64,000 nt of DNA, from assembly GCA_016463515.1 (NCBI GenBank), contig JAEMRF010000002.1, positions 15,081 through 79,080 of the forward strand, read 5' to 3'. Shown in pieces: positions 1 to 64,000 of the stretch. Below the pieces are notes generated by a model. That model was not told the origin of the DNA and made no database searches. It worked only from the letters and a program-made list of their open reading frames with translations. This DNA is from Solirubrobacteraceae bacterium (GTDB lineage Bacteria > Actinomycetota > Thermoleophilia > Solirubrobacterales > Solirubrobacteraceae). The translations under genes and the position numbers were made by a program. Within the stretch, counting starts at the first letter, position 1; every line of letters starts with the position of its first letter.

Positions 1-24
1 GCTCTCCCACTGAGCTACGCGCCC
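1..24 (-). tRNA. 5' end (acceptor strand plus D stem-loop) of a tRNA gene, probably tRNA-Val. The rest lies left of the window.
   Basis: The reverse complement of 1-24 is GGGCGCG-TA-GCTC-AGTGGGA-GAGC, a canonical tRNA 5' acceptor strand and D-arm. The identical 24 nt at 60745-60768 continue into a CAC (Val) anticodon loop. Confidence 0.6.
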
Positions 25-28
25 TTTG

Positions 29-46
29 TCCTGCAAATCCGCACGG
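29..46. repeat. Left arm of the att-proximal inverted repeat.
   Basis: TCCTGCAAATCCGCACGG here matches the reverse complement of 60693-60709 (TCCCTGCAAATCCGTAC). The core CTGCAAATCCG is identical. Confidence 0.45.
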
Positions 47-76
47 TTTGTGGGTTTGCTTGACGGTTGGGTCTCC

Positions 77-132
77 CTCTGCCTACCCCCTGATACCCCT
101 GGGTTTCAGGAATGGTTCCTGATTCAGGGCGG
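77..132. repeat. Conserved non-coding element, copy A, containing the palindrome TCAGGAA-TGG-TTCCTGA at 106-122.
   Basis: About 55 nt align with 1125-1180 at roughly three quarters identity by eye. Both copies have the same orientation. Confidence 0.55.
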
Positions 133-154
133 TGGGCGGACGTCGGGAGATAGA

Positions 155-167
155 GAGCATAGCCACC
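155..167 (-). promoter_or_regulatory. Promoter-like 13-mer (minus strand GGTGGCTATGCTC, with -10-like TATGCT), 130 nt upstream of the left tRNA copy.
   Basis: It is exactly repeated at 60777-60789, where it lies 8 nt upstream of the tRNA fragment's 5' end. Confidence 0.35.
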
Positions 168-463
168 GAGTCGACGGGGCTATACCGTCGTACTGGGTGT
201 GAGCGAGGCCGGTTGTCGGGAGTGGTGCAGATCCTCTCGAATCGACGGGACTCCGGTCGTCGAAGCCGCACCCGGAGTGTCGACCACGGCGGGTTCGACT
301 CATCGCCTGAGACCTACTGTCGATTCTCCTCGCCCTGGGCGAGTACTACGTTTCGCAGTGACTGATTCGCCGAAGCCGGAGCGAGTGCGCCCTGAGGCAC
401 TGGGCTGGGACCCGATTGTCTTGAGGGGCGGGAGGGGGCGGAGCGCCAAGTCACCTCCGTGGG

Positions 464-904
464 TCAGTACACCGGTTCGTGGCCGAGGGCCCGCATCAGC
501 GCGTCTCGTCGCTGAATCGACTTGAACTCAAAGCCGATGATCTCCCGCGGCCCGACCACCTGCAGCAGGTACAAGCCGTCAGATGCTTGCCCAGTCGACA
601 CCTTCTTGACGTCCTCTCGAACCAGGGCCTGGCGAACCTTGCCACCGCGGATCACGAGCATGCGCTGTGTGGTCACGACAATTGCAGACATGTGGAGGAC
701 GATGCCCGCGTGTCCGAGCCCCTCACCATTGCCGATGAAGACGATGTGCTCGTCCGGTTGCAGATTGGCCAGAACTGCGCTCTGTTCCTTGAGCGCCATC
801 TTCAATTGGTACTTCTCGTATCCCTTGTCGCCGTATGACTTCGCGAGCGCCGCAGCAACCCGGTCATCCAGCACGGTGGTTCTTGGTCCCCCGAACAGCG
901 CCAT
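464..904 (-). CDS. Hypothetical protein, possibly a bacterial PH-domain (YokE-like) fold.
   Basis: 146-aa ORF with non-repetitive, balanced composition. The motif LQPDEHIVFIG...IVVTTQRMLVIRGG...REDVKKV resembles bPH-type domains. Confidence 0.6.
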   Translation of the reverse strand: MALFGGPRTTVLDDRVAAALAKSYGDKGYEKYQLKMALKEQSAVLANLQPDEHIVFIGNGEGLGHAGIVLHMSAIVVTTQRMLVIRGGKVRQALVREDVKKVSTGQASDGLYLLQVVGPREIIGFEFKSIQRRDALMRALGHEPVY

Positions 905-1124
905 AGTATCGCCCCTGACTGATAGGTCCTGGCTATCTGAACGACAAGTCTTGCGCTTTTGAGATCTTACCGACGGTTACGAGCGCGGACAGTCTGAGAC
1001 GGTAGCTCGAGAAGGTGCTCAACCTGCTCATCGGCGGCGACTGCGAGTCCACCCGCGCCCAAGTCCATTGGCGTATCAGAGGTCGTCGACCGATTGGGCT
1101 CCGCCATCTGGTCTTCCCCCGCTT

Positions 1125-1180
1125 CGATGGACACTCTGATCTACCCCTGGTGACCCTGGGCTTCAGGAATCGTTCCTGCT
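1125..1180. repeat. Conserved non-coding element, copy B, containing the palindrome TCAGGAA-TCG-TTCCTG at 1154-1169.
   Basis: It aligns with 77-132 and lies in a roughly 700-nt stretch without a credible ORF. Confidence 0.55.
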
Positions 1181-1630
1181 GAAGGACGGAGAAACACCAC
1201 GGAGTGGCGTCTGGCGCCTCACGCGCGGTGCGGTACGGCAATGTTGGGACCAGCCGTGTCCAAGGCGTTCGTCGCGGACGCTCCGGAGCTTCATGCAGTC
1301 GGTCGGGTCGCTGGCCATGCCAGCGCTGTCGTCCAGTTGGGGGCTTCCTCGATGAACTGCTGCTCAGGAAGCGAGGGAAGACCGCGGCGCGATGGCTTGC
1401 GCTCGCGAGTTCTAGGCGACCGAGGGGTCCGTTGTCTCGTGGCGCTGACATCGCTCGAGACGCGTGCCAACGGCGGTCGGCTCTATCCACCACCCAATTC
1501 CGACGTCAGGGCAGTTCTCGGGTGCGATTAGCAGCGCCGCCCATGCCAGCGACTGAGCAGAAAGGGGGCCCGCGCGGGAAGTCGAGCCCCGTGGCCGCAC
1601 GCTCGCCGCACAGATCGGCGAGCGTCGGCG

Positions 1631-2215
1631 TTACTCCCCCGAGAGCAGCGCAGCGAGCGTGCCGACGACCACCACAAGGATCGCGGTCACGATCACCACC
1701 CATAGCACCATGTTGAGAGCGACCAGCGCGAGGAACACCGCGCCGAGCGCGCCGAGCGCGCCACCGGCGACAGCCTGGCCGACGACGAACGCCCGCGAGT
1801 AGCGTCCGCTTGGCGCGCGCATCAAGTACAGGTCCAGGCACAGCAGCGCAAGCCCGCATCCGATCGCCGGGACGGCCAGGTGCTTGGCGAACTCGACGAT
1901 CCAAGAGACCTGGCGGCCGAGCAGGAGGAAGAACCCGCTGCTGCTGAGGTCGGGCGCGGGCGGCAGCAGCAGCGCGACGACGCCCGTGAGGATGACGACT
2001 GCGCTGCCGATGATTCCGTAGCGGAGCACGTCGATCGGAATAGGCCCGCCGGCCCGCTGGTGGCTCGTCGCCGAACGCAGGAACGCTCCGAGCGGCGACG
2101 GGTGCTGCTGGCGGTGCCCTGAGCCGGCAAGACGGTTGGGAGGGAAACTCACTGCTACTCCCAGTCCCACTGCGCGAGCAGCGTCCATGAGACGACCGGA
2201 GTGGCCGGATGGCAA
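1631..2215 (-). CDS. Integral membrane protein (hypothetical). The start is uncertain.
   Basis: The C-terminal two thirds form 4-5 hydrophobic helices (IIGSAVVILTGVVALLL, LAVPAIGCGLALLCL, GALGAVFLALVALNMVLWVVIVTAILVVVV). The N-terminus overlaps the upstream gene by 61 nt, so a later start is likely. Confidence 0.5.
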   Translation of the reverse strand: MPSGHSGRLMDAARAVGLGVAVSFPPNRLAGSGHRQQHPSPLGAFLRSATSHQRAGGPIPIDVLRYGIIGSAVVILTGVVALLLPPAPDLSSSGFFLLLGRQVSWIVEFAKHLAVPAIGCGLALLCLDLYLMRAPSGRYSRAFVVGQAVAGGALGALGAVFLALVALNMVLWVVIVTAILVVVVGTLAALLSGE

Positions 2216-2769
2216 ACGCCGCCGAGGACGATCGGGTCGAGCCCGGCACCCAGAGCCGCGACGGGGAGGAGGGCTGCGGCCGGCAGAGCCGCGCCGGCGG
2301 CGACGGTGAGCGCGGCTCCGCGTGCGAGAATCCGGGTGGTAAGCCGCAGGCGGCGCGCCAGGCGCTCGTCGCTCTCGCGCAGCGCCCGTGGCGTCGGGAC
2401 CGGCACGGAGTCACCTTCCTTCCAGGTGCCTGGCAGTTCGTGTCCGAGCCAGACGAGGTCGGGGCGCACGCCAGCGTCGTGAAGAGCATGAAGTTGGGCG
2501 AGCGGTTCGTCGGGGACGGGGATCCTGCCGCGACGCCAGCCGAGCCGCCTTCGCGCAGTTGGATCCCTAACGTGGTCGGCAAACAGCCACGTACCGTGCT
2601 CGGTCCGAACTACGACCTCACGGTCCGGCAACGAGGTAAGGCCGACCGGACGAAGCTCGATCCCGCGTTCGCGTGCGGGACTCAGGACGAGCGAACTGGT
2701 CCGGTGCTCGAGTACGCGCTGGACTTCGGCGCTCGGGCGAACGACTGGCAGGACTTCGGTGACGGTCAT
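2155..2769 (-). CDS. Hypothetical protein with a C-terminal hydrophobic segment.
   Basis: 204-aa ORF. An AGGAGC Shine-Dalgarno lies 7 nt upstream of the ATG at 2769. Composition is coding-like. Confidence 0.6.
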   Translation of the reverse strand: MTVTEVLPVVRPSAEVQRVLEHRTSSLVLSPARERGIELRPVGLTSLPDREVVVRTEHGTWLFADHVRDPTARRRLGWRRGRIPVPDEPLAQLHALHDAGVRPDLVWLGHELPGTWKEGDSVPVPTPRALRESDERLARRLRLTTRILARGAALTVAAGAALPAAALLPVAALGAGLDPIVLGGVCHPATPVVSWTLLAQWDWE

Positions 2770-3130
2770 CGGCGTGCGCTCCTGGTTGAACGTGGTGTCG
2801 ATCTATTGCAGCTCGCGCGAGGGGAACTCGGCCAGCTCCACACATCGGCGGGGCCGACTGGGTCATCGAGTCGACGCCCGTGGCGCAGGCGGCTCCAGAT
2901 GCCCTCGACATCACCGGTCACGTCGCTCCCGTCACACTTGAGAACCGCGTTCCTGTGCCATCGGGGACGAGCGATCGACCAGGGACCTCCACACATCCGG
3001 ACTGATTCGTCGTGCCGCCCGATCACGACCACCGGGGCAAACTGTGGGAATGCTTGGCGTGAATGCCTGACCGGTCCTATCAGTGGTGCTCCTGGCCACG
3101 CGGCAACCCCGCCGAGAGAGGAGCCCCACG

Positions 3131-3622
3131 ATGTTGCAGAACGAGTCCACCCCCGAGGTCAACCGGTCCGAGCCGCGCTGGCGTCTCGCCGGTCGCGTCG
3201 ACAGCCTGCTCCGCGAGCTGGCCGGCGAGCAGTACAGCCCGGTCGGCATCGACGAGGACGGCGATCACTACTTCCAGGTCCTGTGGAGTGGCGTCCCGGT
3301 CTCGATCGGAGTCGAGCAGTTCCTCGACGAGGCGATCGTCACCGGCATCCACATCGTCGGCCTCCGCGCGACTGACGAGGACGCGGTCCTGGACTACGTC
3401 GCGGGCCGCAACGCCGAGATCCGCGTCGGGCGCGTGTGGGCTTGCGGCGACGGCGTCGTGTTCACCCACCACTTGTTCGAAAGCGGCGTCGACCGTGCGG
3501 GCCTGCGCCACCTGCTGAACCTGCTGGCGAGCGAGTCGCTCACCTACGGTGAGCTCCAGGCTCGCACCGGGGCGCTGAGCGTCGTCGACGCGGCTGCTCT
3601 CCACCGCCTCGGCGGTGAGTAG
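3131..3622 (+). CDS. YbjN-like (putative sensory or chaperone-like) domain protein.
   Basis: The internal ATG at 3131 is preceded by GAGAGGAG. The 163-aa acidic protein has a pattern (HYFQV..VPVSIGV..IVG..LLDYVAGRN..RVGRV) typical of actinobacterial YbjN-family proteins. Confidence 0.5.
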   Translation: MLQNESTPEVNRSEPRWRLAGRVDSLLRELAGEQYSPVGIDEDGDHYFQVLWSGVPVSIGVEQFLDEAIVTGIHIVGLRATDEDAVLDYVAGRNAEIRVGRVWACGDGVVFTHHLFESGVDRAGLRHLLNLLASESLTYGELQARTGALSVVDAAALHRLGGE

Positions 3623-3688
3623 CGCGCAGCTACACGGGGAGGGGGCGCGGTCACCCTCGAGGTGGCCGCGCCCCGCGCCTGCCGACCA

Positions 3689-3916
3689 CTAGATCCGCTG
3701 GCTGGTCCTGGTCCGGCCCCGCAGCTGCGCGGTCGTGTCTCGCCGCTGACGCTCGACGCCGTCGCGCCGGACGTTCTGCTGGTTTCGCGCGTACTGCTGC
3801 TGCGGCTGCGTCGGTGACTGGGTTATGCGCGCGTAGGACTCCAGGGCTCGCACGACGCTCGCCTCGGCCTGGCGTACGACGACGTGCGGTGGGGGGACGG
3901 GCGGGAGCGGGAACAC
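3689..3916 (-). CDS. Small Gln/Arg-rich hypothetical protein (75 aa).
   Basis: The GTG start at 3916 is preceded by a perfect AAGGAGG 7 nt upstream. It lies directly after the stop of the CAP-domain gene. Confidence 0.5.
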   Translation of the reverse strand: MFPLPPVPPPHVVVRQAEASVVRALESYARITQSPTQPQQQYARNQQNVRRDGVERQRRDTTAQLRGRTRTSQRI

Positions 3917-3931
3917 CGGTGACCTCCTTGG

Positions 3932-4396
3932 TCAGCGAATGAGTAGTCGGAACGGCGACTGCACCGGGTGCCCGTAGACCTGGACCCACATGAAACCGGG
4001 CAGCGTCATCGGCCTTGGGGAAAGGGGGATCACAGCGGTGCCGTGGTAGGTGAACTCGGGGCGCAGCAGGTTCTCGCGGTGCCCGGGGCTGTTGAGCCAG
4101 CCGGTGATCGCCTCGCCGGGCACCTCCTGCCCGCTGGCGAGGTTCTCGCCAAGGAGCTGCCACTCGCTCGAGTGGCGCCGGACGCGCGCCATCACGTCCG
4201 AGCCGTCGCTGCCGGTGTGCGAGAAGCGCCGCGAGGCGACGAGGTCGCGGGCGTGGTCCAGCGCGGCGGCGGCGAGAGATGGATTCCACGCGAGCACGCG
4301 CAGGCCCGCGTTGACTCGGACGCGGTTGGCGACCGAGCCGAGTTCGATCGGCGTCGGCGTGTGTCGCGGCTCGTCGGTCAGGCGGCGCCCGATCAC
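3932..4396 (-). CDS. CAP/SCP (PR-1, YkwD-like) domain protein with no recognisable signal peptide.
   Basis: NRVRVNAGLRVLAWNPSLAAAALDHARDLV...FSHTGSDGS...GENLA...GWLNSPGHRENLL matches the CAP-domain signature. The GTG start is 10 nt after the upstream stop. Confidence 0.8.
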   Translation of the reverse strand: MIGRRLTDEPRHTPTPIELGSVANRVRVNAGLRVLAWNPSLAAAALDHARDLVASRRFSHTGSDGSDVMARVRRHSSEWQLLGENLASGQEVPGEAITGWLNSPGHRENLLRPEFTYHGTAVIPLSPRPMTLPGFMWVQVYGHPVQSPFRLLIR

Positions 4397-4406
4397 GCTC
4401 GACCCC

Positions 4407-5969
4407 TCAAAGGCCCGAGCGCGACAGGTCGACTACGAACGGCTTCGGCGACAGTGGGCGGCTGTGCACGACCGCGCACTGTGGCCCAAACGGCGGTTCG
4501 AAAATCTCACGCGTATCGAGCACCGGCACGCGCTGGTGTCGCCGGTTGACCGCGCTGGCGAAGAAGTGATTCGTCTGGCGGTGGTGGTCGATCTCGATCT
4601 CCGGCCGCGTGCCGAGCCGCTCGCTCACTTTCTGCGCGGTCGTCGCGCCGACACCCGGCATAGTAATCAGCGTCTGGCAGTTGGCGAGAACTCCGTCTCG
4701 TACACGGCCCTCGGGGAACTGGGCGATATCTTGCGCTGCGAGCACCACCGACACCCCCGCGGCCCGCGAGGTGCTGAGCAGCAGCTCGAAGTCGACGCGG
4801 TCGGCGAGCCGGGCCGCCTCATCGATGATCAGGATCGCTGGGTAGGCGCTACCGCCGTGGCGGGCGTGGACCCGCTCGATCAGCAGGTTCAGGAACAGCG
4901 CCGCGAAACTCTCGCCGAGGCGGCCGTCGCCCAGCGGCGCGCCGAACGCGACGAGCCCCGAACCCGAGAGGGCGTCGTCGATCCGCACCCGGTCGTTGCC
5001 GGTGATAGCGTCGACCTGCGGCACCGCGAGCGGCTCGAGCGCGTTGACCACACCTGATGTGATCTTCGAGTAGTCGAACGGGTCCGCGGCGAGCGCATCG
5101 CTTAGCAGCACCTGGGCGCGGGGCGTCCCGTACGCGCTCACGTAGGCGCGCAGCGCGCGCTGATCGTGGACCGCCGCGAGCAGCTCGCGCGCCGTCACCG
5201 GCCGACGGGACGCGTGGGCAGTCGCGAGGAGGCCGGTCATCAGACGCGTGTCACGCTGCCAGAAGAACGGTTGCGGGTCGCCCGGGCGCTCGCGGCCTAT
5301 CAGCGCCTGTGCCGCGGCGGAAAGCCTGCGCTCGTCGGACAGCTCGCGGACGAACGCCCAGCCGTCGGGGGTCGGATGACGGTAATCGATCCGCGCCGCA
5401 CTGACGCCCGACACGCCGCTCGCGATCAGCTCCGCCCCGATCTTCGGCACGAGAGCACCGGTTACATCGGCGACGATCGTGGCGTAGCCCGCGTCCAGCG
5501 CCGCTGCCGCCCACGGCACGACGAGCGATGTCGTCTTGCCGGAGCCTGTCGGGCCTACCGCCAGCGCGTGCGTGGCGATGTCGCCGGGCGCGAGGCCGAT
5601 CTCTCTCTTGCGTCTTCCAGTGCGCGGGTTGACGAACCGCCCGAGGGGGAAGAGGTCATGCGCGCCGAGGCGCGGAAGCTCGCGCAGCGTCGCGGTTCCG
5701 CGGTAGTCGTAGTAGCCCGACATGTTGTGGGGCGGGCGACTGTCGGGGCCGAGTACTCCGCCTCTCGTGGCGAACGAGTCGAGTGCCACGCGTGTCCAGT
5801 GCCAGGTGCGCATGCGTGGGAGGAAACTGCGCGTCCGGCGCAGCAGACCCCGAATTCCACAGTTCGGCACTGGCGTGACCGTCGCGGCGAAGTGTGGAAA
5901 ACGATCCGCGCGCTTAGGCGCGGCGTCTGTACTGCTCGCATCGACCGGGTGCCCCCGACGGGCACCCAC
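4407..5969 (-). CDS. VirD4/TraD/TraG-like type IV coupling-protein-family ATPase with no TM segment. The start is uncertain (alternative ATGs at 5813 and 5723).
   Basis: Walker A is AVGPTGSGKTTS and Walker B is AILIIDEAARL. SRAAGVSVVLAAQDIAQF resembles the TraD/TraG C-terminal motif. No hydrophobic N-terminus is present. Confidence 0.8.
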   Translation of the reverse strand: MGARRGHPVDASSTDAAPKRADRFPHFAATVTPVPNCGIRGLLRRTRSFLPRMRTWHWTRVALDSFATRGGVLGPDSRPPHNMSGYYDYRGTATLRELPRLGAHDLFPLGRFVNPRTGRRKREIGLAPGDIATHALAVGPTGSGKTTSLVVPWAAAALDAGYATIVADVTGALVPKIGAELIASGVSGVSAARIDYRHPTPDGWAFVRELSDERRLSAAAQALIGRERPGDPQPFFWQRDTRLMTGLLATAHASRRPVTARELLAAVHDQRALRAYVSAYGTPRAQVLLSDALAADPFDYSKITSGVVNALEPLAVPQVDAITGNDRVRIDDALSGSGLVAFGAPLGDGRLGESFAALFLNLLIERVHARHGGSAYPAILIIDEAARLADRVDFELLLSTSRAAGVSVVLAAQDIAQFPEGRVRDGVLANCQTLITMPGVGATTAQKVSERLGTRPEIEIDHHRQTNHFFASAVNRRHQRVPVLDTREIFEPPFGPQCAVVHSRPLSPKPFVVDLSRSGL

Positions 5970-5983
5970 AGGAGGAGTGAGCC

Positions 5984-6760
5984 ATGACTGGTCAAGATCC
6001 CTTCGTGCCGTTCGGCGAGCAGGCCGTCGCCGTGCAGGGCGGCAACCAGCTCGCTGAGACCAGCGACTACATCGACTCGACTGGGACCACGATCGTGATC
6101 CCCGACGGCGCGGAGCCCGTCGCCGCGGCGACCCGCGAGGAGGGCATCGTCGAGGTCGCCGATGGCTCGCAGTCGATGACGGAATCGCTCGCGGAGACCG
6201 GTGAGCAGATCCCGGGTCTTCCGGCCCGCACCAAGGCGGCAGCTGCGACCGTCGCGGCCAGCGATGTCGTCGCGCGCCTCCAGACGAGCAGCAAGGCGGC
6301 GAACTTCTCGCTGGGCTTCGTCGCGTTCAACGACCGCGTGACGGTCGACCGGCCGATCGTCCCGATCCTCGACATCCCGGCGACCGACGACTTCGACCCG
6401 ACCGCGGCCGGTACCGGCGGCACTTGCATGTACCTCGGCTTGGAGGCTGCGCGCAAGCAGATCGAGCGCTGGCGGCAGGCTCGCCCCGGCACGCTGCACG
6501 TCTCGAATGTCGTCGTCCTGTACGGCGACGGGCTGTGCTCGAACCCGCAGCGGACGCTGCAGGCCGCCGCGGCACTGAAGGAGATCCCGAACGTTACGGT
6601 CGCCGCGTGCCTGTTCCGCGGGCCCCGGGACACGGACAGCGGCGCCCAGCTGCTGCAGGCGGTCGCGAGCGGGCCGCGCTTCTACAAGACGGTCCACGAC
6701 GCCGAGCAGCTGCGCGAGTTCTTCCTCGCGTCGATCACGCTCGCAGGCGGGGGTATCTGA
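5984..6760 (+). CDS. von Willebrand factor A (TerY-like) domain protein.
   Basis: MIDAS motif DGSQS in VADGSQSMTESL, then TGGTCMY and VVLYGDG. An AGGAGG RBS lies 8 nt upstream of the ATG. Confidence 0.85.
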   Translation: MTGQDPFVPFGEQAVAVQGGNQLAETSDYIDSTGTTIVIPDGAEPVAAATREEGIVEVADGSQSMTESLAETGEQIPGLPARTKAAAATVAASDVVARLQTSSKAANFSLGFVAFNDRVTVDRPIVPILDIPATDDFDPTAAGTGGTCMYLGLEAARKQIERWRQARPGTLHVSNVVVLYGDGLCSNPQRTLQAAAALKEIPNVTVAACLFRGPRDTDSGAQLLQAVASGPRFYKTVHDAEQLREFFLASITLAGGGI

Positions 6761-6761
6761 G

Positions 6762-7637
6762 ATGCTGTCGCGGCTCGACATGCACACCGGTGTGACGTTC
6801 ACGGTGTGCAGCGCTGTGGCGACCGCGTCCCCTCGAGGGGCGAGCAGCCAGGACCGGGCGGGCGCGCCGGTGGTCGCCGGCGGCGCGGCGGCGGTGCTCT
6901 GCGACGGCGTCGGGTCTCTCAAGGACTCGTCGCTCGTCGCGGAACTCGCTCTCGCGGCGGCCTGCGACCACATCACCGCGGAGGGGGTCGGGGCGGGGAT
7001 CGTCTCGTGCCCCGGCGTCGCTGCGGAGGCGCTCGCTGGCCACGGCGAGCTCCCCGACGGCGCCACGACTCTGGTAGCGATCGGTGCTGATGAGGACGGC
7101 CACGTCTGCTTCACACTGGTCGGAAACGGCTCGATCTTCGCGATCGAGCCGCTCTCGGTACGCGACGGGCGTGCGCAGCTCCTGTTCGGAGAACTCGCGC
7201 TACCGCACATGGAGATGGTCGGCGCCCAGGCTGCGCTGCGCTCTGTGCTTCCGGCTCAGCACCTCCCGGTGGAGGCGACCGCGGGAGGGCTGCTGCCGCG
7301 TCCCGGCCGGACACGGCTGCTCCTGGCGTGCACCGATGGGATCACCTCGGCGGAGGAGCGCGACCAGATCGGCAAGGTCGAGTCGACCGGGCAGGTGTGG
7401 GCGCAGATGCACCCGCCCTTCGTCGAGGTGCTTGAGGTGCTGAGCACGGCGTGGGGTGACCTGACCCGCGATCCCGGCTCGAGCGAGGCGCTGGAGCGGG
7501 CGCTCGAGTCCGCGCTCGAGTCGTGCGTGGGCCAGGGGCTGCTCGACGACGACGCGAGCGTAGGAGCGGTACTCGTCGCTCCGGTACCCGAGGGGCTGAT
7601 CCCTGAGGACGCCGCCGACGACGAGGCGGCCGGGTGA
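6762..7637 (+). CDS. PP2C-family Ser/Thr protein phosphatase.
   Basis: AAVLCDGVGS, TTLVAIG...LVGNGS, LLLACTDGITS and DDASVGAVLV are PP2C metal-binding motifs. The start is 1 nt after the vWA stop. Confidence 0.8.
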   Translation: MLSRLDMHTGVTFTVCSAVATASPRGASSQDRAGAPVVAGGAAAVLCDGVGSLKDSSLVAELALAAACDHITAEGVGAGIVSCPGVAAEALAGHGELPDGATTLVAIGADEDGHVCFTLVGNGSIFAIEPLSVRDGRAQLLFGELALPHMEMVGAQAALRSVLPAQHLPVEATAGGLLPRPGRTRLLLACTDGITSAEERDQIGKVESTGQVWAQMHPPFVEVLEVLSTAWGDLTRDPGSSEALERALESALESCVGQGLLDDDASVGAVLVAPVPEGLIPEDAADDEAAG

Positions 7638-9148
7638 GCGTCGCGCAGGTCACCTGCGTCGTCGCCGACTGCGCCGCCTTTGCCCGCCACCACCAGATCT
7701 CGCTCGTGGCGGGGGGCAAAGCGATCCAGCTCGCTGGCTCGGGGAGGGGGGGCGGCTTCGCGACGGTCCACCCGGTGCTCGCGATCGGCGGCGCAGCGCC
7801 CGGCGTGGCGCTGGTCGCGAAGGTCTTCAAGGAGAACGAGCTCGCTGACCTTGGCGGCGGGCAGGTCGTCGTCGAGACGCTCACCGGCCTCTGGGGCGCC
7901 CTCGGTGTGAGCGGCCGCCCCGACTGGCCCGAACTCGTCCTCGCACTGCCGTTCCAGCTGCTGACTGTCCAGCTCGACGGGAAGAAGCGATTCGTCGCGC
8001 TGATGCTCGACCTCGGGGCCCGCGGCTACGTCCCTGCGCCAACGTCGCAGAAGGGGGACGTAGCGGCTTACCGCCAGCGCACGCTCGACGAGCGGATCGC
8101 GTTCGCGACGAGCGTCGCAGAGAAACTCGGGCTGCTCGCCGAGTGCGGACTGCTCCACGGTGACCTGAACCCCGACAACGTGATGATCCACCCGAGGACC
8201 CACGACGTGCAGGTGATCGACTTCGACGCCGGTCGCGTGGTCACGACCGGCTCTGAGCGCTCAAGGGTCCCGGGCAAAGGCGACATCTACGTCCCGCCGG
8301 AGGTCAACGATCCGAACGCGCCGCAGGGCTTCGACCTCTCTAGGTTCAGCCTAGAGGCCGAGCGCTGGTCCTACGCGTCACTGATCGGGCTCTTCCTGTT
8401 CACCGTCCACCCTGGGTTCTTCCTCAATGGGATCTCCGCACTTTCGGGATACGCGTCGGCCGCCGACGACTGGCCGGACGTGGATGAGAACGCCGTGTAC
8501 TTTCGCGCCGATGCGCTGACCGCCTACGCCGCGTTCCGGCCGATCTTCGAGATGGTCCCTGCGGAGCTGACGACACTGTTCGCCACGTTGTTCCGCGCCG
8601 GCCCTAACGCGGCTGCCCGTCCGACGGCTCACGACTGGGTTGGAGCGCTCAGCGGGGTGTCCGAGCCGCCGACGATCAAGGTCAGGCTTGTCGGCGACGA
8701 CATCGTGATCGAGGGCGACGATGTCGTGATCGCATGGTGCGCCGACAACGCGCTCTACGTCGAACTCGATCCCGGAGGCCGCCAGCCCGCGACCGGGTCG
8801 ATGACGTTTGTAGCGAAAGAGCACTTCCATGTGCGCGTTGCCGCCGTCAATGCGTTCGGCAGCGAGACGGTCGAGAGCCCGACCGTACGTGTCGTGCCGC
8901 TGCCGAAGATCGAGCGCGTCCGCCTCCCCGTGCCGCCGGCATTTCAGATGCCGGCGCTCTCGATCGCCGCGCAGTTGCCCCGCGGGCTTGTGGACGTGCC
9001 TGCGGCTCAGCCGTACCCGGCGCCGCCGACGTTCGCCCGTTCGTACCGGGGCCCGGCGGAGCAGCCGTCGCCCGAACTCCCGGCTCCGCCTCGCTTCGCG
9101 CGGGCTGGCGGCCCACGCCTTATGGGCTCCAGCTTGAGGCGGCGGTGA
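7634..9148 (+). CDS. Ser/Thr protein kinase-like protein with a C-terminal Ig-like and Pro-rich extension.
   Basis: Catalytic loop LHGDLNPDNVMI, VIDFDAG (DFG-type) and YVPPEV. The start overlaps the phosphatase stop as GTGA. Confidence 0.85.
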   Translation: MSVAQVTCVVADCAAFARHHQISLVAGGKAIQLAGSGRGGGFATVHPVLAIGGAAPGVALVAKVFKENELADLGGGQVVVETLTGLWGALGVSGRPDWPELVLALPFQLLTVQLDGKKRFVALMLDLGARGYVPAPTSQKGDVAAYRQRTLDERIAFATSVAEKLGLLAECGLLHGDLNPDNVMIHPRTHDVQVIDFDAGRVVTTGSERSRVPGKGDIYVPPEVNDPNAPQGFDLSRFSLEAERWSYASLIGLFLFTVHPGFFLNGISALSGYASAADDWPDVDENAVYFRADALTAYAAFRPIFEMVPAELTTLFATLFRAGPNAAARPTAHDWVGALSGVSEPPTIKVRLVGDDIVIEGDDVVIAWCADNALYVELDPGGRQPATGSMTFVAKEHFHVRVAAVNAFGSETVESPTVRVVPLPKIERVRLPVPPAFQMPALSIAAQLPRGLVDVPAAQPYPAPPTFARSYRGPAEQPSPELPAPPRFARAGGPRLMGSSLRRR

Positions 9149-9253
9149 CTTCGAAGTGTGGAGGTAGCCGAAACGCTCGCTCGTCCGGGCATACAAACCA
9201 AGGCTCGCAAACCGCCGCGATAGGGAGCGGCGAGGAACGAGGGGATAGGTCCG

Positions 9254-10702
9254 ATGCAGGCGACGGTCAGCAGGTTCTTTCACTGGCTCGGGGGAATCGA
9301 CTCCGACGTCGTCGCGCGTGTTCCGCGGACGCGTATGCACGGCACCGCGGCGGGCGCGGCCGTGCTCATGGTCGGGGTGATGGCCTTTGCCGCGGGTGGG
9401 TTCTTCGCACGCGAGATGCTGCACCTGCCGGTCGGCGCGGCGCTGCTGGCCGCCGGAACTTGGGCGATGATGATGGTGAGCCTCGATCGGTTGATGCTCA
9501 CGAGCGCCAAGCGGCAGGATCGTACCTGGCTCACGGTCGCGCTCGCGATTCCGCGGATCCTGGTCGCCGTCCTCGCTGGGTTGGCGATCGCGCAGCCGCT
9601 AGTTCTCTTCGCCTTCAGGGAGGAAGTAGCCCGGCAGGTCCAGGAGGATCGTCAGACCGAGGAGACCGCCCGCGTAAGAGCGCTCGACGGTCGGTACGGT
9701 GACATCCCGAAGTTGGAGGCGCAGCAGAATGAGCTCGAGCAGGAGCTCACCAACGGCCCGGACATCACGTTCAAGGGGAACTCGGAGTACGACGCCGCGA
9801 CGGCGGCCTACGACGACGCCCAGGACAAACTCGCGAAGGCCGAGAAGAAGGTCGGCTGCGAGGCACAGGGGACGTGCGGCACCGGCAAGGCGGGGTGCGG
9901 CCCGGTTTGTCAGTCGAACATGCGTGTCGTCGATCAGCGCCGGAACGTCGCCGACAAGGCCAACCGCACGCTGCGTGAAGTTGAGTCGCGGCTGCGCCGC
10001 CAGGGTGCTGCGGCGGCCGACACCGCCCGCCGTATCGCGACGCCGGAACTCGCGCGGGTGAATAGCGCTCTGGCTGACCGTCGTGACGAGATGGAGAGCG
10101 ACCGCGCGGGTATCGCTGCCGACTTCGCGGCACCGGTGGGGTTCATCGATCGGACCCGCGCCCTCGAGCACCTCAAGCAGGAGTCACCAGCCGTGAGGTG
10201 GCGGGAGTGGCTCTTCGCGCTGCTCCTGGTCGCCATCGACACCTCGGCGGTCGTCATGAAGATGCTCGGACTGATCGGCAGGAAGTCGCTCCCCGAGCGG
10301 GTCGAGGAGGAGATCGAGGACCGCGACGTGGAGTGCCTAAAGGTGATCGAGGACGCCAAGGACGAGGCGAACCGCAAGGACGCCGAGCTCATTGAGAAGG
10401 AGGCGGAGATCCTGGTCGAGCTGCGCGAGGAGGCGCTCAGAGAGATGCATCAGGAGACCGCCAAGGTCGAGAAGGAGGTCTGGCGCGCGACGATCGATGG
10501 GTGGGCGAACTCCGTGCGGTCTCAGCTCACGAACAGCAGCGGGTTCGGCCTGCCGCAAGCGCCGCCGGACAACGGCAACGGAGGCGGGCCGCGGGCCAAA
10601 CCGGTCAACGGCAACGGCGCCTACGGGGTTTCGACCCCGCCGCCAGGCCGGCGCTTCCGCGTCCCGCGCAAGAGGCCGTCGGTCCCGCCGCCGGGCCCGT
10701 AG
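9254..10702 (+). CDS. DUF4407-like membrane protein with a central coiled coil.
   Basis: The N-terminus FHWLGGIDSDVVARVPRTR is followed by TM helices, a long charged coiled coil with a CEAQGTCGTGKAGCGPVC cluster, another TM segment and a Pro-rich tail. Confidence 0.7.
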   Translation: MQATVSRFFHWLGGIDSDVVARVPRTRMHGTAAGAAVLMVGVMAFAAGGFFAREMLHLPVGAALLAAGTWAMMMVSLDRLMLTSAKRQDRTWLTVALAIPRILVAVLAGLAIAQPLVLFAFREEVARQVQEDRQTEETARVRALDGRYGDIPKLEAQQNELEQELTNGPDITFKGNSEYDAATAAYDDAQDKLAKAEKKVGCEAQGTCGTGKAGCGPVCQSNMRVVDQRRNVADKANRTLREVESRLRRQGAAAADTARRIATPELARVNSALADRRDEMESDRAGIAADFAAPVGFIDRTRALEHLKQESPAVRWREWLFALLLVAIDTSAVVMKMLGLIGRKSLPERVEEEIEDRDVECLKVIEDAKDEANRKDAELIEKEAEILVELREEALREMHQETAKVEKEVWRATIDGWANSVRSQLTNSSGFGLPQAPPDNGNGGGPRAKPVNGNGAYGVSTPPPGRRFRVPRKRPSVPPPGP

Positions 10703-10780
10703 TCGCACCCAGCCGCGCGGCGGCGCCCTTCCCCTGGAGTCGTTCGCGATCGCGGTTGACCGCGCAGGTATGTTTCAGCC

Positions 10781-13534
10781 ATGTCCGTGGGGGACAGCAG
10801 GTATTGGGACACGTGGGGGCCGAGCGTCGGGTCGGTTGCCACGGACGGGCGCGCCGTCCCGGCGCACGCCACGTTGGCTCGCTACGTGTCACCGCGCGCG
10901 GTCGATGCTGCGCAATTGCTGAACGTTCCGCGGCCGGTCTCAGACGATCAATCCGCTGCCGCCGACCAGGCCCTTGCACGGGCCCTATACGAACGGCTGG
11001 CACTGTTGAAGCTGAGCTACGCTCTCGACCCGCGGATCCCGCGTGGGCTCAGGCGTCAGCAGATCCGACATCCGCAGTGGCTGCTCGCTTTGAAGTGGGG
11101 CACTTGCCTCGACCTGGCCGTGACGTACGCGGGCATGTGCATGTCGGCCCACATCGACCCCCTGCTGATCGTCGGTGAGCCTGTCTCGCTCTTCGGTGGC
11201 GAAGGGCACGCCCTGGTCGCGCTCATCCCCGGCAGGCAGCGCGGCGAGCGAGACCCGCTGATTCTGCCGGGCTGCAAGCCCGAGTACCCAGGAGTCCAAG
11301 TGGTCACCGACGCCGACCGGTTTGCCCGGCTGGTCGATAACGTGCTGCTGCCCGTCGAGTGCACCGGGGCTGTGATCCGCGCGGCGTCCGGACCCGCCTC
11401 AGCCGCGACTACCTCGTTCGCCGACGCGACCGCGGAGGGGGCCGCGGCGCTCGAGCGCCGCGACGTGCGCTGGCGCGTGATCGACGTGGCGTGGCTGCAT
11501 GAGCCCGACCGCGACGGCGTCATCCTCGCACCTCCGCTGGACCCGCCTGAGGGCCTACTTGGCATCGGCTCCTACCTGCCCGGCGGACTCGGGCACGAGA
11601 AGCTGGGCTCGGCGCAGCAGGAGATTCTCGATGAACTGACCGGCGCGACGGGCATCCACGTGATCGCCGCCCACCCGGGCTTCGGCAAGAGCACGATCGC
11701 GCGGCGGCTCGTCGCCAACGCCCCGTTCGGCTCCGGCTGGTTCCTCGGGGCATCTGACAAGAAGACGCTGACCAATAGCCTCGCCGAAGCCGAACTCATC
11801 GGGCAGAACCAAACGAGTGTGGGCCTCGCCGACGCCGATCGCGACGGGTACGCGGAGGCCGCACGAGGCCGCCTCCGCGAGGCAGACCACCCGTGGACCG
11901 TCATACTCGACAACGCCGACGACAAGCCCGACGAGGCCTTGGCGCGCATTCCGCCGACCGATGCGCGGCTCGGCCAACTCGTGGTGCTCACGACGACGGA
12001 CCTCGCGTGGGCCAACGCCAGCGGGCATCGCGTTCACCCGCTGGGCCCGGCTGCCGACAGCGAGGTGGACGCCGAACTCGGCAACTCAGACATCGCGCCG
12101 CTGGTCGCGGGCCGGTGGCTGCTGGTCAGCGCGTTCAAGCACCTGGCTGACGCGCTGGGCGTCAAGCCCAGCCAACTCTCGGTGGACGCCTCAATCGCCC
12201 GCACGGGCGAGAACGGCCCTCTCGCCATCTGGCAGACGGCTCGCGACCAGGTCCTGACGGAGGGCCAGGTGCGCGCGGCGCGGTGCGCCGCGTACCTGCC
12301 CCCGGACGTCGTCAGTGTCGCGGCGGTTCAGGAATGCGCGCCGGGTGAAGGCACAGCCGAGCGCCTGGTCGCCACAGGGCTCCTCGATGTCGCAGCGGGA
12401 GAGCACTTCGGACGTATGCACCGATTGATCGGAAAGGCGATCCGCGACGATCCGGATGGCTCCGACCTGGCCACCCGCGACCACGTCGCGGCAACGCTGA
12501 CCGGCTCCGCCGAGGCGGGCGACAATCTCGCCGAGTTCGGTGATCGTGCGCTCATCCTCGAGATTCTCGCGCTGCTCGAACACCGGTGTCGCAGCGCCCA
12601 GACACCCGATCGCGGGCTCGGGATCAGCCTCCACGCGCTCGGGAGCGTCCTCGAGCTCCGCGGAGCCACACGCGAGGCGGCCGATACCTTCGATACTGCT
12701 CGCGCTCACCTCACCGGCACCACCGACCGACCCCTTCTCGCCGACTGCCTGCTCGGCATGGCACGCCGCCACTTCAGGGACAGCAGCCCGACCCAGGAGC
12801 AGATCGACGAGGCCTTCGCGTGGGCCGACGAAGGCGAGAAACTGATGCAGCTGGCGGGGCTCGGAGCCAGTGCAGGGCGCTTCCTGGCGATGAAAGGGCT
12901 CCTCCGTCGCAAGCGGGGTACGCTCCGCGGCCGACCGAAGGACCAGCAGGTGCGCGACCTCCGGGCGGGGCTCGACATGGTTGAGACGGCCGACCGGATG
13001 CGCGCGGCCGACCCGACCACGCGTCCCGAGGAGCGGGCTCGAAGTCGGTTCAACCTCGCCGGGCCCCGGATCAACCTCGCGCAGCGCGATCCCGACAACT
13101 CGGCGGAACATCTCAGCAAGGCTGAGGAGATTTATCGAGAAGTCCTGCGGCAGCGCGAGGCCTTCTACCCTGGGCTCGACCACCCGCACGTCGCCGCATG
13201 CGTTTCAGGGTTGGCGATGGTCAGTTACTACCGGGCGGTGCTGCTGCCGTCGGACGCTCATGAGCGGCAGCGACTCCTCCGCGAGGCGACGCAGTACGAG
13301 CGCGACGCGGCAGCGCAGCGCGAGCGGCTCGCCGGGAGCCGCGACGACGGCGACGTGGGCAAGTCGCTCCGCCTGACGGCGAAGATCGCAATCGCTCGCT
13401 GGCTGTTCACGGTCGCTTCGGACAAGCGCGCGGAGAGGCACGAGGCGCTCCTGAGCGAGGCCGAGCGTGAGCTTCTCACGGCCGGGCTGCTGCCGTCCGG
13501 TGATGAAGCGAAACTGCCCGCTGAGGCCGCCTAA
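10781..13534 (+). CDS. STAND NTPase: N-terminal transglutaminase-like (papain-fold) domain, NB-ARC-type P-loop, then C-terminal TPR-like repeats.
   Basis: WGTCLDLAVTYAGMC and GEGHALVALIP are Cys/His of the transglutaminase core. Walker A is AAHPGFGKSTIARRL and Walker B is WTVILDNADD. About 450 aa of helical repeats follow. Confidence 0.8.
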   Translation: MSVGDSRYWDTWGPSVGSVATDGRAVPAHATLARYVSPRAVDAAQLLNVPRPVSDDQSAAADQALARALYERLALLKLSYALDPRIPRGLRRQQIRHPQWLLALKWGTCLDLAVTYAGMCMSAHIDPLLIVGEPVSLFGGEGHALVALIPGRQRGERDPLILPGCKPEYPGVQVVTDADRFARLVDNVLLPVECTGAVIRAASGPASAATTSFADATAEGAAALERRDVRWRVIDVAWLHEPDRDGVILAPPLDPPEGLLGIGSYLPGGLGHEKLGSAQQEILDELTGATGIHVIAAHPGFGKSTIARRLVANAPFGSGWFLGASDKKTLTNSLAEAELIGQNQTSVGLADADRDGYAEAARGRLREADHPWTVILDNADDKPDEALARIPPTDARLGQLVVLTTTDLAWANASGHRVHPLGPAADSEVDAELGNSDIAPLVAGRWLLVSAFKHLADALGVKPSQLSVDASIARTGENGPLAIWQTARDQVLTEGQVRAARCAAYLPPDVVSVAAVQECAPGEGTAERLVATGLLDVAAGEHFGRMHRLIGKAIRDDPDGSDLATRDHVAATLTGSAEAGDNLAEFGDRALILEILALLEHRCRSAQTPDRGLGISLHALGSVLELRGATREAADTFDTARAHLTGTTDRPLLADCLLGMARRHFRDSSPTQEQIDEAFAWADEGEKLMQLAGLGASAGRFLAMKGLLRRKRGTLRGRPKDQQVRDLRAGLDMVETADRMRAADPTTRPEERARSRFNLAGPRINLAQRDPDNSAEHLSKAEEIYREVLRQREAFYPGLDHPHVAACVSGLAMVSYYRAVLLPSDAHERQRLLREATQYERDAAAQRERLAGSRDDGDVGKSLRLTAKIAIARWLFTVASDKRAERHEALLSEAERELLTAGLLPSGDEAKLPAEAA

Positions 13535-14514
13535 CTTGTTGCGACGGCCAGGTACAGCTGCTTGAGCGCCCCGACACTTGACCGCGCCTCCTGAAGAAGC
13601 GCCGCAGGAGTAGGCTCCCATGCGAGCCGCGGGTCGACGATCCCGGGCGTGATCCCGACGGCGTCGACGTCGAGGTGGTGCGGGAGGCCCAGGATGCGGA
13701 TCGCATCGGCGAGCTGATAGAGGCGGTAGTGGAACGTGGTCACGATCAGAATCGACTGCCCCGGCGTGAAAGCCCGCTTGACGGCAGCGAGCCACTCGTA
13801 GGTGTCACCCGTGTTGGCGCGGCGCCCCGGCTCGGGCGACGGAGCAGCCGCCACCCGGACTCGCGTCCCGCCATCGAGCGTGTACTCGTTCGCCTGCCAC
13901 CGCGACCCGTCCGACCACTCTCCGCCGGAGTCCACATGCGGGTATCGGTCGAGCGCGAAGGCGCGGCGCATCCCGGCCTCCATGACGTCGAACTCCGTCT
14001 CGGCCGTGGCGAGCCGAAACTCATCGAGGATCGGCCTCTCCCTTTCGTTGACAGGACGGAAGGCGCCGATCGCGGTGACATCGCCGGTCTTGACGTCACC
14101 GCTCGCGATGAGACCGGCGGCGTGGAGCGGGCGGGCCAGGCACCCTCGCGCGAGGCCGCCCAGGATCAGCACGTGGTCGTAGCGCCGTCGGGCGGGGGGG
14201 AGCGTGTCCTGCAAGCCGAGGTCGCGCGTGGCGCGGTCAACCAGCGCGCGGGTCTCGCTGGCGAGCTTGGGGGCAGCCGCCTCGTTTCGCTCGCGCTCGT
14301 GGCGGAAGTCCCAGACGACGGAGAACTCGTCGAACCAGTCGAACACGTCAATCACAGAGCCCGTGCCGGGCGGTTCGCCTCCGTACGCGCGTGCAAGGTC
14401 GTGGAGAGCCTGCGACGTGATCCACTCGCGGCAGAACGTCGGCACGTCGGTCCCAGCCTCCAGCCTGGCAGGTGCGCCACCGCCCGCGGGTGGGGTGGGG
14501 CTTGGGTTCGGCAT
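13531..14514 (-). CDS. Hypothetical protein (327 aa), translationally coupled to pgeF.
   Basis: The ATG at 14514 shares one base with the pgeF stop (TGATG). Composition is coding-like. YDHVLILGG...SILIVTTFHYRLYQ weakly recalls a YdcF/DUF218 fold, but I am not sure of this. Confidence 0.6.
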   Translation of the reverse strand: MPNPSPTPPAGGGAPARLEAGTDVPTFCREWITSQALHDLARAYGGEPPGTGSVIDVFDWFDEFSVVWDFRHERERNEAAAPKLASETRALVDRATRDLGLQDTLPPARRRYDHVLILGGLARGCLARPLHAAGLIASGDVKTGDVTAIGAFRPVNERERPILDEFRLATAETEFDVMEAGMRRAFALDRYPHVDSGGEWSDGSRWQANEYTLDGGTRVRVAAAPSPEPGRRANTGDTYEWLAAVKRAFTPGQSILIVTTFHYRLYQLADAIRILGLPHHLDVDAVGITPGIVDPRLAWEPTPAALLQEARSSVGALKQLYLAVATS

Positions 14515-15356
14515 CACGGCGCCACCGGGCGCAGCATCGCGATGCCCGCGAGGCGGCCGGTCACCTGCTCGGCGCGGTGGGAGTAGAAGCGGTCGAGGTC
14601 GTCGATAGTTGACATTGATGAGATCTCGATCTGCTCGCGCGGCACGCCGGCGCGCACGAGGTCGAGGGCGTTCGCCTCCCACAGATCGAAGAGCGCTTTG
14701 CCGTCCCCAAGTGGGCGCAGGATCTTGTCGGCGTCCTCGCCGTATCCGGTACGGGCGGCGTCGATCACGTCGCCCCCGACTTCATACCGCGCCGGGGAGA
14801 TGGAAGGTCCGATTGCGGCGGCCAGCGACGACGGCTCCGTTCCGTACCGGCCGCGCATCACTTCGACGGTGCGCGACGAGATTCGCGCGACCGTTCCGCC
14901 CCATCCGGCGTGCGCGAGCCCAATAGCGTGATGCTCGGGGTCATACAGAACAACCGGCACGCAGTCGGCGAGTGTGACACAGAGCGGAATGCCGACCAGG
15001 TTGGTGACCAAGGCGTCGGTATCGGCGACGATTGTGTCCTCGTCGAAGCCACCTCGGTCACGCCGGCCGTCCTCGCGCTCGGCCACGTCGCGAGCCTCGA
15101 TAACCGCAACGTCGTCACGGTGAATCTGCTTGCACCAGATCGACCTCTCGAGCGGCAGGTCGTATGCCGCGAACAGCCGGCGCCGGTTCTCGAGCACTGC
15201 CGCCGGATCGTCATCGACGCGAAGGCCGACGTTCAGCGAGCCGTAAGGGACGCCACTCACTCCGCCGGTGCGGGTTGAGACGAGCGCATCGACGCGGGCC
15301 GCGGGGAGAGTCTCGAAACGGAGCGACACCAGTCCGCCGCGTTCATCGACCCGCAC
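14514..15356 (-). CDS. pgeF: YfiH/PgeF (DUF152, laccase-domain) family protein.
   Basis: STRTGGVS, CADCVPV-type LADCVPVVLYD, GLAHAGWGGT and FYSHR are family hallmarks. The gene has a GTG start. Confidence 0.85.
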   Translation of the reverse strand: MRVDERGGLVSLRFETLPAARVDALVSTRTGGVSGVPYGSLNVGLRVDDDPAAVLENRRRLFAAYDLPLERSIWCKQIHRDDVAVIEARDVAEREDGRRDRGGFDEDTIVADTDALVTNLVGIPLCVTLADCVPVVLYDPEHHAIGLAHAGWGGTVARISSRTVEVMRGRYGTEPSSLAAAIGPSISPARYEVGGDVIDAARTGYGEDADKILRPLGDGKALFDLWEANALDLVRAGVPREQIEISSMSTIDDLDRFYSHRAEQVTGRLAGIAMLRPVAP

Positions 15357-15435
15357 AGGAAAGCTCCATCTTGTCGTTCCTCATAGGCAGATAGGCGAGT
15401 CTCGCAGACGATAGTCTTGCGCGCTGGCTACCCGA

Positions 15436-17196
15436 ATGAGGTTCCTCAACCAATCCGACATCACACGCGCCACAGCGTTGGCCGGCCTACTGACGGTTCC
15501 CGTTGTAGTCGCCGCGGGATGCGGTTTCTCGCGGACCGAAGCGTGGGAGTTTCCGGAGACGCGGGTGCAACGTGTGACGCCTCCCAAAGAGCAGGCGCTC
15601 GCGTACGCGACCGGCTCCCAGATCGGAGTCCTGCGCGACGGTCAGACCGCCGTCGTCGGCGAGATCGAGCCGGGCCGGCGGGTCGTCGAGATGAACTGGG
15701 CCGGCGACGGACTCACGCTCGGATGGGTTGAGCAAGACGATGAGTGGCACCGCCATCTCACGGTCGCCGACACCAAGACGGGGAAGAGTCACAGCTATTC
15801 CTATCCGATCGACGATCGAGGACATGGATTCGCGGGCCTTGCTCCCGGATTGCACACCCTCACGGGCGGGAGCTACGGCGGGACGTTCACCGAGTACACC
15901 TCCACGGGAGCAACGCGCAGCTACACGGTCGAGGTGCCTCCAACCGAACTCTCGATAGAACAGGCCGAACAGGACACGACGGACGACATCTCCCCACCAG
16001 GGACGTCTGTCGCGTTCGCCGCGCCGCTCTTCGGGCAGTGGCTGATCGGCGCCGAGAGCGATTCACGCGCGGGCGCGAAGGGCGCGCCTCAGCGCATCTT
16101 CTCCTACGACCCGGCGCGAGCAACGCTCACGCTGGCGGGAGTAGCTGGCTTCAGCGCCTCGGCGCTCCAACGCCGAGACGATACGTCCGCTCTATGGGTG
16201 GAAACGAGCTCTGGCGGGGCGTGCGATTCGTACTACGAGATCGGTGGCTACGGACTGCGCATCCCTGACCTGCCGAAGCTCCGTGCGAAGGGCGACGGAT
16301 ACGACAACTGGGAGATCCGGCGGGCAATCCCGGGCGATGGCCGAATCGACGTCATCGCTCGCGTGCTCCACGGAGGTTGGACTACGGACACCCCACCGCG
16401 ATGCCGGCCCGACACGAGGAGGTTGAGATGGATGACCTACAGCGATGGCGGGTGGCGCGACGTCGAGGACGGACTGGTCGACCTCGGGCTGGCGAACGAC
16501 GGTCGCGTGGCCCGGGTTTATGGGCAGGTTCGCCTCGACGGAGAAGGCCAAGAGGACGATGTGAGGCCGCTCGGCGCCGCCGTCTCCAATCCCGATGGAA
16601 CAGTCGTCAAACTCCCACATGACACGCGGATGGTGCTGTTCGCGCCCGACGCGCCGATGTCGCTCTCGGACGTATCGACTGGCACGACCGACTTGACCGA
16701 GAAGCTCCTTTTCGACGACTCCGGTGCCGGGCCGCTGAAGTTCGGGAGCGACCCTCGTGCACTCCAGGCCGCCACCAGCACGCACCTTCGCTTCGATCTC
16801 GATCGAGGCGGGTGCGGCACCGTAACCGCCCAGGACCCCGACCTGCAGCCGAGTCTCGGCACTACCGGCTACCTGAAAGATGGGAGGCTCGCCTGGCTCC
16901 GCGTCGACGCGCCCAGGGGTACTTCCGATGAGGGTGGCGAGTCGGACGCGGCTGTGCGGGAGGCGCCCGGAACGGCGACGTCGAGAGGCACTCAGGTCGG
17001 CGATTCGGTCGACGCTCTGCTCGAGAACGAAGGAGACCCGGATCGGGCGGACGTCGTTGACGACGACGCGACGCGCTATGTGTTCACGCAAGGTGATCTC
17101 ACACTCGCGGCGCTGGTAGACGCGGCTGGCACAGTTCGCACGCTGTGGTGGCTCCCCGACGGCCGGGCTTCACGCTGCCGAGACGAGGGCGGGTGA
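15436..17196 (+). CDS. Lipoprotein, paralogue 1 (586 aa), probably with a TolB/WD40-like beta-propeller.
   Basis: Signal peptide with lipobox VVAAGC. It aligns with the next gene (LAYATG.../LAYVTA..., WAGDGLTLGW/WSGDGRQLAW, RSYTVEVP/RSYRVTLP). Confidence 0.7.
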   Translation: MRFLNQSDITRATALAGLLTVPVVVAAGCGFSRTEAWEFPETRVQRVTPPKEQALAYATGSQIGVLRDGQTAVVGEIEPGRRVVEMNWAGDGLTLGWVEQDDEWHRHLTVADTKTGKSHSYSYPIDDRGHGFAGLAPGLHTLTGGSYGGTFTEYTSTGATRSYTVEVPPTELSIEQAEQDTTDDISPPGTSVAFAAPLFGQWLIGAESDSRAGAKGAPQRIFSYDPARATLTLAGVAGFSASALQRRDDTSALWVETSSGGACDSYYEIGGYGLRIPDLPKLRAKGDGYDNWEIRRAIPGDGRIDVIARVLHGGWTTDTPPRCRPDTRRLRWMTYSDGGWRDVEDGLVDLGLANDGRVARVYGQVRLDGEGQEDDVRPLGAAVSNPDGTVVKLPHDTRMVLFAPDAPMSLSDVSTGTTDLTEKLLFDDSGAGPLKFGSDPRALQAATSTHLRFDLDRGGCGTVTAQDPDLQPSLGTTGYLKDGRLAWLRVDAPRGTSDEGGESDAAVREAPGTATSRGTQVGDSVDALLENEGDPDRADVVDDDATRYVFTQGDLTLAALVDAAGTVRTLWWLPDGRASRCRDEGG

Positions 17197-17197
17197 G

Positions 17198-18913
17198 ATG
17201 CTGAGCCGGCGAGTTGTGGCAGGTTCAGTGACGGCGGCTCTGATTGCCGGGTGCGGCGGCGGCGACAAGCCGCGAGCGGCCTCCGATGGGAGGCGCGAGA
17301 TCGTGCGGCCTCCCAGCCCTCAGGTTCTCGCGTACGTGACCGCTCGCGCCGTCGTCGTCGAGGAGGCCGGGAAAGACAGGACCGTTGCTCGCGTCAATCG
17401 TGACGACCGCATCGACCAGTTCCTCTGGTCAGGTGACGGGCGACAACTGGCATGGCTGCAGAACACGGAAGAGCCGTCCTACGAACAGTCACTTCACCTC
17501 GTCGATGTCAGGACTGGTGTCGAGCGGACATGGAAGGACGTGTACGGCCTACTCACGCCGAGTCCCCGCGGCGTCGCGATCGGCGCCTACAACGGTCGCT
17601 TCCACGAGTACCTTCCCGATGGCGCTCAGCGCTCATACCGCGTGACCCTTCCCGCCACGCCCAAGCGGCGCAAGGCGCTTGGGCTCGAGCCAGCGTCACC
17701 CGCCCCCTCCACGGAGACGGCGTTCGCAACGCCGATCAACGGTGATTGGCTGGTTCCTGCGCGCCTGACGGGGGCCGGACCCGAAGGATCGAGGTACGAC
17801 CTGGTCGCCTACCGCGCGGACACCGCGAGCACGCGGGTTCTCCGGCCGAGCCGCGGCGAAGCCGGGATCGCTGCTGCGGTCCGCATCGATGACCGCCGCG
17901 TCGTCTGGGCTACCCAGGCCGGAACAGAGTGTGCAGCCGGGAATTCCCTGGCCGGGTATGGCTTAAAGGTCCCGAACCTTCCGGAGTCGATCGGCGCCGT
18001 CTGGATCGTTCGTGAACTATCTGCCAGCGGGGAGTCGGCCGATCTGATCGCTCGTCGCATGAGTTTCCTGCAGGGGTCGGACACGTGCGCATCAACGGAC
18101 GGTGGCCAACGGACATGGTTTCACCTCCGGAGAGGGAAGTGGCAGCAGCGTGGCGAGGGTGTGGCCGACGTGGCGGTCGCTTCCGACGGGCGGATCGCCC
18201 GCGTGAATGGCACCGTGCCTAGCGGCAAACTGGACGTTGGCCTGGAAGCGGACGAACTGGCATACGGCAGCGCGTGGCTCGAGCCCGTGGGTGGCGAGCG
18301 GACACCGCTACCGAAGGGAACGAGGGCGGTCGCATTCTCTCCGGCGTCGCCAATGACGTTGCGCACTACGGTGGGCGATGGGCCAGCGCTCACTTCGCGG
18401 GCGGTGCTGACGCCGTCCGGGGTCGGCGCGCTCCAGCTCGGGCGTTCCCTTGCGAGCATCCGGGCAGCGACGAGCACTGCTCTGACGACGCTCTCTCGGA
18501 ACGGGCGGTGTACGGAGATCCGCGCCACAGACCTGCGTCTCGACAACCGGCTCGGGGTCCGCGGCACGCTCGTCGACGACACGCTCGAAGCGCTCTCGGT
18601 CACCACGCGCGACACGAAGATCGATGATGAGGATGACTACGGGATCGGTGATCTGCAGCCGGGCGTGAAGAAGGTGGTACCCCGCGGGCCACGGACCTGG
18701 CGAGGCGTTCGGGCCGGGGACGCGCTCAACGATCTCGTGGCCGCTCACGGCATGCCCGCTCGCCGTACGACGAGATCCAGACAGGGCGCTGTCGAGTACG
18801 AGTACCAGGTGAAGGGCGGGCTTCTTGTCGCGCGTGCGGACGCGAACGCGACGGTCCGGCGGATCGATCTGTTTCGCGGCGGCACGGCGCCGTCCTGCGC
18901 GGCCCGCGACTAA
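17198..18913 (+). CDS. Lipoprotein, paralogue 2 (571 aa).
   Basis: Lipobox LIAGC. The start is 1 nt after the upstream stop. It is paralogous to 15436-17196. Confidence 0.7.
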   Translation: MLSRRVVAGSVTAALIAGCGGGDKPRAASDGRREIVRPPSPQVLAYVTARAVVVEEAGKDRTVARVNRDDRIDQFLWSGDGRQLAWLQNTEEPSYEQSLHLVDVRTGVERTWKDVYGLLTPSPRGVAIGAYNGRFHEYLPDGAQRSYRVTLPATPKRRKALGLEPASPAPSTETAFATPINGDWLVPARLTGAGPEGSRYDLVAYRADTASTRVLRPSRGEAGIAAAVRIDDRRVVWATQAGTECAAGNSLAGYGLKVPNLPESIGAVWIVRELSASGESADLIARRMSFLQGSDTCASTDGGQRTWFHLRRGKWQQRGEGVADVAVASDGRIARVNGTVPSGKLDVGLEADELAYGSAWLEPVGGERTPLPKGTRAVAFSPASPMTLRTTVGDGPALTSRAVLTPSGVGALQLGRSLASIRAATSTALTTLSRNGRCTEIRATDLRLDNRLGVRGTLVDDTLEALSVTTRDTKIDDEDDYGIGDLQPGVKKVVPRGPRTWRGVRAGDALNDLVAAHGMPARRTTRSRQGAVEYEYQVKGGLLVARADANATVRRIDLFRGGTAPSCAARD

Positions 18914-21900
18914 CTGCTGGGTCCGCGGCAGGCGGATCGGTAGCGAGGCAGCGAGTCCTTCACCACCGAGTACCACTCGGCCGGCTTCAGCGTGCGGCGC
19001 AGTCGATCGCATATCTCTTGGCTCCAGGCCTCCACTCCGAGCCCGCGGACCCTGACCGTCCCGTCGTCACCGGGCAGAGTCGCCATGCGGCCTCCACGTG
19101 CCGCGACGTCGACGGCGCCGCCGCCTGCAAGTTCACCCAGGAGATCGAGAGACCTGTCTGAGGTGTAGACACGCGTTGAGCGCGGATCCGCGACGACGAG
19201 GTGGCGGCCGTCGGGTGTCCACTCCACCGCCTGCGAGGCATGACGGAGTTTCGTCGGCTCTGCGATCACGCGAGGCGTGGCGCCGGAGATGTCGAGCAGC
19301 GCCAACTCCGCGCCGACGCCGGCGACGGTCGACGAACCTGGGCGCCGGGCCAGATCCAGGAATCCTGCGTCCCGAAACGCGACCGTCTTGCCGAGCGGCC
19401 GCAGGTCCCGGCCCAGTGTTCGCAGAGTTGCTGGACTCCCTCCGACGATGCTGGTGGCAACGAGCAGTCGACTGTCAGACAACCAGGTCAGCGCCGAGAC
19501 ATCCAGATCCTTTAGGTCCTCGTTCCACCGGAGTGTCTCGGCGTCGAGCGTCACGACGCCGGTTTCCGAGAACGCGCCGACAGCGAGCGTTCGCCCGTCC
19601 GGAGACAACGCGAGTGCGTTGATCTGGTCGGGGAACGTCTGGCTTTCGGTCGGCGTGGTATCCGTGTTCTCGAGGTCAACGCGTGCCACCCTGCCGGCAG
19701 CCCCGGCGACCCACGCGACTGTGCCCCTCGGATCGACGGTCACCGCTCTGATGGCGAATCCAAACGGCAGTTCGATGACACGGTCCCGGTCCGGATCGTC
19801 CAGGTCGACCAGCCCGAGCTTTCGCTCCGCACCGACCACCAACCGATTGCGCTGCGCGGCCCACGCGATCCTGCGGCCGCCGGTCGCGCCTGAGTAGATG
19901 ACTGAGCCAGGAGTCCGGCCGTCCAAAGGCATGACTTGCACCTGTCGCTCGTCCGCCACGGCGAGCCGGTCGAGTGCGCGATCGACGGCCAATGCCCGCC
20001 ATCCGCGAGGGATGACGGTTGCGCCTGACACTTCGGTGCGAGCCGAGACGATGGCGGCGTCCGTGTCACCGGCGACCAGCACCGCATCAGTGCCGTCGAT
20101 CCGCGCCACCAGCCGGACCTTCCAATCCAGAGGGACGGTTCGCACGGAGGTCCAGCGGGTGCCTTTGATGCGCGCAACCTCGACTCCGCGTTCGTCCTGG
20201 GTGATGCCGACGTAGCGTCCCGCTCCATCGGACGTGACAGATCGGCGCACCTGAGCGCCGCCGGTTCGGCGAACGGGAGTTGTCTTGCCGGTGGCAAGAT
20301 TCGCGGTCACGAGTCGGTACTCGCGCCTGCCGTCCGTGAGCAGCAGTAACGGTTCCTCAGAGTCGGGCTTAGGAAGCACGAGCGCATCGTCGTCGCTGTC
20401 GAGGTCGTGCCAGCGGATGCGCCTGAACTCGGGACCAGCGATAACCCCAGCCCGGCCCTTTCCTCCGACGACGATGTGCCGCTCGTCAGCGGTGAACTCG
20501 GCGTCGTTGATCCCGGCCGTCTTGAAGGTGACGACCGCCGATGAGCCCAGCCTACGTATCTCAAGCGATCTGTAGTCGCTCGTCGCCAGCCATTTCCCCC
20601 CGCCTTCTGAGAGCCCGATGCCGCGCACGCGCTCGAAGGGCCGAAAGACCTCCTGCTCATCGGCTTGACGACCATCCGTGGCCAGGAAGGACTCGATGGT
20701 CCCAGGACCGCCGACAAGCAGCCGTCCCGCGCCGTCGAAGCCGAGCTCGCTGGGTGGCCAGCCGGGCCTAATCGTGGTCGACCGCTCGTTGGCGCCTTTG
20801 TACACGCTCAGGAACTTGCTCATCGCGTTGTCGCTCGGCATGACCACCTGCTCTTCGACTCGCAGGAGAGACGCGAGGTCTGGATCGGTGTTCTTGAGCC
20901 GCGCCTCGGCGGCATCTATACGTCCCGGGAGAGCCCGCTGCGCCGCTGGCAGCGGATCGGGACGGACCTGCTGCCAAGTGACGAACACCGCCGCAAGTAC
21001 CGCGACCACAAAGGCCCCGATGGTCTTGACCGGCCACGGATCGCGGCGGAGGGCGGCCGCGAGCGCCGCGTCGACCGACTTGACCTGCGTGAGGGGCACA
21101 TCGTCCCGAAGCCCGTCGATGTCCTGTTCCTGATCGCCGGCGAGCAGGAGCATCCGCATCTGGGCGAAGTACTGGCGGCGCAGCTCGCTGCGCTCATCAG
21201 GCGACAGCTGACGCTCGGGCTGAGGCGTGAGCTTCCCCAACAAGCCGCCAACGGCCCGGGTGTTGCCGTCGCTGTCGATAGCGGCAGTGGCACCGACGCC
21301 TCGGTCGAGCGGGTTACCGTCGAGCCTGTGCCGCCGCCGCAACACGAGCTTGACTCGCTCGGCGCGCCCGGGCTGGCGGGTCGCCGCGCGCGCGGCGATC
21401 GCGAGGGCCAAGCCGGCGCTGTTGCCGCTCAGCGAGTCGGTGAAGTGGGGCGTTTCCCCCTTCTTGTCGACGTGCTTCAAATCCTGCAGTGCGTAGCGGA
21501 GTGGCGCTCGCGAGCCGCCTTCGCGTGAACTCAGGTAGGCATCAACGGCAGTCTCCATCGCACGCCAGTCTTGATCTCGCGGGGCCAGGACGCCGTCGAG
21601 ATCCTCGTGGATGCCGGGTGCCAATCCATCGCGCTCCGACACCTTGACTCGGAGGAGTTGGCCAGCGGTCTGCGACGCATTGGTCGTCGGGAACAGCATC
21701 ACCGCGCTCTGTCGGGGATCGGCTGTACGGTTCGTGAACCGCGCGGCGGCGTCGGCGAGCGGAGCAAGACGCGCCGTGGGCCACCGCTCGCAGACGCGTG
21801 CGAGCTTCGCCTCAGCGTCCTCCGGGGCGCTAATGGTCCCGAGTTCAATGAGCGCGTCCGCCTTGTGGACTTGTCGTTCGCTCCAAGTCTCGATGGCAGC

Positions 21901-22131
21901 CGCCAGGTGGTCGGCGCGGTCGGAAGCGTCGACGGCGCACGCCAGCGCGACGGCTGCGATTGCCTGGGCACGGCGAGCGCTTTCCGGGACTCTGAGCTCG
22001 ATAGCTTCGATCTCGGCTGAGGAGCCGTAGGCGTGATCTTGGAGAGTTTCCAGATCGCCCTCGGCCACGGCCCGGTCGCAGGCGAGCAGAAACCCGCCGT
22101 CGATCAGCGCGCTCGCGCTAGGACGCGCCAT
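18910..22131 (-). CDS. Large membrane protein: N-terminal helical region plus a Lon (S16)-like Ser-Lys protease domain, one TM helix, and C-terminal WD40/TolB-like beta-propeller repeats.
   Basis: DSLSGNSAGLALAIAA (compare Lon GPSAG) and AVGGLLGKL (compare Lon IGGLKEKL). TM helix IGAFVVAVLAAVFVTW. Repeats include SPDGRTLAVG and WTPDGRHLVV. Confidence 0.8.
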   Translation of the reverse strand: MARPSASALIDGGFLLACDRAVAEGDLETLQDHAYGSSAEIEAIELRVPESARRAQAIAAVALACAVDASDRADHLAAAIETWSERQVHKADALIELGTISAPEDAEAKLARVCERWPTARLAPLADAAARFTNRTADPRQSAVMLFPTTNASQTAGQLLRVKVSERDGLAPGIHEDLDGVLAPRDQDWRAMETAVDAYLSSREGGSRAPLRYALQDLKHVDKKGETPHFTDSLSGNSAGLALAIAARAATRQPGRAERVKLVLRRRHRLDGNPLDRGVGATAAIDSDGNTRAVGGLLGKLTPQPERQLSPDERSELRRQYFAQMRMLLLAGDQEQDIDGLRDDVPLTQVKSVDAALAAALRRDPWPVKTIGAFVVAVLAAVFVTWQQVRPDPLPAAQRALPGRIDAAEARLKNTDPDLASLLRVEEQVVMPSDNAMSKFLSVYKGANERSTTIRPGWPPSELGFDGAGRLLVGGPGTIESFLATDGRQADEQEVFRPFERVRGIGLSEGGGKWLATSDYRSLEIRRLGSSAVVTFKTAGINDAEFTADERHIVVGGKGRAGVIAGPEFRRIRWHDLDSDDDALVLPKPDSEEPLLLLTDGRREYRLVTANLATGKTTPVRRTGGAQVRRSVTSDGAGRYVGITQDERGVEVARIKGTRWTSVRTVPLDWKVRLVARIDGTDAVLVAGDTDAAIVSARTEVSGATVIPRGWRALAVDRALDRLAVADERQVQVMPLDGRTPGSVIYSGATGGRRIAWAAQRNRLVVGAERKLGLVDLDDPDRDRVIELPFGFAIRAVTVDPRGTVAWVAGAAGRVARVDLENTDTTPTESQTFPDQINALALSPDGRTLAVGAFSETGVVTLDAETLRWNEDLKDLDVSALTWLSDSRLLVATSIVGGSPATLRTLGRDLRPLGKTVAFRDAGFLDLARRPGSSTVAGVGAELALLDISGATPRVIAEPTKLRHASQAVEWTPDGRHLVVADPRSTRVYTSDRSLDLLGELAGGGAVDVAARGGRMATLPGDDGTVRVRGLGVEAWSQEICDRLRRTLKPAEWYSVVKDSLPRYRSACRGPSS

Positions 22132-23185
22132 GCTTGAGCGCGCTGGCTACAGCAGACTGCTGGCCGCCGGTCGGCAGTGTGTCGGCAAGCTCGTTCCAGC
22201 GCTGCGTGGCGGCGCTGTGCCCACGCGCAGCTCTAACGCTCATCTCCAAGTGAGCTGGATCGGCCTGCTCCAGCGCTGGCAGGGCGAGGGCGGCCACGCT
22301 CACCTCGAACTCAAGTCGGCTTCGACCCCTGAACTGATGACTTGTGCTGTGCAGCGACGCGTTGCCCTCGCACCCATTGCGAGTCCGAAACAGAGGGACG
22401 TACAGGACGCCGAGCCCCTCGATCTTGAGGGCCGCCATCTCAGCGGTGGTGGATGTCCACGGGATGAACGTCACCGTGTCCTCCACCGGCAGGATTTCGA
22501 CGATCAGCCGCGGGTCGGGGTCGGGCTCGTAGGGCGGGAAGACCAGCTCTCGTACGCGAGGTGATGCAGCATCTGCGGCGTCGAAGAAACCACTGCCACT
22601 TGCGGCTTGAAGTGCCGGTCCGCTGAACTCGATCGAGCCGAGGATGGTGGTCCCTATCTGCTGGATCGCCGATGCCGCGCGATCCAGGCGGCTTGGCGGC
22701 GAGGGCTCAACGATGCTCGCGTGCTCGACGGGCCACGGCTCGTCTGGGAAGAGAACGTTCCAATCTCCACGAAGGTGGGACAGGCGCATCTCTACGTCAC
22801 CCAGCTCGTCGTCGGGGGCCAGGACCAGCATCATGTCGTAGTGCTGGATCTGTGACTTGAGCACCGCAAGCAGGAAGGGGTGGCTGGACGCGAGTTGCTC
22901 TTGGTTCCACAGGTCGCGGAACGCCGGGGTCGTCACCACATCCGGGTCGGTGTAGAGATCGGTGTCGCCATCCTGGCTCTGGAAGAGGCCGACTCGCCAC
23001 TCGGCCTTCGCGTCGATTGATTCGCCGGCGTGGAGACCGGCCCACGGAGGCGCGACGACGAGCCATCCACCGCGGGTCGGGGCGAGAAGCACTTCTCCGC
23101 GGCCCACCCAGGCCGGGACGGGCTTGAACTCTGCCTCGCGGGGAGCGAGTGCGGCGATTAGGTCTGAGTTCTCGTCAAGTGTCAT
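22118..23185 (-). CDS. Hypothetical protein (355 aa), overlapping the start of the Lon-like gene by 14 nt.
   Basis: An internal ATG (MTLDENSD) was chosen because the upstream extension is Arg-rich junk. Composition is acidic and coding-like. Confidence 0.6.
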   Translation of the reverse strand: MTLDENSDLIAALAPREAEFKPVPAWVGRGEVLLAPTRGGWLVVAPPWAGLHAGESIDAKAEWRVGLFQSQDGDTDLYTDPDVVTTPAFRDLWNQEQLASSHPFLLAVLKSQIQHYDMMLVLAPDDELGDVEMRLSHLRGDWNVLFPDEPWPVEHASIVEPSPPSRLDRAASAIQQIGTTILGSIEFSGPALQAASGSGFFDAADAASPRVRELVFPPYEPDPDPRLIVEILPVEDTVTFIPWTSTTAEMAALKIEGLGVLYVPLFRTRNGCEGNASLHSTSHQFRGRSRLEFEVSVAALALPALEQADPAHLEMSVRAARGHSAATQRWNELADTLPTGGQQSAVASALKHGAS

Positions 23186-23289
23186 CTGCTCGTGGCGACT
23201 GGAGTGCCGCTTGTAGTATCCCGCGCCGAGTCGATCATGCTCGCGTTCGTCGGCGCGTCCGGCTCCGACACTCTTTGATCGAACGTTGC

Positions 23290-24636
23290 ATGGCGCCCTC
23301 CTGGAAGACAATCCTCGCCGAGTACACGAGTTCCGTTCACGACAGGAGCGGCTGGACCGGTCCGCAGCCAGACGAGGAGGAGCTTCACGCGTCCCTGCTT
23401 GATCGGTACGGAAAGATCGGAGCCGAAGACCTGTGCGCGCTCGACCGGTTGGTCCGCGCGATTGGTTCTGCCAGCCCGCCGTCCGTGGTGACTCGCCCAC
23501 CCCTCGCGGAAGTCGCGAGACCAGACCGGGCGCCTGACGCGGCGATCATCAACAACCTGGGAGGACGCGATCACCCGAAGCTCGTCGCTACGCTCATCGC
23601 ACGCGACATCAGCGGCGGCAGCTACATAACTTCGGTCTTCTGTCACGGGCGCGCCGGCAACGCCGTTCGGGCGAAAGGGGTGACGAGGCGCCTCAAGGCT
23701 GAGGCCGCGAATAAGGAGGAGCCGCAGGCCCTGCCGGAGGGGCCGTATGGCACTCAGATGTGGCTTGAAGGCGGTCCCCGTGAGCGGCTCGCCGGGTGGG
23801 CACTCGCCACCCCCGCAGAGGTCTACCCCGAAGCGCTCGGACCCGTCCTGAAGGGGACTGTCGATGACCCAGAACACGCGGACCATTGGGCGGGGCCTGT
23901 TCCGAACCACGGGTTGCAGGTCGAGCCCGGCGGTTTGATCCTGTCTCAGCTCGAGCACATCGGGTGGGCGGAAGCCGCGCGACGGGTGAACGCCCCTGGC
24001 GGATTCGCGCAGCCATGCACCCAGTTGCCGCTCTTGGTTGATTCGGTTCCCTGGGGGTTCTCGGACGAGGACCCCTATGTGCCCCTGGGCCACTGGCACC
24101 CGGGCTTGGATCCGGAGTTCATCGCCCACATCAGTGGCCTGAGACGCCCGTGGGCCGCCATGGCGTTCACGTTCGCCGAGCGCGAGAGCGCTCACTTGGA
24201 CCGGATTACACATGCTGAGCATGGAAGCGGACATGACCTGGTCTCGAAAGTCTGCCGCGAACTCATTGCTGGCCGGGTGGATCCGGTGCCGGGCGTCGAA
24301 GTCGAGAACAAGGCCGCCGCGTGGTGTCTCGTCGGGCCGTTCACGGTTGATGACAGCCCCGTGGCGGCTGACATGTTGGTGACCCTCGGGACAAAGGAGC
24401 AGCCTCTTGCTGCCTGGTTGATCGCGACGTCGCTGTCGGCCGACGAGCGGACTCTCCTGGCGAACTGTGCGGCCCGGCACCTGTGGCGCGGGCGGGTCGG
24501 AGACGCGCTGGCCCAGGCCCTTTCGGACAAGCACGAACTTCACAAGGTTCGAGCGAAAGAAGAGCCTGTGCGCGCGTTCGTCCGCGCCATGGTGTGCGCG
24601 GGCGAGGCGTGGTGCGCCCTCGGCGCGGCGTCTTGA
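23290..24636 (+). CDS. Hypothetical protein (448 aa).
   Basis: It starts at the internal ATG (MAPSWKTIL) and is divergent from 22118-23185. I recognised no motif. Confidence 0.6.
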   Translation: MAPSWKTILAEYTSSVHDRSGWTGPQPDEEELHASLLDRYGKIGAEDLCALDRLVRAIGSASPPSVVTRPPLAEVARPDRAPDAAIINNLGGRDHPKLVATLIARDISGGSYITSVFCHGRAGNAVRAKGVTRRLKAEAANKEEPQALPEGPYGTQMWLEGGPRERLAGWALATPAEVYPEALGPVLKGTVDDPEHADHWAGPVPNHGLQVEPGGLILSQLEHIGWAEAARRVNAPGGFAQPCTQLPLLVDSVPWGFSDEDPYVPLGHWHPGLDPEFIAHISGLRRPWAAMAFTFAERESAHLDRITHAEHGSGHDLVSKVCRELIAGRVDPVPGVEVENKAAAWCLVGPFTVDDSPVAADMLVTLGTKEQPLAAWLIATSLSADERTLLANCAARHLWRGRVGDALAQALSDKHELHKVRAKEEPVRAFVRAMVCAGEAWCALGAAS

Positions 24637-24770
24637 CGTTCCTCTGAGTGGGAGCACCCCTCCTACACGCGCGAGCCAGCCGCCGTGTGACATCCGCTCT
24701 CGCCTTGAGTTGGGGTCAGGAAGTGTGGAAGACCCGTCCCCGGCCGGAACCGCGGTGCGACCGTTGCTGA

Positions 24771-24786
24771 GCGCCCGATCGGGCGC
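24771..24786. promoter_or_regulatory. Perfect 16-nt palindrome GCGCCCGATCGGGCGC upstream of the small ORF.
   Basis: Read directly from the sequence. It lies 30 nt upstream of the ATG at 24816. Confidence 0.35.
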
Positions 24787-24815
24787 GTCATCAACCAACC
24801 ATCGGAAGGAGCCAC

Positions 24816-24989
24816 ATGGCTCACTGGAACCCTGAGAACGCGCCCGAGATCCGCCCGGGCGTCGCTCCGCTCAACCCCTCGCAGACGCCCCGGCACCTGG
24901 GCGCGGCTGCGATCCGCGGCGCCCAGCAGGCGCAGCAGGCCCAGCAGAAGGCGCTCGGCGCCGCCGCCATCCGCGGCGCGCAGCGCTAG
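24816..24989 (+). CDS. Small protein (57 aa) with a duplicated LGAAAIRGAQ motif.
   Basis: A GGAAGGA RBS lies 5 nt upstream. The two motif copies differ at 5 synonymous and 0 non-synonymous positions. A strong hairpin follows the stop. Confidence 0.55.
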   Translation: MAHWNPENAPEIRPGVAPLNPSQTPRHLGAAAIRGAQQAQQAQQKALGAAAIRGAQR

Positions 24990-25003
24990 CCAGACCGAAG
25001 CGG

Positions 25004-25031
25004 GGACCGGCGCCACGAATGGCGCCGGTCC
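25004..25031 (+). terminator. Stem-loop with an 11-bp perfect stem (GGACCGGCGCC-ACGAAT-GGCGCCGGTCC).
   Basis: It begins 15 nt after the TAG at 24987-24989 and is followed by TCCTCT, which is a weak U-tract. Confidence 0.5.
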
Positions 25032-25181
25032 TCCTCTGCCAGCGCCCGCGCGGCATCAGCAACACCGCGCCGCTCGCCGGTCCAACGCGTCGCCCGAGCA
25101 CGCGGGCGTATGGCCCGGCAGGTGCGCCCGCGGCCGAAGGCTCCTTCCACAACGCCGTGGCAAACCCGGGAGGTCGTGACG

Positions 25182-26066
25182 ATGCACGGTGAACCTTTCG
25201 ATGGTCAGGACTCAGCCCGCAGCGATCGGCTGCTCCAGGACACCAGGCGGCAGCTTGGCCAGCGCCTGGCCGGCGACCGCCTGCTGACCCCCGACGGTGT
25301 GGACAAGGCCCTCCGCGTTCTCGCCGAGGAACTCGCGGATGGGCGGTGGCAAGACGCAGTGGCGGCCGAGTGCCGCGGCGCGTACCTCGCTGGGCAGTTC
25401 AGCGCGGTCGAGTGCGCGTTCGCGGCCCTGAGCGCGCCGAGCGCGCCACAGCACGACCAGGGCTGGCGTACGTCCGAGGATCGCCTTCAGCAGATCATGT
25501 GGGAGCTCCTGCGCGGGATTCCGGACCACGAGCGCTGGGCAACCGACGGCTGGAACCTGGACGACGACGACGACGGCGAGTCGTGCGTGCCAGCGGTCGC
25601 GGCCGCGCGCCACCAGATCCTGTCGCGCCTGGCCAAGCGCCGCGTCGAGTCGCATCGCGACGATGAGAGCGACGCGCGTACGGTCGAAGCCATCCGGCGG
25701 ACCGGACGTCTCGCCACCTGGTCCGCGGAGTGTTCTCTCGATGACTTCGTCCGCTACGCGAAGGAGCGGCTGCCGGTAGCGCAGCATCCGAGGCTTGCGC
25801 GCTGGGCCGAAGACAAGCTGCTCGGTCTCGACCAGTCCGAAGTCGCCCGCCGCCATGGCATCGGGCACGCCTCGCTGCGGCAGGAGCAGACCCGCTTTCG
25901 CAGGCTGCTCGAGCCGATTCTGCGCGACTGGCTCAGCGACCGCGAGGCTGCACCATCGGCGGTCCGCTCCGCGGTCGCGCCGACACGGTCCGGCGGCGGC
26001 AGCTCGCGCGGGTCGCACGCAACCCCGCGCCGCGGCATGCCACTTCGAGCGGCCGGGCGGCGTTGA
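25182..26066 (+). CDS. Hypothetical protein with a C-terminal sigma-70 region-4-like HTH.
   Basis: A GGGAGG RBS precedes the ATG at 25182. LGLDQSEVARRHGIGHASLRQEQTRFRRLL resembles a region-4/LuxR-type HTH. Confidence 0.5.
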   Translation: MHGEPFDGQDSARSDRLLQDTRRQLGQRLAGDRLLTPDGVDKALRVLAEELADGRWQDAVAAECRGAYLAGQFSAVECAFAALSAPSAPQHDQGWRTSEDRLQQIMWELLRGIPDHERWATDGWNLDDDDDGESCVPAVAAARHQILSRLAKRRVESHRDDESDARTVEAIRRTGRLATWSAECSLDDFVRYAKERLPVAQHPRLARWAEDKLLGLDQSEVARRHGIGHASLRQEQTRFRRLLEPILRDWLSDREAAPSAVRSAVAPTRSGGGSSRGSHATPRRGMPLRAAGRR

Positions 26067-26217
26067 GCCGGTTCTCCACCGTTCGGTGATTCGGCGCTAG
26101 GGCTTCCAAGCGGGCTGGGGCCAGAAAGTGTGGAACCGGCGGGGCGGTCCAGCCGGGCGTTGGGAGTGTGTGGTCACCGCGGCCGGCCGGGCCGCGGAGA
26201 CCTCGCCGGAGAAAGCG

Positions 26218-27105
26218 ATGCCGACCCAACACTCCACCACCACTGACTTCGGGCCTCTCGCTGTGGCTGTGCGCAAAGGTGACAGCGAGGAGAGCATCGA
26301 CGCTGTCTATGTCGGGATGGGCGTCGCCACCCGGAGGCGTCTCGTCACTGGCGACTTGCCGCTCGACGCGCTTGGCATGATGCTCGTCGCCGAGCGAGCC
26401 CGCATCGCCGTTGGTGCGAAGCGCGTGATCCACTTGATCGCCGACACGCACGCGCTGGTCAATGACTTCGCCACAAGTTCCGCAGTCGAGCGCGCCGCCG
26501 CATCCTTGGCCGCGCACGTCAAGTGTGCGGCGCAAGTGCTCGGCCTCGGGCCTTACCAGGTGCTCCGGGCGTCCCAGATCGACGCGTGCGGCGCTGATCG
26601 CCGACTCCACGGGCGCCTGTACCGTGAGGCGCAGCGTGTGACGAACGACCCGTACGCTGCCCGCCAGGCAGCCGATGTCGAGTGGGCGCGGCGAGTCTTC
26701 GGTGCCGGCGTGAAGATTGGATGGACCATGGAATCCGACCTGGATCGCCCGGTGCTCGGCTACGACGAGCGGTACTTCGACGCGGTGCACCGTGACGTCT
26801 TTGGGGACGGCCTGACCTACATCTACACCGCAGCGGGTCGCCGCCGCGACGAGCGTCCACGCACGAGCCCCTACGCGAACGAGCCTGGGGAGCGGCGCAT
26901 CACCGTTACTTCGAGCCCTGAACAGATCACCGACGCGTGTGGAAGCCCGAGGATGCGCGCCCACCTGCGGCCGCTGGTGGCTGAGCTGCGCGACGCGCTC
27001 ACACTTCCCGCCCACGACGACCTTGCGGCCGACATCGCCAGCGTGTTGAGTGTTGTTGCTGCGCACCGTTCCACTACTCCGGAGACTCCCCGCCGTGCTG
27101 CCTGA
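26218..27105 (+). CDS. Hypothetical protein (295 aa), first gene of the tyrS operon.
   Basis: A GGAGAAA RBS precedes the ATG at 26218. Its end overlaps the tyrS start by 11 nt. Confidence 0.6.
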   Translation: MPTQHSTTTDFGPLAVAVRKGDSEESIDAVYVGMGVATRRRLVTGDLPLDALGMMLVAERARIAVGAKRVIHLIADTHALVNDFATSSAVERAAASLAAHVKCAAQVLGLGPYQVLRASQIDACGADRRLHGRLYREAQRVTNDPYAARQAADVEWARRVFGAGVKIGWTMESDLDRPVLGYDERYFDAVHRDVFGDGLTYIYTAAGRRRDERPRTSPYANEPGERRITVTSSPEQITDACGSPRMRAHLRPLVAELRDALTLPAHDDLAADIASVLSVVAAHRSTTPETPRRAA

Positions 27106-28357
27106 GACCATCCTTGACGAACTCGACGCCCGCGGGTTAGTTCACACGTGCACGAACCGTGACACGCTCGCCGAGCGCCTGCACGGGCCGCCAATGACGG
27201 TCTACTGCGGGTTCGATCCCACGGCGGACAGCCTGCACGTCGGGCACCTTTTGTCGCTCCAGGTTCTGCGCCTCTGGAAGCGTCGTGGTCACCGGGCGGT
27301 CGCACTAGTCGGCGGCTTCACAGGCATGGTCGGCGACCCGTCGGGCAAGAGCGAGGAGCGCAACCTGCTCGACGTCGAAACCCTCGATCGCAACCGTGAG
27401 GCGCTGACGGCTCAGATAGGCGCGCTTCTAAAGGACGGAGCCGAGCAGCCCCTGATCGTCGACAACCGCTCATGGTTCGAGGAGATGTCCGCGCTGGCGT
27501 TCCTCCGTGACGTCGGCAAGCTTGTTCCAGTCAGCGAGATGCTCGCGCGCGAGTCGGTCAAGTCACGGTTGGGGGGCGACGGCCTGAGCTTTACCGAGTT
27601 CAGCTACCAGCTCCTGCAGGCCCACGACTTCGCGCACCTGCGAGCGGAGATGGACTGCGAGGTGCAGCTGGGAGGCAGCGATCAGTACGGAAACATCACC
27701 GCTGGCACCGACATGATCCGTCGTCGGCAGCTCGGCCCAGCGTGGGGGCTGGTGTGGCCGCTTCTGACCAAGGCCGACGGAACCAAGTTCGGTAAGACCG
27801 ACAGCGGCGCAGTTTGGCTCGACCCCGAGCGCACGTCGCCGTTCGCCTTCCACCAGTTCTGGTTCAACAGCGCCGATGCCGACGTCGGCGACCTGCTCAG
27901 GAAGTTCACGCTCCTGACGGGGCCCGAGATCGACGACCTGCTCGCGCGCCACGAGGTCAGGCCGTCGGAGCGCCTGGCTCAGCGCGCTCTCGCAGATAAG
28001 GTGACCGCGTGGGTCCATGGCCAGGACGCCGTCGATGCCGCCGCGCGTCTAGCTGACGCCCTGTTCGCCGGCAACCTCGACACCGCGGGCGTTCGCCAGA
28101 TCGCTGGTGCGATCCCGACCGGCAAGTTCACGGCCGCGGACCTGGCCGAGTTGCGCACAGATCAGGTCGCGCATAGGACCGGACTGTTCAAGAGCGTGGG
28201 CGAGGCGAGGCGCACCGCCAGCGAAGGCGGGCTGTACGTCGGCGGCGCCCAGGCGACCGACCCCGGAGCGCCCATCGACGCCCCCGAGGGGTGGGTGGTT
28301 CTGCGGCGCGGCAAGCGCGCCCACGCACTGGTGATCGTTACGGAAACCGACGCATGA
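27095..28357 (+). CDS. tyrS: Tyrosyl-tRNA synthetase.
   Basis: YCGFDPTADSLHVGHL (HIGH motif), GGFTGMVGDPSGK, KFGKTDSG (KMSKS-type) and a C-terminal S4-like domain. The GTG start at 27095 has a GGAGAC RBS. Confidence 0.9.
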   Translation: MLPETILDELDARGLVHTCTNRDTLAERLHGPPMTVYCGFDPTADSLHVGHLLSLQVLRLWKRRGHRAVALVGGFTGMVGDPSGKSEERNLLDVETLDRNREALTAQIGALLKDGAEQPLIVDNRSWFEEMSALAFLRDVGKLVPVSEMLARESVKSRLGGDGLSFTEFSYQLLQAHDFAHLRAEMDCEVQLGGSDQYGNITAGTDMIRRRQLGPAWGLVWPLLTKADGTKFGKTDSGAVWLDPERTSPFAFHQFWFNSADADVGDLLRKFTLLTGPEIDDLLARHEVRPSERLAQRALADKVTAWVHGQDAVDAAARLADALFAGNLDTAGVRQIAGAIPTGKFTAADLAELRTDQVAHRTGLFKSVGEARRTASEGGLYVGGAQATDPGAPIDAPEGWVVLRRGKRAHALVIVTETDA

Positions 28358-29106
28358 TCCGCGCGTGCCGTCACGACGACGTTCCGGCCGTGGCAGGCCT
28401 CCTGAGCGAGATCTGGCGGGCCGAGGGTCCGTTCGCGCCGGTCAGCGTGCCGCTGCTGCATGCGCTCGTTCACACCGGGGCGTGCGTCCGGGTTGCGGAA
28501 AGCGATGACGGGACCCTCTCGGGGGTCGTCGTCGCCTTCGCCGCCACCGGCGACCCCCGGGTGCTGTACACGCACGTCCTGGGAGTCGCGCCACGCGCGC
28601 GCAGTGAGAGCCTCGGGACCGCACTCACCCGGGAGGTCCTGCACTGGGCGCACGCTGCCGGCTTCACGGCAGTTGAAGGAACCTTCGATCCTCTCGTGTC
28701 ACGGAACGCTCACCTCTACCTGAGCGTGCTTGGCGCCCAAGCGACGCGCTACGAGACCGACCTGTACGGCGAGATCGACGACGCGATCAATGGCGGCCAG
28801 AACACTGATCGGCTCCTCATCCGATGGGACCTTGACGACACCAGTCAGAAGTCGCCCACGCCGGATACACCGGTTCGCCCGATTGTTGGCGTCTCGCCTG
28901 ACGGAGAACCTACGATGCTTGACGTCCTGGATCCGGCCGTCGCAGTGGCTGTGCCCGACGACATCGAGCGAATCCGCATCGAATCTCCGCAACTTGCGCG
29001 ACGCTGGCGTGAGGTGACTCGCTGCGCACTCTCCCGCACGTCGACGCGCATCCTTGCCTTCGACCGCGAGCGCGGGTACCTCGTCACACGAGAGCGCTCG
29101 TCATGA
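28354..29106 (+). CDS. GNAT-type acetyltransferase-like protein.
   Basis: VLGVAPRARSESLGTALTREVLHWA is a Q/RxxGxG/A-like acetyl-CoA loop. The gene has ATGA overlaps with both tyrS and pheA. Confidence 0.7.
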   Translation: MIRACRHDDVPAVAGLLSEIWRAEGPFAPVSVPLLHALVHTGACVRVAESDDGTLSGVVVAFAATGDPRVLYTHVLGVAPRARSESLGTALTREVLHWAHAAGFTAVEGTFDPLVSRNAHLYLSVLGAQATRYETDLYGEIDDAINGGQNTDRLLIRWDLDDTSQKSPTPDTPVRPIVGVSPDGEPTMLDVLDPAVAVAVPDDIERIRIESPQLARRWREVTRCALSRTSTRILAFDRERGYLVTRERSS

Positions 29107-30005
29107 GTAAGGAGATCCACTACCTAGGCCCGTCGGGCACGTTCAGCGAACAGGCTGCAATAGCACTCGCGCCGCACGCAGTCACCGTGGCGGAAACCAA
29201 CCACCGCGCGGTGTTGGAGGCCGTCGATGCCGACACGACCCGCCTTGGGGTCGTTGCGATCGAAAACAGTCGCGCGGGACTCGTGCCCGGAAGCCTCAAC
29301 GGCCTCATCCACGACACCGCTCATTCCGTGATTCGAGCCGAGCACGTTCTCCCGGTGCGGTTCGCGCTCATGCGGCGCGCAGGTGACGACTCACCGTTGC
29401 GGGGCATCACGGCGCACAGCATGGCACTCGAACAGTGCTCGGAATACCTCGCTGTATCCGGGCTCGAGAAGCGTGCCGCCGACAGCAATGCGGCGGCTTG
29501 CGCGCAGGTCGGGGCCGGGGAGTTGCCTGGCTGGGCAGCGCTCGGACCGGCCCACGCCGCGGGCCGGTACGGCCTGGTTGTCGCCGAGGAGTCCGTAGGT
29601 GACGATCCCGACGCGGTCACGCGATTCGTGTTGCTGAGTCACACATGCCAGCCTCCGTCCGGTCGCGACCGCACGGCGCTCGCCGTCTGGCCATCCGTGA
29701 CCGAGGTAGGCAGCTTCGTGCGGATGATCCAGGAGTTCAACCTCCGCGGGATGAACATGAAGTCAATCAAGTCGATCCCAAGTCGCGGACTGCTCGGAAC
29801 TGACCTGTTCTTCGTAGAGTGCCCCGGGCACATCTACGACGACACAGTGCGCGGCGCGATCCGCGCGACCCTGGGGCAGGGCGTTCGCGTTCGGTTCCTG
29901 GGCTCGTTCCCCGAGGACGAGCGGCGCGACGCTGCCGCGAAGTTAGGCGCGACCGTGGATGACCCTCCCGAACTCGAAGCGATGCTCGCCCGCATCGACG
30001 GTTAG
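29103..30005 (+). CDS. pheA: Prephenate dehydratase.
   Basis: YLGPSGTFSEQAA, AIENSRAGLV, TRFVLL and a C-terminal ACT-like domain (SIPSR motif). Confidence 0.85.
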   Translation: MSKEIHYLGPSGTFSEQAAIALAPHAVTVAETNHRAVLEAVDADTTRLGVVAIENSRAGLVPGSLNGLIHDTAHSVIRAEHVLPVRFALMRRAGDDSPLRGITAHSMALEQCSEYLAVSGLEKRAADSNAAACAQVGAGELPGWAALGPAHAAGRYGLVVAEESVGDDPDAVTRFVLLSHTCQPPSGRDRTALAVWPSVTEVGSFVRMIQEFNLRGMNMKSIKSIPSRGLLGTDLFFVECPGHIYDDTVRGAIRATLGQGVRVRFLGSFPEDERRDAAAKLGATVDDPPELEAMLARIDG

Positions 30006-30111
30006 CGCCATTCACCTGGGGCTCGCTGGTCGCGTGTAGGCGACAACCTCTGTAGCGGAAGCCATCACCATCACCAGACCGGTAGCGACGCAGCGCGATA
30101 CGGTTACAGCT

Positions 30112-30399
30112 GTGGAAGACCTGACACAGACCTACCAGGAGATTCGCGGCGTGCCGATCGCCTCGCTGGCAGAGTTGCAGCGGTTCGCCTACGCGGTGCC
30201 TGAGGCCCTCGTTCCGCCTTCCGTGCTGACCCGGTTCACGGCGGGGGAGGAGGTGCCGCTGGAGGAGCTGTACGAGGCGGTGACCGTGAGCGGCCCCGCA
30301 ATCCTCGAGACGTCCGAGGAACAGTACGCGGGTCTGTCCGCGCTCAACGCCATCCGGAAGCGTCTTGAGGAGGCGTTTTCAGAGCTTTCGCCAGGCTGA
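30112..30399 (+). CDS. Small acidic hypothetical protein (95 aa).
   Basis: The ORF has a GTG start and coding-like composition, but no recognisable motif. Confidence 0.45.
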   Translation: MEDLTQTYQEIRGVPIASLAELQRFAYAVPEALVPPSVLTRFTAGEEVPLEELYEAVTVSGPAILETSEEQYAGLSALNAIRKRLEEAFSELSPG

Positions 30400-30408
30400 C
30401 CGCTGCGC

Positions 30409-31734
30409 TCAGCCCAGGGATGCGGCCAGTTCGCGGAAGTGGCTGCCGCGTTCCTGAAAGTCGGCGTGACTGTTGAAGCTCGGAGCGGCAGGCGAAAGCA
30501 GGACTACCGTGCCGGGCTCCGCGGCTGCGTGGGCGGCTGCGACGGCGGCCGGAAGGTCTCGCACGTTGGTCGCCTGCCCTCCAGCGGCGCGGACCGCGTC
30601 GGCAAGTCGCTCGCCGGTAACAGGCAACGCGAGTACGCGCGCGCCGGCCGCAGCGATCGCGGTGCCGAGCGCCGTGTAGTCCTGGCCGCGGTCAAATCCG
30701 CCGCCGATCAGGATCACCGGCTGGCCGGCGAACGAGGCGAGTGCGGCCGCAGCGGACTCAGGGGTCGTGGAGATGCTGTCGTCGACCCACTCCACCCCGC
30801 TGGCCAGATGCACGGTCTGCAAGCGGTGCGGCAGTCCGGCGAAATCCGCGAACGCCTGCGGGAACTTTGGCAGCGGAATCTCCAGCGCTTCGAGGGCGGT
30901 CAGCGCCCCGCAGACATTCAGAGCGTTGTGAGCGCCGCGCAGGGGCAACACGCCGCGCGGCAACTCCATCACGCCGTTGCGGGCGACGCTGCCGTCGTCC
31001 AGCACATGCCAGCCCGGTGGCTTTCCGTACGTGTGAACCGGGCCTGGTGCACGGGGCGCGGCCATGACCTCAGGCGAAAGCGCGTTGACCACGCAGCACT
31101 CAACGCCGGGGAGCGCGAGCAGCCGCAGCTTCTCGGCCATGTAAGCATCGTGCGTGAGGTGCCACTGAAGATGCTCGGGATACAGGTTGCTGGCCATCGC
31201 AACCTGCGGCCCACAGGCGAGATCGGCGATCTGGTAACTCGACAGCTCGACGACGGCAAGTTCGTTGTCGTTGCTATCGAACAGCTCCAGCGCGGGGCGC
31301 CCGATGTTGCCGGCTAGCTGCACGGGCCGACCGGTAGCGGCGATTAGGTGGGTGAGGAGTGAGGCTGTCGTGCTCTTGCCCTTGGTCGCGGTCAACCCGA
31401 GGACGTTGCGTCCACGGCGCTCGGCCAGCCATAGTCCGGTTGCGGTGGTGACGATGGTGCCTCGCGCGCGGATCGCCTGAAGCTCGTAGCGGTGCACCGA
31501 AACGCCAGGTGAGCGTACGACCACGTCGCAGTCGGCCGTCGCGGCAACGGCCTCATCGGCGCCGACGACTCGCGCTCCATCGGTCAGCTCGGGCGCGTCC
31601 GCAGCCGCCTCGAGCACCACCACCGTGATCCGCGCCGCGGGCAGGGCACTGCGGAGGATCGTGCCGAATGAGCGGGTCTCTACGCCAGCGCCCCAAACGC
31701 CGACGCGCAGCCCATCAAGCTCGGAGAAACGCAC
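30409..31734 (-). CDS. murD: UDP-N-acetylmuramoyl-L-alanine:glutamate ligase (MurD family).
   Basis: N-terminal GAGVETRSF Rossmann-like region, Mur-ligase P-loop GLTATKGKSTTASLL, and C-terminal GGFDRGQDY. The gene is not in a dcw context. Confidence 0.85.
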   Translation of the reverse strand: MRFSELDGLRVGVWGAGVETRSFGTILRSALPAARITVVVLEAAADAPELTDGARVVGADEAVAATADCDVVVRSPGVSVHRYELQAIRARGTIVTTATGLWLAERRGRNVLGLTATKGKSTTASLLTHLIAATGRPVQLAGNIGRPALELFDSNDNELAVVELSSYQIADLACGPQVAMASNLYPEHLQWHLTHDAYMAEKLRLLALPGVECCVVNALSPEVMAAPRAPGPVHTYGKPPGWHVLDDGSVARNGVMELPRGVLPLRGAHNALNVCGALTALEALEIPLPKFPQAFADFAGLPHRLQTVHLASGVEWVDDSISTTPESAAAALASFAGQPVILIGGGFDRGQDYTALGTAIAAAGARVLALPVTGERLADAVRAAGGQATNVRDLPAAVAAAHAAAEPGTVVLLSPAAPSFNSHADFQERGSHFRELAASLG

Positions 31735-33268
31735 GGAGCCCGTCCCTCAACGCGGTCGGCACGCGCTGGCCGTCGTCGAAAGTGAGGAACTCGTCGATCC
31801 GCGCGCGGCTGCGACCGGCTGGCTCGAGCACCTCGGCCACGAGGCGCCGAACGAGCGGCTGGTCGCGCCAGCCGGGAATGGCATCGAGCATCTCGATTGC
31901 CGCGAGGCTTTCCTCCTCCTCGCCGACACACTCGAAGGGCTTGGCGCCGCCGGTGGCGGTGAGCAGCGCAAAGCCCTCGTATTGCGCCTCGTCCTCCAGG
32001 AGTGCGCCGCCGAAGATCTCGGCCAGGGCGTCCGGCTGCATGAACGGTGCGAGCATCAAGAACACGAACCGGCACTTGGGGCAGTTGCGGCACCACGCTT
32101 CGCCGCCACGCTCGGCTGGGTCGATGTGGAAGTTGCGATTGCAGCTCGTGAAGGCGTGGTGGTATTGGTTCAAGTCGCGCGCGAACGTACGGGCGATCAG
32201 CAGTTCGGACGCTGGCCGCAGGAGCGAGAAAACATCGATATCGGTTAGTGCTTCCGCGGCCGCGGCGCGCAGCAGGTCCTCTGCACGGGCGCTCTTGCTG
32301 AACTGGTGGTTGACGACGATTCCGTCGTGCTGGAGGTTGCCGACCGAAGCGGAACGCTCGTTGGCGAGCGCGACCGCATCAAAGCCATTCAAGCTGGCAG
32401 TGAGCAGCGCGACGCAGGTCACGATCGCCGTGATCGGCACATGCCCGTTGAGCGCGCCGCTCGCGTTTAGGCGGCGGATGTCGTCGAGCGGCAGGCTCCG
32501 GCGGACCTCGAGCAGCGGCAGGCCTGCGACCTGGGCCGTGCGTCTCATCGGATCAAGCGCGTTGACGACGAACAGCGATAGGTCCAGACCGGTCCGGCGT
32601 ACCGTCTCCAGCGCCACGATGGAGTCCTTGCCGCCGCCGACGGGTACGAGCACACGCGTGGCTTCCTGTGGTGGCCGGGCAGCGGGGGCCCGGAGGATCG
32701 GTCCGCGCGCGAACCTCGGTCGCGGCAGATGCACGAGCCGCTCACGGTTCTCGTACGCGAACTCGCCGAGCCCCTCCGAATAGAGCGCCTCGAGCAGGGT
32801 GGCGGCTGCTGGCGGCGGGTCGCCGGTCTCACAGGCAACCTCGGGAGGCGCCGCCATCTTGAAGTAGCTGACGCCTGCGACCCAGTGCAGTAGGTCTAGC
32901 AGCGGTGCGACCGCGTCCTCGTCGGCGACGACGCCCGCGGGCAGGGGGATGTCGAAGGTCTCGGTGAATGCCTCTGCATCGTCGAGCGCGTAGTGCAGGC
33001 TGACGCGTCCTTCTGGGCTCAGCGACCGCGCGACAAAGTGCAGGCGGCGGATCGAGGCAGGGTCAAACGAGGACTTGGGGGAGGTGGTGCCAGCCGACGT
33101 CTGCACGGGGTTCAGGGTATTCGCTTCGGGGGCAGCACCGGTCTCGTATGCGCTCGGCGTTGCCGCCTTATCGCTGGGCTGGCCGCCTAACCACGCCCGT
33201 GCGCCGCGCGTGCCGCCCCTAGTGGAACCTTGCCGCCGGCGACGGCGGTACCGTTCGCGCGCGTGCAC
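31715..33268 (-). CDS. PP-loop (adenine-nucleotide alpha-hydrolase-like) protein with a Cys cluster. It is a possible MurL-type partner of MurD. The start is uncertain.
   Basis: The PP-loop is LVPVGGGKDS. CRNCPKCRF follows later. The gene overlaps the murD start by 20 nt. The N-terminal ~60 codons overlap the divergent dcm start and are probably not translated. Confidence 0.7.
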   Translation of the reverse strand: MHARERYRRRRRQGSTRGGTRGARAWLGGQPSDKAATPSAYETGAAPEANTLNPVQTSAGTTSPKSSFDPASIRRLHFVARSLSPEGRVSLHYALDDAEAFTETFDIPLPAGVVADEDAVAPLLDLLHWVAGVSYFKMAAPPEVACETGDPPPAAATLLEALYSEGLGEFAYENRERLVHLPRPRFARGPILRAPAARPPQEATRVLVPVGGGKDSIVALETVRRTGLDLSLFVVNALDPMRRTAQVAGLPLLEVRRSLPLDDIRRLNASGALNGHVPITAIVTCVALLTASLNGFDAVALANERSASVGNLQHDGIVVNHQFSKSARAEDLLRAAAAEALTDIDVFSLLRPASELLIARTFARDLNQYHHAFTSCNRNFHIDPAERGGEAWCRNCPKCRFVFLMLAPFMQPDALAEIFGGALLEDEAQYEGFALLTATGGAKPFECVGEEEESLAAIEMLDAIPGWRDQPLVRRLVAEVLEPAGRSRARIDEFLTFDDGQRVPTALRDGLRAFLRA

Positions 33269-34336
33269 ACGTATCGGCTAGTAGACCTGTTCGCGGGATG
33301 CGGCGCGATGAGTCGTGGATTCGCGGACAGCGGCCGATTCAAGCCCGTGTTCGCCGTCGAGTTCGAGCCACGAGCGGCCGCCACCTACGCAGCGAACTTC
33401 CCCGCGGCAACTCTCGTTCAGGACCCGATCCAGCAGGTCGAGTCCTTTCCGACGGCGGACGTCGTCATCGGCGGGCCACCGTGTCAGGGCTTCTCCACGC
33501 TCAACCGAGCCGGGGCGAACGTCGCGAGCCGCCGGCTCTGGCAGGAGTACGTCCGCGCGTTGAAGGCGATCCAGCCGGCGGCGTTCGTGATGGAGAACGT
33601 GCCCCAGATTCTCGACAGCGCGGAGTATGCGGCCTTTGTCGCGGCGATCGAGGGAGACGGCTTCTACACGCTTGACGCGCGCGTGCTGAACGTCGCCGAC
33701 TACGGCGTCCCTCAACGCCGCCTAAGGGCCTTCGTCATCGGGATCGACAAGCGCCTTGGCGGGGTCCCGTGGCCGGATCAGACGCACGCCGATCCCGACC
33801 TCAAAGACGAGCGCTACAAGCCGTGGAGGACGTTCAACCAGGCGGTCAAGCACCTGCCCAAGCAGCCCGACGGGCACAAGTGGCACCGTGACCGGAACGT
33901 GTGGCCCGAGAGCCTAGTCCGCTACCGGGCGGTTCCACCGGGCGGGAATCGGTTCGACATGGAACGAGAGCTCGATCGGCAGGGGAAGGGCGACCTTGTC
34001 CCCCCGTGCTGGCGCAAGCACCGGAAGGGGTCGTACGACGTCTTCGGTCGCTTGTGGGGGAATCGGCCAGCGACCACGATTCGTACCGAGTTTCACAAGC
34101 CCGAGAAGGGGCGCTATCTCCACCCGACCGAGGACCGGGCCATCACCGTGCGCGAAGCAGCGTCGCTCATGAGCTTTCCGAGCCATCACAAGCTTCCGGA
34201 AGACCAGCCGATGACGGCCATGGCGCGTCAGATCGGGAACGCCGTTCCACCGCTCATGGCGCGACGACTCGCTGAACCCATCGCGCAGGCGCTGGACGAA
34301 GCAGCTAGCGCGACTGCTCTTGAGCAAGTCGCATAG
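33230..34336 (+). CDS. dcm: DNA (cytosine-5)-methyltransferase.
   Basis: Motif I DLFAGCGAMSRGF, motif IV GGPPCQGFS, ENV, QRR, and C-terminal QIGNAVPP. An alternative GTG start is at 33263. Confidence 0.9.
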   Translation: MPPATAVPFARVHTYRLVDLFAGCGAMSRGFADSGRFKPVFAVEFEPRAAATYAANFPAATLVQDPIQQVESFPTADVVIGGPPCQGFSTLNRAGANVASRRLWQEYVRALKAIQPAAFVMENVPQILDSAEYAAFVAAIEGDGFYTLDARVLNVADYGVPQRRLRAFVIGIDKRLGGVPWPDQTHADPDLKDERYKPWRTFNQAVKHLPKQPDGHKWHRDRNVWPESLVRYRAVPPGGNRFDMERELDRQGKGDLVPPCWRKHRKGSYDVFGRLWGNRPATTIRTEFHKPEKGRYLHPTEDRAITVREAASLMSFPSHHKLPEDQPMTAMARQIGNAVPPLMARRLAEPIAQALDEAASATALEQVA

Positions 34337-34375
34337 TCGGTACCGCGCCGCGTGTGATGGCATGATCGGCATACC

Positions 34376-34816
34376 GTGCCGATCGCGCCGCCCTCCAGTG
34401 ACCACGCCACAGCGACCATGCGCGCCAATCGTGGTCGAGACACCGGACCGGAAGTGGCGCTGCGGTCGGCGTTGCACGCTCGAGGCTTGCGCTTCCGCAA
34501 GAATCATCGACTGGACATCGCCGACGGTCATCGCGTGCGCCCGGATGTTGTCTTTCCGAAGGTGCGGCTGGCGGTTTTCGTCGACGGCTGCTTTTGGCAC
34601 GGCTGCCAGGAGCACCGCTCGTTGCCGCGATCCAACGCGTCGTTCTGGAAGAACAAGATCGAAGGCACCCGTGAGCGAGACCGTCAGCAGATTGCCTGGC
34701 TCGAGGCAGCCGGTTGGACCGTGATCCGGGTCTGGGAGCACGATCTCCCTGAACCCGCTGTCCAGAGGATTGTGGAGCTCGTCGACGCGCTGCGCAATCC
34801 CACGCCGGAGACATGA
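34376..34816 (+). CDS. vsr: Very-short-patch repair endonuclease.
   Basis: RGRDTGPEVALRSALHARGLRFR, RPDVVFPKVRLAVFVDGCFWHGC, NASFWKNKI and IRVWEHD. Confidence 0.9.
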   Translation: MPIAPPSSDHATATMRANRGRDTGPEVALRSALHARGLRFRKNHRLDIADGHRVRPDVVFPKVRLAVFVDGCFWHGCQEHRSLPRSNASFWKNKIEGTRERDRQQIAWLEAAGWTVIRVWEHDLPEPAVQRIVELVDALRNPTPET

Positions 34817-36315
34817 CTCAGCGTTCAGATACAAGCGAGTCGATCCCGACCACCGGCTCGGTCCAGCTCGTGCCGGATCCTCGGTCCCTTGAGGCACTCG
34901 GTCGCAACCACACGCTGGAAGCAGCGCTGGCCGAGCTGGTTGACAACTCAATCGACGCCGGTGCCAAGCACGTCCTGATTCGCTTCGTTCGCGACGGCGA
35001 GCGACTGGTCCGTTTGCTGGTTGTCGACGACGGGTCAGGCATGGCCGACGAGCGAATCGACATCGCCATGACCGTAGGCGGCGCCCGCAGCTACGACGAC
35101 GGCGAGATCGGCCGCTTCGGACTCGGTCTCAAGGCCGCATCGTTCAGCCAGGCACGCAGTGTGACCGTCGTCTCCGCCGCTGCCAACGCAGACGCCGTGG
35201 GGCGGCAGTGGCATCTGACGAAGGCCAAGCAGGACTATCGCTGCGACATCGTCGACCCGGCGTTCGCTCACGCCCTGCTCGCGCATGATTGGGGATTCCC
35301 CGAGTCACCGACCGGGACGCTCGTTCGCTGGGACGACGTCAAGGGCTTTCCGACGGTGGCCAGTCCCACGGCGGTAGAGCGTTTTCTGCAGTCCGCATTC
35401 GCCAAGATCCGCGCCCATCTCGGCCTGATCTTTCACCGCATCCTCACCAGGGGCGACGTGCGTCTCTTGATCGACGTTGAGGACGCCGGGGACATCGTCT
35501 TGCGTACCGAAGTACCGGCGCTCGATCCCTTCGGATACCACCGCACCGGAGCCGCCGGGTGGCCCAAGCGCATCCAGGTCGGTCGCGGCAAGCGCAAGCT
35601 GCTGCTCGACTGCCACATCTGGCCCGGACGCTCCAACGCCGACGAGTTCCGCCTCGACGGCAACCTGATCGAGCGCCAAGGGCTCTACATCTACTACAAC
35701 GACCGTTTGATCCAGCGCGGTGGCTGGAACGGGCTCTGCCACGCCGACAAGCAGCTCAACCTTGCGCGGGTCGCTCTCGACATTGACGGCGATGTGGAGC
35801 AGGTGCTGTCCCTCAAGCCCGAAAAGAACGGCGTGGAAGTCGGCCCGGCCTTTGGGCCATCGATCGTTGCGGCCGCGTCCTCAGACGGCACGACGTTCAA
35901 CGACTATCTCGACCACGCGCGCGGGACCTTCAAGGAAGCCAACAAGCGACGGCGGACTCGACAGCCCGTACTCCCTCCGGGCAAGGGATTTGCCCCGAAG
36001 CTCCGGCGGTCGATCGGCCGAGAGCTGCCACTCAAGAACGAGGATCCCATCGAGGTGCGCTGGAAGCGCCTCCCCGGTGCGGACTTTTTCGACATCGACC
36101 GCGACGAACGGATCCTTTGGCTCAACAAGCGCTACCGCAAGGCCCTGGCCGGTGACCGTCGTGGCGGGCTCAACGATCTGCCGTTGATCAAGGCGCTGTT
36201 GTTTCTCCTGACCGAGAACATCTTTGCCGGCCAGAACATGGGGCCACGCGACAAGGACAACATTGAGGTCTGGCAGGCCATCCTGACGGCCGCCGCGCGC
36301 GAGGAGGCCGAGTGA
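34813..36315 (+). CDS. GHKL (HATPase_c_3/MORC-like) ATPase.
   Basis: Bergerat-fold motifs ELVDNSIDAGA, DDGSGM and GRFGLGLKAASFS. The start overlaps the vsr stop as ATGA. Confidence 0.85.
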   Translation: MTQRSDTSESIPTTGSVQLVPDPRSLEALGRNHTLEAALAELVDNSIDAGAKHVLIRFVRDGERLVRLLVVDDGSGMADERIDIAMTVGGARSYDDGEIGRFGLGLKAASFSQARSVTVVSAAANADAVGRQWHLTKAKQDYRCDIVDPAFAHALLAHDWGFPESPTGTLVRWDDVKGFPTVASPTAVERFLQSAFAKIRAHLGLIFHRILTRGDVRLLIDVEDAGDIVLRTEVPALDPFGYHRTGAAGWPKRIQVGRGKRKLLLDCHIWPGRSNADEFRLDGNLIERQGLYIYYNDRLIQRGGWNGLCHADKQLNLARVALDIDGDVEQVLSLKPEKNGVEVGPAFGPSIVAAASSDGTTFNDYLDHARGTFKEANKRRRTRQPVLPPGKGFAPKLRRSIGRELPLKNEDPIEVRWKRLPGADFFDIDRDERILWLNKRYRKALAGDRRGGLNDLPLIKALLFLLTENIFAGQNMGPRDKDNIEVWQAILTAAAREEAE

Positions 36316-37307
36316 CTAGCCCTGCTCCGGGTCGTCACCTGACGACCGCCGGACTGCAGGAGCATTGGGACGCCGGCGTCCCCGTGGCGATCCCGATCGC
36401 CGGTACACCGACGCTGCGGCTGCGGGTAGACCCGCCACGCAGCCGACTCACGCTCCGTGTGCCGCTCGCGTCCGAAGTCGAGCCACCCGTCAACGCCCTG
36501 GCGCACGTCGCCGTCGAGGTGCGAATCGACGGCAACCAGCGCTTCCTGGAGATCTCGACGACCGACGAACGGCTCGCCGTCGACGGCCACGCCATGCTGA
36601 TGGCCGTCGCCGACCGTATCCAGCTCGACGGCATCGAGCCGGTCGAGGCGTTAGAGCAGACCTTGGCCACCTGGGAGGCCATCCTCGCAAGTCGGGTTCG
36701 GCTTACCGTCCAGGCGGAAGTGGGCCTCGTCGGCGAACTGCTCGTTCTCCGGGCGATGCTCGACACGGCGGCGGCAGGCGCCAGTGCATGGCGCGGTGGG
36801 CTTAGCGAGGAGCACGACTTCGGCTTTGCCGACGTCGACGTTGAGGTGAAGACCACGACCAGTGAGCAACGCAGGCACTGGATCCACGGGCTCGGGCAAC
36901 TCGTACCTACTGGTGATTCACCGCTGTGGTTGCTCTCGGTCCAACTGACCCGTGCCGGTGAAGGCGACGGCCATCGACTCCCTGAGCTCATCGACGACCT
37001 ACGCGTCCGCCTGTCCTGCGCGGACCGGGGGATCTTGGATCAAAGCGTGGCAGCTGCCGGCTGGAGCGACGATCAACGTGATCTGGTGACGGACCGTTGG
37101 CGCCTACGCACCGCTCCCGTCGCCTTTCACGTTGCCGACGACTTCCCGCGCTTGACGCCGGATCTGCTCGCCGCGGTCTCGATTGATGTCGCACCGCTAC
37201 GCCAAGTCACCTACGAGGTCGAACTCACCGGCCAGCCGGCGTCGTTAGATCCGCCGGCAACGGTGGCGACCATCATCAAGGACTTGGGAAAGGGATTCGA
37301 TGACTGA
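36312..37307 (+). CDS. PD-(D/E)XK nuclease-motif protein.
   Basis: EEHDFGFADVDVEVKTTTS is a D...D/E-x-K core. The start overlaps the upstream gene as GTGA. Confidence 0.75.
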   Translation: MTSPAPGRHLTTAGLQEHWDAGVPVAIPIAGTPTLRLRVDPPRSRLTLRVPLASEVEPPVNALAHVAVEVRIDGNQRFLEISTTDERLAVDGHAMLMAVADRIQLDGIEPVEALEQTLATWEAILASRVRLTVQAEVGLVGELLVLRAMLDTAAAGASAWRGGLSEEHDFGFADVDVEVKTTTSEQRRHWIHGLGQLVPTGDSPLWLLSVQLTRAGEGDGHRLPELIDDLRVRLSCADRGILDQSVAAAGWSDDQRDLVTDRWRLRTAPVAFHVADDFPRLTPDLLAAVSIDVAPLRQVTYEVELTGQPASLDPPATVATIIKDLGKGFDD

Positions 37308-40209
37308 CGACGGGCTCTTTGACATCTACGCGGCCGCGCTCGACGCAATGAAGACCGGCGGCCCCTCGGCGCTCGGTCGTCGCGTCCGATTCGAAGCCGA
37401 AGAGCGCGACGCGGAGGCGCTTGCCGAACCTGCAGCGTTGGCCAAGCACCTCGAGCACGCCGCGATCGGGGACCGTCTGTTGGTCAAGCTGCGGCTGGCG
37501 CTAGCCACCTGGGACGCCGACACGCTCGGGCCCTGGACGGACGGCACCGCGCCACGCACCGTAGAACGGCGTCAGCGGATCTACGCGCTCCTCAAGCTCG
37601 ACGACGCATCCGCTGAGGCTTTCGATGCGGCGATGCCGGTGGCCACCGACGACGCCGTGGTCGTGAGCCGCACGTTCAAGCCCTGGTACGGGCGGGTCAT
37701 GGCGGAACGTGACCCGTTCTACTGGTTGCACTACCGCGACTACCTCGCCAAGCGCGGCTGGGACGAGAACGCCATCGCGGCGCTCGACCTCAACACCACC
37801 CGCGTAGTCGAGCGCCTCAGCGATCCGGAACGAGACGAGGCTTATCAGGCCAAGGGCTTGGTCGTTGGTTATGTCCAGAGCGGCAAAACGGCCAACTTCA
37901 CCGGTGTCGTCGCCAAAGCCGTCGACGCTGGCTACAGGCTGGTCATTGTCCTGACGGGCACCACCGACCTGCTGCGCGGACAGACACAGCGGCGGCTCGA
38001 CAAAGAGCTGGCTGGCTACGAGAACCTCATGCGCGGAGTCAACGAGGATGATCACGACGCGCTGCTTACGGTCGACTACGCCGCCGATCCCGACTGGGAT
38101 CAGTTCGTCCGCCACGGTGCGCTCCCGTCCACGCTCGGCGTGACCGACATCTACCGCCTGACCACGCACGCAGGTGACTACAAGAGCCTGAAGCAGGGCA
38201 TCTCGTCGCTGGACTTTGACCGCATCGATCCGGCCCAGCCACTCTATGCGTCGATCAACCTCCATCGCGTGCCGACGCGTATCGCGATCGTCAAGAAGAA
38301 CAAGTCCGTCCTGACCAAGCTGGTCGGCGATCTGAACAGGATTACGGCCAAGCTTGCTGACATTCCGGCTCTGATCATTGACGACGAGTCCGATCAGGCC
38401 TCGATCAACACCTCCGACCCGAAGAAGGTCGAGCAGGGGCGCGCCAAGCGCACGGCGATCAACGCCCTCATCTCACAACTGCTCGAGTCGCTTCCGCGTG
38501 GCCAGTACGTCGGCTACACGGCGACGCCGTTCGCCAACGTGTTCGTCGACCCCAGCGACGCGGTCGACGTGTTCCCGCGCGACTTCATCCTCGCGCTGGA
38601 CCGTGCACCTGGCTACATGGGCGCGACCGACTTCCACGATCTGGAACCGCTCCCGGAAGACGAAGTCGCGACGGTCGCCAACTCAAACGAAGCAGCGTTT
38701 GTGCGGCCCGTAACGGACGAGACTGCCGAAGGCGCCCTTCAAGAGGCAATCGACATGTTCGTGCTCACCGGGGCGATCAAGCTCTATCGAGAGCAGGTGA
38801 CCGGTGACGCCGGTCGGTTCAAGCATCACACGATGCTCGTCCATGAGTCGGTCAAGCAGGCAGATCACCGCGATCTTGCCGATGCGATCCGAGACATGTG
38901 GCGCACCGCCGGCTACTACGGGGCGGGCGGGTTGAGGCGGCTCGAGGCGCTCTTCGAGGATGACGTCCGTTTGGTCATGGACGAGCGAGCTGATGGCGAA
39001 CCGATTCCCGATTCCTTTGCCGACATCAAACCGTTCGTCGGCGAGGTCGTCACCCGTATCGAGGGAGCTGCCAACGATCCGGTCTTGGTCGTCAACGGGG
39101 ACGCGGATGCCGCGAAGGAGGACGTGGACTTTGATAGGCGGTCGCTTTGGCGCGTCCTCGTTGGAGGCGCGAAGCTGTCGCGCGGTTTCACGGTTGAAGG
39201 TCTGACCGTCTCGTACTACCGTCGAGTCACCAAGCAAGCCGACACGTTGATGCAGATGGGCCGGTGGTTTGGCTTCCGTGCTGGCTATAAGGATCTGGTT
39301 CGGCTCTATATCCGGCGCGGGACCGCATTCGATCTCTACGACGCCTTCGAAGCCGCCTGCCGATCCGAGGAGCTGTTCCGGACCGAGATGCAGCGCTACG
39401 CCAAAGTCGAAGAGGGCGTTCCAGCGATTACGCCAGCAGAGGTACCGCCGCTCGTCGCTCAGCACCTTGGATGGCTCAAACCGGCCGCCTCTAACAAGAT
39501 GTACAACGCCCGGCTCGTCGAGCGGCGCTCGCCCGGCGAGCGCCTGGAGCCGGTGGGCTATCCGAAGGCGGCGGATGCCATCAAGACCAACACCGAGACG
39601 CTTCTGCCACTTCTGAAACTCGCATCGAACAAGGGCACGTTTACGTTTCCGACCAAGACGGGGACCGGCACCTTCCCGGGCCCTTGGGGGACGATCGACC
39701 ATCCGAGTTTCGTGACGATGTTGAAGGCACTCCGGTGGCTGCCAGATGATCACTTCCGGCCTGACCTCACCTGGCTCGACGGCCTGACCGAGGAGCAGAT
39801 CGCTGACTGGGTCGTCATCTTGCCCCAACACTCGGGTAAGGGACCACGCGCGACCATCGTCGACTACGGGCCGCTCAGTGTCTTTCGCCGTAAGCGGCGC
39901 CGCGACCCGTTGTTCGGCGCGATCAGCGACCCTAAGCACCGCTGGGCGTCCGACCGCATTGCCGGTGTTGGCACGCATGCCGATCCGCTGGCCGATCAGC
40001 TGCACCAGGAGCGCCGCGGAGCGCTGCTCGTCTATCCGATGGTTGAACAGGAAGATGATGACGACATTCCGGCCGAGCTCAGGGCCGCGGATGTCATCGT
40101 TGCTCTCGTCTTCGTCGCTCCGGAGTCGACAGGGTCGCCTGACAAGCGGCTGGTCCAGTTCGTCGTCAAGGACGTCAACAAGAAGGACGAGCCGATCGTG
40201 GACGCGTGA
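37300..40209 (+). CDS. Z1-domain protein (P-loop, helicase-like N-terminal half).
   Basis: GYVQSGKTANFTG (Walker A), ALIIDDESDQAS (DExx box) and GGAKLSRGFTVEGL. This matches the architecture I know for the Z1 family. It overlaps the upstream gene by 8 nt. Confidence 0.85.
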   Translation: MTDDGLFDIYAAALDAMKTGGPSALGRRVRFEAEERDAEALAEPAALAKHLEHAAIGDRLLVKLRLALATWDADTLGPWTDGTAPRTVERRQRIYALLKLDDASAEAFDAAMPVATDDAVVVSRTFKPWYGRVMAERDPFYWLHYRDYLAKRGWDENAIAALDLNTTRVVERLSDPERDEAYQAKGLVVGYVQSGKTANFTGVVAKAVDAGYRLVIVLTGTTDLLRGQTQRRLDKELAGYENLMRGVNEDDHDALLTVDYAADPDWDQFVRHGALPSTLGVTDIYRLTTHAGDYKSLKQGISSLDFDRIDPAQPLYASINLHRVPTRIAIVKKNKSVLTKLVGDLNRITAKLADIPALIIDDESDQASINTSDPKKVEQGRAKRTAINALISQLLESLPRGQYVGYTATPFANVFVDPSDAVDVFPRDFILALDRAPGYMGATDFHDLEPLPEDEVATVANSNEAAFVRPVTDETAEGALQEAIDMFVLTGAIKLYREQVTGDAGRFKHHTMLVHESVKQADHRDLADAIRDMWRTAGYYGAGGLRRLEALFEDDVRLVMDERADGEPIPDSFADIKPFVGEVVTRIEGAANDPVLVVNGDADAAKEDVDFDRRSLWRVLVGGAKLSRGFTVEGLTVSYYRRVTKQADTLMQMGRWFGFRAGYKDLVRLYIRRGTAFDLYDAFEAACRSEELFRTEMQRYAKVEEGVPAITPAEVPPLVAQHLGWLKPAASNKMYNARLVERRSPGERLEPVGYPKAADAIKTNTETLLPLLKLASNKGTFTFPTKTGTGTFPGPWGTIDHPSFVTMLKALRWLPDDHFRPDLTWLDGLTEEQIADWVVILPQHSGKGPRATIVDYGPLSVFRRKRRRDPLFGAISDPKHRWASDRIAGVGTHADPLADQLHQERRGALLVYPMVEQEDDDDIPAELRAADVIVALVFVAPESTGSPDKRLVQFVVKDVNKKDEPIVDA

Positions 40210-40213
40210 GCGG

Positions 40214-40852
40214 ATGATTCCGGCCGTCGACCTCTCACCCCGGATTCCTGAGCCGCTGCCGGACACGAAAATGCCCCACTCGGATGAGATCAGCGAGGAG
40301 GGGTTCGGCGGGTTCCGCAGCACATGGTTCTTGGGCTGCGTGCCCGTCGACGAAGCCGCCGAGGTTCTCGCCGAAGAGGCACGACTCATCGCTTGGCTCG
40401 ACAATCTCGCTCGGACTGACGAGGAGTTCGAGGATTTGGCGACCACGATCGAAGGTGGGGAGATCGCTGATCTTCCCGACGCGCTCGAGGCACGCGCGAC
40501 AACCGCCGGGCTTGCCTCTCTCATCACCGACCCGGACGACATCCCGCCGCTTGGTGGCTTGGAGATCGGCGTCGCAGGTCTGGCGCACGCCCTGTCGGCT
40601 GTCGGATGTCTGACAGCGGCCAGCTGCCGATCTCACATATCTGATCGCAGCTGGGCGGACTGCCCGGTCGTCTTCTTTGCCGCACCCCCGTCGCGGCTGA
40701 AGGTCCTCGCCGAGATGATCCACGACGCTGGATGCGGGCTGAGCACCGGCCGGAACCTGCTGACGATTGTCGCGCCGTCCATCCGCGAGACGCACAGGCT
40801 TGGTGAGTTGATCGTTCGGGAGCGTCAGCGGTTCCTGCAACTGGCCACGTGA
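40214..40852 (+). CDS. Acidic hypothetical protein (212 aa).
   Basis: The ATG is 5 nt after the Z1 stop. I recognised no motif. Confidence 0.6.
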   Translation: MIPAVDLSPRIPEPLPDTKMPHSDEISEEGFGGFRSTWFLGCVPVDEAAEVLAEEARLIAWLDNLARTDEEFEDLATTIEGGEIADLPDALEARATTAGLASLITDPDDIPPLGGLEIGVAGLAHALSAVGCLTAASCRSHISDRSWADCPVVFFAAPPSRLKVLAEMIHDAGCGLSTGRNLLTIVAPSIRETHRLGELIVRERQRFLQLAT

Positions 40853-40862
40853 ACCGCGAGCG

Positions 40863-42251
40863 GTGCCGGAGGGCCGACGTTGCTGGGCCCCGCGCCGACC
40901 AGGGGCGCGGCCGGCGCCGGCGAACACCACCGCGATGACCTCGAACGCCCACCCGGTCAACCTGCTTGGAATGGGCCAGGTGCTGCGCGACAGTCGCCCC
41001 AAGGACTCGGCTCCGGATCACATCGGGGGCTACGCGAACCTCTACGCCGCGCTGCACTCGCCCGGCCACAAGCACGTGCCGTTCGAGGCCGGCATCAACC
41101 CCATCGCCACCTGCAAGGCTCCGGATGGGGCGCGAGTACCCGCAATCCTCGTCGCATCGAGCCCGCACAAACTCGGCCTGGCAGAGAACCCGTGGCAGGA
41201 CATCTGGGACGTCGACAACGGATGGGTTCGCTACTACGGCGACAACCGCACGCCGGGGGCTGATCCCGCCGCGAAGCCCGGGAACCGTGCGCTCATCACG
41301 GCACACTCGCTACATGCACACCACGACCCTGGCGACCGTACGCGAGCGACGCCGCTGATTCTCTTCCGACGCGTCCCACGAGAGGGGCGCGCCAAGGGCT
41401 TCGCCCAGTTTGAGGGGCTAGGCATCGTCACCGGCGTCGAGTTGGTCACGCAGTACTCGAGCAAGGCCGGGGGCACATTCGCCAACTACGCCTTCGAGTT
41501 GCTCGTGCTGACGCTCGCTTCAGAGCATGAACAGCTGGACTATCGATGGATCACCGATCGCAGGGACGCGGCCAAGCCGCTGGGGTCGACTCTGCGGTAC
41601 GCGCCAAAGGCCTGGAAGGAGTGGGTGGACTCGGGCGCCGTTGCGCTGGACCGCGTGCGACGACGCGTTTCCAAGCTGTTGGTCGAGCCCAAGGACCAGC
41701 AGATGCCCGCGGCAGGAACCCGCGAGGCCACCGTGCTCACTGCGGTCTATGACTACTACGACGGCAAGAAGCACCGTTTCGAGGCGCTCGCGCAGCGAGT
41801 CGCCGAGCGCGCTATCTCCCCGGCCGCGGGCAGTTACGTCCCCGGAGGGCTTACTCGCGGGAGCGGTGATGGGGGCATTGACTTCATTGCGCGCCTCGAT
41901 GTCGGCACCGGGTTCGGTCGCGCGAAGCTGATCGTGCTCGGCCAGGCCAAGTGCGAGAAACCGGGCAACCCGACCCACGGGAACCACATCGCTCGCACTG
42001 TCGCGAGGTTGCGGCGGGGTTGGCTCGGTGTCTACGTCACGACCAGCTACTTCAGCGCGCAGACGCAGCGTGAGGTGATCGAGGACCGCTATCCGATCGT
42101 GCTCGTCTGCGGACGTCGCCTGGCCGAGGAGGTCGGCCGCATGCTCATTGAGCGCGGTGACGACGATGTCACCGCGTTGCTCGACGAGATTGATGCCCAA
42201 TATTCGGCGCCGGTTGCCCCACGAGATCCCGAAGAGTTGCTGTTCCGCTGA
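40863..42251 (+). CDS. Mrr-type restriction endonuclease with an N-terminal SRA/YDG-like domain (predicted reader of modified cytosine). The start is uncertain (ATGs at 40935 and 40971).
   Basis: C-terminal GSGDGGIDFIARL...LIVLGQAKCEK forms the Mrr catalytic core. The N-terminal AGINPI..VPAILVASSP..DNGWVRYYGDNR..GNRAL..PLILFRRV..FEGLGIV follows the SRA pattern. Confidence 0.75.
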   Translation: MPEGRRCWAPRRPGARPAPANTTAMTSNAHPVNLLGMGQVLRDSRPKDSAPDHIGGYANLYAALHSPGHKHVPFEAGINPIATCKAPDGARVPAILVASSPHKLGLAENPWQDIWDVDNGWVRYYGDNRTPGADPAAKPGNRALITAHSLHAHHDPGDRTRATPLILFRRVPREGRAKGFAQFEGLGIVTGVELVTQYSSKAGGTFANYAFELLVLTLASEHEQLDYRWITDRRDAAKPLGSTLRYAPKAWKEWVDSGAVALDRVRRRVSKLLVEPKDQQMPAAGTREATVLTAVYDYYDGKKHRFEALAQRVAERAISPAAGSYVPGGLTRGSGDGGIDFIARLDVGTGFGRAKLIVLGQAKCEKPGNPTHGNHIARTVARLRRGWLGVYVTTSYFSAQTQREVIEDRYPIVLVCGRRLAEEVGRMLIERGDDDVTALLDEIDAQYSAPVAPRDPEELLFR

Positions 42252-42326
42252 CTGGGTGTAGCGCTCAGGTTGTTCTTGCGGTGGTTCGTCCGCCCGCTCG
42301 TGAACACGTTGATCTACCCCTGAACC

Positions 42327-42719
42327 GTGGAGTCAGGTTGCGGCATGGAGCTACGGCTCTCCGGTGATCCGGCGCTCAGCGCGGTCTGCTGGCTTGGAGT
42401 GCTGGATGGGGATGGCACGGTTCAGGACCGGGCTAGCACCGGCGGGCCCAGGATGACTTGGGTCGGGTCTGCCGAGTCCATGGCGCAGTGTGCGGCGTTC
42501 TGGGTATCCGTGCTCAGGCGCCCTGTCCCCACCTACCTCCTCAACCGCAAGGCCAGCCCGCTCTGGGCCGTCACGCTCAGCCACTGCAGTGCGCAACATG
42601 CCGCCGACGTTCTGCTTGCCAGCGCCGAGTACTCGCTGCCGCCGAAGCGACGGAAGCTGACTGCGATTGCGGCCCACCGCAGTGCGAGAGTGTCCGCGCG
42701 TCTTGGGGAGGAGAGATGA
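42327..42719 (+). pseudogene. 5'-truncated paralogue of the LAGLIDADG-like protein at 56220-57323. Only the second LAGLIDADG-type half remains.
   Basis: CWLGVLDGDGT...MAQCAAFWVSVLRRPVPTY...LWAVTLSHCSAQHAADVLLA aligns with CWLGLLDGDGS...MAQCAAYWSPILGRPVPSY...LWAVMLSHRSAQQAASVLLA. Only 75 nt separate it from the upstream gene. Confidence 0.6.
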
Positions 42720-43256
42720 GCCTTGCCGCCACGTTCGGAGGCCCGGTCTCGCTGACGCCGGTCCTTGAGGCTCTGCACCAACTCGTCGGCGACGTCCTGC
42801 GGGTGTCGGTGGCTCCGTGGGGTGACAGGAGCAGGAACCGGTCCTCCGGCACGCTGAGGAGCGTCGAGGTGGAGGAAAACGATGGTCAGGCTCCTGCTGC
42901 AGTGGTGGCGGTTGCGTCCTGCAGTCATGTACATGACTCCGGCTTCCGGTTGAGGGCAGGCGATCTGGGAACGCCCGTCGCATCGGACACTTCGCATCCG
43001 CGACCATGATGGCTGGACGGTAGATCTGGGCCGGGTGGGAACGGCTACGTCCGTCATGGATGACCTCATGCGGCCGGTTGGCGAGGCCGTGACCGACGAC
43101 GATCCTCGCCAGCGATTCACGTCGCCGGCCGGCATCCGAGAGGGTTTGCTCGTACTGCACATGTTCGAGACGGACGACGAGGCGAGAGATCGGATGGCAG
43201 CCCTCCTCGCATGCCTCAGTGAATACGGGCCAGCGCCTAGGCTTAGTGACGCCTGA
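42716..43256 (+). pseudogene. Frameshifted paralogue of 55687-56223.
   Basis: Two ORFs in different frames (42716-43009 and 43035-43256) together align with the intact 178-aa protein (FGGPVSLTPVLEALHQLV/FGGPGLDARALIAALQEFV; DPRQRF/DPVQRH; FETDDEARDRMAALL/SETEADDALRSRLVAL). Confidence 0.55.
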
Positions 43257-43273
43257 ACAGTTAGGGTTGCCGC

Positions 43274-44725
43274 GTGACTCACACCTCCGCGTGGCGCTTC
43301 ATCCTCTTCGTTTGGCTTCTGACCTTCCTGCTCGCGTCGTCTTGGGTGCCTGCCTCCCACGCAACGAGCGGAGCGTTCGCATTCTCGGCGCCGGTGAAGA
43401 TTAGTGACGGGGGGTTCCGCGATGTCGACTGCCCCGAACCGCAGTATTGCGTTGCGCTGACGACGGACAGGACGATCATGGTCGCCGAGGGGCCGCCGCA
43501 GCTCCCAGCGAGCTGGCGTGTTTCCCAGGCGTACCCGGAGGGCGTCAACTTGTTTGCGTTGAGCTGTCCTACGCGGTCATTGTGTGTCGCGACGGGCAGT
43601 AGTGAAGGCTCGAAACCGGAGACAGGTGGCAGCTCTGGAATCCTGGCCACCTCCACGAGCCCGGGAACGCCGAGTTGGTCGTTCCAATCGGCCTCGTGGG
43701 GACCGCGTTCGGTGGAGTGCGCGTCCAATGGGTTTTGTGGTGCTGCCTCGGCTCAGGAGCCAATCGAAGGGGTCTTCACGACTACGAATCCGGCAGGGGG
43801 CGTCGAGAGCTGGACGCCCAGTGTTCAAGTCCCAGGGTCTGCGGACGGACTGGAGCTAGAGGTCGAAGATTGCCCCGCGCCCGGGTTCTGTCTAGTCCGA
43901 GTCCAGGGGCGCGGCCTGTTCTCGCTCGAGGGCTCGACCTTCAGCCTGTCTCTCGCAGCGTTTCGACCGACTAGCTACCTCGGTGGCGGTGCGACATGTC
44001 CCTCAGCCGAGTCCTGTCTCGCCGTCTTCGGCGGTACAACCGGCTCTGACGGCGCGACGTGGGTCGGGACGCGACGACGGGGGCAGCCCGTGCGCTGGAC
44101 GAAGGTCGGCCCGGGTCCGCCGGGAGCATCCGGTCCTGCGTGCCCGGCAGTGAGTCTGTGTGTCGTGTCTTCGGTCGGGGGGACGTCCACTCTGATCAAC
44201 GCGCGGCCCGGCGCCACCTGGACGAGCGACCGTTGGTTCCCCGAAGCGTCGACCTGTTCGGCAGATCGACTTTGTAGCCTCTGGAAGCCGGTGTGCCCGT
44301 CGGTCGGTGCTTGCTTCGGCTTCGGCAATACGGAGCGCACGCTTCCGGACCGCACTCTCTGGACTGGGGCGTACGTCATGGCGGCCGTTCCCGCGATTCG
44401 CTTGAAGGTCGGCCCCGTCTCCCTCAGACGGATCACGAGGCCGTTGATCGTTCGCGTTTCTGGACTCAAGCCACGGACAAAGCTCTGGTTGCGCGTCAAG
44501 GTCGGTAGGGGAACCGTTGTTTCGCGATCGCTCATGGCTGACGGCGCCGGAGCGAGGCTCTTTCGTGTCGCCATACCAACTGACGTATATGGGAGGCCTG
44601 TCCGCACGGCTTTGCGCAGGGCCAACGTCACCATGGAGGTTTCGGGGTCTCGGATCGATGGGGAACTCGACACCGCGACGGTCCAATTGCTCCGCCGTGG
44701 GAGGCCTGTACTGGGCGTTTCGTAG
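43274..44725 (+). CDS. Secreted protein with about eight CPxxxxC-containing repeats and a C-terminal Ig-like tail.
   Basis: Signal peptide FILFVWLLTFLLASSWVPASHA. The repeats are DCPEPQYCVAL, SCPTRSLCVAT, ECASNGFCGAA, DCPAPGFCLVR, TCPSAESCLAV, ACPAVSLCVVS, CSADRLCSLW and CPSVGACFGF. Confidence 0.7.
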   Translation: MTHTSAWRFILFVWLLTFLLASSWVPASHATSGAFAFSAPVKISDGGFRDVDCPEPQYCVALTTDRTIMVAEGPPQLPASWRVSQAYPEGVNLFALSCPTRSLCVATGSSEGSKPETGGSSGILATSTSPGTPSWSFQSASWGPRSVECASNGFCGAASAQEPIEGVFTTTNPAGGVESWTPSVQVPGSADGLELEVEDCPAPGFCLVRVQGRGLFSLEGSTFSLSLAAFRPTSYLGGGATCPSAESCLAVFGGTTGSDGATWVGTRRRGQPVRWTKVGPGPPGASGPACPAVSLCVVSSVGGTSTLINARPGATWTSDRWFPEASTCSADRLCSLWKPVCPSVGACFGFGNTERTLPDRTLWTGAYVMAAVPAIRLKVGPVSLRRITRPLIVRVSGLKPRTKLWLRVKVGRGTVVSRSLMADGAGARLFRVAIPTDVYGRPVRTALRRANVTMEVSGSRIDGELDTATVQLLRRGRPVLGVS

Positions 44726-44890
44726 GGTCGTGCTCGCACCGGTCTCCGCCCGGGCGAAGCCATTGGCTCGGAGGCGTGGATCGGAGGCAGGTCAGAGGAC
44801 AGCCAGCGGTCGGCGACTCCCAAAGCTGCGCTCGCCACGTCGCCCAATGATGTTGCTCGGGCGATCTTCGCCATTGTAGAGTGCGGCTCC

Positions 44891-46234
44891 ATGTGCAGAG
44901 CCCTGTTCGTTGCGGCCAGCCTGCTTGCTGTCGCGGTGGCCCCGATCGTCCCCGGTGCCTCTGCCGCACCGCCGGCGGGCTACGAGTACCTCCAGCTCGA
45001 GAACCACGCGGTCGAAACATTCCGCGTGCCGGCGGCGAAGTTCGCGGCGCCCTACGCCATCGCGGAGGGGAGCACCGGGGACATGTGGTGGGTGGAGGAC
45101 GGCGGGAACGTCGGCCAACTCAGCCCGAACGGCAAAGTGGTCACACGCGGGCGGCCCTTTCCTATCTCAGGAGAAACGGACCTTGTGCGGACCCGCGATG
45201 GTTCGCTCTGGTACACCGTGAATCAAGGCGTTGCCGTTCGTAGCCCGTCAGGGTCGGTATCGCTCATCACCATTCCCGCGCCACCGGGCTGCGTACCGGA
45301 ACCGTGTCGGAACGTGAGCCCACTCGAGATCGCCACTACGCCCGACGGCGCAGTCTGGACTTACGGGAACCCCGGGTTGTTTGGAGCGGTCGCGCGGATC
45401 GACCCGTCAACGCGAGCCGTTCGCACCTTTCACATCGGCGACGTGGTCGAACCCCCGGGTCAAAGGGTGGTAGTCCGAGGCTTGGCGAGCGATGCGTCTG
45501 GATCAATCTGGTTCGGCGTTCAGCGCCAGACCTTCCTCGACGGCGTCTCGCAGCCCACCGGCGCCCTCGGTCGCATCGCGCCTGACGGAACCTTGAGCAT
45601 GCTCCCTGCCCGCCACCAGACGTTCTCTGCGCCTAGCACCGTGACGCGCGGCCCAGATGGCCTGATCTGGTACGTCGTGGATGGGCCCCGCGGGAGCGCG
45701 CCTTGGATGGGACGCTTCTCTCCGGCGGGCGTTGCAGCCGACATCCCGATGCGTGATGGACCCGGCTGGACGCTTGAAACAGGCCCAGATGGCCGAGTGT
45801 GGTTCCCGGCGCTTGACGGCCTTCATGCGATGTCTCCGACAGGCGCCCAGCGGATCTACGACACGGGCGACGAGGTCGAGCGGGTTCAGGAACTCACGGT
45901 CTCGGCGCGGGGCGACATTTGGTTCACCGCGGTGAACGATCGGATCGGACGCGTAGTCCTTCGTTCGCCTAAGGTCGTGAAAGTGGTCGCGCCTGGCCGC
46001 ACCAAGCGTGGTTCACGGCCCATCGTTGTAGTCACGACCGACGGGCCAATCAGGGCATCAGTTAGCGCGCGCCTCGGGCGCCGACAACTCGGGCGCGCCT
46101 TACGTGAGCAACTCTTGGAGGGCCGCAACCAGGTGCGGCTTCCGCGCGCTTTTACGACCAGGGTCGGGGCTATTCAAGTGACTCTCGAGGGCCGCGGCGT
46201 ATCCAAGACTGTGTCGCTGCGCGTTACGCCGTAG
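44891..46234 (+). CDS. Secreted Vgb (virginiamycin B lyase)-like beta-propeller repeat protein.
   Basis: Signal peptide ending PGASA. Repeated xPDGxhWa/f motifs are DGSLWYT, TPDGAVWT, SGSIWFG, GPDGLIWY, GPDGRVWF and RGDIWFT. Confidence 0.75.
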   Translation: MCRALFVAASLLAVAVAPIVPGASAAPPAGYEYLQLENHAVETFRVPAAKFAAPYAIAEGSTGDMWWVEDGGNVGQLSPNGKVVTRGRPFPISGETDLVRTRDGSLWYTVNQGVAVRSPSGSVSLITIPAPPGCVPEPCRNVSPLEIATTPDGAVWTYGNPGLFGAVARIDPSTRAVRTFHIGDVVEPPGQRVVVRGLASDASGSIWFGVQRQTFLDGVSQPTGALGRIAPDGTLSMLPARHQTFSAPSTVTRGPDGLIWYVVDGPRGSAPWMGRFSPAGVAADIPMRDGPGWTLETGPDGRVWFPALDGLHAMSPTGAQRIYDTGDEVERVQELTVSARGDIWFTAVNDRIGRVVLRSPKVVKVVAPGRTKRGSRPIVVVTTDGPIRASVSARLGRRQLGRALREQLLEGRNQVRLPRAFTTRVGAIQVTLEGRGVSKTVSLRVTP

Positions 46235-46394
46235 CTTTGCTGCACCCCAATCTGAGCGCAACGGGAAGAGTGATGTTGCATTCCTGAAACGGGTAGACCG
46301 GCTAAACCGTCGACGGCGCCGTCCGTGACTCAGCCGTCGCCAGCCGTCTCGTTCGAACCTGGCTTCATCTGGTGGGCGTGGATAGGGTGCGAGT

Positions 46395-47219
46395 GTGGCC
46401 GGCCGGTTCGACAGTTCGCTGACTCGGGTGCAGCCGTTCTTCGAGGCGGCGTTCCAACGGGAAGGCTGGCTCGCGGCACTGCTTTCCGCCGTACCGCGCG
46501 CGAGAGCGCTCTTCGGTGAGGTCGCCGATCGGCCGGGCGACATGCTTCCGGCATTCCTCGGCGCGCACCCAACCGGCAAGGCTCCGCGGGCGTGCTTCGA
46601 GTTCGGCGTCGCGCCGGACAAGCGCTTCCTGCGGTGGTGCGCCTGTCACCCAGAGCGCCTGGCGTGGCCACCCGGTTTGAGCTACAGCGAGCAGACCACG
46701 CGGTCGCGCCGGGCACTGCTCTATGACGAGCCGCCGGGCCGCGACGTCGCTCAAGACGAGGCGCTCCGCCACATCGACGCGAACCCGACCACCAAGTCCG
46801 GCTGGTGGCGATTCGAGGGCGTCTCGCAGATCGACTGCGTCATTCAGACCGAGAAGCTCGTGATCACCGTCGAGGGAAAGCGAACGGAGCCGCTGTCGGC
46901 GGCGACCGACTGGTACCCGCAGCGCTCCCAGCTCGTTCGCAATCTCGAAGCTGCCCGACAACTGGCCAAGGGGCGAGCGTGGGGCACCCTGCTGCTGAGC
47001 GAGCACCCCGTTCTCGATGGGCAGCCTGACGAGCTGGCGGCGATCCTTGACGCCGCCGCGCCGCAGCTAGAAGAAGCCGAACGGGCCGAACTGCAGCGGG
47101 CGTACCTCGGAAACGTGACCTGGGCCGACGCGTGCGACGCGGTCGGGATCGACTTCGACGCCCTGCCCGACACGACCGCGGGCCTGAAGCCAGCCGGGTC
47201 GTCTGCGGCCGAGCTGTGA
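46395..47219 (+). CDS. Hypothetical protein with a PD-(D/E)XK-like motif.
   Basis: SQIDCVIQTEKLVITVEGKRTEP has the D...E-x-K arrangement. The gene has a GTG start. Confidence 0.55.
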   Translation: MAGRFDSSLTRVQPFFEAAFQREGWLAALLSAVPRARALFGEVADRPGDMLPAFLGAHPTGKAPRACFEFGVAPDKRFLRWCACHPERLAWPPGLSYSEQTTRSRRALLYDEPPGRDVAQDEALRHIDANPTTKSGWWRFEGVSQIDCVIQTEKLVITVEGKRTEPLSAATDWYPQRSQLVRNLEAARQLAKGRAWGTLLLSEHPVLDGQPDELAAILDAAAPQLEEAERAELQRAYLGNVTWADACDAVGIDFDALPDTTAGLKPAGSSAAEL

Positions 47220-47220
47220 C

Positions 47221-48045
47221 TTGATGAGCCCAGTTGATGGGCAGCTGTTTAAGTGGACGGCGTCTGATCGTCTGATTCCGTTCGAGCCGACGAGCGCCGA
47301 CGCCCTGGATGCGCGCGGGCACCTCCGCGCGCTGATGGAGACGCTGCAGGCGTCGCCCGGTCAGGTGCTGCATGGTGTGGTCAGCGGACCTGGAGTCGCT
47401 GGAACCGACTTGGACAACGCGCTGCTGTACAACGTCGGCGGCTCGCAAGCCGGCGCCACGCGTCACGGCGTCGCGCTGGAGCGCCACGCAGGAGGAGGGC
47501 CGGGCGTCCGCTACGGGTACCGCCTCACCGACGACCCGTCCGCGGGGGTCTCGACCGGCGAGCAGATCGTCCGCGTGCCCGAGGCCTCACTGCCGGGCCA
47601 TCCGGCGAGTTGGCTGGACATCTGGGCGGCCGTCCGGCGCGCCGCACGGATCGAGGTCGTTCAGGAGGCGCCGGCCGATCGCGAGCTCGCGCTGCGCGTT
47701 ACGGTCGGCGCGCCCTCGTTCAGGGGCTCGGCGAACGGCGAGTTCGTCAAACGCATCATCGACGGAATCACGACCGCGCTGCACGAGAGCTCCGCGCTCG
47801 TCTCGACCGACGCGGCCGAGCGCCTCGCGAGCAGGGCGAGACTCGACACCGCCAAGATCGCCGAATTGCTGCAGGCCGACGACAACGCGGTCCTCGGCGA
47901 GACCCCGGGACTCATTGTGGCGCGAGGCCCGGGCGTGCAGTGCCGGCCCCGCGACGACCGCATCAGCGTTCTGCGCATCGAGCTGGATCGCACCAGCACC
48001 CGCTGGTCACTCGACGCCACGCTCTCCGCCGTCGCAGCCGGATAA
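47221..48045 (+). CDS. Hypothetical protein (274 aa).
   Basis: It starts 1 nt after the upstream stop, so it looks like an operon partner. GEFVKRIIDGITTAL...PRDDRISVLRIE weakly resembles RusA. Confidence 0.5.
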   Translation: MMSPVDGQLFKWTASDRLIPFEPTSADALDARGHLRALMETLQASPGQVLHGVVSGPGVAGTDLDNALLYNVGGSQAGATRHGVALERHAGGGPGVRYGYRLTDDPSAGVSTGEQIVRVPEASLPGHPASWLDIWAAVRRAARIEVVQEAPADRELALRVTVGAPSFRGSANGEFVKRIIDGITTALHESSALVSTDAAERLASRARLDTAKIAELLQADDNAVLGETPGLIVARGPGVQCRPRDDRISVLRIELDRTSTRWSLDATLSAVAAG

Positions 48046-48237
48046 GCCGCCACCGCGACACGCAGTCGAGCAGCGCAGCACGAGTGCCTACACGCAGACT
48101 GAAGTCCACGCTCACGGCCACGTTCAGTTCGCTAGTTGCTCAGAGTCGCAGCCCTGCGAGGCGTGCGCCCCGCTTCTCGTCCGGAGCGACACCGACCGGA
48201 CGCGGCCCTAGGGCACCTAGTTGGCGTCAAGGCAGCA

Positions 48238-48699
48238 CTAGGACACGTAGGCCTTGCGCACCATGGCGGCCGTCCATCGGTTCGTACCGTGGGCCGGGGG
48301 AACACTCCTACTGTTCAACGTCGCGGCGATCTCGGTGAGGGACTTGCCTTTCACAAGCAGCGTGCGGATCTGCGTCCGCCACGAATAGTCCCGTTGGTTG
48401 CACCAGACGTGGGCCAAGCGAACGTTCTCGGGGCGAAGGTGCCCGCCGTCCTTCTTGAGGATCGGGTAGTGGTCGGGAGAGGGCGCCCAATTGGTGCGCG
48501 GCGTGGTGACCGGATCGAACGCGCCGCGCCCTTTGTGGTGGTAGCACTGCGGCATCTCGCACTTCAGGGCGAGGAGCTGGCCGCGCTCGGCCATCTGCAC
48601 CAGAACGCCCCTCGCACCAAGCGCGTGGAGCTGGTCTGCGATCGAGCTATCCGCGCCGTCGCCGCCAGCCGCTGCTTTCGTCATCGAGCACCCTTCCAC
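48238..48699 (-). CDS. HNH endonuclease with a C-terminal recombinase-type HTH.
   Basis: CEMPQCYH...DHYPILKKDGGH...ENVRLAHVWCN is the HNH core. It is followed by GKSLTEIAATLN..GTNRWTAAMVRK. Confidence 0.7.
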   Translation of the reverse strand: MEGCSMTKAAAGGDGADSSIADQLHALGARGVLVQMAERGQLLALKCEMPQCYHHKGRGAFDPVTTPRTNWAPSPDHYPILKKDGGHLRPENVRLAHVWCNQRDYSWRTQIRTLLVKGKSLTEIAATLNSRSVPPAHGTNRWTAAMVRKAYVS

Positions 48700-49000
48700 G
48701 TTGGACTCACCGTGGGGAGCGGAGCGACCCCGGGTCGCACCGTCGCTTCACGGCTGGATGCTGGTGACTCGCTTGCCCCCACGGAGAACGTCGGGAATCT
48801 CATCGGCCGCTGCGACGCTCGCCGTGAGATCTTGTGCGTCGGGGGAGACGCGTCGCCGATCACCGCAGGCCGGGCCGTGGTTGTTTCTCTCCATGCTGAG
48901 CAGAGAGCTGCCGGTCTTCGCGCAACGGAGCACCGCACCAACGCGCGTCGTCGCTCTAGGTCTGCAAACAAACTCGGATCAGCCGCGCGCCCGCGGGCGA

Positions 49001-50128
49001 TCAGATGCTGGCCGCGGGCGGGTCTTCGGTGCCGTCCTCGTCGTCCGGCGGCTCGTCAGCGCGGGCTTGTTCCTCGATCTCCTCCTCGATGATGTCGGTG
49101 AGGGGGATGTCCTCGTCGTGCTCAGGCTCCGCCGCCGTAGTGGCCGACACGCCGTCCGGGAATGGCAGCTCGTACTTGTCGCACAGGAACTGCTGGCGAT
49201 ACAGCAGGTCCGCCCCGTCGGCGGTCCTGGACAGTGTCCACGCGTTAAGGGTCGCGCCGATGGCGATGCCGATGAACGGCAGCGCCATCCCGAGCGCGCG
49301 CTTTGTGAGCCGCTGGCCGAGCAGCTCAAAGACCCGACGGACGATCTTGGTGATCACGCTGTGATCGAGCTGCTTCCAGACCGCGTTGCGCACAATCAGC
49401 CCGGCCAACTTCTGCAGCTCGTTGTAGGCGCGGTTCTTTGCGGCCTGCGTGCTCGCGGTCGCATAGTTGAGCACGCCCAGCGCGCGCAGCCGCTCCTCTG
49501 GCCGGTTCACGTCATAGCCGTAGTAGGCGGCGATGTGAAAGACCTCCCGCGCGGATCCGAACAGGACCGCAGCGGTGTCTGCGGCTATGGCGCCGACGAC
49601 CACGGCGGCGCCAGGCGCGGCTCCGGCGCCGGCTCCGGGGGCTGCGCCTATACCGCCTCCGCCCGCGCCTCCGGCCGCCCCTCCGGCGGTACCGCCGACC
49701 AGCGCGGCGATCTCGCCGCTGGTCACCGCGACGCCGGCGGCAGCGCCGGTCGCTGCTCCCGCCGCCATGTAGCCGATGCCGATGGAGGGCTTGGCCTTGT
49801 CGATGTCCCGCAGTGCGAGTTGCTGGATGTCGGTGATCAACGCGACGCGGTGCCCGTCGTCGCTGTAAGCCGAGATGATCCTCTTCTGCCAAAGCGAATT
49901 GGCGGCGAGCCTCGCCCCGACCTCACCAGCGGCCTTGAGCACCTCCTGCACCAAGTCTTCGGCCTGATCAAAGCCGGGAACCGATGACGCGCCGTCGTGG
50001 GCGCTGCGGCCAAGTTTGCCGGCACGCTCGCGCACGGGACCGGGCACCAGCCGCCGAGGCGACCGCGATAACTGTCGCTGTCGCTCGCGCTCCAGCGCAT
50101 CCCAAGCCTTCTTGTCGTAGTCGTCCAT
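49001..50128 (-). CDS. EcsC-family protein.
   Basis: The internal ATG at 50128 has a GAGAGGGG RBS. The N-terminus DDYDKKAWDALERER is followed by a Gly/Ala-rich hydrophobic core and FHIAAYYGYD...RALGVL, typical of EcsC. Confidence 0.65.
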   Translation of the reverse strand: MDDYDKKAWDALERERQRQLSRSPRRLVPGPVRERAGKLGRSAHDGASSVPGFDQAEDLVQEVLKAAGEVGARLAANSLWQKRIISAYSDDGHRVALITDIQQLALRDIDKAKPSIGIGYMAAGAATGAAAGVAVTSGEIAALVGGTAGGAAGGAGGGGIGAAPGAGAGAAPGAAVVVGAIAADTAAVLFGSAREVFHIAAYYGYDVNRPEERLRALGVLNYATASTQAAKNRAYNELQKLAGLIVRNAVWKQLDHSVITKIVRRVFELLGQRLTKRALGMALPFIGIAIGATLNAWTLSRTADGADLLYRQQFLCDKYELPFPDGVSATTAAEPEHDEDIPLTDIIEEEIEEQARADEPPDDEDGTEDPPAASI

Positions 50129-50774
50129 TGGCCCCTCTCGTGATCGGCCCAGTACCAGGTGCGTTGCCCTGCTCGCCGAACGGTAAAGAAGTGTGAATGC
50201 GCTCGTGCCGAGCTCGGGGCTACTGGTCGGCGGTGCGCTGACCCGTATCAGCGGCCGTCTAGAATCGAGCGGCGGCTTCCATCGCCGCTGCGACAAGAAC
50301 GTCCGCCGCTGGCGCTCGATCTCGGGCTCCGCGAACCGCGTGATGCCGCGCTCGTATCGGCGGTCCTGCTTCGTCGGAGACCGGCAGATCCGGGGTCGTC
50401 GCGGTGCCCGCTGTCCAAGCGAGGCGCTAACTGCCCTTTGTCGTCCGATGCGGTGGCGCGCCGGGATACTCCTCGCCGGGTGGGCGCCGCCGCATGAATT
50501 GACAGCGTGGGTCGACCGATCAGTGCCGGTCAGACAGAGGTCGCGGACGACGGGTCGTGGGACTGCATCAACGTGGTACTGGTCGGATGACACATGGCGG
50601 TGTCAGTGCAACGACTGGGCGGTGGCGATCCGTGACGCGTCCACCGAGGTCGGGCTGCCTGGACACATCGTTCACGTGGGCCACCTGTTGCTCGCGGCGG
50701 ATTGAACGCTCGGCTCGTCGGGTGCTCGCTCGGGCGCGCTGAGGTCGCGCCCTGACCTCCGGGCCCGAGACCGT

Positions 50775-51671
50775 TCAATCGCCGACGAGCTGCAGGCGAC
50801 GGTCGGCGGCGGCGATCGTGACGCGCTGTCCCCAGTCCACGCGCAGACGGTCGGCTTCCATCCCGTCGGCGAAGACAACGCCGTCCTCGCCGAGTTCGCA
50901 GGTGACCGTGATCGCGGCACCGGGGTCGACCAGGCCGGCCGTGAGACGAGTGCCGGTATGTGGGCCGTCCCAGGCTTCACGGACGAACCAGGCAAGCTGC
51001 GGGGCGACCGGTCCCGGGAGGTCAATAGGGTCGCGGCGGCCGTGGTTGATGCTCTGGGCCCAGCCGGTGGCGCCTGTGCCGGTCGCGGCGATCAGGCCGG
51101 AGGAGGATTGGTGTTCGCGCTGCCCGTTGATCGACAGCGTGTAGCGGGCCGACTGGTGGGTGCGGTGGCCGAAGAAGATCTCGTTCAGCGCGAGAACCTG
51201 TTGGCCGTCGTCCAGCGTGGCGGCCGCCATCGTCCGTTGTTGGACGGAGGCACGCCCAGCAACGACGTCGGCGCATAGATCGCCAATCGCGTCCGGTGAC
51301 TGGGTGACGAGGACACCTGGGTTGCGGTCGGGTTCGGGATTCAGGCCGATCACGGGCTGGCCGTCGAGGTACTTCGCGACGTTGGCGACGAGCCCGTCTT
51401 GCCCCAGCACCACGATGATGTCGTCCTCGGCGAAGAGGAAGCGGTCGAGGTCGGCGCGCCCCAGCGTGGCAATCCGCCATTCACTGGGAAAGGCGCCGAG
51501 TACCCGCGTGCGCGTCTCCTGGTACCGCAAGTGGCGCTCCTCGACGTCGGCGAGGTCGATGTCGCGCTGCGCAAGGAAGAAACGTGCCTGCTCTCGCGTC
51601 CCGTGTCGTGCGAGCACGTCGGCGTAGTCAGTGGGCCGTTCGACCAGGACGCAGCGGGGGGCGAGTGTCAT
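50775..51671 (-). CDS. NAD kinase-family (ATP-NAD/diacylglycerol-kinase fold) protein with a degenerate GGDGT motif.
   Basis: DIIVVLGQDGLVANVAKYL, PVIGLNPEP, ALNEIFFG and GLIAATGTGATGWAQS (compare NadK TPTGSTAY). The start overlaps the SPFH stop as ATGA. Confidence 0.7.
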   Translation of the reverse strand: MTLAPRCVLVERPTDYADVLARHGTREQARFFLAQRDIDLADVEERHLRYQETRTRVLGAFPSEWRIATLGRADLDRFLFAEDDIIVVLGQDGLVANVAKYLDGQPVIGLNPEPDRNPGVLVTQSPDAIGDLCADVVAGRASVQQRTMAAATLDDGQQVLALNEIFFGHRTHQSARYTLSINGQREHQSSSGLIAATGTGATGWAQSINHGRRDPIDLPGPVAPQLAWFVREAWDGPHTGTRLTAGLVDPGAAITVTCELGEDGVVFADGMEADRLRVDWGQRVTIAAADRRLQLVGD

Positions 51672-52669
51672 TTTTCGGTCCTGCCGATCCGCGCCAGGAC
51701 GGGGGTGAGCATGTCCGGCGTGATCGTGAGGTGCTCGATCTGCCCGAGCTGGCCGGCGAGCTCGCGGAGCGCGAGTGCAAGGAGCACGTCAGCGGGTATC
51801 TCCGCGTCGATCCGCGCGCGCTCGGCGTCGATCTTCAGCTGTGCGCCCTGTACTTCGCTGATCGTTGCCGCCTGGCGCGTTGCGGCGAGCGCCCCGCGGT
51901 CGTCCGCGGCGCGAGCGTCGACCAGGGCGGCCACGGCTTCCTCCTCGGCGCGCCGACGGGTGTTCGCGCCCTCCTGCGCGACGAGGTCTTCCTCTCGCCG
52001 GGCGAGCTCGATGCGGTTCTGTAGCTCGTTCTCGGCGATCGCGCGCTCCTTCTCGACCGCCAGCGCACGCCGTTGGAACGTCGCCTCATCGGCCTGCTGC
52101 TGGATCGCCTCGCGGGTGGGCTGCTGCAGCGCCTTCTCCAGGTCCGCGGTGGGCGCGACCGCTGCGACGCGTACCGCGACGACCTCGATGCCCAGGTCGA
52201 TGAGCGCCTGCTCCGCTGCAAGCCCGTCGGCGATCTGGGCACGGATGGGCGCGACCCCATCGGCCAGGACCTGGCGGACGTCGCGCTTGACGAGCTCGTC
52301 GATGGCGAACTGCTGGGCGAGCTGCATCACGAGGCCGGCCAGCTGTTCCAGCGGCGTCTGCCTCCAGGCGCCGGTGTCGAGGTCGATCGCGAAGTCGATG
52401 CGCCGGGCGACGCGCTGCGGATCGACCACGCGGTACGTGATGGCGCCCTGCACCGTCAGCTCCTGGAAGTCCGCGCTGCGCACGTGGAAGACGAACGGCT
52501 GCTCGCGGTCGTCGATCGGCACCTCCGCGATCGCCGCGTTGATGGCCCGAAACCAGAACGCCTCGCCTTGTCCCTCGCGCCGCAACTCGCCGCCTCGGTA
52601 CGCGAGTACGTGGCTCGTCGGCTCAGCACGCAGGTGACGGATGAACGGGTAGGTCTTGATATCGGCCAT
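51668..52669 (-). CDS. SPFH/band-7 (flotillin/prohibitin-like) protein without a TM segment.
   Basis: The SPFH core (FHVRSADFQELTVQGAITYRVVDP) is followed by a long Ala/Glu/Arg-rich coiled coil. Confidence 0.85.
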   Translation of the reverse strand: MADIKTYPFIRHLRAEPTSHVLAYRGGELRREGQGEAFWFRAINAAIAEVPIDDREQPFVFHVRSADFQELTVQGAITYRVVDPQRVARRIDFAIDLDTGAWRQTPLEQLAGLVMQLAQQFAIDELVKRDVRQVLADGVAPIRAQIADGLAAEQALIDLGIEVVAVRVAAVAPTADLEKALQQPTREAIQQQADEATFQRRALAVEKERAIAENELQNRIELARREEDLVAQEGANTRRRAEEEAVAALVDARAADDRGALAATRQAATISEVQGAQLKIDAERARIDAEIPADVLLALALRELAGQLGQIEHLTITPDMLTPVLARIGRTEK

Positions 52670-52801
52670 CGCGGAATCCGGTCCTTTTGGTCGTTCTGCC
52701 TAAAAACAGCGTAAGAGGCGAGTGGCGAAGGGTCAAGAAGGTTTTGGGCAGTACGACTTTTTGGCGCGTGTGCGCTCGTCCTGCTCCCTACGATCGGGCA
52801 C

Positions 52802-53476
52802 GTGTGGACAGCGCGGAACAGCGAGGGCTACGAGGCGCCCGCGGCGCTGGCGGTCGACACCGTTCTGCTCACCGCGCGTGCTGGTGACCTGCTCGTGCTG
52901 GCGACGCAAATCGACGACGGACACCGTGCCCTGCCGGGCGGCCTGGTCGGCGCCGGCGAATCACCGGAGGACACCGCCCGGCGCAAGCTCGCCGAGAAGA
53001 CCGGCGTCACCGACGTCTATGTCGAGCAGCTTGCCGCGTTCGCCAACCCCGGCCGCGACCCGCGCGGCTGGATTCCCTCGATCGCCCACCTCGCACTGGT
53101 TCCGCCCGACACGAAACCTCGCGACCCGGACGCCGCGTGGATCACCGCGCGAGGCCGTCACCGCTGGGCGTTCGACCACCGCGACATCGTGCGCACCGCC
53201 CTGGACCGGGTCGAGGGCAAGCTCTGGTGGTCGAACGTCGCCGTGGGCATCCTTCCTGCCAGCTTCCCCCTCTCCAAGGCGCGCACCGTGTACGAGGCGA
53301 TCGGGCACACGCACTACGACCCGGCCACGTTCGCACGCGACTTGAAGGCGACCGGGCTCATCGAGCCGACCGGCGAGACCAGCGCCCAAGGCCCCGGCCG
53401 ACCTGCGGCGCTCTACCGCTTCACGTCCCGCGAGCCCAACTGGGGCGCCGGAAGACGCAAGCGCATCGCCACCTGA
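52802..53476 (+). CDS. NrtR-like regulator: Nudix domain with a degenerate Nudix box, plus a C-terminal winged helix.
   Basis: LPGGLVGAGESPEDTARRKLAEKTGV is the Nudix box. The C-terminal FPLSKARTVYEAI...FARDLKATGLIEPTG...GRPAALYRF matches the NrtR wHTH pattern. The gene has a GTG start. Confidence 0.7.
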   Translation: MWTARNSEGYEAPAALAVDTVLLTARAGDLLVLATQIDDGHRALPGGLVGAGESPEDTARRKLAEKTGVTDVYVEQLAAFANPGRDPRGWIPSIAHLALVPPDTKPRDPDAAWITARGRHRWAFDHRDIVRTALDRVEGKLWWSNVAVGILPASFPLSKARTVYEAIGHTHYDPATFARDLKATGLIEPTGETSAQGPGRPAALYRFTSREPNWGAGRRKRIAT

Positions 53477-54189
53477 CGACCGCCCAGTCCGGTCGGATCG
53501 CCCCCGGCACGTGTGGGTTCGCTGCTACTTCCGGCGGCACCGTCGCCGTCGGCAGTCCGCTCGGGTAGGCGAGCGAGCATGCCGCGGCCGCGTGTCAAGC
53601 CCACGGCCGCCCGATCGACAGGAGGCGGTCATGCGCCCTGCCCTGGTTGGCCGGGGTCCGGTTCCGCCGCCGCGCTGGCCGTCGTCACGCCACTATGCCG
53701 CGTCGCGCGTTACGTGATCGTGACGTTGGGCTCGCCGGGGCGATCTGCGCTGCCTTGCGGATCGAAGACGGCAACTTGGACCGGGACAGGTCCAGTCGGG
53801 TGACGACGCCGAGCTGACGAGCCGAGTCCGCGCCGTGCTGCTCGCCGCCCGCTGACTGGAGTGGAACCAGCCGGGTCAGGAGGCCTCAATGCCGGAGAGT
53901 CACCCGGCGGTGGCGTACGGCGTGCCGAGGAAGGCATCCGTCGCGGGGACCGTCCCCGGCGTCCGATCGACCGGGGCCTCCAGCAAGGGGGCGACAGCAC
54001 TCGGACGCCTGCCCACACCGCACACCCCTGGCCGCCGACGCTTCATCCCGGGCGCTCTCGGCCCAAGCATGTCCGGACAGGGACCCGCCGCATGTGGTGT
54101 CGCAGACGGTGTCGGGCGAGCGTGCCGTCACCGACCCCGACGACTGCCTGCTGCATAAGCAATCACCTACACTGTCCGGCCATATGTGA

Positions 54190-54217
54190 CCCTGCAGGAA
54201 ATGATCGTTTTGCAGGG
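54190..54217. repeat. Inverted repeat CCCTGCA-N14-TGCAGGG in a visibly less GC-rich, gene-free gap.
   Basis: Read directly from the sequence. TTTGCAGGGA (54209-54218) is also present at 60700-60709 in the att-proximal repeat. Confidence 0.3.
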
Positions 54218-54286
54218 ATAAACACTTCTCGGGGCAACGCCAAAGTGCAGAACCCAAGATAGGGCCAAAGTTGAGCCAGAAAGACC

Positions 54287-54302
54287 CTAGGGCGCCCCCT
54301 AG
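54287..54302 (-). terminator. Short hairpin CTAGGG-CGCC-CCCTAG downstream of the replication-relaxation gene.
   Basis: It lies about 30 nt after the stop at 54331 on the minus strand. The stem is only 6 bp. Confidence 0.3.
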
Positions 54303-54330
54303 ATCGCCATGCTTTGGGTGGTCAAACGGG

Positions 54331-55467
54331 CTACAGGCGTTGACGATGCTCCGGTGTCAAGAGGGTCTCTAGGAGCCCCACGTACTCAAGACGGTCAAGC
54401 CCTTCCCGATCGGGACTGTTGCCTAGTACGGCTGCAACGTTGGTGCCTTTGGTGAGCGGGAAGCTCTCCGGCTTGTACGCATGCGCGACGTGGTTCGTGA
54501 CGGCCCCGCGATCGGCGAAGAGGAACGGGAACCGACGAAAGCGCCAGCGGATCAAGTACTCGTCCTGCGCGTCTCGCCCCATCACGGCGACAGCGAGTCG
54601 GCGAGCAGACGCGCGGGCGTACGGGTAAGGCGGCTTGTCAGCTACGAACAGCACCGTGAACTCCGCTTGGAGCGCGTGACGACCCCAGTAGGCGAAGAGG
54701 GCATACGCGTCGAACTTCCGCCTCATCTGACCAGGCCTCTGAGTGTTGGCGTACTCCACCAAGACGTAGCGTCGGCGTCCGTGGACGTCGAGGACCAGGG
54801 TCATGTCAGGTCTGATCCACGGGAGTTCGCCGCTCACCCGCGTCCCGCCGTTCGGCGGAATGAGCCCGAGTTCGCGAACGAGGTAGAACCCTGTCGAGTT
54901 GAGGTGGCGGTCCATGTCGTTGCAGTCGGCCATCGCCATCGTCTTGCCGTTGATCCGGACCTTCGGGGCGAGGAGAGCCTCCGCCCAGATGGACACGACC
55001 GTGACGTCATCCACTCGCTTGAGCTCGTGAGCTAGGTCGAGCGCCAAGGACGTGGCCTTGATGCGGTGACGACTGTGCTCGTCCGGCGTCGGGCTGGGTG
55101 CGAAGCCGTTGCGCGTCTCGGGCGGCCGCACGCCTGGGCCAAGCAGGTCCGAGCCCAAGCTGGGCGATCGGGACTCCAGCGATAGCGCCTCGCGACAGCC
55201 CCTCTTCGTGATCGACCAGACGGAGGGCCAGCGCCCGCCGTCGAGTGACCGCTGGTGATGCTGCGTGGCAAGCTTGCGCTCCTCGAGATCCCTCAGGTGC
55301 GGGCCGAGATCCTTGCGGCCGAGCCATAGCCGCAGCTGAACCGTGTTGGCGGCCCCCAGGCCGAGAAGCAGCAAAAGGATCCGGCACTGCACGTTGTTGA
55401 TCTCGCCGCGTCGCCTCGGGCGGCGCTTGGCCTTGGCGTGCGTCGGCAGGTGCTTGTCGGTCGACAC
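54331..55467 (-). CDS. Replication-relaxation family protein.
   Basis: The GTG at 55467 has a GGAGGA RBS 6 nt upstream. An N-terminal wHTH (ILLLLLGLGAANTVQL) is followed by the nuclease-like core RPDMTLVLDVHGRRRYVLVEYANT. Confidence 0.65.
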   Translation of the reverse strand: MSTDKHLPTHAKAKRRPRRRGEINNVQCRILLLLLGLGAANTVQLRLWLGRKDLGPHLRDLEERKLATQHHQRSLDGGRWPSVWSITKRGCREALSLESRSPSLGSDLLGPGVRPPETRNGFAPSPTPDEHSRHRIKATSLALDLAHELKRVDDVTVVSIWAEALLAPKVRINGKTMAMADCNDMDRHLNSTGFYLVRELGLIPPNGGTRVSGELPWIRPDMTLVLDVHGRRRYVLVEYANTQRPGQMRRKFDAYALFAYWGRHALQAEFTVLFVADKPPYPYARASARRLAVAVMGRDAQDEYLIRWRFRRFPFLFADRGAVTNHVAHAYKPESFPLTKGTNVAAVLGNSPDREGLDRLEYVGLLETLLTPEHRQRL

Positions 55468-55686
55468 TTTGCGTCCTCCGTCGTTCGGGCAGGGCGACGA
55501 ATCGTCCTGAGAGACCCGGTCACGCGGCTCGGTCTCACGGTCGAGCAAGGCGTGGTGACGGCCGTCTCCGGGGTCGTGAGGGATCCATTGCTCAGCCACA
55601 CGCGACTGTCCGGCCAACTGGTCTCGACTGCGAGCACGGGTGGACCGCCCGTCGACGGCCTCGCTACTCGACGGCTCCGTCCTGCG

Positions 55687-56223
55687 TCATGCCGTTGCGT
55701 AGTCGGTCAGGAAGAAGGACAGCGCGACGAGACGGCTGCGCAGAGCATCATCGGCTTCGGTCTCGCTCATGGAGCCAGCGACATACGCGAGGTTGGCCAG
55801 AGCCGAATGCCGTTGGACGGGATCGACTTCGGCGAGTGCCTGAGCGAGCTCGGTCTCGACGCGAACCATTCGAGTGATCGGCCGGTCGTCGTAGACGACG
55901 AGTCTTCGACCTGCGCCCTGGATCGTCAGTGCCCACCGCCGCGGGCAGCGCCACGTCAATAGGCCGCCGGCGTTGACGTTGACGGTCAGCGCGTGGACGT
56001 GCCGGCCATCGTCGACCTCAACCACGACATCGGTGCCGATCGTGAGGATCTGATCCTCGGGCACCGTCGCTGAGATGAGTGTTCCACGCAGCCAGTCGTC
56101 AGCGGGGGCAGCGCCCACCTGGATGCGGACGGGGCGGTCGACGAACTCCTGGAGGGCCGCAATAAGAGCGCGGGCGTCGAGACCGGGGCCCCCGAACCGG
56201 CTCGTGAGCGGCCTCTCGGTCAC
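55687..56223 (-). CDS. Hypothetical protein (178 aa), coupled to the upstream LAGLIDADG-like gene.
   Basis: The GTG start overlaps the upstream TGA (GTGA). A decayed paralogue lies at 42716-43256. Confidence 0.6.
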   Translation of the reverse strand: MTERPLTSRFGGPGLDARALIAALQEFVDRPVRIQVGAAPADDWLRGTLISATVPEDQILTIGTDVVVEVDDGRHVHALTVNVNAGGLLTWRCPRRWALTIQGAGRRLVVYDDRPITRMVRVETELAQALAEVDPVQRHSALANLAYVAGSMSETEADDALRSRLVALSFFLTDYATA

Positions 56224-57323
56224 CGCGGTTCGTCTTTTCGCGGTCGGCTCCGGTAGGCAGCTGCGATCTCGAGCTGCCGCCGTTTCTGCGGGAGGGAGTC
56301 GGCAAACGCCGCGAGCAGAACCGAGGCTGCCTGCTGCGCGCTGCGGTGAGAGAGCATCACTGCCCAGAGCTCGGACCCGGCGTCGTGGCGGTAGGACGGG
56401 ACGGGGCGACCCAGGATCGGAGACCAATACGCCGCGCACTGAGCCATCAGCCGCCTTGTCCCGATCCACTTGATGTACGGCGACGCTTGTCTGTCCGCGC
56501 GCTTGCCCTTCGTGCTTCCGTCGCCATCGAGCAGCCCCAGCCAGCAGGCCGCGCTATCTGCGAGCTCGGGGGAGAGCTCAAGTGTGAGCGACTTCTGCGG
56601 CGTGATCCCGAGCGTGGCGAGATCGGTCGCCATGCGCTTAGAGAAAGTGACCGCCGCTGCGGAACATGTGCTCGGCCTGCGATGCAGTGGGCGATCGGGG
56701 CTCCCGAGGAACCCTAGATACGCCATCAAGTGGTCCTCGTTGCGCTCGTTCTGGACGAGTGTGATTCGGCTCTCGTGCACATTGCCATCGGCCGCGAGGA
56801 AGCCGGCCCAGTAGTCGCGGGCGGGGGATGGGTACGCAAACGCGTCTTGATTGAGCGGGTGCTTCCGGGCTTGGTCTGCAGGGTCGGCCGACACGACGCC
56901 CGCTCGGGCCAGGTGACGGCGTACGGTCCCCTCGCTGCGTCCGAGGGACTGGGCAATCACGGCGCGGGAGTGACCGGAGCGAGCCATAGCGATCATCCAG
57001 TCTCGCTCACCGGTACTGACGTGGGGTTGGGCAAAGTCCACGCGGCCGTCAGCTCGGCCGCCGCGTCCATGTGCTGGGCCGACCGGCATCCCGGCGCGCC
57101 TGACGTAGCGGGTCACGGTCTTTGGGTTGCGGCCTGTTCTGCGGGCCGTCTCCCGGAGGCTCGCGCACTCGCCATAGATCCGGAGGATCTCCGCGATCTC
57201 GGCTTCCGGGAGGCTGTTCCCGCCGCTGGTCGCCTCGGCCACCGCGCGCTGTGCGCGGCTTGGCGCCGTGCGCGACGAGGGTGTGTCTTGTTCCATGTCA
57301 TCGTCCGTCATCCGTGAGCTCAT
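56220..57323 (-). CDS. DNA-binding protein with two N-terminal HTH motifs and a double LAGLIDADG-like domain.
   Basis: HTH 1 is ASLRETARRTGRNPKTVTRYVRRAG and HTH 2 is SRAVIAQSLGRSEGTVRRHLARAG. The LAGLIDADG-type motifs are YWAGFLAADGN and CWLGLLDGDGS. The start is at ATG 57323, with an alternative at 57311. Confidence 0.7.
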   Translation of the reverse strand: MSSRMTDDDMEQDTPSSRTAPSRAQRAVAEATSGGNSLPEAEIAEILRIYGECASLRETARRTGRNPKTVTRYVRRAGMPVGPAHGRGGRADGRVDFAQPHVSTGERDWMIAMARSGHSRAVIAQSLGRSEGTVRRHLARAGVVSADPADQARKHPLNQDAFAYPSPARDYWAGFLAADGNVHESRITLVQNERNEDHLMAYLGFLGSPDRPLHRRPSTCSAAAVTFSKRMATDLATLGITPQKSLTLELSPELADSAACWLGLLDGDGSTKGKRADRQASPYIKWIGTRRLMAQCAAYWSPILGRPVPSYRHDAGSELWAVMLSHRSAQQAASVLLAAFADSLPQKRRQLEIAAAYRSRPRKDEPR

Positions 57324-57355
57324 GACAACAGAAAGATAATCACCAATAATGATGT
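57324..57355. promoter_or_regulatory. AT-rich divergent promoter/operator region between the LAGLIDADG-like gene and marR.
   Basis: GACAACAGAAAGATAATCACCAATAATGATGT has -10-like GATAAT and AATAAT boxes. The marR ATG follows within a few nt, so the transcript may be leaderless. Confidence 0.4.
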
Positions 57356-57742
57356 ATGTCAATCGCGGCGGGACGCTCCGCCCACCACGTGACTGACCTA
57401 TCCCGCCGGCGCGTCTGGCGAACCGCGGCGCGCTTCAGGCGCCTGCAGGTCGCCGCCAGGGCGGCGCAGCTCGACCCGACCGAGTGGAGCGTCCTGGCGT
57501 ACCTGTCGTGCCAGGATGAGGTGACGGTGTCGGCATTGAGCGCTGATCTGGCCGTCCAGACCGGCAGCCTCGCAAACGCGCTCAGCCGTTTGTCCTCGCG
57601 AGAACTCATCGAGCCCATTGCTGCTGACAGCGATCGCCGCCGACGCGCGTATCGGCTCACCGAGAAGGGAGAGAATCTGCTGGACGAGCTCACGCCTGCG
57701 TTCGAGAACGCGCTCGACGATCCGTCGCAGTCGACGAGCTGA
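57356..57742 (+). CDS. MarR-family transcriptional regulator.
   Basis: EWSVLAYLSCQDEVTVSALSADLAVQTGSLANALSRLSSRELI...DRRRRAYRLTEKG forms the wHTH and wing. Confidence 0.85.
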   Translation: MSIAAGRSAHHVTDLSRRRVWRTAARFRRLQVAARAAQLDPTEWSVLAYLSCQDEVTVSALSADLAVQTGSLANALSRLSSRELIEPIAADSDRRRRAYRLTEKGENLLDELTPAFENALDDPSQSTS

Positions 57743-57806
57743 AGGGTGTCGCGATCGGTCACCGCTGGTCGAGCGCCGTGACCGTGAGGCTCAGTAAGAC
57801 TCCTGT

Positions 57807-58322
57807 GTGCAGCGCGGCACCACCACATCGCCCACTGGGAACACATCGGCACTTGCCCGAAGCAATCGCCTGGCTCGGTTCGAGTTCCAGATCGCAACCG
57901 TCACCGATGGCACGATCGCTTGGGGGCGGTCGACGGGCGGGCGTGCTCCTGCTGCTGCGTCGGACTCGAGCGGCGTGGCGCACGATCAGCCGTGCCCCCG
58001 AGGCTGCGGAGGCGCGCAGCGCGCCGACCGGAAACTGGGCAACCCGCTGGCACTCCGGCCCGGCCAGGAATGGGCCTCGGCCGAGCAGCTTGCACGCCGC
58101 TTTGACATGTCGCTGAAGTGGATCCACAAGCACCGCGCACACCTCGGCGGCCGCCGAATCTCGCCGGACGCTGCGAACTCGAAGTGGAAGTTCCACGTCC
58201 CGACCGCAGACGCGTGGATGAGCGCCGGCATGGTTGAACCGAAGCGACCCGCCCAACGCCGGGCGCGCGCCGTCGCTGAGCCGACGGCCGCCGGTGGCTC
58301 GCGTCGTGACTTCCGGCGATAG
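57807..58322 (+). CDS. Possible excisionase-like HTH protein. Only the C-terminal ~90 codons look real and the start is unknown.
   Basis: WASAEQLARRFDMSLKWIHKHRAHLGGRRIS...KWKFHVPTADAWM resembles Xis/AlpA-type HTH proteins. The N-terminal part of the ORF is low-complexity. Confidence 0.35.
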   Translation: MQRGTTTSPTGNTSALARSNRLARFEFQIATVTDGTIAWGRSTGGRAPAAASDSSGVAHDQPCPRGCGGAQRADRKLGNPLALRPGQEWASAEQLARRFDMSLKWIHKHRAHLGGRRISPDAANSKWKFHVPTADAWMSAGMVEPKRPAQRRARAVAEPTAAGGSRRDFRR

Positions 58323-58570
58323 CGGCTTCTGCCGTGGGTCCGGGGTGACCCGACGGGCGGCTCGTGCCTGTTGCCTATCGCCGTGCTCAGTTTGCGACAG
58401 CCCGGCGCCTAGATCGGTTTGGGGGCTCCCATGGGTCGAGCTCGAATGATCGACTGTCATCCGCGCGCCATGGTCAACGAGTGGACGAGCAAACGCGGCG
58501 AACGGAACGTGGACCAGCCCATGCAGGTTGGCCTTGCCAACGGCCCGCCGGTCCGGTCGACTGCTCATGA

Positions 58571-59209
58571 ATGACTGACATGGTGACCGCAGCCCAACTC
58601 GCCGACGAGCTCGGCGTCACGTCGAACCGCCTGCAGAAGTGGCTGCGAGCCCGCAAGGCCGACGGACACCCGCTGCTCGCCGCCAAGTCGCAGTTCGGCG
58701 CGTGGCTGTTCCCGCGTGAAGCCGCGAATCAACTGGCCGAGGAGTTCGAGGCCGCGGACGCCAACGGGCACGTCAGTGACTCCGCGGTGCAGCGGCGCGC
58801 CGAGGAGGTTATTCGGGCTCTGTTGTCGGACCGACTCGGCATACCGCTCGTTCCGCGCACGATCCAGCTGAAGGCCGGTGCGCCGGTCCAGGTCGACGCA
58901 GCGTCGCCAGACGGCACCGTCCTGGCGGAGATCTTCGCCCGCCAGGGAGCGCTGAAGGGCGGCCAGCAGAAGAAGGTTGCGATCGACACCCTGAAGCTCA
59001 TCACCGTTCGGCATGAGCAACCGGAGGTGAAGCTCATGCTCTGCTTCGCCGATCAGGATGCGGCCGCGTACGCCACAGGGGGAGGCTGGGTCGCGCAGGC
59101 TCTGCGGACCTGGGAGGTCGGCGTCGAGGTCGTCGACATCCCCGACGATCTCCGCACTGAGATTCTCGCCGCGCAGCTGGGCCAGACGATGGTCAACCCG
59201 ACGCCCTGA
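58571..59209 (+). CDS. HTH-domain protein (212 aa) with a C-terminal domain of unknown function.
   Basis: The N-terminal VTAAQLADELGVTSNRLQKWL is a MerR/Xis-like HTH. The C-terminal VDAASPDGTVLAEIFARQGALKGGQQKK may be nuclease-like. Confidence 0.6.
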   Translation: MTDMVTAAQLADELGVTSNRLQKWLRARKADGHPLLAAKSQFGAWLFPREAANQLAEEFEAADANGHVSDSAVQRRAEEVIRALLSDRLGIPLVPRTIQLKAGAPVQVDAASPDGTVLAEIFARQGALKGGQQKKVAIDTLKLITVRHEQPEVKLMLCFADQDAAAYATGGGWVAQALRTWEVGVEVVDIPDDLRTEILAAQLGQTMVNPTP

Positions 59210-59259
59210 GCGCACCCTGGGCCTCCCCGGCAGCGCCACCGGTGATCAGCGGCTACCGG

Positions 59260-60621
59260 TCACGCTCGCTCGACCCACGTTGCCACTCGCGGATCGAGCA
59301 CCCGCGGAACCTTCTGCTGATAGATCTCCAACAGCATCCGCGCATCCCTGTGCCCCGCCTGATGCTGGGCGAAGTTGATCGGGTGCCCGGCCCAGTACAG
59401 GTACGTCAGGTACGTGCGCCGGAAGGTGTGCGGTGTGATCCGCTCAGGAAGCGGGTCCTGCCCGCGCTGCGCGAGCAGCTCGTTCGCGCGCGCGGCGACA
59501 GGCCCGAGCAGCCGGCGCACCGCGTGGCGGTCGCGGCGACCACCGGAGCCGCTCGGGAAGAGCAGGCCGCTGGCCGCGCCGATCTCCCGGCGACGGGTCT
59601 CCAGGATCTTCCGAGGGAGCGGATGCAGCTCGATCACGCGGCGCCCGGCAGCCGTCTTGGCGTCGGCGACGCGCAATCCCTCCGAGCGCAGATCGGCCAG
59701 CGTGAACGCACAGAGCTCACTGTTGCGCGGGCCGGCGAGCCCGAGGCACGCGATCAGGTCGTAGCGCCCGGTCGGCAGGCCGTCCGTCTCGGCGACCGGC
59801 CGCCGCGAGTCGAGGTCCCGCGCGGCGTCGAGCAGCGCCTGGAGCGCATCCGGCATCAGCCACGTGCGGTCGGGCTCTTCGCGTGGCGGACGCCGGCGCG
59901 CGGTGGGGTCGCGGATCACGAGGTCGTGGTCGTCCTCGGCGAGCCGGATCGCATCGCGCAGGCGGTTCAGGCAGCGGTTGATCTCGTTGCTGGACAGGCC
60001 GCGCGTGCTGATCGAGAACCGGCCGGTGGCCTGCGGGTCCGAGGCACGGCGGCCACCGCCGCGCTGTCCGTAGCGCATGAGCATCCGCCACTCGTGAACG
60101 TCGAGTTGCTCTCGCAGCGCGTCGGGGTCTCGCAGGGTTGCGTCGTCGAGTTCGGCCAGCGTGTCGGGGAGGTCGCACAGGATCTCGCGCTCGGCGCGCT
60201 TGACCTCGATGAACTCCGCGACCAGCGGGCCCGTCAGCTCGTCGACCGTGCGCAGGCGATCACCGTCGTAGGCGAAGAACGGCCCGACGTGTGCCTCGAT
60301 CGGGAAGAGGTACGCATCGCGGGTGCGGCGGTTGTCGTACCGCGCGCAGATCATGCGGTGGTAGTCGCTGAGGATGTCTGCGACCACAAGGGCGGTCGGC
60401 TCTTGCGCCTGTGGCTGCAGACCTCCCGCATGGTCCCACCAGGCCTGCCCGAGTTGGGCCATCGGCAGCAGCCGGGTCTTCAGTAGCGCTTCCACCTCCG
60501 AGCGCCGGACATCGGGGGCATGCCCGATGAGGACCTGGCGATCGCGGATGCGCACGTAGTACGCCAGGTGGCCGTCGGCCGAGGGCCGCTCGCGGATGCT
60601 GCCGGTCAGCGGGCGCGGCAT
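59260..60621 (-). CDS. int: Tyrosine-type site-specific integrase.
   Basis: RNSELCAFTLADL (Arg I), HTFRRTYLT (HxxR) and GHRDARMLLEIYQQ (His and the catalytic Tyr). The start is set at ATG 60621 (MPRPLTGSIRERP), downstream of the tRNA fragment. Confidence 0.9.
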   Translation of the reverse strand: MPRPLTGSIRERPSADGHLAYYVRIRDRQVLIGHAPDVRRSEVEALLKTRLLPMAQLGQAWWDHAGGLQPQAQEPTALVVADILSDYHRMICARYDNRRTRDAYLFPIEAHVGPFFAYDGDRLRTVDELTGPLVAEFIEVKRAEREILCDLPDTLAELDDATLRDPDALREQLDVHEWRMLMRYGQRGGGRRASDPQATGRFSISTRGLSSNEINRCLNRLRDAIRLAEDDHDLVIRDPTARRRPPREEPDRTWLMPDALQALLDAARDLDSRRPVAETDGLPTGRYDLIACLGLAGPRNSELCAFTLADLRSEGLRVADAKTAAGRRVIELHPLPRKILETRRREIGAASGLLFPSGSGGRRDRHAVRRLLGPVAARANELLAQRGQDPLPERITPHTFRRTYLTYLYWAGHPINFAQHQAGHRDARMLLEIYQQKVPRVLDPRVATWVERA

Positions 60622-60672
60622 GCTCGCCACCCCGGCGCTCGGCCGCAAAAGAGGAATGATTGAGGAAAAGCT

Positions 60673-60698
60673 CCGTACACCGGTTACCGGTTGTACGG
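60673..60698 (-). terminator. Imperfect palindrome CCGTACA-CCGGT-T-ACCGG-T-TGTACGG between the tRNA fragment and int. It could be a terminator or a recombinase-binding site.
   Basis: On the minus strand it is followed by AGCTTTTCC. Its right arm forms part of the att-proximal inverted repeat. Confidence 0.35.
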
Positions 60699-60709
60699 AT
60701 TTGCAGGGA
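60693..60709. repeat. Right arm of the att-proximal inverted repeat.
   Basis: GTACGGATTTGCAGGGA is the near reverse complement of 29-46. Confidence 0.45.
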
Positions 60710-60726
60710 CTATGGGAAGGGTGCCA

Positions 60727-60768
60727 CCCGCGTGTGAAGCGAGCGCTCTCCCACTGAGCTACGCGCCC
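60727..60768 (-). pseudogene. 5' half of tRNA-Val(CAC): acceptor strand, D-arm and anticodon stem-loop only.
   Basis: The minus strand reads GGGCGCG TA GCTC AGTGGGA GAGC G CTCGC TTCACAC GCGGG, then TGGCACCCTTCCCATAG. No T-arm (GTTCxAxxC) and no 3' acceptor strand follow. Confidence 0.7.
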
Positions 60769-60776
60769 TCGAGCCT

Positions 60777-60789
60777 GAGCATAGCCACC
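60777..60789 (-). promoter_or_regulatory. Probable native tRNA promoter -10 region (minus strand GGTGGC-TATGCT-C).
   Basis: TATGCT fits TANNNT and ends 9 nt upstream of the tRNA 5' G. The same 13-mer occurs at 155-167. Confidence 0.4.
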
Positions 60790-60894
60790 CGCGCCCGTTC
60801 CGCGGCGGCCGAACCCCACGTCGACAACGTCCGCCACATCCGGTCACCACCCCGGTTCTCCTCGTGTCACCCCGACGAACCACAGGAGACCGAC

Positions 60895-61602
60895 ATGTCA
60901 CGCACCATCACCACCGTCGCCGTCCTCGCGGCCGCCGCCCTCGCCGTCCCCGCCGCCAGTGCTGCGCCGCCCGTGGTCGGCGGCGCGGCGCCGCTCATCG
61001 CGAAGAGCGCGCCGACCGGCCTGCCCGATCCGAACGACGCGCAGTTCCGCGTGCCCGCCGGCATGGTCGAGCACCGCGTCTGGACCCGCACCGTCACCGG
61101 TCGCAACGCGGTGCCCGCGAACGAGCGCCACGAGCTGTGGCTCAGCGCCACGCGGTCGCGGGTCGTCGTGACCGACGCGAAGACGAAGGCGCTGCTCCGT
61201 GAGGTCACGACCTCGCCGACGGAGACGCGCGTCTATGACGCCGAGACGGGCAAGCTGCGCGTGACGCGTCACAGCGCCGAGCGGCCGCCCCACCAGTCCG
61301 CGACCTACGAGCAGGCGCTGCACCGCGCGTACGTCACGGGCGGGTTCATGGAGATCACCGGTGAACGGACGGTGGCGGGCCGGCGCCACCTCGTGCTCGT
61401 CTCCGTGCCGGGGAAGTGGCGCAGCGACGAGCCGGACTCAAGGACGACCGCCGTGGTCGACGCCGAGACGTTCGCGCCGCACCAGCTCACGTCATCCGTC
61501 CCTGACCTGTTCACCCAGCAGGTGACCCACCGCGTCGTCGAGCGGCTGTCGACAGGCAAGGCCGTCAACGCCAAGCTGAAGATGCGCAAGCACCGCCGAT
61601 GA
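60895..61602 (+). CDS. Secreted hypothetical protein (235 aa).
   Basis: An AGGAGA RBS precedes the ATG. Signal peptide TITTVAVLAAAALAVPAASAAPP. Confidence 0.65.
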   Translation: MSRTITTVAVLAAAALAVPAASAAPPVVGGAAPLIAKSAPTGLPDPNDAQFRVPAGMVEHRVWTRTVTGRNAVPANERHELWLSATRSRVVVTDAKTKALLREVTTSPTETRVYDAETGKLRVTRHSAERPPHQSATYEQALHRAYVTGGFMEITGERTVAGRRHLVLVSVPGKWRSDEPDSRTTAVVDAETFAPHQLTSSVPDLFTQQVTHRVVERLSTGKAVNAKLKMRKHRR

Positions 61603-61710
61603 CCCGCGACCGGCACGGCGCGAAACTTCGGACAGCAAGTCCGCAACGCCCGCGCGCCGTGCCGGTTTGCAGCTCTGCCGGATCCGCCGCACACCCAAAG
61701 GACCCACCGC

Positions 61711-62196
61711 ATGTTCCGCTCCCATCTCCGCACCGCCGTCGTCGCCGCCGTGGTCACCGCGCTCGTGACCGCCGGTGGCGCTTACGCCGTCGATGTCGTG
61801 CTGAACCCCGGTGCGAGCGCGGTGGTCGTCGAGAAGCCCGTCACGATCAAGGCGGGCGAGCGCAACCCGGTCGACTTCCCGGGGCTGCGCGGCGACCAGG
61901 CGGGCGAGCCGCTGCCGAAGGGCTACGTCGCGGTCGGCTACAGGGTCAGCGTCACCCAGGGCCGCGAGTTTCTCTACCCGAGCTTCACGGTGTCGTGTCC
62001 GCGCGGACGCCGGCTTGTGACGTTCGCCGGGGAGGGCCCGGTGACGATGCAGCTCGTCGGCCCGAACCCGTTCACCCGGCGGACTGGCGTTGGGTACCGC
62101 GGCAAGCGCAGCTGGGCGATCATCGTCAGGTACAACGACAACGAGATCCGCAGCGGTCAGACGATCTCGGCGACGATCTATGCCCTCTGCCGCTGA
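61711..62196 (+). CDS. Secreted hypothetical protein (161 aa).
   Basis: Signal peptide LRTAVVAAVVTALVTAGGAYA. Composition is coding-like. Confidence 0.65.
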   Translation: MFRSHLRTAVVAAVVTALVTAGGAYAVDVVLNPGASAVVVEKPVTIKAGERNPVDFPGLRGDQAGEPLPKGYVAVGYRVSVTQGREFLYPSFTVSCPRGRRLVTFAGEGPVTMQLVGPNPFTRRTGVGYRGKRSWAIIVRYNDNEIRSGQTISATIYALCR

Positions 62197-62467
62197 CCTG
62201 CGGCGCGCCGCCGGCGCGGTCGCCCTCGCCGCGGTGCTCGCCGTCGGCGGCGCCCCCGCGCCCGATGCCGGTGCAGCCACCCGCGCGCGCGTGTGCGTGA
62301 CGTCCACCGTGGTCCTCGACAGCCCCGGCGGGTTCACCGTCGGGTACCTGTTCCGCGGTGACCGCGTGACGATCTCGCGCCGGTCGAAGAACCGCAAATG
62401 GGCACGCGTCAGCACGCCGACCGACCTGCGCGGCTGGGTCCGCGCCAAGAACCTCTGCCGCCGATGA
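62180..62467 (+). CDS. Secreted SH3-like domain protein (95 aa).
   Basis: A signal peptide is followed by VLDSPGGFTVGYLFRGDRVTISRRSKNRKWARVSTPTDLRGWVRAKNL, a bacterial SH3 pattern. Confidence 0.6.
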   Translation: MPSAADLRRAAGAVALAAVLAVGGAPAPDAGAATRARVCVTSTVVLDSPGGFTVGYLFRGDRVTISRRSKNRKWARVSTPTDLRGWVRAKNLCRR

Positions 62468-63879
62468 ACGTCCTGACCTCCTCCACCACCGATGCGCAGC
62501 TGGTCGCCGCCTACCGGGCCGGGGACACGCGGGCGTTCGACGCGATCCACGACCGGTACCAGGCCCGGCTCGAGCGGTTCGCGCGGCGCATGCTCCAGGC
62601 GAACCCCGCGGTCGTCGAGGACGTCGTGCAGGAGTCGATGCTGCGTGCCAGCCGGGCGCTGCTGCGCGACGACCGCCATATCGAGCTCAAGCCGTGGCTG
62701 TACCGGCTGACGCGCAACTGCGCCCTCGACGAGATCAGCCGCGTGCGCACCGACTCGTTCGCGCTGGACGACGACACGGGCCTCGAGCTGGTGGGTCCCG
62801 TTGCCCTGCAGCCTGAGGACGCGAGCGAGCAGCGGACCTCGGTGCGTGAGACCCTGGCCGACCTCGCGGCGCTGCCGGAGTCCCAGCGCCACGCGCTCGT
62901 GCGGCGCGAGGTCGACGGGCTCAGCCACGAGCAGATCGCCGGCGAGCTGGGCATCACGCCACAGGCCACCCGCAGCCTCGTCTTCCGTGCGCGTACGAGC
63001 CTCATGCAGGAACGCGAGGCGCGGACCGTCGACTGCGAGGGCGTGCGCGTCGACCTGCTGCGCGCGCATGACGAACGCCGACGCGCGTCAGCGGCGTCGC
63101 TGCGCCACGTCGCCCACTGCGGCGCCTGCCGGGCGTTCCGCCGGGACCTCAAGCGCATGCGCCACGCCGCCGCGATCATGATTCCCGGCCCGCTGCTCGT
63201 CCTGGGTCTGGGCTCGATCAAGATCGGCGGAACGGTCGTTGCCGGCAAGAAGGCCGCGGCGGTCGCCGGGATCGCGGCCGTGGGCGTCGCGGGGCTGGGC
63301 ACGCAGGTCTTCGGACCGGGCGATCCCTCGCCCGTCCCGGTGCAGAGCAAGGCCGTCCCGCAGGGGCAGCTCGCGCAGGGACAGCCGATCCCGGCCGGGA
63401 CCGCGGTCGTGCGGCAGGTGCTCGAACTGCAGGCCGGAGCGCTGCAGCGCCGCGAGCTGACGATGACCTGCCCGCCCGGGACGCGCGTCGCCGACCTGCT
63501 GCCGCCGGCCGGGGCGAAGCTCGCGGTGACGTACGCGGCGCCGACGGTCGTCGGCGCGACCCGAGCCGCGCGGGTGCGGTTCGCTCCAGCCGATCTTCCG
63601 GCGCCGGCGCGCGTGACGCTCACCATGCTGTGCAAGCGCCCGGCGGCTTCGGGGTCCATCGTGGCCGCCGACCAGCGCGCCGCGGCCCGGCCGACACACC
63701 GCGTCATCGCCGACGACGCCCTGCTGCGCGACGCGCCCCGCGGCGATGCCGCCAGCGGCAGCGTCCGTCGCGGCCAGCCCGTCGCCGTCCGCGCGCGAGA
63801 CGGCGCGTGGAGCCGCGTCGTCACTGACACGGGCGAGCGCGGCTGGATCGCGTCACGCGACCTCGCGCCGCTGCCATGA
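62464..63879 (+). CDS. ECF sigma factor fused to an anti-sigma-like zinc-finger/TM segment and an extracytoplasmic domain ending in an SH3-like module.
   Basis: Region 2 is DVVQESMLRA...WLYRLTRNCALD and region 4 is EVDGLSHEQIAGELGITPQATRSLVFRAR. HVAHCGACRAF and a TM helix (IMIPGPLLVLGLGSI) follow. The C-terminus GQPVAVRARDGAWSRVVTDTGERGWIASRDL is SH3-like. The start overlaps the upstream stop as ATGA. Confidence 0.8.
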   Translation: MNVLTSSTTDAQLVAAYRAGDTRAFDAIHDRYQARLERFARRMLQANPAVVEDVVQESMLRASRALLRDDRHIELKPWLYRLTRNCALDEISRVRTDSFALDDDTGLELVGPVALQPEDASEQRTSVRETLADLAALPESQRHALVRREVDGLSHEQIAGELGITPQATRSLVFRARTSLMQEREARTVDCEGVRVDLLRAHDERRRASAASLRHVAHCGACRAFRRDLKRMRHAAAIMIPGPLLVLGLGSIKIGGTVVAGKKAAAVAGIAAVGVAGLGTQVFGPGDPSPVPVQSKAVPQGQLAQGQPIPAGTAVVRQVLELQAGALQRRELTMTCPPGTRVADLLPPAGAKLAVTYAAPTVVGATRAARVRFAPADLPAPARVTLTMLCKRPAASGSIVAADQRAAARPTHRVIADDALLRDAPRGDAASGSVRRGQPVAVRARDGAWSRVVTDTGERGWIASRDLAPLP

Positions 63880-63977
63880 CCAGGAAACACCGGGGTCAAT
63901 CCACGGGACCTCCCCTGGTGCGCGCGCACCCGCGCGCGACGAGACTGCCGATCACCACCCCAACCAGGAGCTCACCC

Positions 63978-64000
63978 ATGTCCGCCATCCGCCGCACCCT
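63978..64000 (+). CDS. Start of an unidentified gene, truncated by the window end.
   Basis: ATG preceded by CAGGAGC. Only 7 codons are visible. Confidence 0.25.

Follow-up and report, generated by a model that had tools for sequence, protein, structure and literature searches.

A four-gene vWA-PP2C-kinase-DUF4407 cassette related to TerY-P, and its neighboring STAND NTPase gene, in a Solirubrobacteraceae genome

Identification of a four-gene cassette

Analysis of a 64-kb stretch of DNA from a Solirubrobacteraceae bacterium (hereafter the window) identified a conserved, rare cassette of four genes. They encode a vWA protein, a PP2C-family phosphatase, a protein kinase, and a membrane protein of the DUF4407 family, and the cassette represents a previously undescribed, distantly related version of the TerY-P triad with a membrane component. 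An earlier note on this DNA had described five genes, the fifth encoding a STAND NTPase, as a possibly integrated conflict system. All sequence features of that note were recovered where it had placed them. The five ORFs (5984-13534) have a strong coding signal (GC3 0.84-0.91) and the spacings that had been claimed, with a 1-nt gap between the vWA and PP2C genes, a 4-nt overlap of the PP2C and kinase genes, and gaps of 105 nt between the kinase and DUF4407 genes and 78 nt between the DUF4407 and STAND genes. The motifs claimed for all five products were likewise read in the translations. The functional unit is nevertheless most probably the four-gene cassette (window 5984-10702) and does not extend to all five genes (Table 1).

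Table 1. Coordinates of the cassette, its protein domains, and neighboring genes in the window
Feature	Position (nt)	Strand	Residues (aa)	Basis or remark
75-aa gene	3689-3916			partner of TraG/VirD4-like ATPase gene in trio
CAP-domain gene	3932-4396			partner of TraG/VirD4-like ATPase gene in trio
TraG/VirD4-like ATPase, divergent neighbor	4407..5969	-		Pfam TrwB_AAD_bind, TraG-D_C
vWA protein, cassette gene 1	5984..6760	+		Pfam VWA
PP2C-family Ser/Thr phosphatase, cassette gene 2	6762..7637	+		Pfam PP2C_2
Hanks-type protein kinase, cassette gene 3	7634..9148	+		AF2, Foldseek, profile search
Kinase: kinase domain	7634-8659		1-342
Kinase: Ig-like beta-sandwich, seven strands	8672-8896		347-421	AF2
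Kinase: disordered Pro-rich tail	8945-9145		438-504	AF2
DUF4407 membrane protein, cassette gene 4	9254..10702	+		Pfam DUF4407
STAND NTPase, neighbor outside cassette	10781..13534	+		AF2, Foldseek, synteny
STAND: probable transglutaminase-like N-domain			~59-240	C109, H143
STAND: P-loop NTPase			Walker A 300-305, Walker B 373-380
STAND: TPR-like helical repeats			~560-900
Rv3785_N-type protein	13531..14682	-		tblastn; PF27209 in fused/adjacent homologues
MurL and Mur ligase	30409-33268

Conservation and distribution of the cassette

The vWA, PP2C, kinase, and DUF4407 genes were found together in 13 independent loci (the window, L001, L004, L005/6, L007, L008, L009, L010, L011, L012, L013, L015, and L018), with flanks that differ between loci. 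The DUF4407 gene adjoins the kinase gene in all 13 loci for which kinase-adjacent DNA was available, one of them found via a DUF4407 protein of 26% identity; DUF4407 is a conserved fourth component. The cassette genes usually overlap by 4 nt, an arrangement that includes the kinase/DUF4407 junction in five loci (L001, L004, L006, L007, and L018). Pairwise identities of the four genes correlate with one another (r 0.84-0.93, 10 loci), and the genes have therefore been inherited as one unit. In an all-versus-all comparison of neighboring genes, only the four cassette genes were common to most loci, and the few remaining shared neighbors each occurred in two to four loci. Comparison of the loci thus showed that the four genes travel together and co-diverge, usually with predicted translational coupling. 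Upstream of one further DUF4407 gene (L019), at which its contig ends, the available 2.3 kb contain no triad.

Scanning with the kinase profile and pattern resulted in one locus among 185,579 species genomes and nine metagenome loci, and the profile found no locus in viral contigs. Among 1.84 billion representatives, 264 clusters matched the kinase profile at E <= 1e-30. The cassette family is very rare and appears to be restricted to high-GC, probably actinobacterial genomes. Because most of the loci are short metagenomic contigs, their independence and horizontal transfer were inferred from the differing flanks and not from phylogeny. These flanks include a PLD/NgoFVII-like nuclease (L008), Prok-JAB, ThiF-type E1, and CHAT proteins (L007), and an N6 DNA methylase (L009), while the cassettes of L004, L005, and L018 are located among ordinary metabolic genes. 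Peptidoglycan genes encoding PgeF/Cu-oxidase_4, MurL, Mur ligase, and a CAP/DalA-like protein occupy the region around the cassette in Solirubrobacterales-like genomes.

Features of the cassette proteins

The predicted catalytic and metal-binding residues of the vWA protein, the phosphatase, and the kinase are all conserved. The vWA protein (258 aa) has no TM segment and is cytoplasmic; its VWA domain was matched by Pfam at E 2.9e-8, and a strong Shine-Dalgarno sequence (AGGAGGAG) precedes its ATG. The intact DxSxS MIDAS motif reported previously is DGSQS at residues 60-64 of the translation, and the complete MIDAS site (D60, S62, S64, T147, and D182) is invariant or nearly so across 12 cassette vWA proteins. 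The phosphatase (291 aa; motifs CDGVGS, TDG, and DDDA) is barely over the PP2C_2 cutoff (E 1.3e-5, 25.3 bits versus 24), and its metal-binding motifs D48-G49, D192-G193, and D263-D264 are kept in 11 loci. The kinase (504 aa; motifs HGDLNPDN and DFD) matches the Pkinase/APH sequence models weakly, but its Hanks-type fold is clear from structure: the AF2 model (pLDDT 83) resembles ULK1, GSK3, and PknB in Foldseek searches. A profile search gave a CDK12/13 match at E 3e-6, and K63, D177, N182, and D196 are invariant. The unusual Ig-like and Pro-rich tail that had been noted was borne out by the AF2 model as a beta-sandwich followed by a disordered segment, and Ig-like domains of this type are also found, as repeats, in giant I-set/Malectin proteins.

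The fourth protein (482 aa) is a full-length member of DUF4407 (PF14362; E 1.6e-55, 188.9 bits versus a cutoff of 31.3, profile positions 2-291 of 297), a family that has no assigned function and for which no functional paper was found in the searchable literature. Hydropathy and flanking charges place TM helices at about residues 28-53, 58-80, 90-122, and 319-342. The third and fourth helices are separated by a ~195-aa coiled-coil hairpin, which carries at its tip a Cys cluster, CEAQGTCGTGKAGCGPVC (aa 202-219, nt 9857-9910), of which cysteines 1 and 2 are kept in eight of eight aligned homologues and all four are kept in a closer clade. The C-terminal part contains another coiled coil and a Pro-rich tail. 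Based on hydropathy, the positive-inside rule, and the cysteines, the hairpin is predicted to form a stalk outside the cell.

Relationship to TerY-P

TerY-P, the TerY-phosphorylation triad (Anantharaman, Iyer & Aravind 2012, as summarized in PMC11090510), was assayed for anti-phage activity by Gao et al. 2020 (PMC11090510). A role as a phosphorylation switch that depends on metal has been put forward for it, and it is often located in conflict loci (PMC11090510). The C-terminal, nucleic-acid-binding module of its kinase is an OB fold in the tested systems and a zinc ribbon in those linked to CoCoNuTs (PMC11090510). The earlier note had matched the window triad to TerY-P, and in domain composition and gene order the match stands: both consist of a MIDAS vWA, a PP2C, and a Hanks-type Ser/Thr kinase, in the same order, in a tightly coupled operon. 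In contrast to TerY-P, the cassette kinase has an Ig-like beta-sandwich and a Pro-rich tail at its C-terminus, DUF4407 is an obligate fourth gene, and the family is very rare. The PADLOC models for TerY-P (TerY, PDLC02224; STK_OB, PDLC02223) also miss the triad. Neither the vWA protein nor the phosphatase of the window matched any PADLOC model, TerY included, even at E <= 10, and the kinase matched STK_OB (E 2.1e-4) only over about 35 residues of the catalytic loop (aa 166-200), making it too strong to equate the triad with the TerY-P that was tested by experiment. A distant cassette vWA protein (L013) weakly matched the PADLOC TerY model (E 0.002), and cassette kinases gave weak STK_OB matches. 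Neither PADLOC nor NCBIfam recognized the cassette as a defense system. The obligate linkage of DUF4407 to a vWA-PP2C-kinase triad in this clade is not recorded for the Pfam family.

The neighboring STAND NTPase gene

The product of 10781-13534 (917 aa; motifs WGTCLDLA, GHALVA, and GFGKST) had no significant STAND or TPR match in searches with sequence profiles alone. Its proposed identity as a STAND-TPR NTPase was established from the AF2 model (pLDDT 85), for which the best PDB matches were the STAND-TPR protein 6mfv (Foldseek E 4.6e-13), Apaf-1 (9e-9), Avs3 (8e-8), and CED-4 (5e-6), with MalT (3e-6) and NRC also matched. The GxGKS and DNAD motifs are invariant among homologues. The N-domain is probably transglutaminase-like: Transglut_core matches were below the cutoff (E 0.14 and 0.015), C109 and H143 are invariant with D/E at the third position of the expected Cys-His-Asp/Glu set, and in the model Cys109 starts a helix (109-122) and His143 starts a strand (143-148). 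This domain also matched the NCBIfam ProA model at 4e-7 over 70 aa. No PADLOC model matched the STAND gene. Like Avs/AVAST, bNACHT, and archaeal 6mfv proteins, the product combines an enzyme-like N-domain, a P-loop NTPase, and a sensor-like TPR array; unlike them, it is fused or adjacent to Rv3785_N, resides in a stable peptidoglycan neighborhood, and has only 14 homologues among 5.8 billion proteins.

The genomic context of the STAND homologues was compared with that of the cassette. Proximity of the two is confined to four related genomes of Solirubrobacterales-like type, each with its own gene order and orientation, and the STAND gene directly follows the cassette on the same strand only in the window. 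On the P0002 contig, about 8 kb of other genes separate the STAND gene from the cassette; in L001 and L004 it is on the strand opposite the cassette genes, and the L004 homologue is split over several reading frames beside an intact cassette. In nine other cassette loci, the STAND gene is missing from the 1-10 kb of flanking sequence available, and no Walker-A gene was found beside the cassette elsewhere. Conversely, the more distant STAND homologues of L002, L020, and L021 occur with GNAT, Mur ligase, and MurL genes and without the cassette, and all STAND loci examined are in a stable chromosomal neighborhood of peptidoglycan genes. In the window, the STAND gene converges, with a 4-nt overlap, on a gene for a 383-aa Rv3785_N-type protein. 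Residues 87-377 of this protein match the region that follows the STAND portion within a single ORF in L002/L003 (46% identity, E 3e-72, tblastn), and PF27209 (Rv3785_N) was found both in fused STAND homologues of 1150-1210 aa and in adjacent genes. Because it is homologous to the fused C-terminal domain of the long homologues, the Rv3785_N-type protein is the real conserved partner of the STAND protein. No Shine-Dalgarno sequence precedes the window STAND gene. A -10-like hexamer, TATGTT, ends 7 nt 5' of the ATG, a spacing from which the gene may have its own leaderless transcript. The STAND-TPR gene is thus a separate, lineage-conserved gene whose partners are the Rv3785_N protein and the peptidoglycan genes, and its proposed role as an integrated fifth component was not sustained. 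On same-strand adjacency in a single genome, the STAND NTPase gene would have been wrongly counted as the fifth of the system; synteny across genomes reveals a regional neighborhood.

Proposed function and alternative explanations

We consider it probable that the cassette represents an actinobacterial-type version of TerY-P, rare and scattered by horizontal transfer, that has recruited a membrane component, with the STAND gene separate from it. Analysis of the four proteins suggests that the cassette would most likely function as a membrane-anchored phospho-switch, serving as a defense or envelope-conflict module. DUF4407 would reside in the membrane, with a disulfide-tipped coiled-coil stalk of ~11 nm outside and the C-terminal coiled coil and tail inside, and would act as an envelope-facing sensor or else as a membrane effector. 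In response to phage attack, envelope damage, or a similar trigger, the kinase would phosphorylate the vWA protein, the DUF4407 tail, or both, the vWA MIDAS would then bind, or release, a phosphorylated or acidic partner, and the phosphatase would reset the switch. The most likely output would be a change in membrane or envelope state, such that infection would abort or incoming DNA would be kept out. The STAND-TPR gene following on the same strand would be the happenstance of one genome. A more specific proposal, which we offer tentatively, is that the cassette is an undescribed membrane-anchored immune or envelope-surveillance system in which the DUF4407 stalk spans the wall and reports attack or damage, or in which DUF4407 is a phospho-switched, membrane-disrupting effector. 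No published account of infection sensing by TerY-P, or of its effector, was found, and if the surveillance reading is true, DUF4407 would be the first identifiable sensor/effector partner for the TerY-P class. Here, the triad has an obligate membrane partner, and its kinase carries an Ig domain predicted to bind protein in place of the nucleic-acid-binding domain of other TerY-P forms; because this points to the envelope as the place where sensing or execution occurs, the cassette offers a concrete handle on TerY-P sensing and effector function. DUF4407 itself gains a first consistent functional context.

The same envelope-facing features could instead belong to an accessory envelope or developmental Ser/Thr signaling module of Actinomycetota, with DUF4407 reporting the state of the cell wall and the kinase-phosphatase pair tuning envelope physiology. 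Such a role outside defense would fit the peptidoglycan-gene setting in Solirubrobacterales-like genomes, the metabolic flanks at several other loci, the failure of defense-library models to match the cassette, and a 64-kb window in which no mobile-element boundaries, tRNA genes, or flanking repeats were found. We regard it as rather doubtful, given the extremely patchy distribution (one of 185,579 species genomes) with different flanks at every locus, the nucleases, methylase, JAB/E1, and CHAT proteins beside the cassette in three loci, and a vWA-PP2C-kinase architecture otherwise known from conflict systems (PMC11090510).

A five-gene conflict system, in which the phospho-triad and the membrane protein regulate a STAND-TPR hub acting as sensor or effector, is unlikely: same-strand adjacency in one of four related genomes, nine cassette loci with STAND-free sequenced flanks, cassette-free homologues that keep GNAT/Mur ligase/MurL neighbors and a fused Rv3785_N domain, the frame-split L004 homologue, and the missing Shine-Dalgarno sequence with a possible leaderless promoter all count against it. 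In its favor are the 78-nt same-strand spacing in the window, an Apaf-1/Avs-type fold used in immunity, and the weak N-domain match to the anti-phage protein ProA; in addition, the cassette and the STAND gene remain within 10 kb in four of four related genomes despite rearrangements, which could reflect a functional tie instead of regional synteny. It is highly improbable that the triad is a plain member of the described and tested TerY-P with two unrelated genes downstream. The shared domains, order, and tight coupling and the weak TerY (L013) and STK_OB matches speak for such membership, but the window vWA and PP2C proteins without PADLOC matches, an STK_OB alignment of about 35 residues, an Ig-like domain in place of the OB fold or zinc ribbon (PMC11090510), and the invariable linkage to DUF4407 weigh heavily against it.

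The divergent ATPase gene

TerY-like vWA modules flank FtsK/EssC-, VirB4-, or SpoVK-type ATPases in Type III-A CoCoNuT extensions (PMC11090510), and the window vWA gene similarly adjoins, divergently, a gene for an ATPase of the FtsK-HerA superfamily. In contrast to the CoCoNuT arrangement, this gene is on the opposite strand. It is retained in three related genomes and missing from the remaining cassette loci, and no McrBC, CnuH, or HEPN genes are present at the window locus. Its product is a soluble TraG/VirD4-like protein with no TM segment (Pfam TrwB_AAD_bind 3.8e-13, TraG-D_C 5.5e-12; NCBIfam conju_CD1115 9.5e-16, below the cutoff of that model). Together with a CAP-domain gene and a 75-aa gene, it forms a trio that was not found in L004-L018 and that recurs, among related genomes only, in the P0002 contig and L001; the trio is outside the cassette.

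Gene content of the window

Real genes in the window, a stretch of ~69% GC from a Solirubrobacteraceae metagenome-assembled genome, were identified by codon-position GC and are collected in the table together with features of the related loci. For the STAND, kinase and DUF4407 products, identical proteins exist in NCBI MAG entries. The earlier note had described a vWA/PP2C/kinase triad, assigned to the anti-phage TerY-P type, that is extended by a DUF4407-like protein and a transglutaminase-STAND-TPR NTPase. All of these features are present, the quoted motifs were read in the translations, and the junction spacings are as described: a 1-nt gap between vWA and PP2C, a 4-nt overlap between PP2C and kinase, and gaps of 105 nt and 78 nt on either side of DUF4407. 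A search of the window for mobile-element boundaries turned up neither tRNA genes nor credible flanking repeats, and terminator-like and sigma-70 promoter-like sites were no more numerous than in shuffled sequence. Farther downstream, two adjacent large genes encode proteins without any Pfam match, and the sole recognisable part of the 1073-aa product of the convergent gene is a C-terminal WD40 beta-propeller; by tblastn, none of these three proteins has a match in the related loci compared.

Features of the window and of related loci (L-numbers)
Locus	Feature	Coordinates	Strand	Basis
Window	TraG-CAP-75-aa trio	3689-5969	-
Window	75-aa gene	3689-3916	-	codon-position GC
Window	CAP-domain gene	3932-4396	-	codon-position GC
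Window	Soluble TraG/VirD4-like ATPase	4407-5969	-	codon-position GC
Window	vWA	5984-6760	+	codon-position GC
Window	PP2C	6762-7637	+	codon-position GC
Window	Kinase	7634-9148	+	codon-position GC
Window	Ig-like domain of kinase (aa 347-421)	8672-8896
Window	DUF4407	9254-10702	+	codon-position GC
Window	STAND	10781-13534	+	codon-position GC
Window	383-aa gene	13531-14682	-	codon-position GC
Window	Cu-oxidase_4/PgeF	14514-15356	-	codon-position GC
Window	586-aa and 571-aa genes	15436-18913	+
Window	1073-aa gene	18910-22131	-
Window	Mur ligase and MurL	30409-33268
L002	STAND-TPR-Rv3785_N	8708-12313
L020	STAND-TPR-Rv3785_N	10001-13573
L021	STAND-TPR-Rv3785_N	10001-13582
L004	Split STAND homologue	15143-17778	-
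L005	794-815-aa and 379-389-aa genes	4795-8345
L012	794-815-aa and 379-389-aa genes	4677-8260
L007	Prok-JAB, small protein, ThiF-type E1	848-4285
L007	CHAT protease	9555-13010
L013	DA1-like zinc peptidase	8521-9234
L015	Two vWA genes	16-1612

Conservation of a four-gene cassette

Related loci were collected through STAND homologues, kinase homologues, kinase-profile scans, and one 26%-identical DUF4407 protein (L018). Word-indexed searches returned 14 STAND, 14 kinase, and 5 DUF4407 homologues. Because the DUF4407 alignment contains no conserved stretch of 7-10 residues, the genome scan was anchored on the kinase; it found a single locus (L008) among GTDB species representatives (185,579 species genomes) and nine loci in metagenomes. 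Both tblastn and all-against-all clustering of the neighbours identified vWA, PP2C, kinase, and DUF4407 alone as recurring across most loci, with the few other common genes each confined to 2-4 loci. All four genes are found together in the window, L004, L005/6, L007, L008, L009, L010, L012, L013, L015, and L018, and in L001 and L011 cassette genes are present as far as the contigs extend. The linkage holds in 13 of 13 assessable loci, so that DUF4407, which the earlier note had placed with the triad, is an obligate member of the cassette. The kinase and DUF4407 genes share 4 nt in L001, L004, L006, L007, and L018, making the 105-nt gap of the window the exception. Pairwise identities of the four proteins across ten loci are correlated (r 0.84-0.93), indicating that they diverge as one unit, with DUF4407 evolving fastest.

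Variants of the cassette were also observed. The gene order in L013 is vWA-kinase-(DA1-like peptidase)-DUF4407-PP2C, with the zinc peptidase inserted between kinase and DUF4407 and PP2C moved to the end, and the vWA gene of L015 is tandemly duplicated. Directly upstream of the cassette in L005 and L012, on the same strand, lie genes for a conserved 794-815-aa protein and then a 379-389-aa protein, neither of which has a Pfam match.

The cassette proteins and their relation to TerY-P

Pfam assigns the vWA (VWA, E 2.9e-8), PP2C (PP2C_2, E 1.3e-5), and DUF4407 (E 1.6e-55) proteins. The kinase has weak Pfam kinase matches, and a profile built from its 14 homologues matched CDK12/13 and many further Hanks kinases. 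Its AF2 model (pLDDT 83) comprises a kinase domain (aa 1-342) resembling ULK1, GSK3, and PknB in fold, a seven-strand beta-sandwich (aa 347-421), and a tail that is disordered and Pro-rich from aa 438 onward, bearing out the Ig-like domain and Pro-rich tail proposed previously. The MIDAS residues of vWA (D60, S62, S64, T147, and D182), the metal-binding motifs of PP2C, and the kinase catalytic residues are kept throughout the cassette loci.

In TerY-P, a TerY-like vWA protein is joined by a PP2C and by a Ser/Thr kinase whose C-terminus is an OB fold in the anti-phage systems of Gao et al. 2020 and a zinc ribbon in CoCoNuT-linked triads (PMC11090510). The assignment to TerY-P therefore stands as regards the triad and its gene order, which the cassette shares, but not as regards identity with the tested systems. 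PADLOC carries TerY and STK_OB models, yet the vWA and PP2C proteins of the window lack any PADLOC hit, even with the threshold at E<=10, and the kinase matches STK_OB in the catalytic loop only. Its C-terminal domain is Ig-like rather than an OB fold or zinc ribbon, and a third difference is the obligate presence of DUF4407. The cassette is best regarded as a TerY-P-like system that is distantly related to, and lies outside, the tested family. The searchable literature held nothing on the function of DUF4407; the founding TerY-P work (Anantharaman et al. 2012) may already mention a TM/coiled-coil partner.

The STAND gene as a neighbour of the cassette

The 917-aa STAND protein has no significant Pfam match, and sequence-profile search against the PDB gave weak P-loop matches and nothing stronger. 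The fold search was decisive: the AF2 model (pLDDT 85) matches the STAND-TPR structure 6mfv (4.6e-13), Apaf-1, Avs3, MalT, CED-4, and plant NLRs, which confirms the STAND and TPR architecture described earlier. A transglutaminase-like fold is plausible for the N-domain, in which the residues Cys109 and His143 are invariant (in the model, Cys at a helix N-terminus and His on the next strand pair), but the Transglut_core scores (E 0.14 and 0.015) are sub-threshold. A 70-residue match to the NCBIfam anti-phage protein ProA (4e-7) is far under that model's cutoff, and nothing useful was found in the literature on ProA or Rv3785. The start of the long ORF, 103 codons ahead of the one called by NCBI, is backed by conserved N-terminal residues in homologues. 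No Shine-Dalgarno sequence precedes it (10750-10783). A TATGTT hexamer stops 7 nt short of the ATG, as in leaderless actinobacterial transcripts, and the STAND mRNA may be of this type.

The proposal that this protein is a fifth component of the system was not upheld. STAND genes are found no more than 10 kb from the cassette in four related genomes only, in a different arrangement each time: directly downstream on the same strand (window), ~8 kb off past Rv3785_N, PgeF, Mur ligase, MurL, CAP, and TraG (P0002 contig), on the strand opposite to the cassette genes and separated from DUF4407 by two genes (L001), or convergent and broken across several reading frames (L004). In L005-L018, the cassette is flanked by no STAND homologue and by no other Walker-A gene, and a general pattern of cassette plus NTPase partner was rejected on L005-L015. 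Conversely, the more distant STAND homologues (L002/3, L020, and L021) lack a cassette in the surrounding 10 kb and always adjoin GNAT, Mur ligase, and MurL. The STAND gene therefore belongs to a peptidoglycan-gene region, where it is conserved within the lineage. The distant homologues carry a C-terminal fused Rv3785_N domain with 46% identity to the 383-aa product of the window, and the real partner of the STAND gene is thus the Rv3785_N protein; the fusion ties the NTPase to peptidoglycan genes.

STAND-TPR and Rv3785_N (PF27209) form one protein of 1150-1210 aa in 11 homologues; in the window, their genes converge with a 4-nt overlap. In L004, the split STAND homologue, either a pseudogene or a product of long-read assembly frameshifts, adjoins an otherwise intact cassette. 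Upstream of the window cassette is a trio encoding a TraG/VirD4-like ATPase without a TM segment, a CAP-domain (DalA/YkwD-like) protein without an obvious signal peptide, and a basic 75-aa protein. Like the STAND gene, it is tied to the lineage, being retained in three related genomes (here, the P0002 contig, and L001) and missing from the other loci compared; with no other conjugation genes nearby, the ATPase is considered an orphan coupling-protein-like protein.

Predicted topology and proposed mechanism

Hydropathy indicates four TM helices in DUF4407. Positive charge at the N-terminus and in the TM2-TM3 loop, on the same side, places a ~195-residue coiled-coil hairpin (aa 123-318, predicted arms of ~11 nm) outside the membrane. 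The Cys cluster, whose first two cysteines are kept in all aligned homologues, would sit at the hairpin tip and could form disulfides there. In this topology, the C-terminal coiled coil and the Pro-rich tail would lie in the cytoplasm, beside soluble kinase, PP2C, and vWA, for which hydropathy gave no convincing TM segment and no evident signal peptide; the sole kinase peak (aa 47-65) corresponds to beta-strands of the N-lobe.

We propose a membrane-anchored phospho-switch in which DUF4407 would act as the sensor of an envelope event or as a membrane effector. The kinase, docked through its Ig domain or tail, could phosphorylate the vWA protein, DUF4407, or both; the vWA MIDAS site might read a phospho- or acidic motif, and PP2C would reset the switch. 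That the output is defence or conflict, as opposed to envelope homeostasis, is a tentative reading to which we give somewhat less than an even chance.

Distribution and genomic context

The size of the kinase family was taken from a full HMMER scan of 1.84 billion representatives, which at a cutoff of E<=1e-30 yielded 264 clusters (50% identity), including some Ig-repeat proteins that are not kinases. The kinase profile found no relative in viral contigs and a PHROGs search returned nothing meaningful, so a phage origin is not supported. Cassette loci have a GC content of 60-74%, two fragmentary hits excepted, and their flanks differ in each case: a PLD/NgoFVII-like nuclease in L008, Prok-JAB, ThiF-type E1, and CHAT protease in L007, an N6 DNA methylase in L009, and metabolic genes elsewhere. 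A distribution this patchy and independent of context agrees with an accessory conflict module without proving one. The ubiquitin-like conjugation set of L007 is upstream of the cassette on the same strand and the 1151-aa CHAT protease follows it; this locus may be a composite conflict island.

Homologues of the kinase Ig-like domain are repeated 2-9 times in longer kinases of this family and dozens of times, up to 45, in giant Malectin/I-set proteins, exemplified by a Malectin and I-set protein of 4314 aa; P0055, P0123, and P0132 are among the proteins concerned.

Follow-up and report, generated by a model that had tools for sequence, protein, structure and literature searches.

Can a bacterial receptor pass a surface event into the cell by means of a protease that is part of the same polypeptide? 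The known routes of transmembrane signaling in bacteria are mainly kinases, chemoreceptors, anti-sigma cascades, and regulated intramembrane proteolysis. A Lon-type protease as the receptor's own cytoplasmic domain would, if true, add a different wiring principle to these. The question is raised by a four-gene locus in a 64,000-nucleotide stretch of DNA from a Solirubrobacteraceae bacterium (the window). No annotation or literature was found for the architecture of this locus. We describe the four proteins, their conservation, and the mechanism that they suggest.

Gene organization

Two lipoprotein genes lie in tandem on the plus strand, lipoA (15436-17196, 586 amino acids) and lipoB (17198-18913, 571 amino acids), with the start of lipoB 1 nt past the stop of lipoA. 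The minus strand carries the gene of a 1073-amino-acid protein with a Lon domain, a transmembrane (TM) helix, and tandem propellers (18910-22131; the big gene), and an upstream gene of 355 amino acids (22118-23185). The TAG of the upstream gene (22118-22120) is located 14 nt within the big gene, which begins with an ATG at 22129-22131. At the other end, the stop codons of lipoB and the big gene converge with a 4-nt overlap (18910-18913). Open reading frames and junction sequence reproduced all of the gene coordinates and both overlaps of the original prediction. All four genes were defined as open reading frames and follow the GC3 > GC1 > GC2 coding pattern. Because of the convergent arrangement, the lipoprotein genes and the big gene do not share a transcript.

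A Lon-type domain without an ATPase

The big protein begins with an all-helical domain (residues 1-132; 21736-22131, minus strand), for which AlphaFold models eight helices with a pLDDT of about 90. This domain has no sequence matches in Pfam or the PDB, and its Cys18 and Cys114 are invariant in the homologue alignment. It is followed by a Lon (S16) proteolytic-domain fold (residues 133-352; 21076-21735, minus strand), identified by profile and by AlphaFold with Foldseek. A Lon S16-like Ser-Lys context had been proposed here, together with a check of the fold. A profile of six family members compared with the PDB found Lon proteases only, over the catalytic Ser...Lys segment (MtaLonC, E 1e-5; AfLonB, E 8e-4; E. 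coli Lon, E 0.02), with the Lon-like domain of RadA (5h45) also among the matches at E 0.035. The AlphaFold model containing the Lon domain has a pLDDT of 85 and a pTM of 0.86. All of its best 50 Foldseek matches are Lon proteolytic domains, among them E. coli Lon (1rr9; E 5e-8, TM score 0.73 on the target). LonB structures (3k1j and 1z0c) are included in the fold matches. The proposed similarity thus proved to be a true Lon fold.

Ser238 (codon 21418-21420, minus strand) lies in the motif LSGNSAGLALA and Lys300 (codon 21232-21234, minus strand) in VGGLLGKL; both codons were checked. These motifs are unchanged across all seven full-length homologues, at overall identities of 27-47%. In the profile alignment, the two residues correspond to the catalytic Ser582 and Lys625 of MtaLonC. 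Canonical Lon has a Thr that helps to position the catalytic Lys; in its place, only some family members have Thr or Ser, and others have Ala. The window protein has no match to Pfam Lon_C, and two of the six family members match it below threshold (best E 0.005). Neither Pfam nor NCBIfam detected an AAA or P-loop domain in the big protein, and the Walker A pattern GxxxxGK[ST] is absent from residues 1-365. Profile and structural model together show a Lon-type domain with a Ser238-Lys300 dyad and without an ATPase module, and its catalytic activity is predicted. An ATP-dependent LonA or LonB protease was ruled out, because there is no AAA+ module and just the 132-residue helical domain precedes the protease.

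A domain of this fold may have lost catalysis and serve in oligomerization or binding, as in RadA/Sms, which would make the big protein a non-catalytic receptor or anchor. The match to the RadA domain, the sub-threshold matches to Lon_C, and the Thr that is not kept in all members are in line with such a role. Set against them, Ser238, Lys300, SAG(L/M)ALA, and G...K are invariant while identity in the remainder of the domain has fallen to about 35%, which is the pattern expected of catalytic residues under selection. The best matches in sequence and structure are also active proteases rather than RadA. We consider the pseudo-protease very unlikely.

Membrane topology and the propeller region

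Residues 368-386 (20974-21030, minus strand) form the sole hydrophobic segment of the big protein, with a Kyte-Doolittle hydropathy of 2.09 and a helix in the model. The single TM helix expected at 369-386 is thereby recovered. As a rule, large N-terminal domains without a signal peptide remain in the cytoplasm. The big protein has no N-terminal signal peptide, so its 365-residue N-terminal domain should stay in the cytoplasm. Lys and Arg are more abundant on the N-terminal flank of the TM helix in six of the seven homologues; the window copy itself has a flat distribution. By these topology rules, the protease would face the cytoplasm and the propellers would face outward, on the same side as the membrane-anchored lipoproteins.

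The TM helix continues into a conserved juxtamembrane linker (residues 387-450; 20782-20973, minus strand) with the motif LPxKxD...DPDL...VxP. The linker is modeled as three helices at low confidence and has a mean pairwise identity of 37% with 10 invariant positions. Beyond it, model and Foldseek indicate two tandem beta-propellers of about seven blades each (residues 451-1030; 19042-20781, minus strand). About 58 beta-strands are modeled in these 580 residues, with moderate confidence (pLDDT 70, pTM 0.52). Tandem seven-bladed propellers head the Foldseek matches at E 4e-15, namely Aip1 (1nr0), EML1, and Pwp2. Pfam families of WD40-type propellers match weakly (E 2e-6 to 1e-2), each below threshold. 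The repeats had been called TolB-like or WD40; tandem WD40-type propellers agree with the results, whereas "TolB-like" was too specific, as no TolB/PD40 family was matched. TolB identity was ruled out by the absence of PD40/TolB matches in Pfam and NCBIfam for the big protein and the lipoproteins, and of tol or pal genes nearby.

Propeller 1 (residues 451-740) has the lowest conservation of all domains, 25% identity compared with 34% in propeller 2 and 34-50% elsewhere. The most conserved segment is the C-terminal tail (residues 1031-1073; 18913-19041, minus strand), with the motif AWSQxxCDRxRRxLxPAxW...PxYRxxC, a mean pairwise identity of 50%, invariant Cys1041 and Cys1068, and two short modeled helices. 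In all homologues, the number of cysteines after the TM helix is even, being either two or four, which counts as a further point for the predicted outward position of this region.

The lipoprotein pair and the upstream protein

LipoA has a signal peptide with the lipobox VAAGC (Cys29), and lipoB has the lipobox LIAGC (Cys19) and an SRR motif in its signal peptide. The two align over their full length with 30% identity (E 1e-51). The lipobox Cys and four more cysteines are invariant in all 10 aligned family lipoproteins, and the [AGS]-[GA]-C box is also present in four Solirubrobacterales lipoprotein copies. The description of the pair as twin paralogous lipoproteins thus holds. They belong to distinct orthologous clades, lipoA to group A and lipoB to group B (bootstrap 99% for A and 72% for B). 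The W-x-G-D-G motif, which had been taken as TolB-like, is real and almost invariant; its propeller reading did not fare as well, since the similarity is weak and limited to one blade (E 0.004; the N-terminal blade in lipoA) and TolB/PD40 is unmatched. Neither lipoprotein matches the LpqB, RcsF, or NlpE families in Pfam or NCBIfam.

The upstream protein has no matches in Pfam, NCBIfam, PADLOC, or the PDB and no detectable similarity to CalpT, MazF, or anti-sigma factors; the window copy lacks TM segments. The N-terminal half of its family is not conserved. Homologues of its gene are located directly upstream of the big gene in L001, L002, L003, L004, L007, and L008, and the overlap with the big gene, 14 nt in the window, is 4 nt in L001, L002, and L004. 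A cytoplasmic location is predicted for the upstream protein, a candidate substrate or partner of the big protein.

A rare and conserved module

Only five relatives of the big protein turned up among 1.84 billion representative proteins searched, and the distribution of the module is very rare and patchy. The four genes are linked in eight lineages (the window, L001, L002, L003, L004, L007, L008, and L009). This count covers every related locus that was long enough to judge, some of them Solirubrobacterales metagenome-assembled genomes. Each judged locus contains the upstream gene, usually overlapping the big gene, and both paralogous lipoproteins of about 570 amino acids. In seven lineages, the lipoprotein genes and the big gene converge; in L004 the lipoprotein genes are upstream on the same strand, with linkage kept. 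Co-conservation had been named as a check for the original prediction, and it held in all eight lineages, including the rearranged one. The four-gene set is a rare, conserved module of soil actinobacteria. The results provide a fold and a working hypothesis for four protein families that have no current annotation.

Pairs of propeller proteins and lipoproteins are a known theme of envelope scaffolds, as in TolB-Pal. The module might accordingly serve envelope maintenance or quality control, with a membrane-tethered Lon-type peptidase that, in the way of archaeal LonB or FtsH, would constitutively remove misassembled proteins of the membrane or the cytoplasm, and with the propellers and lipoproteins as a Tol-Pal-style scaffold. 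The intact Lon fold and dyad and the position of the module between housekeeping genes in the window would suit this function, and membrane-bound Lon proteases are known (LonB; PMC3391209). Nevertheless, folded substrates could not be processed since the ATPase/unfoldase module is absent, and five relatives in 1.84 billion are far fewer than a core function of the envelope would require. The TolB/PD40 and Pal/OmpA families are also unmatched, and a dedicated, overlapping gene for a cytoplasmic partner is a better fit to one specific substrate or adaptor than to quality control in bulk. Quality control therefore appears quite unlikely.

Comparison with known systems

CalpL, with CalpT and CalpS, is by analogy the nearest characterized system. 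On activation, CalpL cleaves CalpT (10.1101/2021.12.06.471393; 10.1101/2024.05.08.593097). As is predicted for the big protein, CalpL joins an ATP-independent Lon Ser-Lys protease to a sensor and has its substrate gene adjacent, and activation that ends in one defined cut and so frees a downstream effector would be a shared feature (10.1101/2021.12.06.471393; 10.1101/2024.05.08.593097; PMC12751052). However, CalpL is soluble and senses intracellular cA4 through SAVED, whereas the module has tandem propellers beyond a TM helix and two lipoproteins. The type III CRISPR context is also missing here: SAVED and CARF domains had no Pfam match, and no CRISPR genes were found in the examined loci. CalpL is absent from the PDB sequence matches of the family profile.

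MtaLonC of Meiothermus taiwanensis (4fw9; PMC3391209), the best profile match, shares the Lon fold and the lack of ATP-powered unfolding. LonC is a soluble hexameric chamber with a large degenerate AAA-like module; the big protein instead has a helical domain of 130 residues before the protease, a membrane anchor, and a 685-residue part beyond the membrane. Archaeal LonB, too, keeps its Lon domain on the cytoplasmic side of the membrane, as is predicted here. In LonB, the TM helices are inserted into a functional AAA+ module and there is no extracytoplasmic domain, whereas the big protein lacks an ATPase, has its TM helix after the protease domain, and carries a large, predicted external sensor.

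Membrane-anchored lipoproteins partner the external domains of transmembrane transducers in RcsF-IgaA, NlpE-CpxA, and LpqB-MtrB, and LpqB is an actinobacterial propeller lipoprotein of about 580 amino acids. Those systems have kinases or phosphorelays as their output, in contrast to the protease and the obligate pair of paralogous lipoproteins found here. Actinomycetota also have EsrA, a beta-propeller that senses threats at the cell surface (PMC13622651). A variable surface propeller of the WD40 class as a proposed detector of outside threats in actinobacteria is a likeness to EsrA (PMC13622651) and to conflict systems of the type described by Aravind (PMC7159879). EsrA, however, is a secreted filament, and Esr signals via MoxR, vWA, a kinase, and an FHA protein, whereas a single TM helix connects the propellers of the module directly to a protease and the conserved module contains no NTPase.

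Proposed mechanism

We put at roughly one in two the probability that the module builds a single-pass, one-polypeptide transmembrane proteolytic receptor, in which a surface sensor of propellers and lipoproteins gates an ATP-independent Lon-type protease that cuts a co-encoded cytoplasmic partner. An outside change, such as ligand binding or the gain or loss of lipoprotein contact, would alter clustering across the membrane. The Lon domains would then become competent to cut one specific cytoplasmic target. The likeliest target would be the upstream gene product, with the N-terminal helical domain of the big protein itself as an alternative, and the cut would start a downstream response. This logic parallels the sensor-fused, ATP-independent Lon of CalpL and lipoprotein-assisted envelope sensors. 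The variability of propeller 1 may be counted in its favor as sensor-like. Against it stand the missing Pfam Lon_C match of the window protein, the Thr that only some members keep, the convergent lipoprotein genes, an upstream family with no recognizable fold or domain and an unconserved N-terminal half, the flat charge distribution around the TM helix of the window copy, and the moderate confidence of the C-terminal model. The original prediction had likewise seen an outside propeller and an inside Lon-type protease as suggesting a transmembrane proteolytic device for signaling or as an effector, with the lipoproteins as possible partners, an interpretation supported by the fold and the co-conservation.

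More tentatively, the module may represent a previously unrecognized bacterial class of one-component transmembrane receptor proteases. In such a class, extracellular tandem propellers and a dedicated lipoprotein pair would directly gate the Ser-Lys protease, and one cleavage of the partner encoded with it would pass a surface event on as a response inside the cell. Contact with a phage, epibiont, or competitor might be such an event, as might envelope damage. If true, this class would be a membrane-spanning counterpart of CalpL without a second messenger or a kinase. It would also extend what was recently found with CalpL, namely that Lon domains lacking an ATPase work as precise signaling switches and not as bulk degraders. 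Since the module is small and self-contained, with four genes and clear catalytic residues, the idea is directly testable.

Genomic neighborhood

A more specific function would be defense against threats at the surface, of an anti-phage, anti-epibiont, or anti-competitor type. The propellers would recognize a component of an invader at the cell surface, and the Lon cut would free a toxic or growth-arresting upstream protein, as in abortive infection. PADLOC-DB defense models match none of the nine region proteins, the module components included, the upstream protein has no recognizable toxin-like domain, and no DGR-like repeats or other diversification mechanism was found near the gene. The flanking genes also differ from locus to locus, and several are housekeeping genes. 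These points weigh against a defense function despite the rare and patchy distribution, the GC3 of the module (0.75-0.78) below that of the flanking genes (0.80-0.87), the high variability of propeller 1, a transposase beside the L004 module, and the immune or threat-related roles of both precedents, CalpL and EsrA. Also in favor of defense, the window is rich in conflict and mobile-element genes (5984-13534, 33230-40209, and 4407-5969). On balance, we regard defense as unlikely.

The first of these three regions encodes vWA, PP2C, and a kinase with TCAD9, then DUF4407, and then a STAND/TPR NTPase with a ProA-like N-terminus. The second encodes Dcm, HATPase_c_3, DUF4420, and Z1, and the third is a T4CP-like gene. 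The housekeeping genes that flank the module are pgeF and tyrS in the window and those for Ku and LigD in L003.

Gene Organization and Co-Conservation of the Module

Four open reading frames at 15436-23185 of the window (GC ~68%) make up the module, and all of them show clear coding bias (GC3 0.75-0.78 vs GC2 ~0.5). Two lipoprotein genes, lipoA (15436-17196, 586 aa) and lipoB (17198-18913, 571 aa), lie on the forward strand, with 1 nt between the lipoA stop and the lipoB start. On the reverse strand are the gene for a 1073-aa protein, here called the big gene (18910-22131), and the gene upstream of it (22118-23185, 355 aa). The coordinates agree with both predicted junctions: the stop codons of lipoB and the big gene overlap convergently by 4 nt, and the end of the upstream gene lies 14 nt within the big gene. 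This latter overlap is 4 nt in the related loci L001, L002, and L004. DGR-type repeats near the big gene and Rfam RNAs were looked for, and none were present.

Three more loci, all in Solirubrobacterales MAGs, turned up in a genome scan seeded with the lipoprotein alignment; the same kind of scan with the big-protein alignment found nothing. A metagenome scan added one near-duplicate of L007 and nothing more. Relatives' contigs were retrieved and compared by all-against-all BLAST. With near-identical loci grouped (L005 and L006 with L004; L011 with L007), the lineages counted were the window, L001, L002, L003, L004, L007, L008, and L009. As the original prediction expected, every lineage with enough flanking DNA to be judged has all four components: the big gene, a pair of lipoprotein homologues of ~570 aa, and an upstream-gene homologue. 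Seven lineages have the two lipoprotein genes converging on the big gene. In L004, they sit upstream of it on its own strand; the order is altered, and the linkage is kept.

The N-Terminal Lon Domain

Single-sequence scans of Pfam, NCBIfam, and PADLOC gave no match for residues 1-400 of the big protein, for the lipoproteins, or for the upstream gene, and none of the four protein families has an annotation. A phmmer search of the big protein against the PDB returned weak WD40 matches only. Word-indexed homologue searches returned only the query itself when run with the big protein or the lipoprotein alignment, and were empty for an alignment of the C-terminal tail; Ala/Gly/Arg-rich words probably swamp this type of search. 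An exhaustive phmmer search of 1.84 billion representative proteins revealed five real relatives of residues 1-367 (P0002-P0006). Four of them are ~1060-1085 aa long, and P0006 is a truncated call of 723 aa on a 3.5-kb contig. An ankyrin protein, P0007, was rejected as a compositional false match.

Of the chains in the PDB, the family profile built from these six N-terminal sequences matches 29 of the Lon family and almost no others. Its alignment with MtaLonC (E 1e-5) runs from Ser582 to Lys625, both catalytic; it also matches the Archaeoglobus LonB protease domain (E 8e-4) as well as M. jannaschii Lon, E. coli Lon, and RadA. In the AlphaFold2 model made from the same alignment (pLDDT 85, pTM 0.86), residues 13-132 form eight helices and residues 138-361 an alpha/beta domain. 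The best 50 Foldseek matches of this model in the PDB are all Lon proteolytic domains, including E. coli Lon 1rr9 (E 5e-8, TM 0.73 normalised on the target). Ser238, Gly240, Ala242-Leu243-Ala244, and Lys300 are invariant, with an overall identity of merely ~35%. The family profile, the model, the structural matches, and the invariant residues thus establish the Lon S16 fold and the Ser238/Lys300 dyad that had been proposed from motifs, and catalysis is predicted. A role as a non-catalytic scaffold, in which the domain would cut nothing, fits poorly with the invariance of the Ser and Lys. Two of the six members individually reach Pfam Lon_C at a sub-threshold E of 0.005, and formal Lon_C membership is not established. 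Two further residues, Cys18 and Cys114 of the N-terminal helical domain (codons within 21790-22080 of the window), are invariant across all homologues and may form a metal, redox, or structural site.

Pfam gives no AAA or P-loop match for the big protein, and its sequence lacks a Walker A motif. The absence of an ATPase and the extreme rarity of the family both sit poorly with a constitutive role in quality control or in the envelope.

Transmembrane Helix, Propellers, and Topology

Residues 368-386 are the only hydrophobic segment of the big protein, in line with the single TM helix predicted. The AlphaFold model of residues 360-1073, built from five sequences, is of moderate confidence (pLDDT 70, pTM 0.52) and shows, in order, the TM helix, three juxtamembrane helices, ~58 beta-strands, and two short terminal helices. 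Foldseek matches this model best to tandem seven-bladed WD40 propellers, namely Aip1 1nr0, EML1, and Pwp2/UTP proteins (E about 1e-14, 650-720 aligned columns), and Pfam propeller families match weakly at residues 706-895. These matches support the double beta-propeller of the original prediction. Its description as TolB-like does not hold, as the propellers are of the WD40 type, and TolB membership was rejected. Propeller 1 is the least conserved domain (25% identity vs 34-50% elsewhere), as expected of a ligand-facing part.

The Lon domain is probably cytoplasmic and the propellers outside, as suggested by several sequence features. No signal peptide precedes the folded 365-residue N-terminal domain. 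Lys and Arg are more numerous on the N-side than on the C-side of the TM helix in six of seven homologues, the window copy being neutral. The number of Cys after the TM helix is even (2 or 4) in every homologue and includes the invariant Cys1041 and Cys1068, that in the N-terminal part is odd or variable, and the mature lipoproteins have four invariant Cys. The reversed topology, with the Lon domain outside, was rejected, since the signal peptide is absent and the charge and Cys patterns oppose it.

The Paired Lipoproteins

LipoA and LipoB are paralogous over their full length (30% identity, E 1e-51), so the twin lipoproteins of the original prediction are indeed related. The lipobox Cys is invariant in all 10 aligned lipoproteins. 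One of their blades weakly matches propellers, and a weak blade-level profile match links them to the last blades of the big protein at 69% probability. In a neighbour-joining tree, the duplication into A-type and B-type groups is older than the split of the window, L001, L002, and L004 (bootstrap 99 and 72), and the Solirubrobacterales pairs cluster together (bootstrap 96). Whichever pattern applies, two copies are always retained.

In a public protein collection, LipoA is a 540-aa protein (P0008) that starts 46 codons downstream (window 15436-15573) and thereby loses the signal peptide and lipobox. The longer reading frame is supported because the lipobox is conserved in ten homologues. The B-type lipoproteins have a twin-arginine pair in the n-region of the signal peptide, as in MLSRRVV (window 17198-17260), MRRAMVL (L001 7340-7384, reverse strand), SGRRWGT (L002 11530-11574, reverse strand), and MRRLAAL (L007 11734-11800); A-type proteins are mostly without it. 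Tat is thus a possible export route for the B paralogue.

The Upstream Gene and a Fifth Gene

Only the C-terminal ~130 residues of the upstream protein are conserved. The protein is predicted to be soluble in the window, L001, L002, and L004. Its counterparts in the Solirubrobacterales clade are shorter, with a pair of predicted TM helices ahead of the conserved domain (L003 9259-9993; L007 16673-17503 and L008 16676-17719, both reverse strand). Since the number of helices is even, this domain would still be cytoplasmic. In L003, a gene for a 74-aa membrane peptide directly precedes the upstream-gene homologue.

L001 (487-1434), L002 (4769-5692), and L004 (8125-9072) share a fifth conserved gene, of ~310 aa, upstream of the module; the window lacks it. 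The N-terminus of its product (LRRLRRGDEDAFAEV..., with the string LRRGDEDAFAE) recalls ECF sigma region 2. The idea of a sigma factor was dropped because the gene has no Pfam or PDB family match and is absent from the window.

Proposed Mechanism and Its Precedents

The domain architecture, the invariant dyad, and the gene linkage are direct observations. From them, we infer that the module most likely works by proteolysis gated by a surface sensor. The propellers and the two lipoproteins would form an extracytoplasmic sensing assembly, possibly with one lipoprotein for each propeller. A change outside would be passed on through the TM helix and the conserved juxtamembrane helices as altered clustering or conformation, and the Lon domains would then cut a specific cytoplasmic target. 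Having no unfoldase, they are suited to cutting at exposed sites rather than degrading proteins in bulk. The favoured candidate target is the product of the overlapping upstream gene; alternatively, self-cleavage could free the N-terminal helical domain.

The outside half of the module has precedents in lipoprotein partners and in a surface propeller sensor. RcsF, NlpE, and LpqB are lipoprotein partners of membrane sensors. EsrA is a surface propeller sensor in Actinomycetota (PMC13622651). For the inside half, the characterised analogue is CalpL, a SAVED-Lon fusion that, once activated, cleaves the co-encoded CalpT and starts a response (10.1101/2021.12.06.471393; 10.1101/2024.05.08.593097; PMC12751052). 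The big protein is classed among the sensor-fused, ATP-independent Lon-type proteases and is not a member of LonA, LonB, LonC, or CalpL because it lacks defining features of each. No paper on a protein that combines a Lon-type domain with a TM helix and propellers emerged from the full-text literature search.

Genomic Neighborhood

A rival explanation is that the same receptor device is specific to defence. The family is rare, the GC3 of the module is below that of its flanks, and the window holds several conflict or mobile-element clusters, all of which would suit such a role, but there are no PADLOC matches and the neighbour genes are not conserved between loci. Upstream of the module in L003, on a 1.7-Mb contig, are four tandem genes for ~205-aa paralogues (5233-7888, 57-92% identical) that match no family.

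The low GC3 extends over 15436-24636, taking in the module and a divergent 495-aa gene (0.75-0.78 vs 0.79-0.87 in flanking genes), and would fit horizontal acquisition. A run of genes close upstream of the module, at 5984-13534, resembles ternary conflict systems of the type described by Aravind. It encodes a vWA protein (5984-6760), a PP2C phosphatase (6762-7637), a kinase-like protein (7634-9148) that weakly matches the TCAD9 "ternary complex associated domain", and a DUF4407 protein (9254-10702). The last gene of the run (10781-13534) is for a P-loop/TPR STAND-like protein of 917 aa, and the anti-phage ProA model matches its N-terminus at E 4e-7. Four genes in a row at 33230-40209, for a C5 DNA methylase, HATPase_c_3, DUF4420 (PD-(D/E)XK), and a 969-aa Z1-domain protein, look like a restriction or defence cluster linked to a methylase. 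Near the left end of the window, a gene resembling those for type IV secretion coupling proteins, with TrwB/TraG/TraD domains (4407-5969, reverse strand), is a hint of an integrated conjugative element there.

What the first reader, a model, noticed from the sequence alone, without database searches (positions are those of the whole stretch)
33230..42251. Seven-gene, tightly overlapped dcm-vsr-GHKL ATPase-PD-(D/E)XK-Z1-unknown-SRA/Mrr cluster
All seven genes are co-directional, and the junctions are:
- a 39-nt gap
- ATGA (34813)
- GTGA (36312)
- an 8-nt overlap (37300)
- a 4-nt gap (40214)
- a 10-nt gap

The cluster therefore looks like one operon.

A C5-cytosine methyltransferase and its Vsr mismatch endonuclease are joined to three further components. 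These are a MORC-like GHKL ATPase (DNSIDAG, DDGSGM, GLGLK), a PD-(D/E)XK protein (DVDVEVK), and a 969-aa Z1-domain P-loop/DExx protein.

To my knowledge Z1-domain genes next to Dcm/Vsr have been flagged in comparative surveys of defence islands, usually with an AIPR-type last gene. I cannot say from memory whether the mechanism has been resolved or whether it carries a formal system name.

Here the terminal position is instead occupied by an unknown acidic 212-aa protein and an SRA-like/Mrr nuclease, that is, a variant effector module. This is the strongest candidate in the window for a multi-component, methylation-linked restriction/defence machine.
Basis: partly seen in the sequence, partly recalled or inferred. 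Interest (0 to 1): 0.75.

Follow-up and report, generated by a model that had tools for sequence, protein, structure and literature searches.

The report
Mobile cassette stacking two cytosine-methylation restriction systems
A 9-kb mobile cassette joins an already-predicted but untested ATP-driven restriction-modification operon to an ordinary stand-alone enzyme that cuts methylated DNA, with one small protein of unknown fold between them; it is three modules side by side, not one new seven-part machine.

Summary
The seven co-directional ORFs, their junctions and the domain calls are real. One correction: gene 7 most likely starts at ATG 40935, which leaves an 82-nt gap, not 10 nt.

The cluster splits into three modules.

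- **Module A (33230-40213), Dcm-Vsr-GHKL-DUF4420-Z1.** It is colinear in close relatives. It matches the third type of MORC operon of Iyer et al. 2008 and is a distant, sub-threshold relative of MzaB/C/D. It has no sigma-like MzaA and no AIPR MzaE. Its Z1 protein carries the motifs of the DEAD-Z1 motor studied in CglI.
- **Module B (40214-40852), ORF6.** It belongs to a conserved acidic family of stand-alone proteins, with a confident model and no known fold relative. It is absent from the 79 other Z1 loci from genomes and is degraded in the closest genome.
- **Module C (40874-42251), a full-length MspJI homologue (E 6e-99) with its own conserved leader.** MspJI-family genes usually sit beside Dcm and Vsr, and almost never beside Z1.

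The block is shared with Svornostia abyssi J379 with sharp edges and unrelated flanks, so it is mobile.

Verdict: a composite of known kinds. The "variant effector" reading is not supported. Interest is moderate to low, and ORF6 is the only truly unknown part.

The parts
33263..34336 (+). C5-cytosine DNA methyltransferase (Dcm). The ORF opens at TTG 33230; the likely start is GTG 33263.
   Evidence: PF00145 6e-59 and TIGR00675 163 bits against a cutoff of 100.65. Motifs FAGCG, PPCQGFS, ENV, QRR and GNAVPP can be read in the translation. It is 69-74% identical to the Dcm of the colinear loci L087-L089.
34376..34816 (+). Vsr very-short-patch (T:G mismatch) endonuclease.
   Evidence: PF03852 1.4e-20. 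TIGR00632 124 bits against a cutoff of 97.85. ATGA overlap with the next gene.
34813..36315 (+). GHKL (MutL/MORC-like) ATPase, a distant MzaB relative.
   Evidence: HATPase_c_3 6.6e-22. NCBIfam MzaB 2e-38, but 132 bits against a cutoff of 850. PDB best matches are MutL-NTD 7e-5 and MORC2 1e-3. N45, D72xGxG and G100..GxGLK107 are at least 90% conserved in 76 homologues.
36312..37307 (+). DUF4420 PD-(D/E)XK protein, the presumed nuclease subunit.
   Evidence: PF14390 2.4e-38. MzaD 5.8e-21, 75 bits against a cutoff of 420. E142, D169 and E178-V-K180 are at least 90% conserved in 29 homologues, which is the E-D-ExK motif of Iyer 2008.
37300..40209 (+). 969-aa SF2 helicase-like protein with a DEAD-Z1 motor, an N-terminal helical extension and a C-terminal domain.
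   Evidence: PF10593 1.8e-53. PADLOC MzaC 9e-68 and 'Helicase_II' 6e-37. Invariant in A1: GKT195-197, DDESD361-365, TAT407-409, H515/H523 and DTLMQMGRWFG648-658, which gives the QxxR spacing of motif VI. The confidently modelled C-terminal domain gives a Foldseek hit to the H.CglI C-domain 6f1s (prob 0.96, E 0.077).
40214..40852 (+). ORF6: acidic 212-aa protein of an unannotated stand-alone family.
   Evidence: 118 homologue clusters, with the conserved 'MIP' start confirming ATG 40214. 638 clusters at 50% identity, all about 200-250 aa. Invariant AASCRxH..W..P motif. AF2 pLDDT 88.8, pTM 0.88. No fold match in PDB or BFVD. No Pfam, PADLOC, NCBIfam or PHROG hit.
40874..40934 (+). Conserved leader of the MspJI-like gene. 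It contains the hairpin CCGCGCC-N7-GGCGCGG.
   Evidence: DNA homology to J379 resumes at 40874 and to L172 at 40893, whatever gene lies upstream.
40935..42251 (+). MspJI-family 5mC/5hmC-dependent (Type IV/IIM) restriction endonuclease, 438 aa.
   Evidence: PDB MspJI 4f0p E 5.9e-99 over residues 9-436; AspBHI 3e-24; LpnPI 2e-5. PADLOC mREase_II 6.9e-152. D316 and Q337-A-K339 are invariant, with the MspJI spacing.
42252..42278 (+). Terminator-like hairpin with a T-rich tail, immediately after the stop codon at the cassette edge.
   Evidence: This is weak evidence: the number of such sites equals the chance expectation. Homology with J379 ends at 42251/42252.

Best explanation
The region is a horizontally mobile composite of three modules that all concern cytosine-5 methylation.

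**Module A (Dcm-Vsr-GHKL-DUF4420-Z1)** is an ATP-dependent restriction-modification system.
- Dcm marks a host-specific site.
- Vsr repairs the T:G mismatches that 5mC deamination creates at that site.
- On DNA that lacks the mark, the DEAD-Z1 helicase-like protein uses ATP to move along the duplex, as H.CglI does.
- That movement licenses cleavage by the separately encoded PD-(D/E)XK protein (DUF4420).
- The MutL/MORC-like GHKL ATPase acts as an ATP-gated clamp or looping and assembly factor.

**Module C** is an autonomous MspJI-type enzyme. It cuts DNA carrying 5mC or 5hmC in sequence contexts other than the host's own Dcm site. Together with module A, the cassette would therefore attack both unmethylated and wrongly methylated invaders.

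**Module B (ORF6)** is a dispensable accessory protein of unknown activity.

**What is shown:** gene content, motif integrity, modular boundaries, co-conservation of module A, independence of modules B and C, and mobility.

**What is inferred:** all activities, the R-M logic of module A, the division of labour among GHKL, DUF4420 and Z1, and the compatibility of the Dcm site with the MspJI-like enzyme.
For: **Module A is a unit.**
- All five genes are colinear at 53-79% identity in L087-L089.
- GHKL+Z1 are adjacent in about 75 of 80 genome loci, nearly always with Dcm and/or Vsr within a few kb.
- The genes overlap by 4, 4 and 8 nt.
- The content matches the third type of MORC operon of Iyer 2008, including the helicase motif DThhQXuRhFG (PMC2292703; window residues 648-658) and the E-D-ExK protein.

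**Motor analogy.** The Walker A, DExx, QxxR motif VI and H/H-spaced histidines defined for the H.CglI DEAD-Z1 motor are invariant here (PMC5861437). PADLOC's REBASE-type 'Helicase_II' model hits at 6e-37. The C-terminal domain resembles the otherwise unique H.CglI C-domain fold. Like this cassette, CglI and NgoAVII combine a C5-MTase, a separate nuclease and a DEAD-Z1 ATPase (PMC4267653).

**The nuclease partner is swappable around a constant GHKL-Z1 pair.** Partners seen are DUF4420, NaeI (10 loci), NgoMIV (3 loci) and HNH.

**Module C is independent.** See, and Zheng 2010, who found that about half of MspJI homologues sit next to a 5mC MTase.

**ORF6 is dispensable.** Only a remnant survives in J379. 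It is absent from L088, L089 and the 79 other genome loci. Elsewhere it occurs in unrelated settings.

**Mobility.** Homology to J379 runs exactly over 33230-40276 and 40874-42252, with no similarity between J379's 10-kb flanks and the window. GC content dips to 0.63-0.66. The window flanks are housekeeping-type genes.
Against: - No activity was measured for any gene.
- The experimentally validated relative, Mza, works without a methyltransferase and with an AIPR effector. The GHKL-DUF4420-Z1 core therefore need not use methylation to tell self from non-self.
- In many Streptomyces loci the same core sits beside a complete Type II R-M system (NaeI or NgoMIV plus Dcm and Vsr). There, Dcm and Vsr may belong to that system and not to the Z1 core.
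- DUF4420 has no recognised DNA-recognition domain, so what reads the target site is unknown.
- The Z1 model as a whole is poor (pLDDT 62), and the 6f1s hit is not significant by E-value (0.077).
- The whole 9-kb block, MspJI-like gene included, moved or was inherited together in two genomes. An ORF6 remnant in J379 shows the Z1-ORF6-MspJI order is ancestral to both. Some functional coupling therefore cannot be excluded.
- Whether the host Dcm site escapes the MspJI-like enzyme is untested.
Confidence: 0.6

Rival explanations
1. One seven-gene machine. The GHKL-DUF4420-Z1 complex senses or processes DNA, and the SRA/Mrr nuclease, with ORF6, is its terminal effector in place of AIPR.
For: - All seven genes are co-directional with short gaps.
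- The Z1-ORF6-MspJI order is shared with J379, where an ORF6 remnant survives.
- The gene after Z1 is variable and often a nuclease: NaeI, NgoMIV or HNH.
- One further MspJI-like gene lies in the same island as a Z1 operon (L170) and another lies next to one (L165).
Against: - MspJI enzymes are complete and active on their own (PMC2938202, PMC3479186).
- DUF4420 already supplies a conserved nuclease motif.
- Co-occurrence is 1 in 80 for MspJI-like loci and 1 in 79 for Z1 loci. In L165 and L170 the two genes are on opposite strands.
- Gene 7 has its own leader and an 82-nt gap.
- In J379 it survives intact 6 kb away from a frameshifted Z1 gene.
- Its closest homologues lack a Z1 neighbour.
Confidence: 0.1
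2. The functional trio is Dcm-Vsr-MspJI, as at the MspJI type locus in Mycobacterium sp. JLS (Mjls0824, 0823 and 0822, with a neighbouring 'putative helicase', Mjls0821). On this view GHKL-DUF4420-Z1-ORF6 is an inserted or helicase-type partner of that trio.
For: - Zheng 2010 describes exactly the set M + V + MspJI + helicase, and notes that about half of the family lies next to a 5mC MTase.
- In this survey 33 of 80 MspJI-like loci have a Dcm and 20 of 80 a Vsr.
- L172 has a Vsr directly upstream of the 86% homologue.
Against: - The window's Dcm and Vsr are 69-77% identical to those of Z1 operons that have no MspJI gene (L087-L089). They are only 25-48% identical to the Dcm and Vsr found next to MspJI-like genes. 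They therefore came with the Z1 block.
- The domain content of Mjls0821 could not be checked here.
Confidence: 0.12
3. ORF6 is an immunity or regulatory protein. It lets a 5mC writer and a 5mC-dependent nuclease, or another toxic neighbour, coexist, for example as an acidic inhibitor of Type IV enzymes.
For: - The family is acidic (median pI 4.7).
- It is stand-alone and occurs on integrative elements and in defence islets, often near a Dcm (L001-L005) and once divergent from a GmrSD_N gene with PadR-Dcm-Vsr (L003/L004).
- In the window it sits exactly between the Dcm operon and the 5mC-dependent nuclease.
Against: - J379 keeps intact Dcm and MspJI-like genes but has lost ORF6.
- L087 has ORF6 with no Type IV gene within 9 kb.
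- No fold or family link to known inhibitors was found.
- An invariant C-R-x-H motif suggests an enzyme as much as a mimic.
- No copy was found in IMG/VR.
Confidence: 0.1

Closest known systems
MORC/paraMORC restriction-modification operons, third type (Iyer, Abhiman & Aravind 2008, PMC2292703); later the putative Z1+DUF4420+Dcm system of Miller et al. 2022 (PMC9523054)
   Same: It has a GHKL ATPase, an SF2 helicase with the C-terminal DThhQXuRhFG motif, an RE-fold E-D-ExK protein, a cytosine methylase and a Vsr. All five are present and ordered as an operon.
   Different: - That family is only predicted, never tested.
- Miller's Type I adds DUF6339, a 704-aa MORC-like protein and a 310-aa protein. 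These occur in the Streptomyces loci here but not in the window.
- Miller's Type II adds AIPR, which is also absent.
MZA anti-phage system (mzaABCDE; cited as Gao et al. 2020 by PMC9523054; PADLOC and NCBIfam models)
   Same: The GHKL, Z1 and PD-(D/E)XK proteins are homologous to MzaB, MzaC and MzaD.
   Different: - Scores lie far below the equivalog cutoffs: 132 against 850, 278 against 1500 and 75 against 420 bits.
- There is no sigma-like MzaA and no AIPR MzaE.
- This cassette has Dcm and Vsr, which are not among the five mza genes as described.
CglI / NgoAVII ATP-dependent restriction enzymes (M + R + H; PMC4267653, PMC5737866, PMC5861437)
   Same: A C5-methyltransferase is combined with a separate nuclease subunit and a DEAD-Z1 helicase-like ATPase. 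The motor-specific motifs are conserved, and the C-terminal domain is possibly homologous.
   Different: - The nuclease here is a PD-(D/E)XK DUF4420 protein, not a PLD+B3 R-protein.
- There are an extra GHKL ATPase and a Vsr.
- The Z1 protein is about 340 aa longer, with an N-terminal helical domain.
MspJI family of modification-dependent endonucleases (MspJI, AspBHI, LpnPI; PMC2938202, PMC3479186, PMC3946040)
   Same: Gene 7 aligns end to end with MspJI. It has the SRA-like N-domain and the D...QAK Mrr-type catalytic motif. It lies in a neighbourhood with Dcm and Vsr, as at the type locus.
   Different: Its sequence-context specificity is unknown. Here it is separated from Dcm and Vsr by four other genes.

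Membership tests
MZA (mzaABCDE) | MzaB, MzaC and MzaD reach the NCBIfam equivalog cutoffs | tested here: not met
   132 against 850, 278 against 1500 and 75 against 420 bits. They are homologous but distant.
MZA (mzaABCDE) | Sigma-like MzaA and AIPR MzaE are present | tested here: not met
   None of the seven genes hits Sigma70_r4, RNA_pol_A_CTD or AIPR. MzaA-like genes do occur in L069, L075 and L083.
Iyer 2008 third-type MORC/paraMORC R-M operon | SF2 helicase with a C-terminal DThhQXuRhFG motif | tested here: met
   DTLMQMGRWFG at residues 648-658, invariant in 22 homologues (definition).
Iyer 2008 third-type MORC/paraMORC R-M operon | Adjacent RE-fold protein with an E-D-ExK motif | tested here: met
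   E142, D169 and E178-x-K180 are at least 90% conserved. PF14390 2.4e-38.
Iyer 2008 third-type MORC/paraMORC R-M operon | GHKL ATPase with intact ATP-binding motifs (plus an S5 domain) | tested here: met
   The N-box, G1 and G2 boxes are conserved. HATPase_c_3 6.6e-22. The S5 domain itself was not tested.
Miller 2022 putative system, Type I | Core of Z1+DUF4420+Dcm, plus DUF6339, a 704-aa MORC-like protein and a 310-aa protein | tested here: not met
   The core is present, but the three extra genes are absent from the window. They are present in Streptomyces loci.
CglI/NgoAVII-type ATP-dependent REase | DEAD-Z1 motor: Walker A/B, QxxR motif VI and H/H motif | tested here: met
   GKT195-197, DDE361-363, Q652xxR655 and H515/H523 (8 residues apart, as H282/H290 in H.CglI) are invariant (PMC5861437). 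This is sequence-level evidence only.
CglI/NgoAVII-type ATP-dependent REase | R subunit with a PLD nuclease domain and a B3-like DNA-binding domain | tested here: not met
   No PLD or B3 hit in any gene. The candidate nuclease is PD-(D/E)XK.
CglI/NgoAVII-type ATP-dependent REase | H-subunit C-terminal DNA-binding domain fold | tested here: inconclusive
   Foldseek match to 6f1s: prob 0.96, TM(target) 0.53, E 0.077. The model region 740-955 is confident, but the whole model has pLDDT 62. No sequence hit.
MspJI family (Type IV/IIM) | SRA-like N-terminal domain plus a C-terminal Mrr-type D...(Q/E)xK domain, full-length similarity | tested here: met
   4f0p E 5.9e-99 over residues 9-436. PF18062 and PF04471. 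D316 and Q337-A-K339 are invariant.
MspJI family (Type IV/IIM) | Cleaves only 5mC/5hmC DNA, at a fixed distance from the modified base | not testable with these tools
   Needs enzyme assays.
Dcm/Vsr pair | C5-MTase motifs I, IV (PCQ), VI (ENV), VIII (QRR) and X (GNAVP); Vsr above its family cutoff | tested here: met
   The motifs can be read in the translation. TIGR00675 163 bits against 100.65 and TIGR00632 124 bits against 97.85.

The most novel reading that the evidence does not exclude
The cassette is a functionally coupled two-arm system. ORF6, a protein with no known fold relative, would insulate or switch between a methylation-protected ATP-dependent restriction complex (GHKL-DUF4420-Z1) and a methylation-dependent nuclease (MspJI-like). 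For example, it could inhibit the Type IV enzyme on the host's own Dcm marks. That would explain the long-noted puzzle of why MspJI-family genes so often sit beside 5mC methyltransferases.
Probability: 0.08. Interest if true: 0.7.

Novelty: new member of a known kind. Interest (0 to 1): 0.35.

Why it matters
The Dcm-Vsr-GHKL-DUF4420-Z1 operon type is widespread. More than 7,200 Z1 homologues were found at E ≤ 1e-10, and 595 genome stretches matched in one scan. It has been predicted to be a restriction system since 2008, yet it has no tested mechanism, no formal name, and only sub-threshold hits in defence-finder models.

This compact, intact copy has sharp edges and would be a convenient construct for testing three things:
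- whether a DEAD-Z1 motor, a MutL/MORC-like ATPase and a PD-(D/E)XK protein form a new class of ATP-dependent R-M enzyme;
- how a 5mC writer coexists with a 5mC-dependent nuclease;
- what the 638-cluster ORF6 family does.

As a finding about this window it is mostly a clean example of modular stacking of defence genes, not a new principle.

Tried and rejected
1. **One co-conserved seven-gene operon: rejected.** Surveys of 80 Z1 loci and 80 MspJI-like loci show that ORF6 and gene 7 are not co-conserved with the core.
2. **An Mza system: rejected.** MzaA and MzaE are absent and all scores are below cutoff.
3. **AIPR hidden nearby: not found.** There is no AIPR hit in the cassette or in the flank ORFs that were scanned, and it is not among the frequent families downstream of Z1.
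4. **Function of ORF6: led nowhere.** Pfam, PADLOC, NCBIfam and PHROGs gave nothing. Foldseek against PDB and BFVD gave nothing below E 0.02. A profile search of 1.84 billion representatives found only same-length, single-domain relatives with no fusions. A scan of IMG/VR found none.
5. **Structure of the Z1 protein: weak.** AF2 with 22 sequences gave pLDDT 62, with only the N- and C-terminal domains confident. PDB sequence and profile searches were empty.
6. **Flanking repeats, att sites or an integrase at the cassette edges: none convincing**.
7. **Promoter and terminator scans: uninformative.** No promoters were found and terminator counts were at chance level.
8. **Literature.** One search was swamped by journal codes. 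Gao 2020 could not be read, so the statements about Mza rest on Miller 2022's description and on the PADLOC and NCBIfam model names.
9. **Identity of Mjls0821.** The 'putative helicase' next to MspJI could not be checked with the tools and caps available.

Full report
**1. Observation**

HMM searches confirm every domain call.

| Gene | Coordinates | Assignment and evidence |
|---|---|---|
| 1 | 33230/33263-34336 | Dcm, PF00145 6e-59 |
| 2 | 34376-34816 | Vsr; TIGR00632 124 bits, above its cutoff of 97.85 |
| 3 | 34813-36315 | GHKL ATPase, HATPase_c_3 7e-22 |
| 4 | 36312-37307 | DUF4420 PD-(D/E)XK, 2e-38 |
| 5 | 37300-40209 | Z1 protein, 2e-53 |
| 6 | 40214-40852 | no family; pI 4.49 |
| 7 | 40863/40935-42251 | RE_AspBHI_N 6e-28 plus Mrr_cat |

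Two starts need correcting.
- Gene 7 almost certainly begins at ATG 40935. Every profile match starts near residue 35 of the long form. The orthologue in Svornostia abyssi J379 starts at the equivalent ATG. DNA similarity to two other loci begins only at 40874 and 40893. The last gap is therefore 82 nt, not 10 nt.
- Gene 1 probably begins at GTG 33263.

**2. Source and mobility**

The window is about 68% GC. The cassette dips to 0.63-0.66.

The best genome match is Svornostia abyssi J379 (Solirubrobacterales), with a Z1 protein 98% identical. A blastn comparison of the whole 64-kb window against that locus with its 10-kb flanks aligns only two stretches:
- 33230-40276, at 94% identity;
- 40874-42252, at 96% identity.

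The left edge falls exactly at the TTG at 33230. The right edge falls at the stop codon of gene 7. The flanks are unrelated. In the window they are housekeeping-type genes: a Mur-ligase-like gene, prephenate dehydratase and a Vgb-lyase-like propeller. None has a PADLOC hit.

No integrase, att-like repeat or terminal inverted repeat was found. The 9-kb block is a discrete, horizontally moved cassette. How it moves is unknown.

**3. Module A: Dcm-Vsr-GHKL-DUF4420-Z1**

*Cohesion.* Three metagenome contigs whose Z1 proteins are 75-79% identical carry the same five genes in the same order, at 53-77% identity for the other four. One continues into an ORF6 homologue, one into an integrase and TrwC, and one into nothing related.

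In 80 species-level genome loci, mostly Streptomyces and other actinobacteria at 41-65% Z1 identity:
- GHKL directly precedes Z1 in nearly all;
- DUF4420 lies between them in about half;
- Dcm (often two copies) and Vsr are usually present but often downstream.

*Literature match.* This content is what Iyer, Abhiman and Aravind (2008) called the third type of MORC operon. They defined it as an SF2 helicase with a C-terminal DThhQXuRhFG motif plus an RE-fold E-D-ExK protein, commonly with cytosine methylases and Vsr (PMC2292703). The window protein reads DTLMQMGRWFG at residues 648-658, invariant in 22 homologues. DUF4420 keeps E142, D169 and E178-x-K180 in at least 90% of 29 homologues.

Miller et al. 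2022 rediscovered a Z1+DUF4420+Dcm core (PMC9523054).
- Their Type I adds DUF6339, a 704-aa MORC-like protein and a 310-aa protein. I see these as a convergent trio in the Streptomyces loci, but not in the window.
- Their Type II adds AIPR, which is also absent.

PADLOC and NCBIfam recognise the GHKL, Z1 and DUF4420 proteins only as distant relatives of MzaB, MzaC and MzaD: 132 against 850, 278 against 1500 and 75 against 420 bits. The sigma-like MzaA and the AIPR MzaE are missing.

*Likely mechanism.* The Z1 domain has been studied biochemically in the H subunit of CglI.
- DEAD and Z1 together form a monomeric SF2-type motor.
- Its ATP-driven movement along dsDNA activates the separately encoded nuclease.
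- It has an unusual Walker A, a QxxR motif VI and an H/H motif (PMC5861437).

All of these are invariant here: GKT195-197, DDE361-363, Q652xxR655, and H515/H523 at the same 8-residue spacing. PADLOC's REBASE-derived 'Helicase_II' model hits at 6e-37.

The AlphaFold model of the whole protein is poor (pLDDT 62). Its C-terminal domain is confident, and the only specific Foldseek hit is the otherwise unique C-terminal DNA-binding domain of H.CglI (6f1s, prob 0.96, E 0.077). That is suggestive, not conclusive.

By analogy, I infer the following roles:
- Dcm provides the self mark.
- DUF4420 is the nuclease.
- The Z1 protein is the translocating motor.
- The MutL/MORC-like ATPase (motifs conserved; PDB neighbours MutL and MORC2) is an ATP-gated clamp or assembly factor, as Iyer et al. 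proposed.
- Vsr repairs deamination damage at the Dcm site.

None of this was tested. The Mza relatives work without a methylase, so the R-M logic is an inference.

*Variable partners.* The gene after Z1 varies across the 78 loci. Among 112 non-Dcm, non-Vsr downstream genes, the commonest families were:
- DUF6339 (14);
- NaeI (10);
- NgoMIV (3);
- assorted helicases;
- Sigma70_r4 (3);
- HNH (2).

Neither AIPR nor AspBHI_N appeared among the 25 most frequent families. The GHKL-Z1 pair is the constant element, and its nuclease partners are swappable.

**4. Module C: the SRA/Mrr gene**

Gene 7 aligns end to end with MspJI (PDB 4f0p, E 5.9e-99). It aligns more weakly with AspBHI and LpnPI. It keeps D316 and Q337-A-K339 with the MspJI spacing.

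MspJI enzymes are autonomous homotetramers that cut 5mC or 5hmC DNA at a fixed distance from the modified base (PMC2938202, PMC3479186). Zheng et al. 2010 already reported that the type enzyme lies in a set of M.MspJIP, V.MspJIP (a Vsr), MspJI and a 'putative helicase'. They also found that about half of the family neighbours a 5mC methyltransferase, which they called puzzling.

My survey of 80 metagenome loci agrees:

| Neighbour of the MspJI-like gene | Loci out of 80 |
|---|---|
| Dcm | 33 |
| Vsr | 20 |
| Z1 | 1 |
| DUF4420 | 1 |
| GHKL | 0 |
| ORF6 | 0 |

Many of these contigs are short, so the counts are lower bounds.

The nearest non-orthologous relatives sit in three different settings:
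- at 86% identity, directly after a Vsr (L172);
- at 77%, alone near a Dcm/SacI-like/Vsr set (L171);
- at 73%, convergent to a GHKL-DUF4420-Z1 operon 5 kb away, with TIR and HEPN genes in between (L170).

The window's Dcm and Vsr resemble those of MspJI-free Z1 operons (69-77%). They resemble those beside MspJI-like genes much less (25-48%). They therefore belong to module A.

In J379 the gene remains intact, with its 60-nt leader, even though 6 kb including an IS110 transposase separates it from Z1. The J379 Z1 gene itself carries a +1 frameshift.

Gene 7 is an independent Type IV module appended to the cassette.

**5. Module B: ORF6**

*What it is.*
- The start at 40214 is confirmed by a conserved 'MIP' N-terminus.
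- The family has 118 clusters at 90% identity and 638 at 50%. All members are 200-250 aa and single-domain.
- It is acidic, with a median pI of 4.7.
- It has an invariant AASCRxH...W...P motif.
- AlphaFold gives pLDDT 88.8 and pTM 0.88.
- No PDB or BFVD structure matches it (best E 0.078 and 0.024), and no profile library recognises it.

*Where it occurs.*
- It follows Z1 in the window, in L087 and on one further contig, inferred from matching contig lengths.
- It is absent from L088, L089 and the 79 other genome loci.
- It is reduced to a start-less remnant in J379.
- Elsewhere it is a free-standing gene on integrative elements or in defence islets, often near a Dcm. Once it lies next to a GmrSD_N gene, and once after a HATPase_c_3/receiver-like pair.
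- It was not found in IMG/VR.

Its function is open. An inhibitor or regulator role is possible, but its loss in J379 weakens that idea.

**6. Verdict**

This is a methylation-centred defence cassette, and its five-gene core is a real, uncharacterised system of a kind predicted since 2008. The terminal genes are not a variant effector of it. The cassette stacks two things:
- an R-M-type arm aimed, by inference, at unmarked DNA;
- a Type IV arm aimed at foreign 5mC or 5hmC.

A dispensable protein of unknown fold lies between them.

Novelty: a new member of known kinds in a particular combination. Interest is about 0.35. The value lies in providing a compact, intact test construct and in the unexplained ORF6 family.

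Noticed in passing
L007 (Svornostia abyssi J379, NZ_CP088295.1) 10001-20351: The J379 copy of the cassette looks decayed. Its Z1 gene has a +1 G at L007 12018, which causes a frameshift. ORF6 is reduced to a roughly 60-nt remnant with no start codon. A 6-kb insert at 12973-18973 carries an IS110-family transposase (15621-16820) and a 125-nt piece 80% similar to the Mrr-catalytic part of gene 7 (14460-14583).
   Followed up: partly
L015-L066 (Streptomyces Z1 loci), e.g. L044 17575-19701, L066 16854-17849, L015 18276-19247: A convergent three-gene module lies downstream of many Z1 operons: DUF6339, an unannotated protein of about 330 aa, and an HTH_3 protein of about 700 aa. It corresponds to the extra genes of Miller 2022 Type I. 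A second recurrent module, made of a 490-aa protein, an SNF2 helicase and a 235-aa protein, replaces it in about 10 loci.
   Followed up: partly
L029, L041, L043, L050, L062, L063, L081, L085 and others, directly after Z1: A bona fide NaeI (PF09126, down to 4e-129) or NgoMIV restriction endonuclease gene directly follows the Z1 gene in 13 of 78 loci, with Vsr and Dcm alongside. The GHKL-Z1 pair is therefore often attached to a complete GCCGGC-type Type II R-M system.
   Followed up: partly
window 42300-46250: Immediately downstream of the cassette the AT skew drops to between -0.11 and -0.16 and the GC3 contrast is weak. ORF 43274-44725 (+, 483 aa) is Cys-rich, has a signal-peptide-like N-terminus and has no family hit. 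ORF 44891-46231 is a Vgb_lyase-like beta-propeller.
   Followed up: partly
window 30412-33268 (- strand): An unannotated 517-aa ORF contains a PP-loop-like VPVGGGKDS motif. It overlaps the start of a Mur-ligase-like gene and diverges from the cassette. Its annotated N-terminus overlaps the cassette edge and is probably not coding.
   Followed up: no
window 46395-48045 and 49004-50593: Two adjacent 274-aa ORFs have no Pfam or PADLOC hit. A 530-aa ORF on the - strand has a weak PADLOC PDC-S29 hit (8.5e-12). These may be further defence-related genes a few kb from the cassette.
   Followed up: no
L001 6642-10690: Here the ORF6 homologue is the third gene after a 727-aa HATPase_c_3 protein and a 381-aa receiver-like protein. 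This set diverges from a distant Dcm-GHKL-Z1-DUF4420 operon, so ORF6 may have an alternative partnership.
   Followed up: no
window 40896-40917: The conserved leader of gene 7 contains a perfect 7-bp hairpin, CCGCGCC-N7-GGCGCGG. It is partly conserved in J379 and may be a regulatory element.
   Followed up: no
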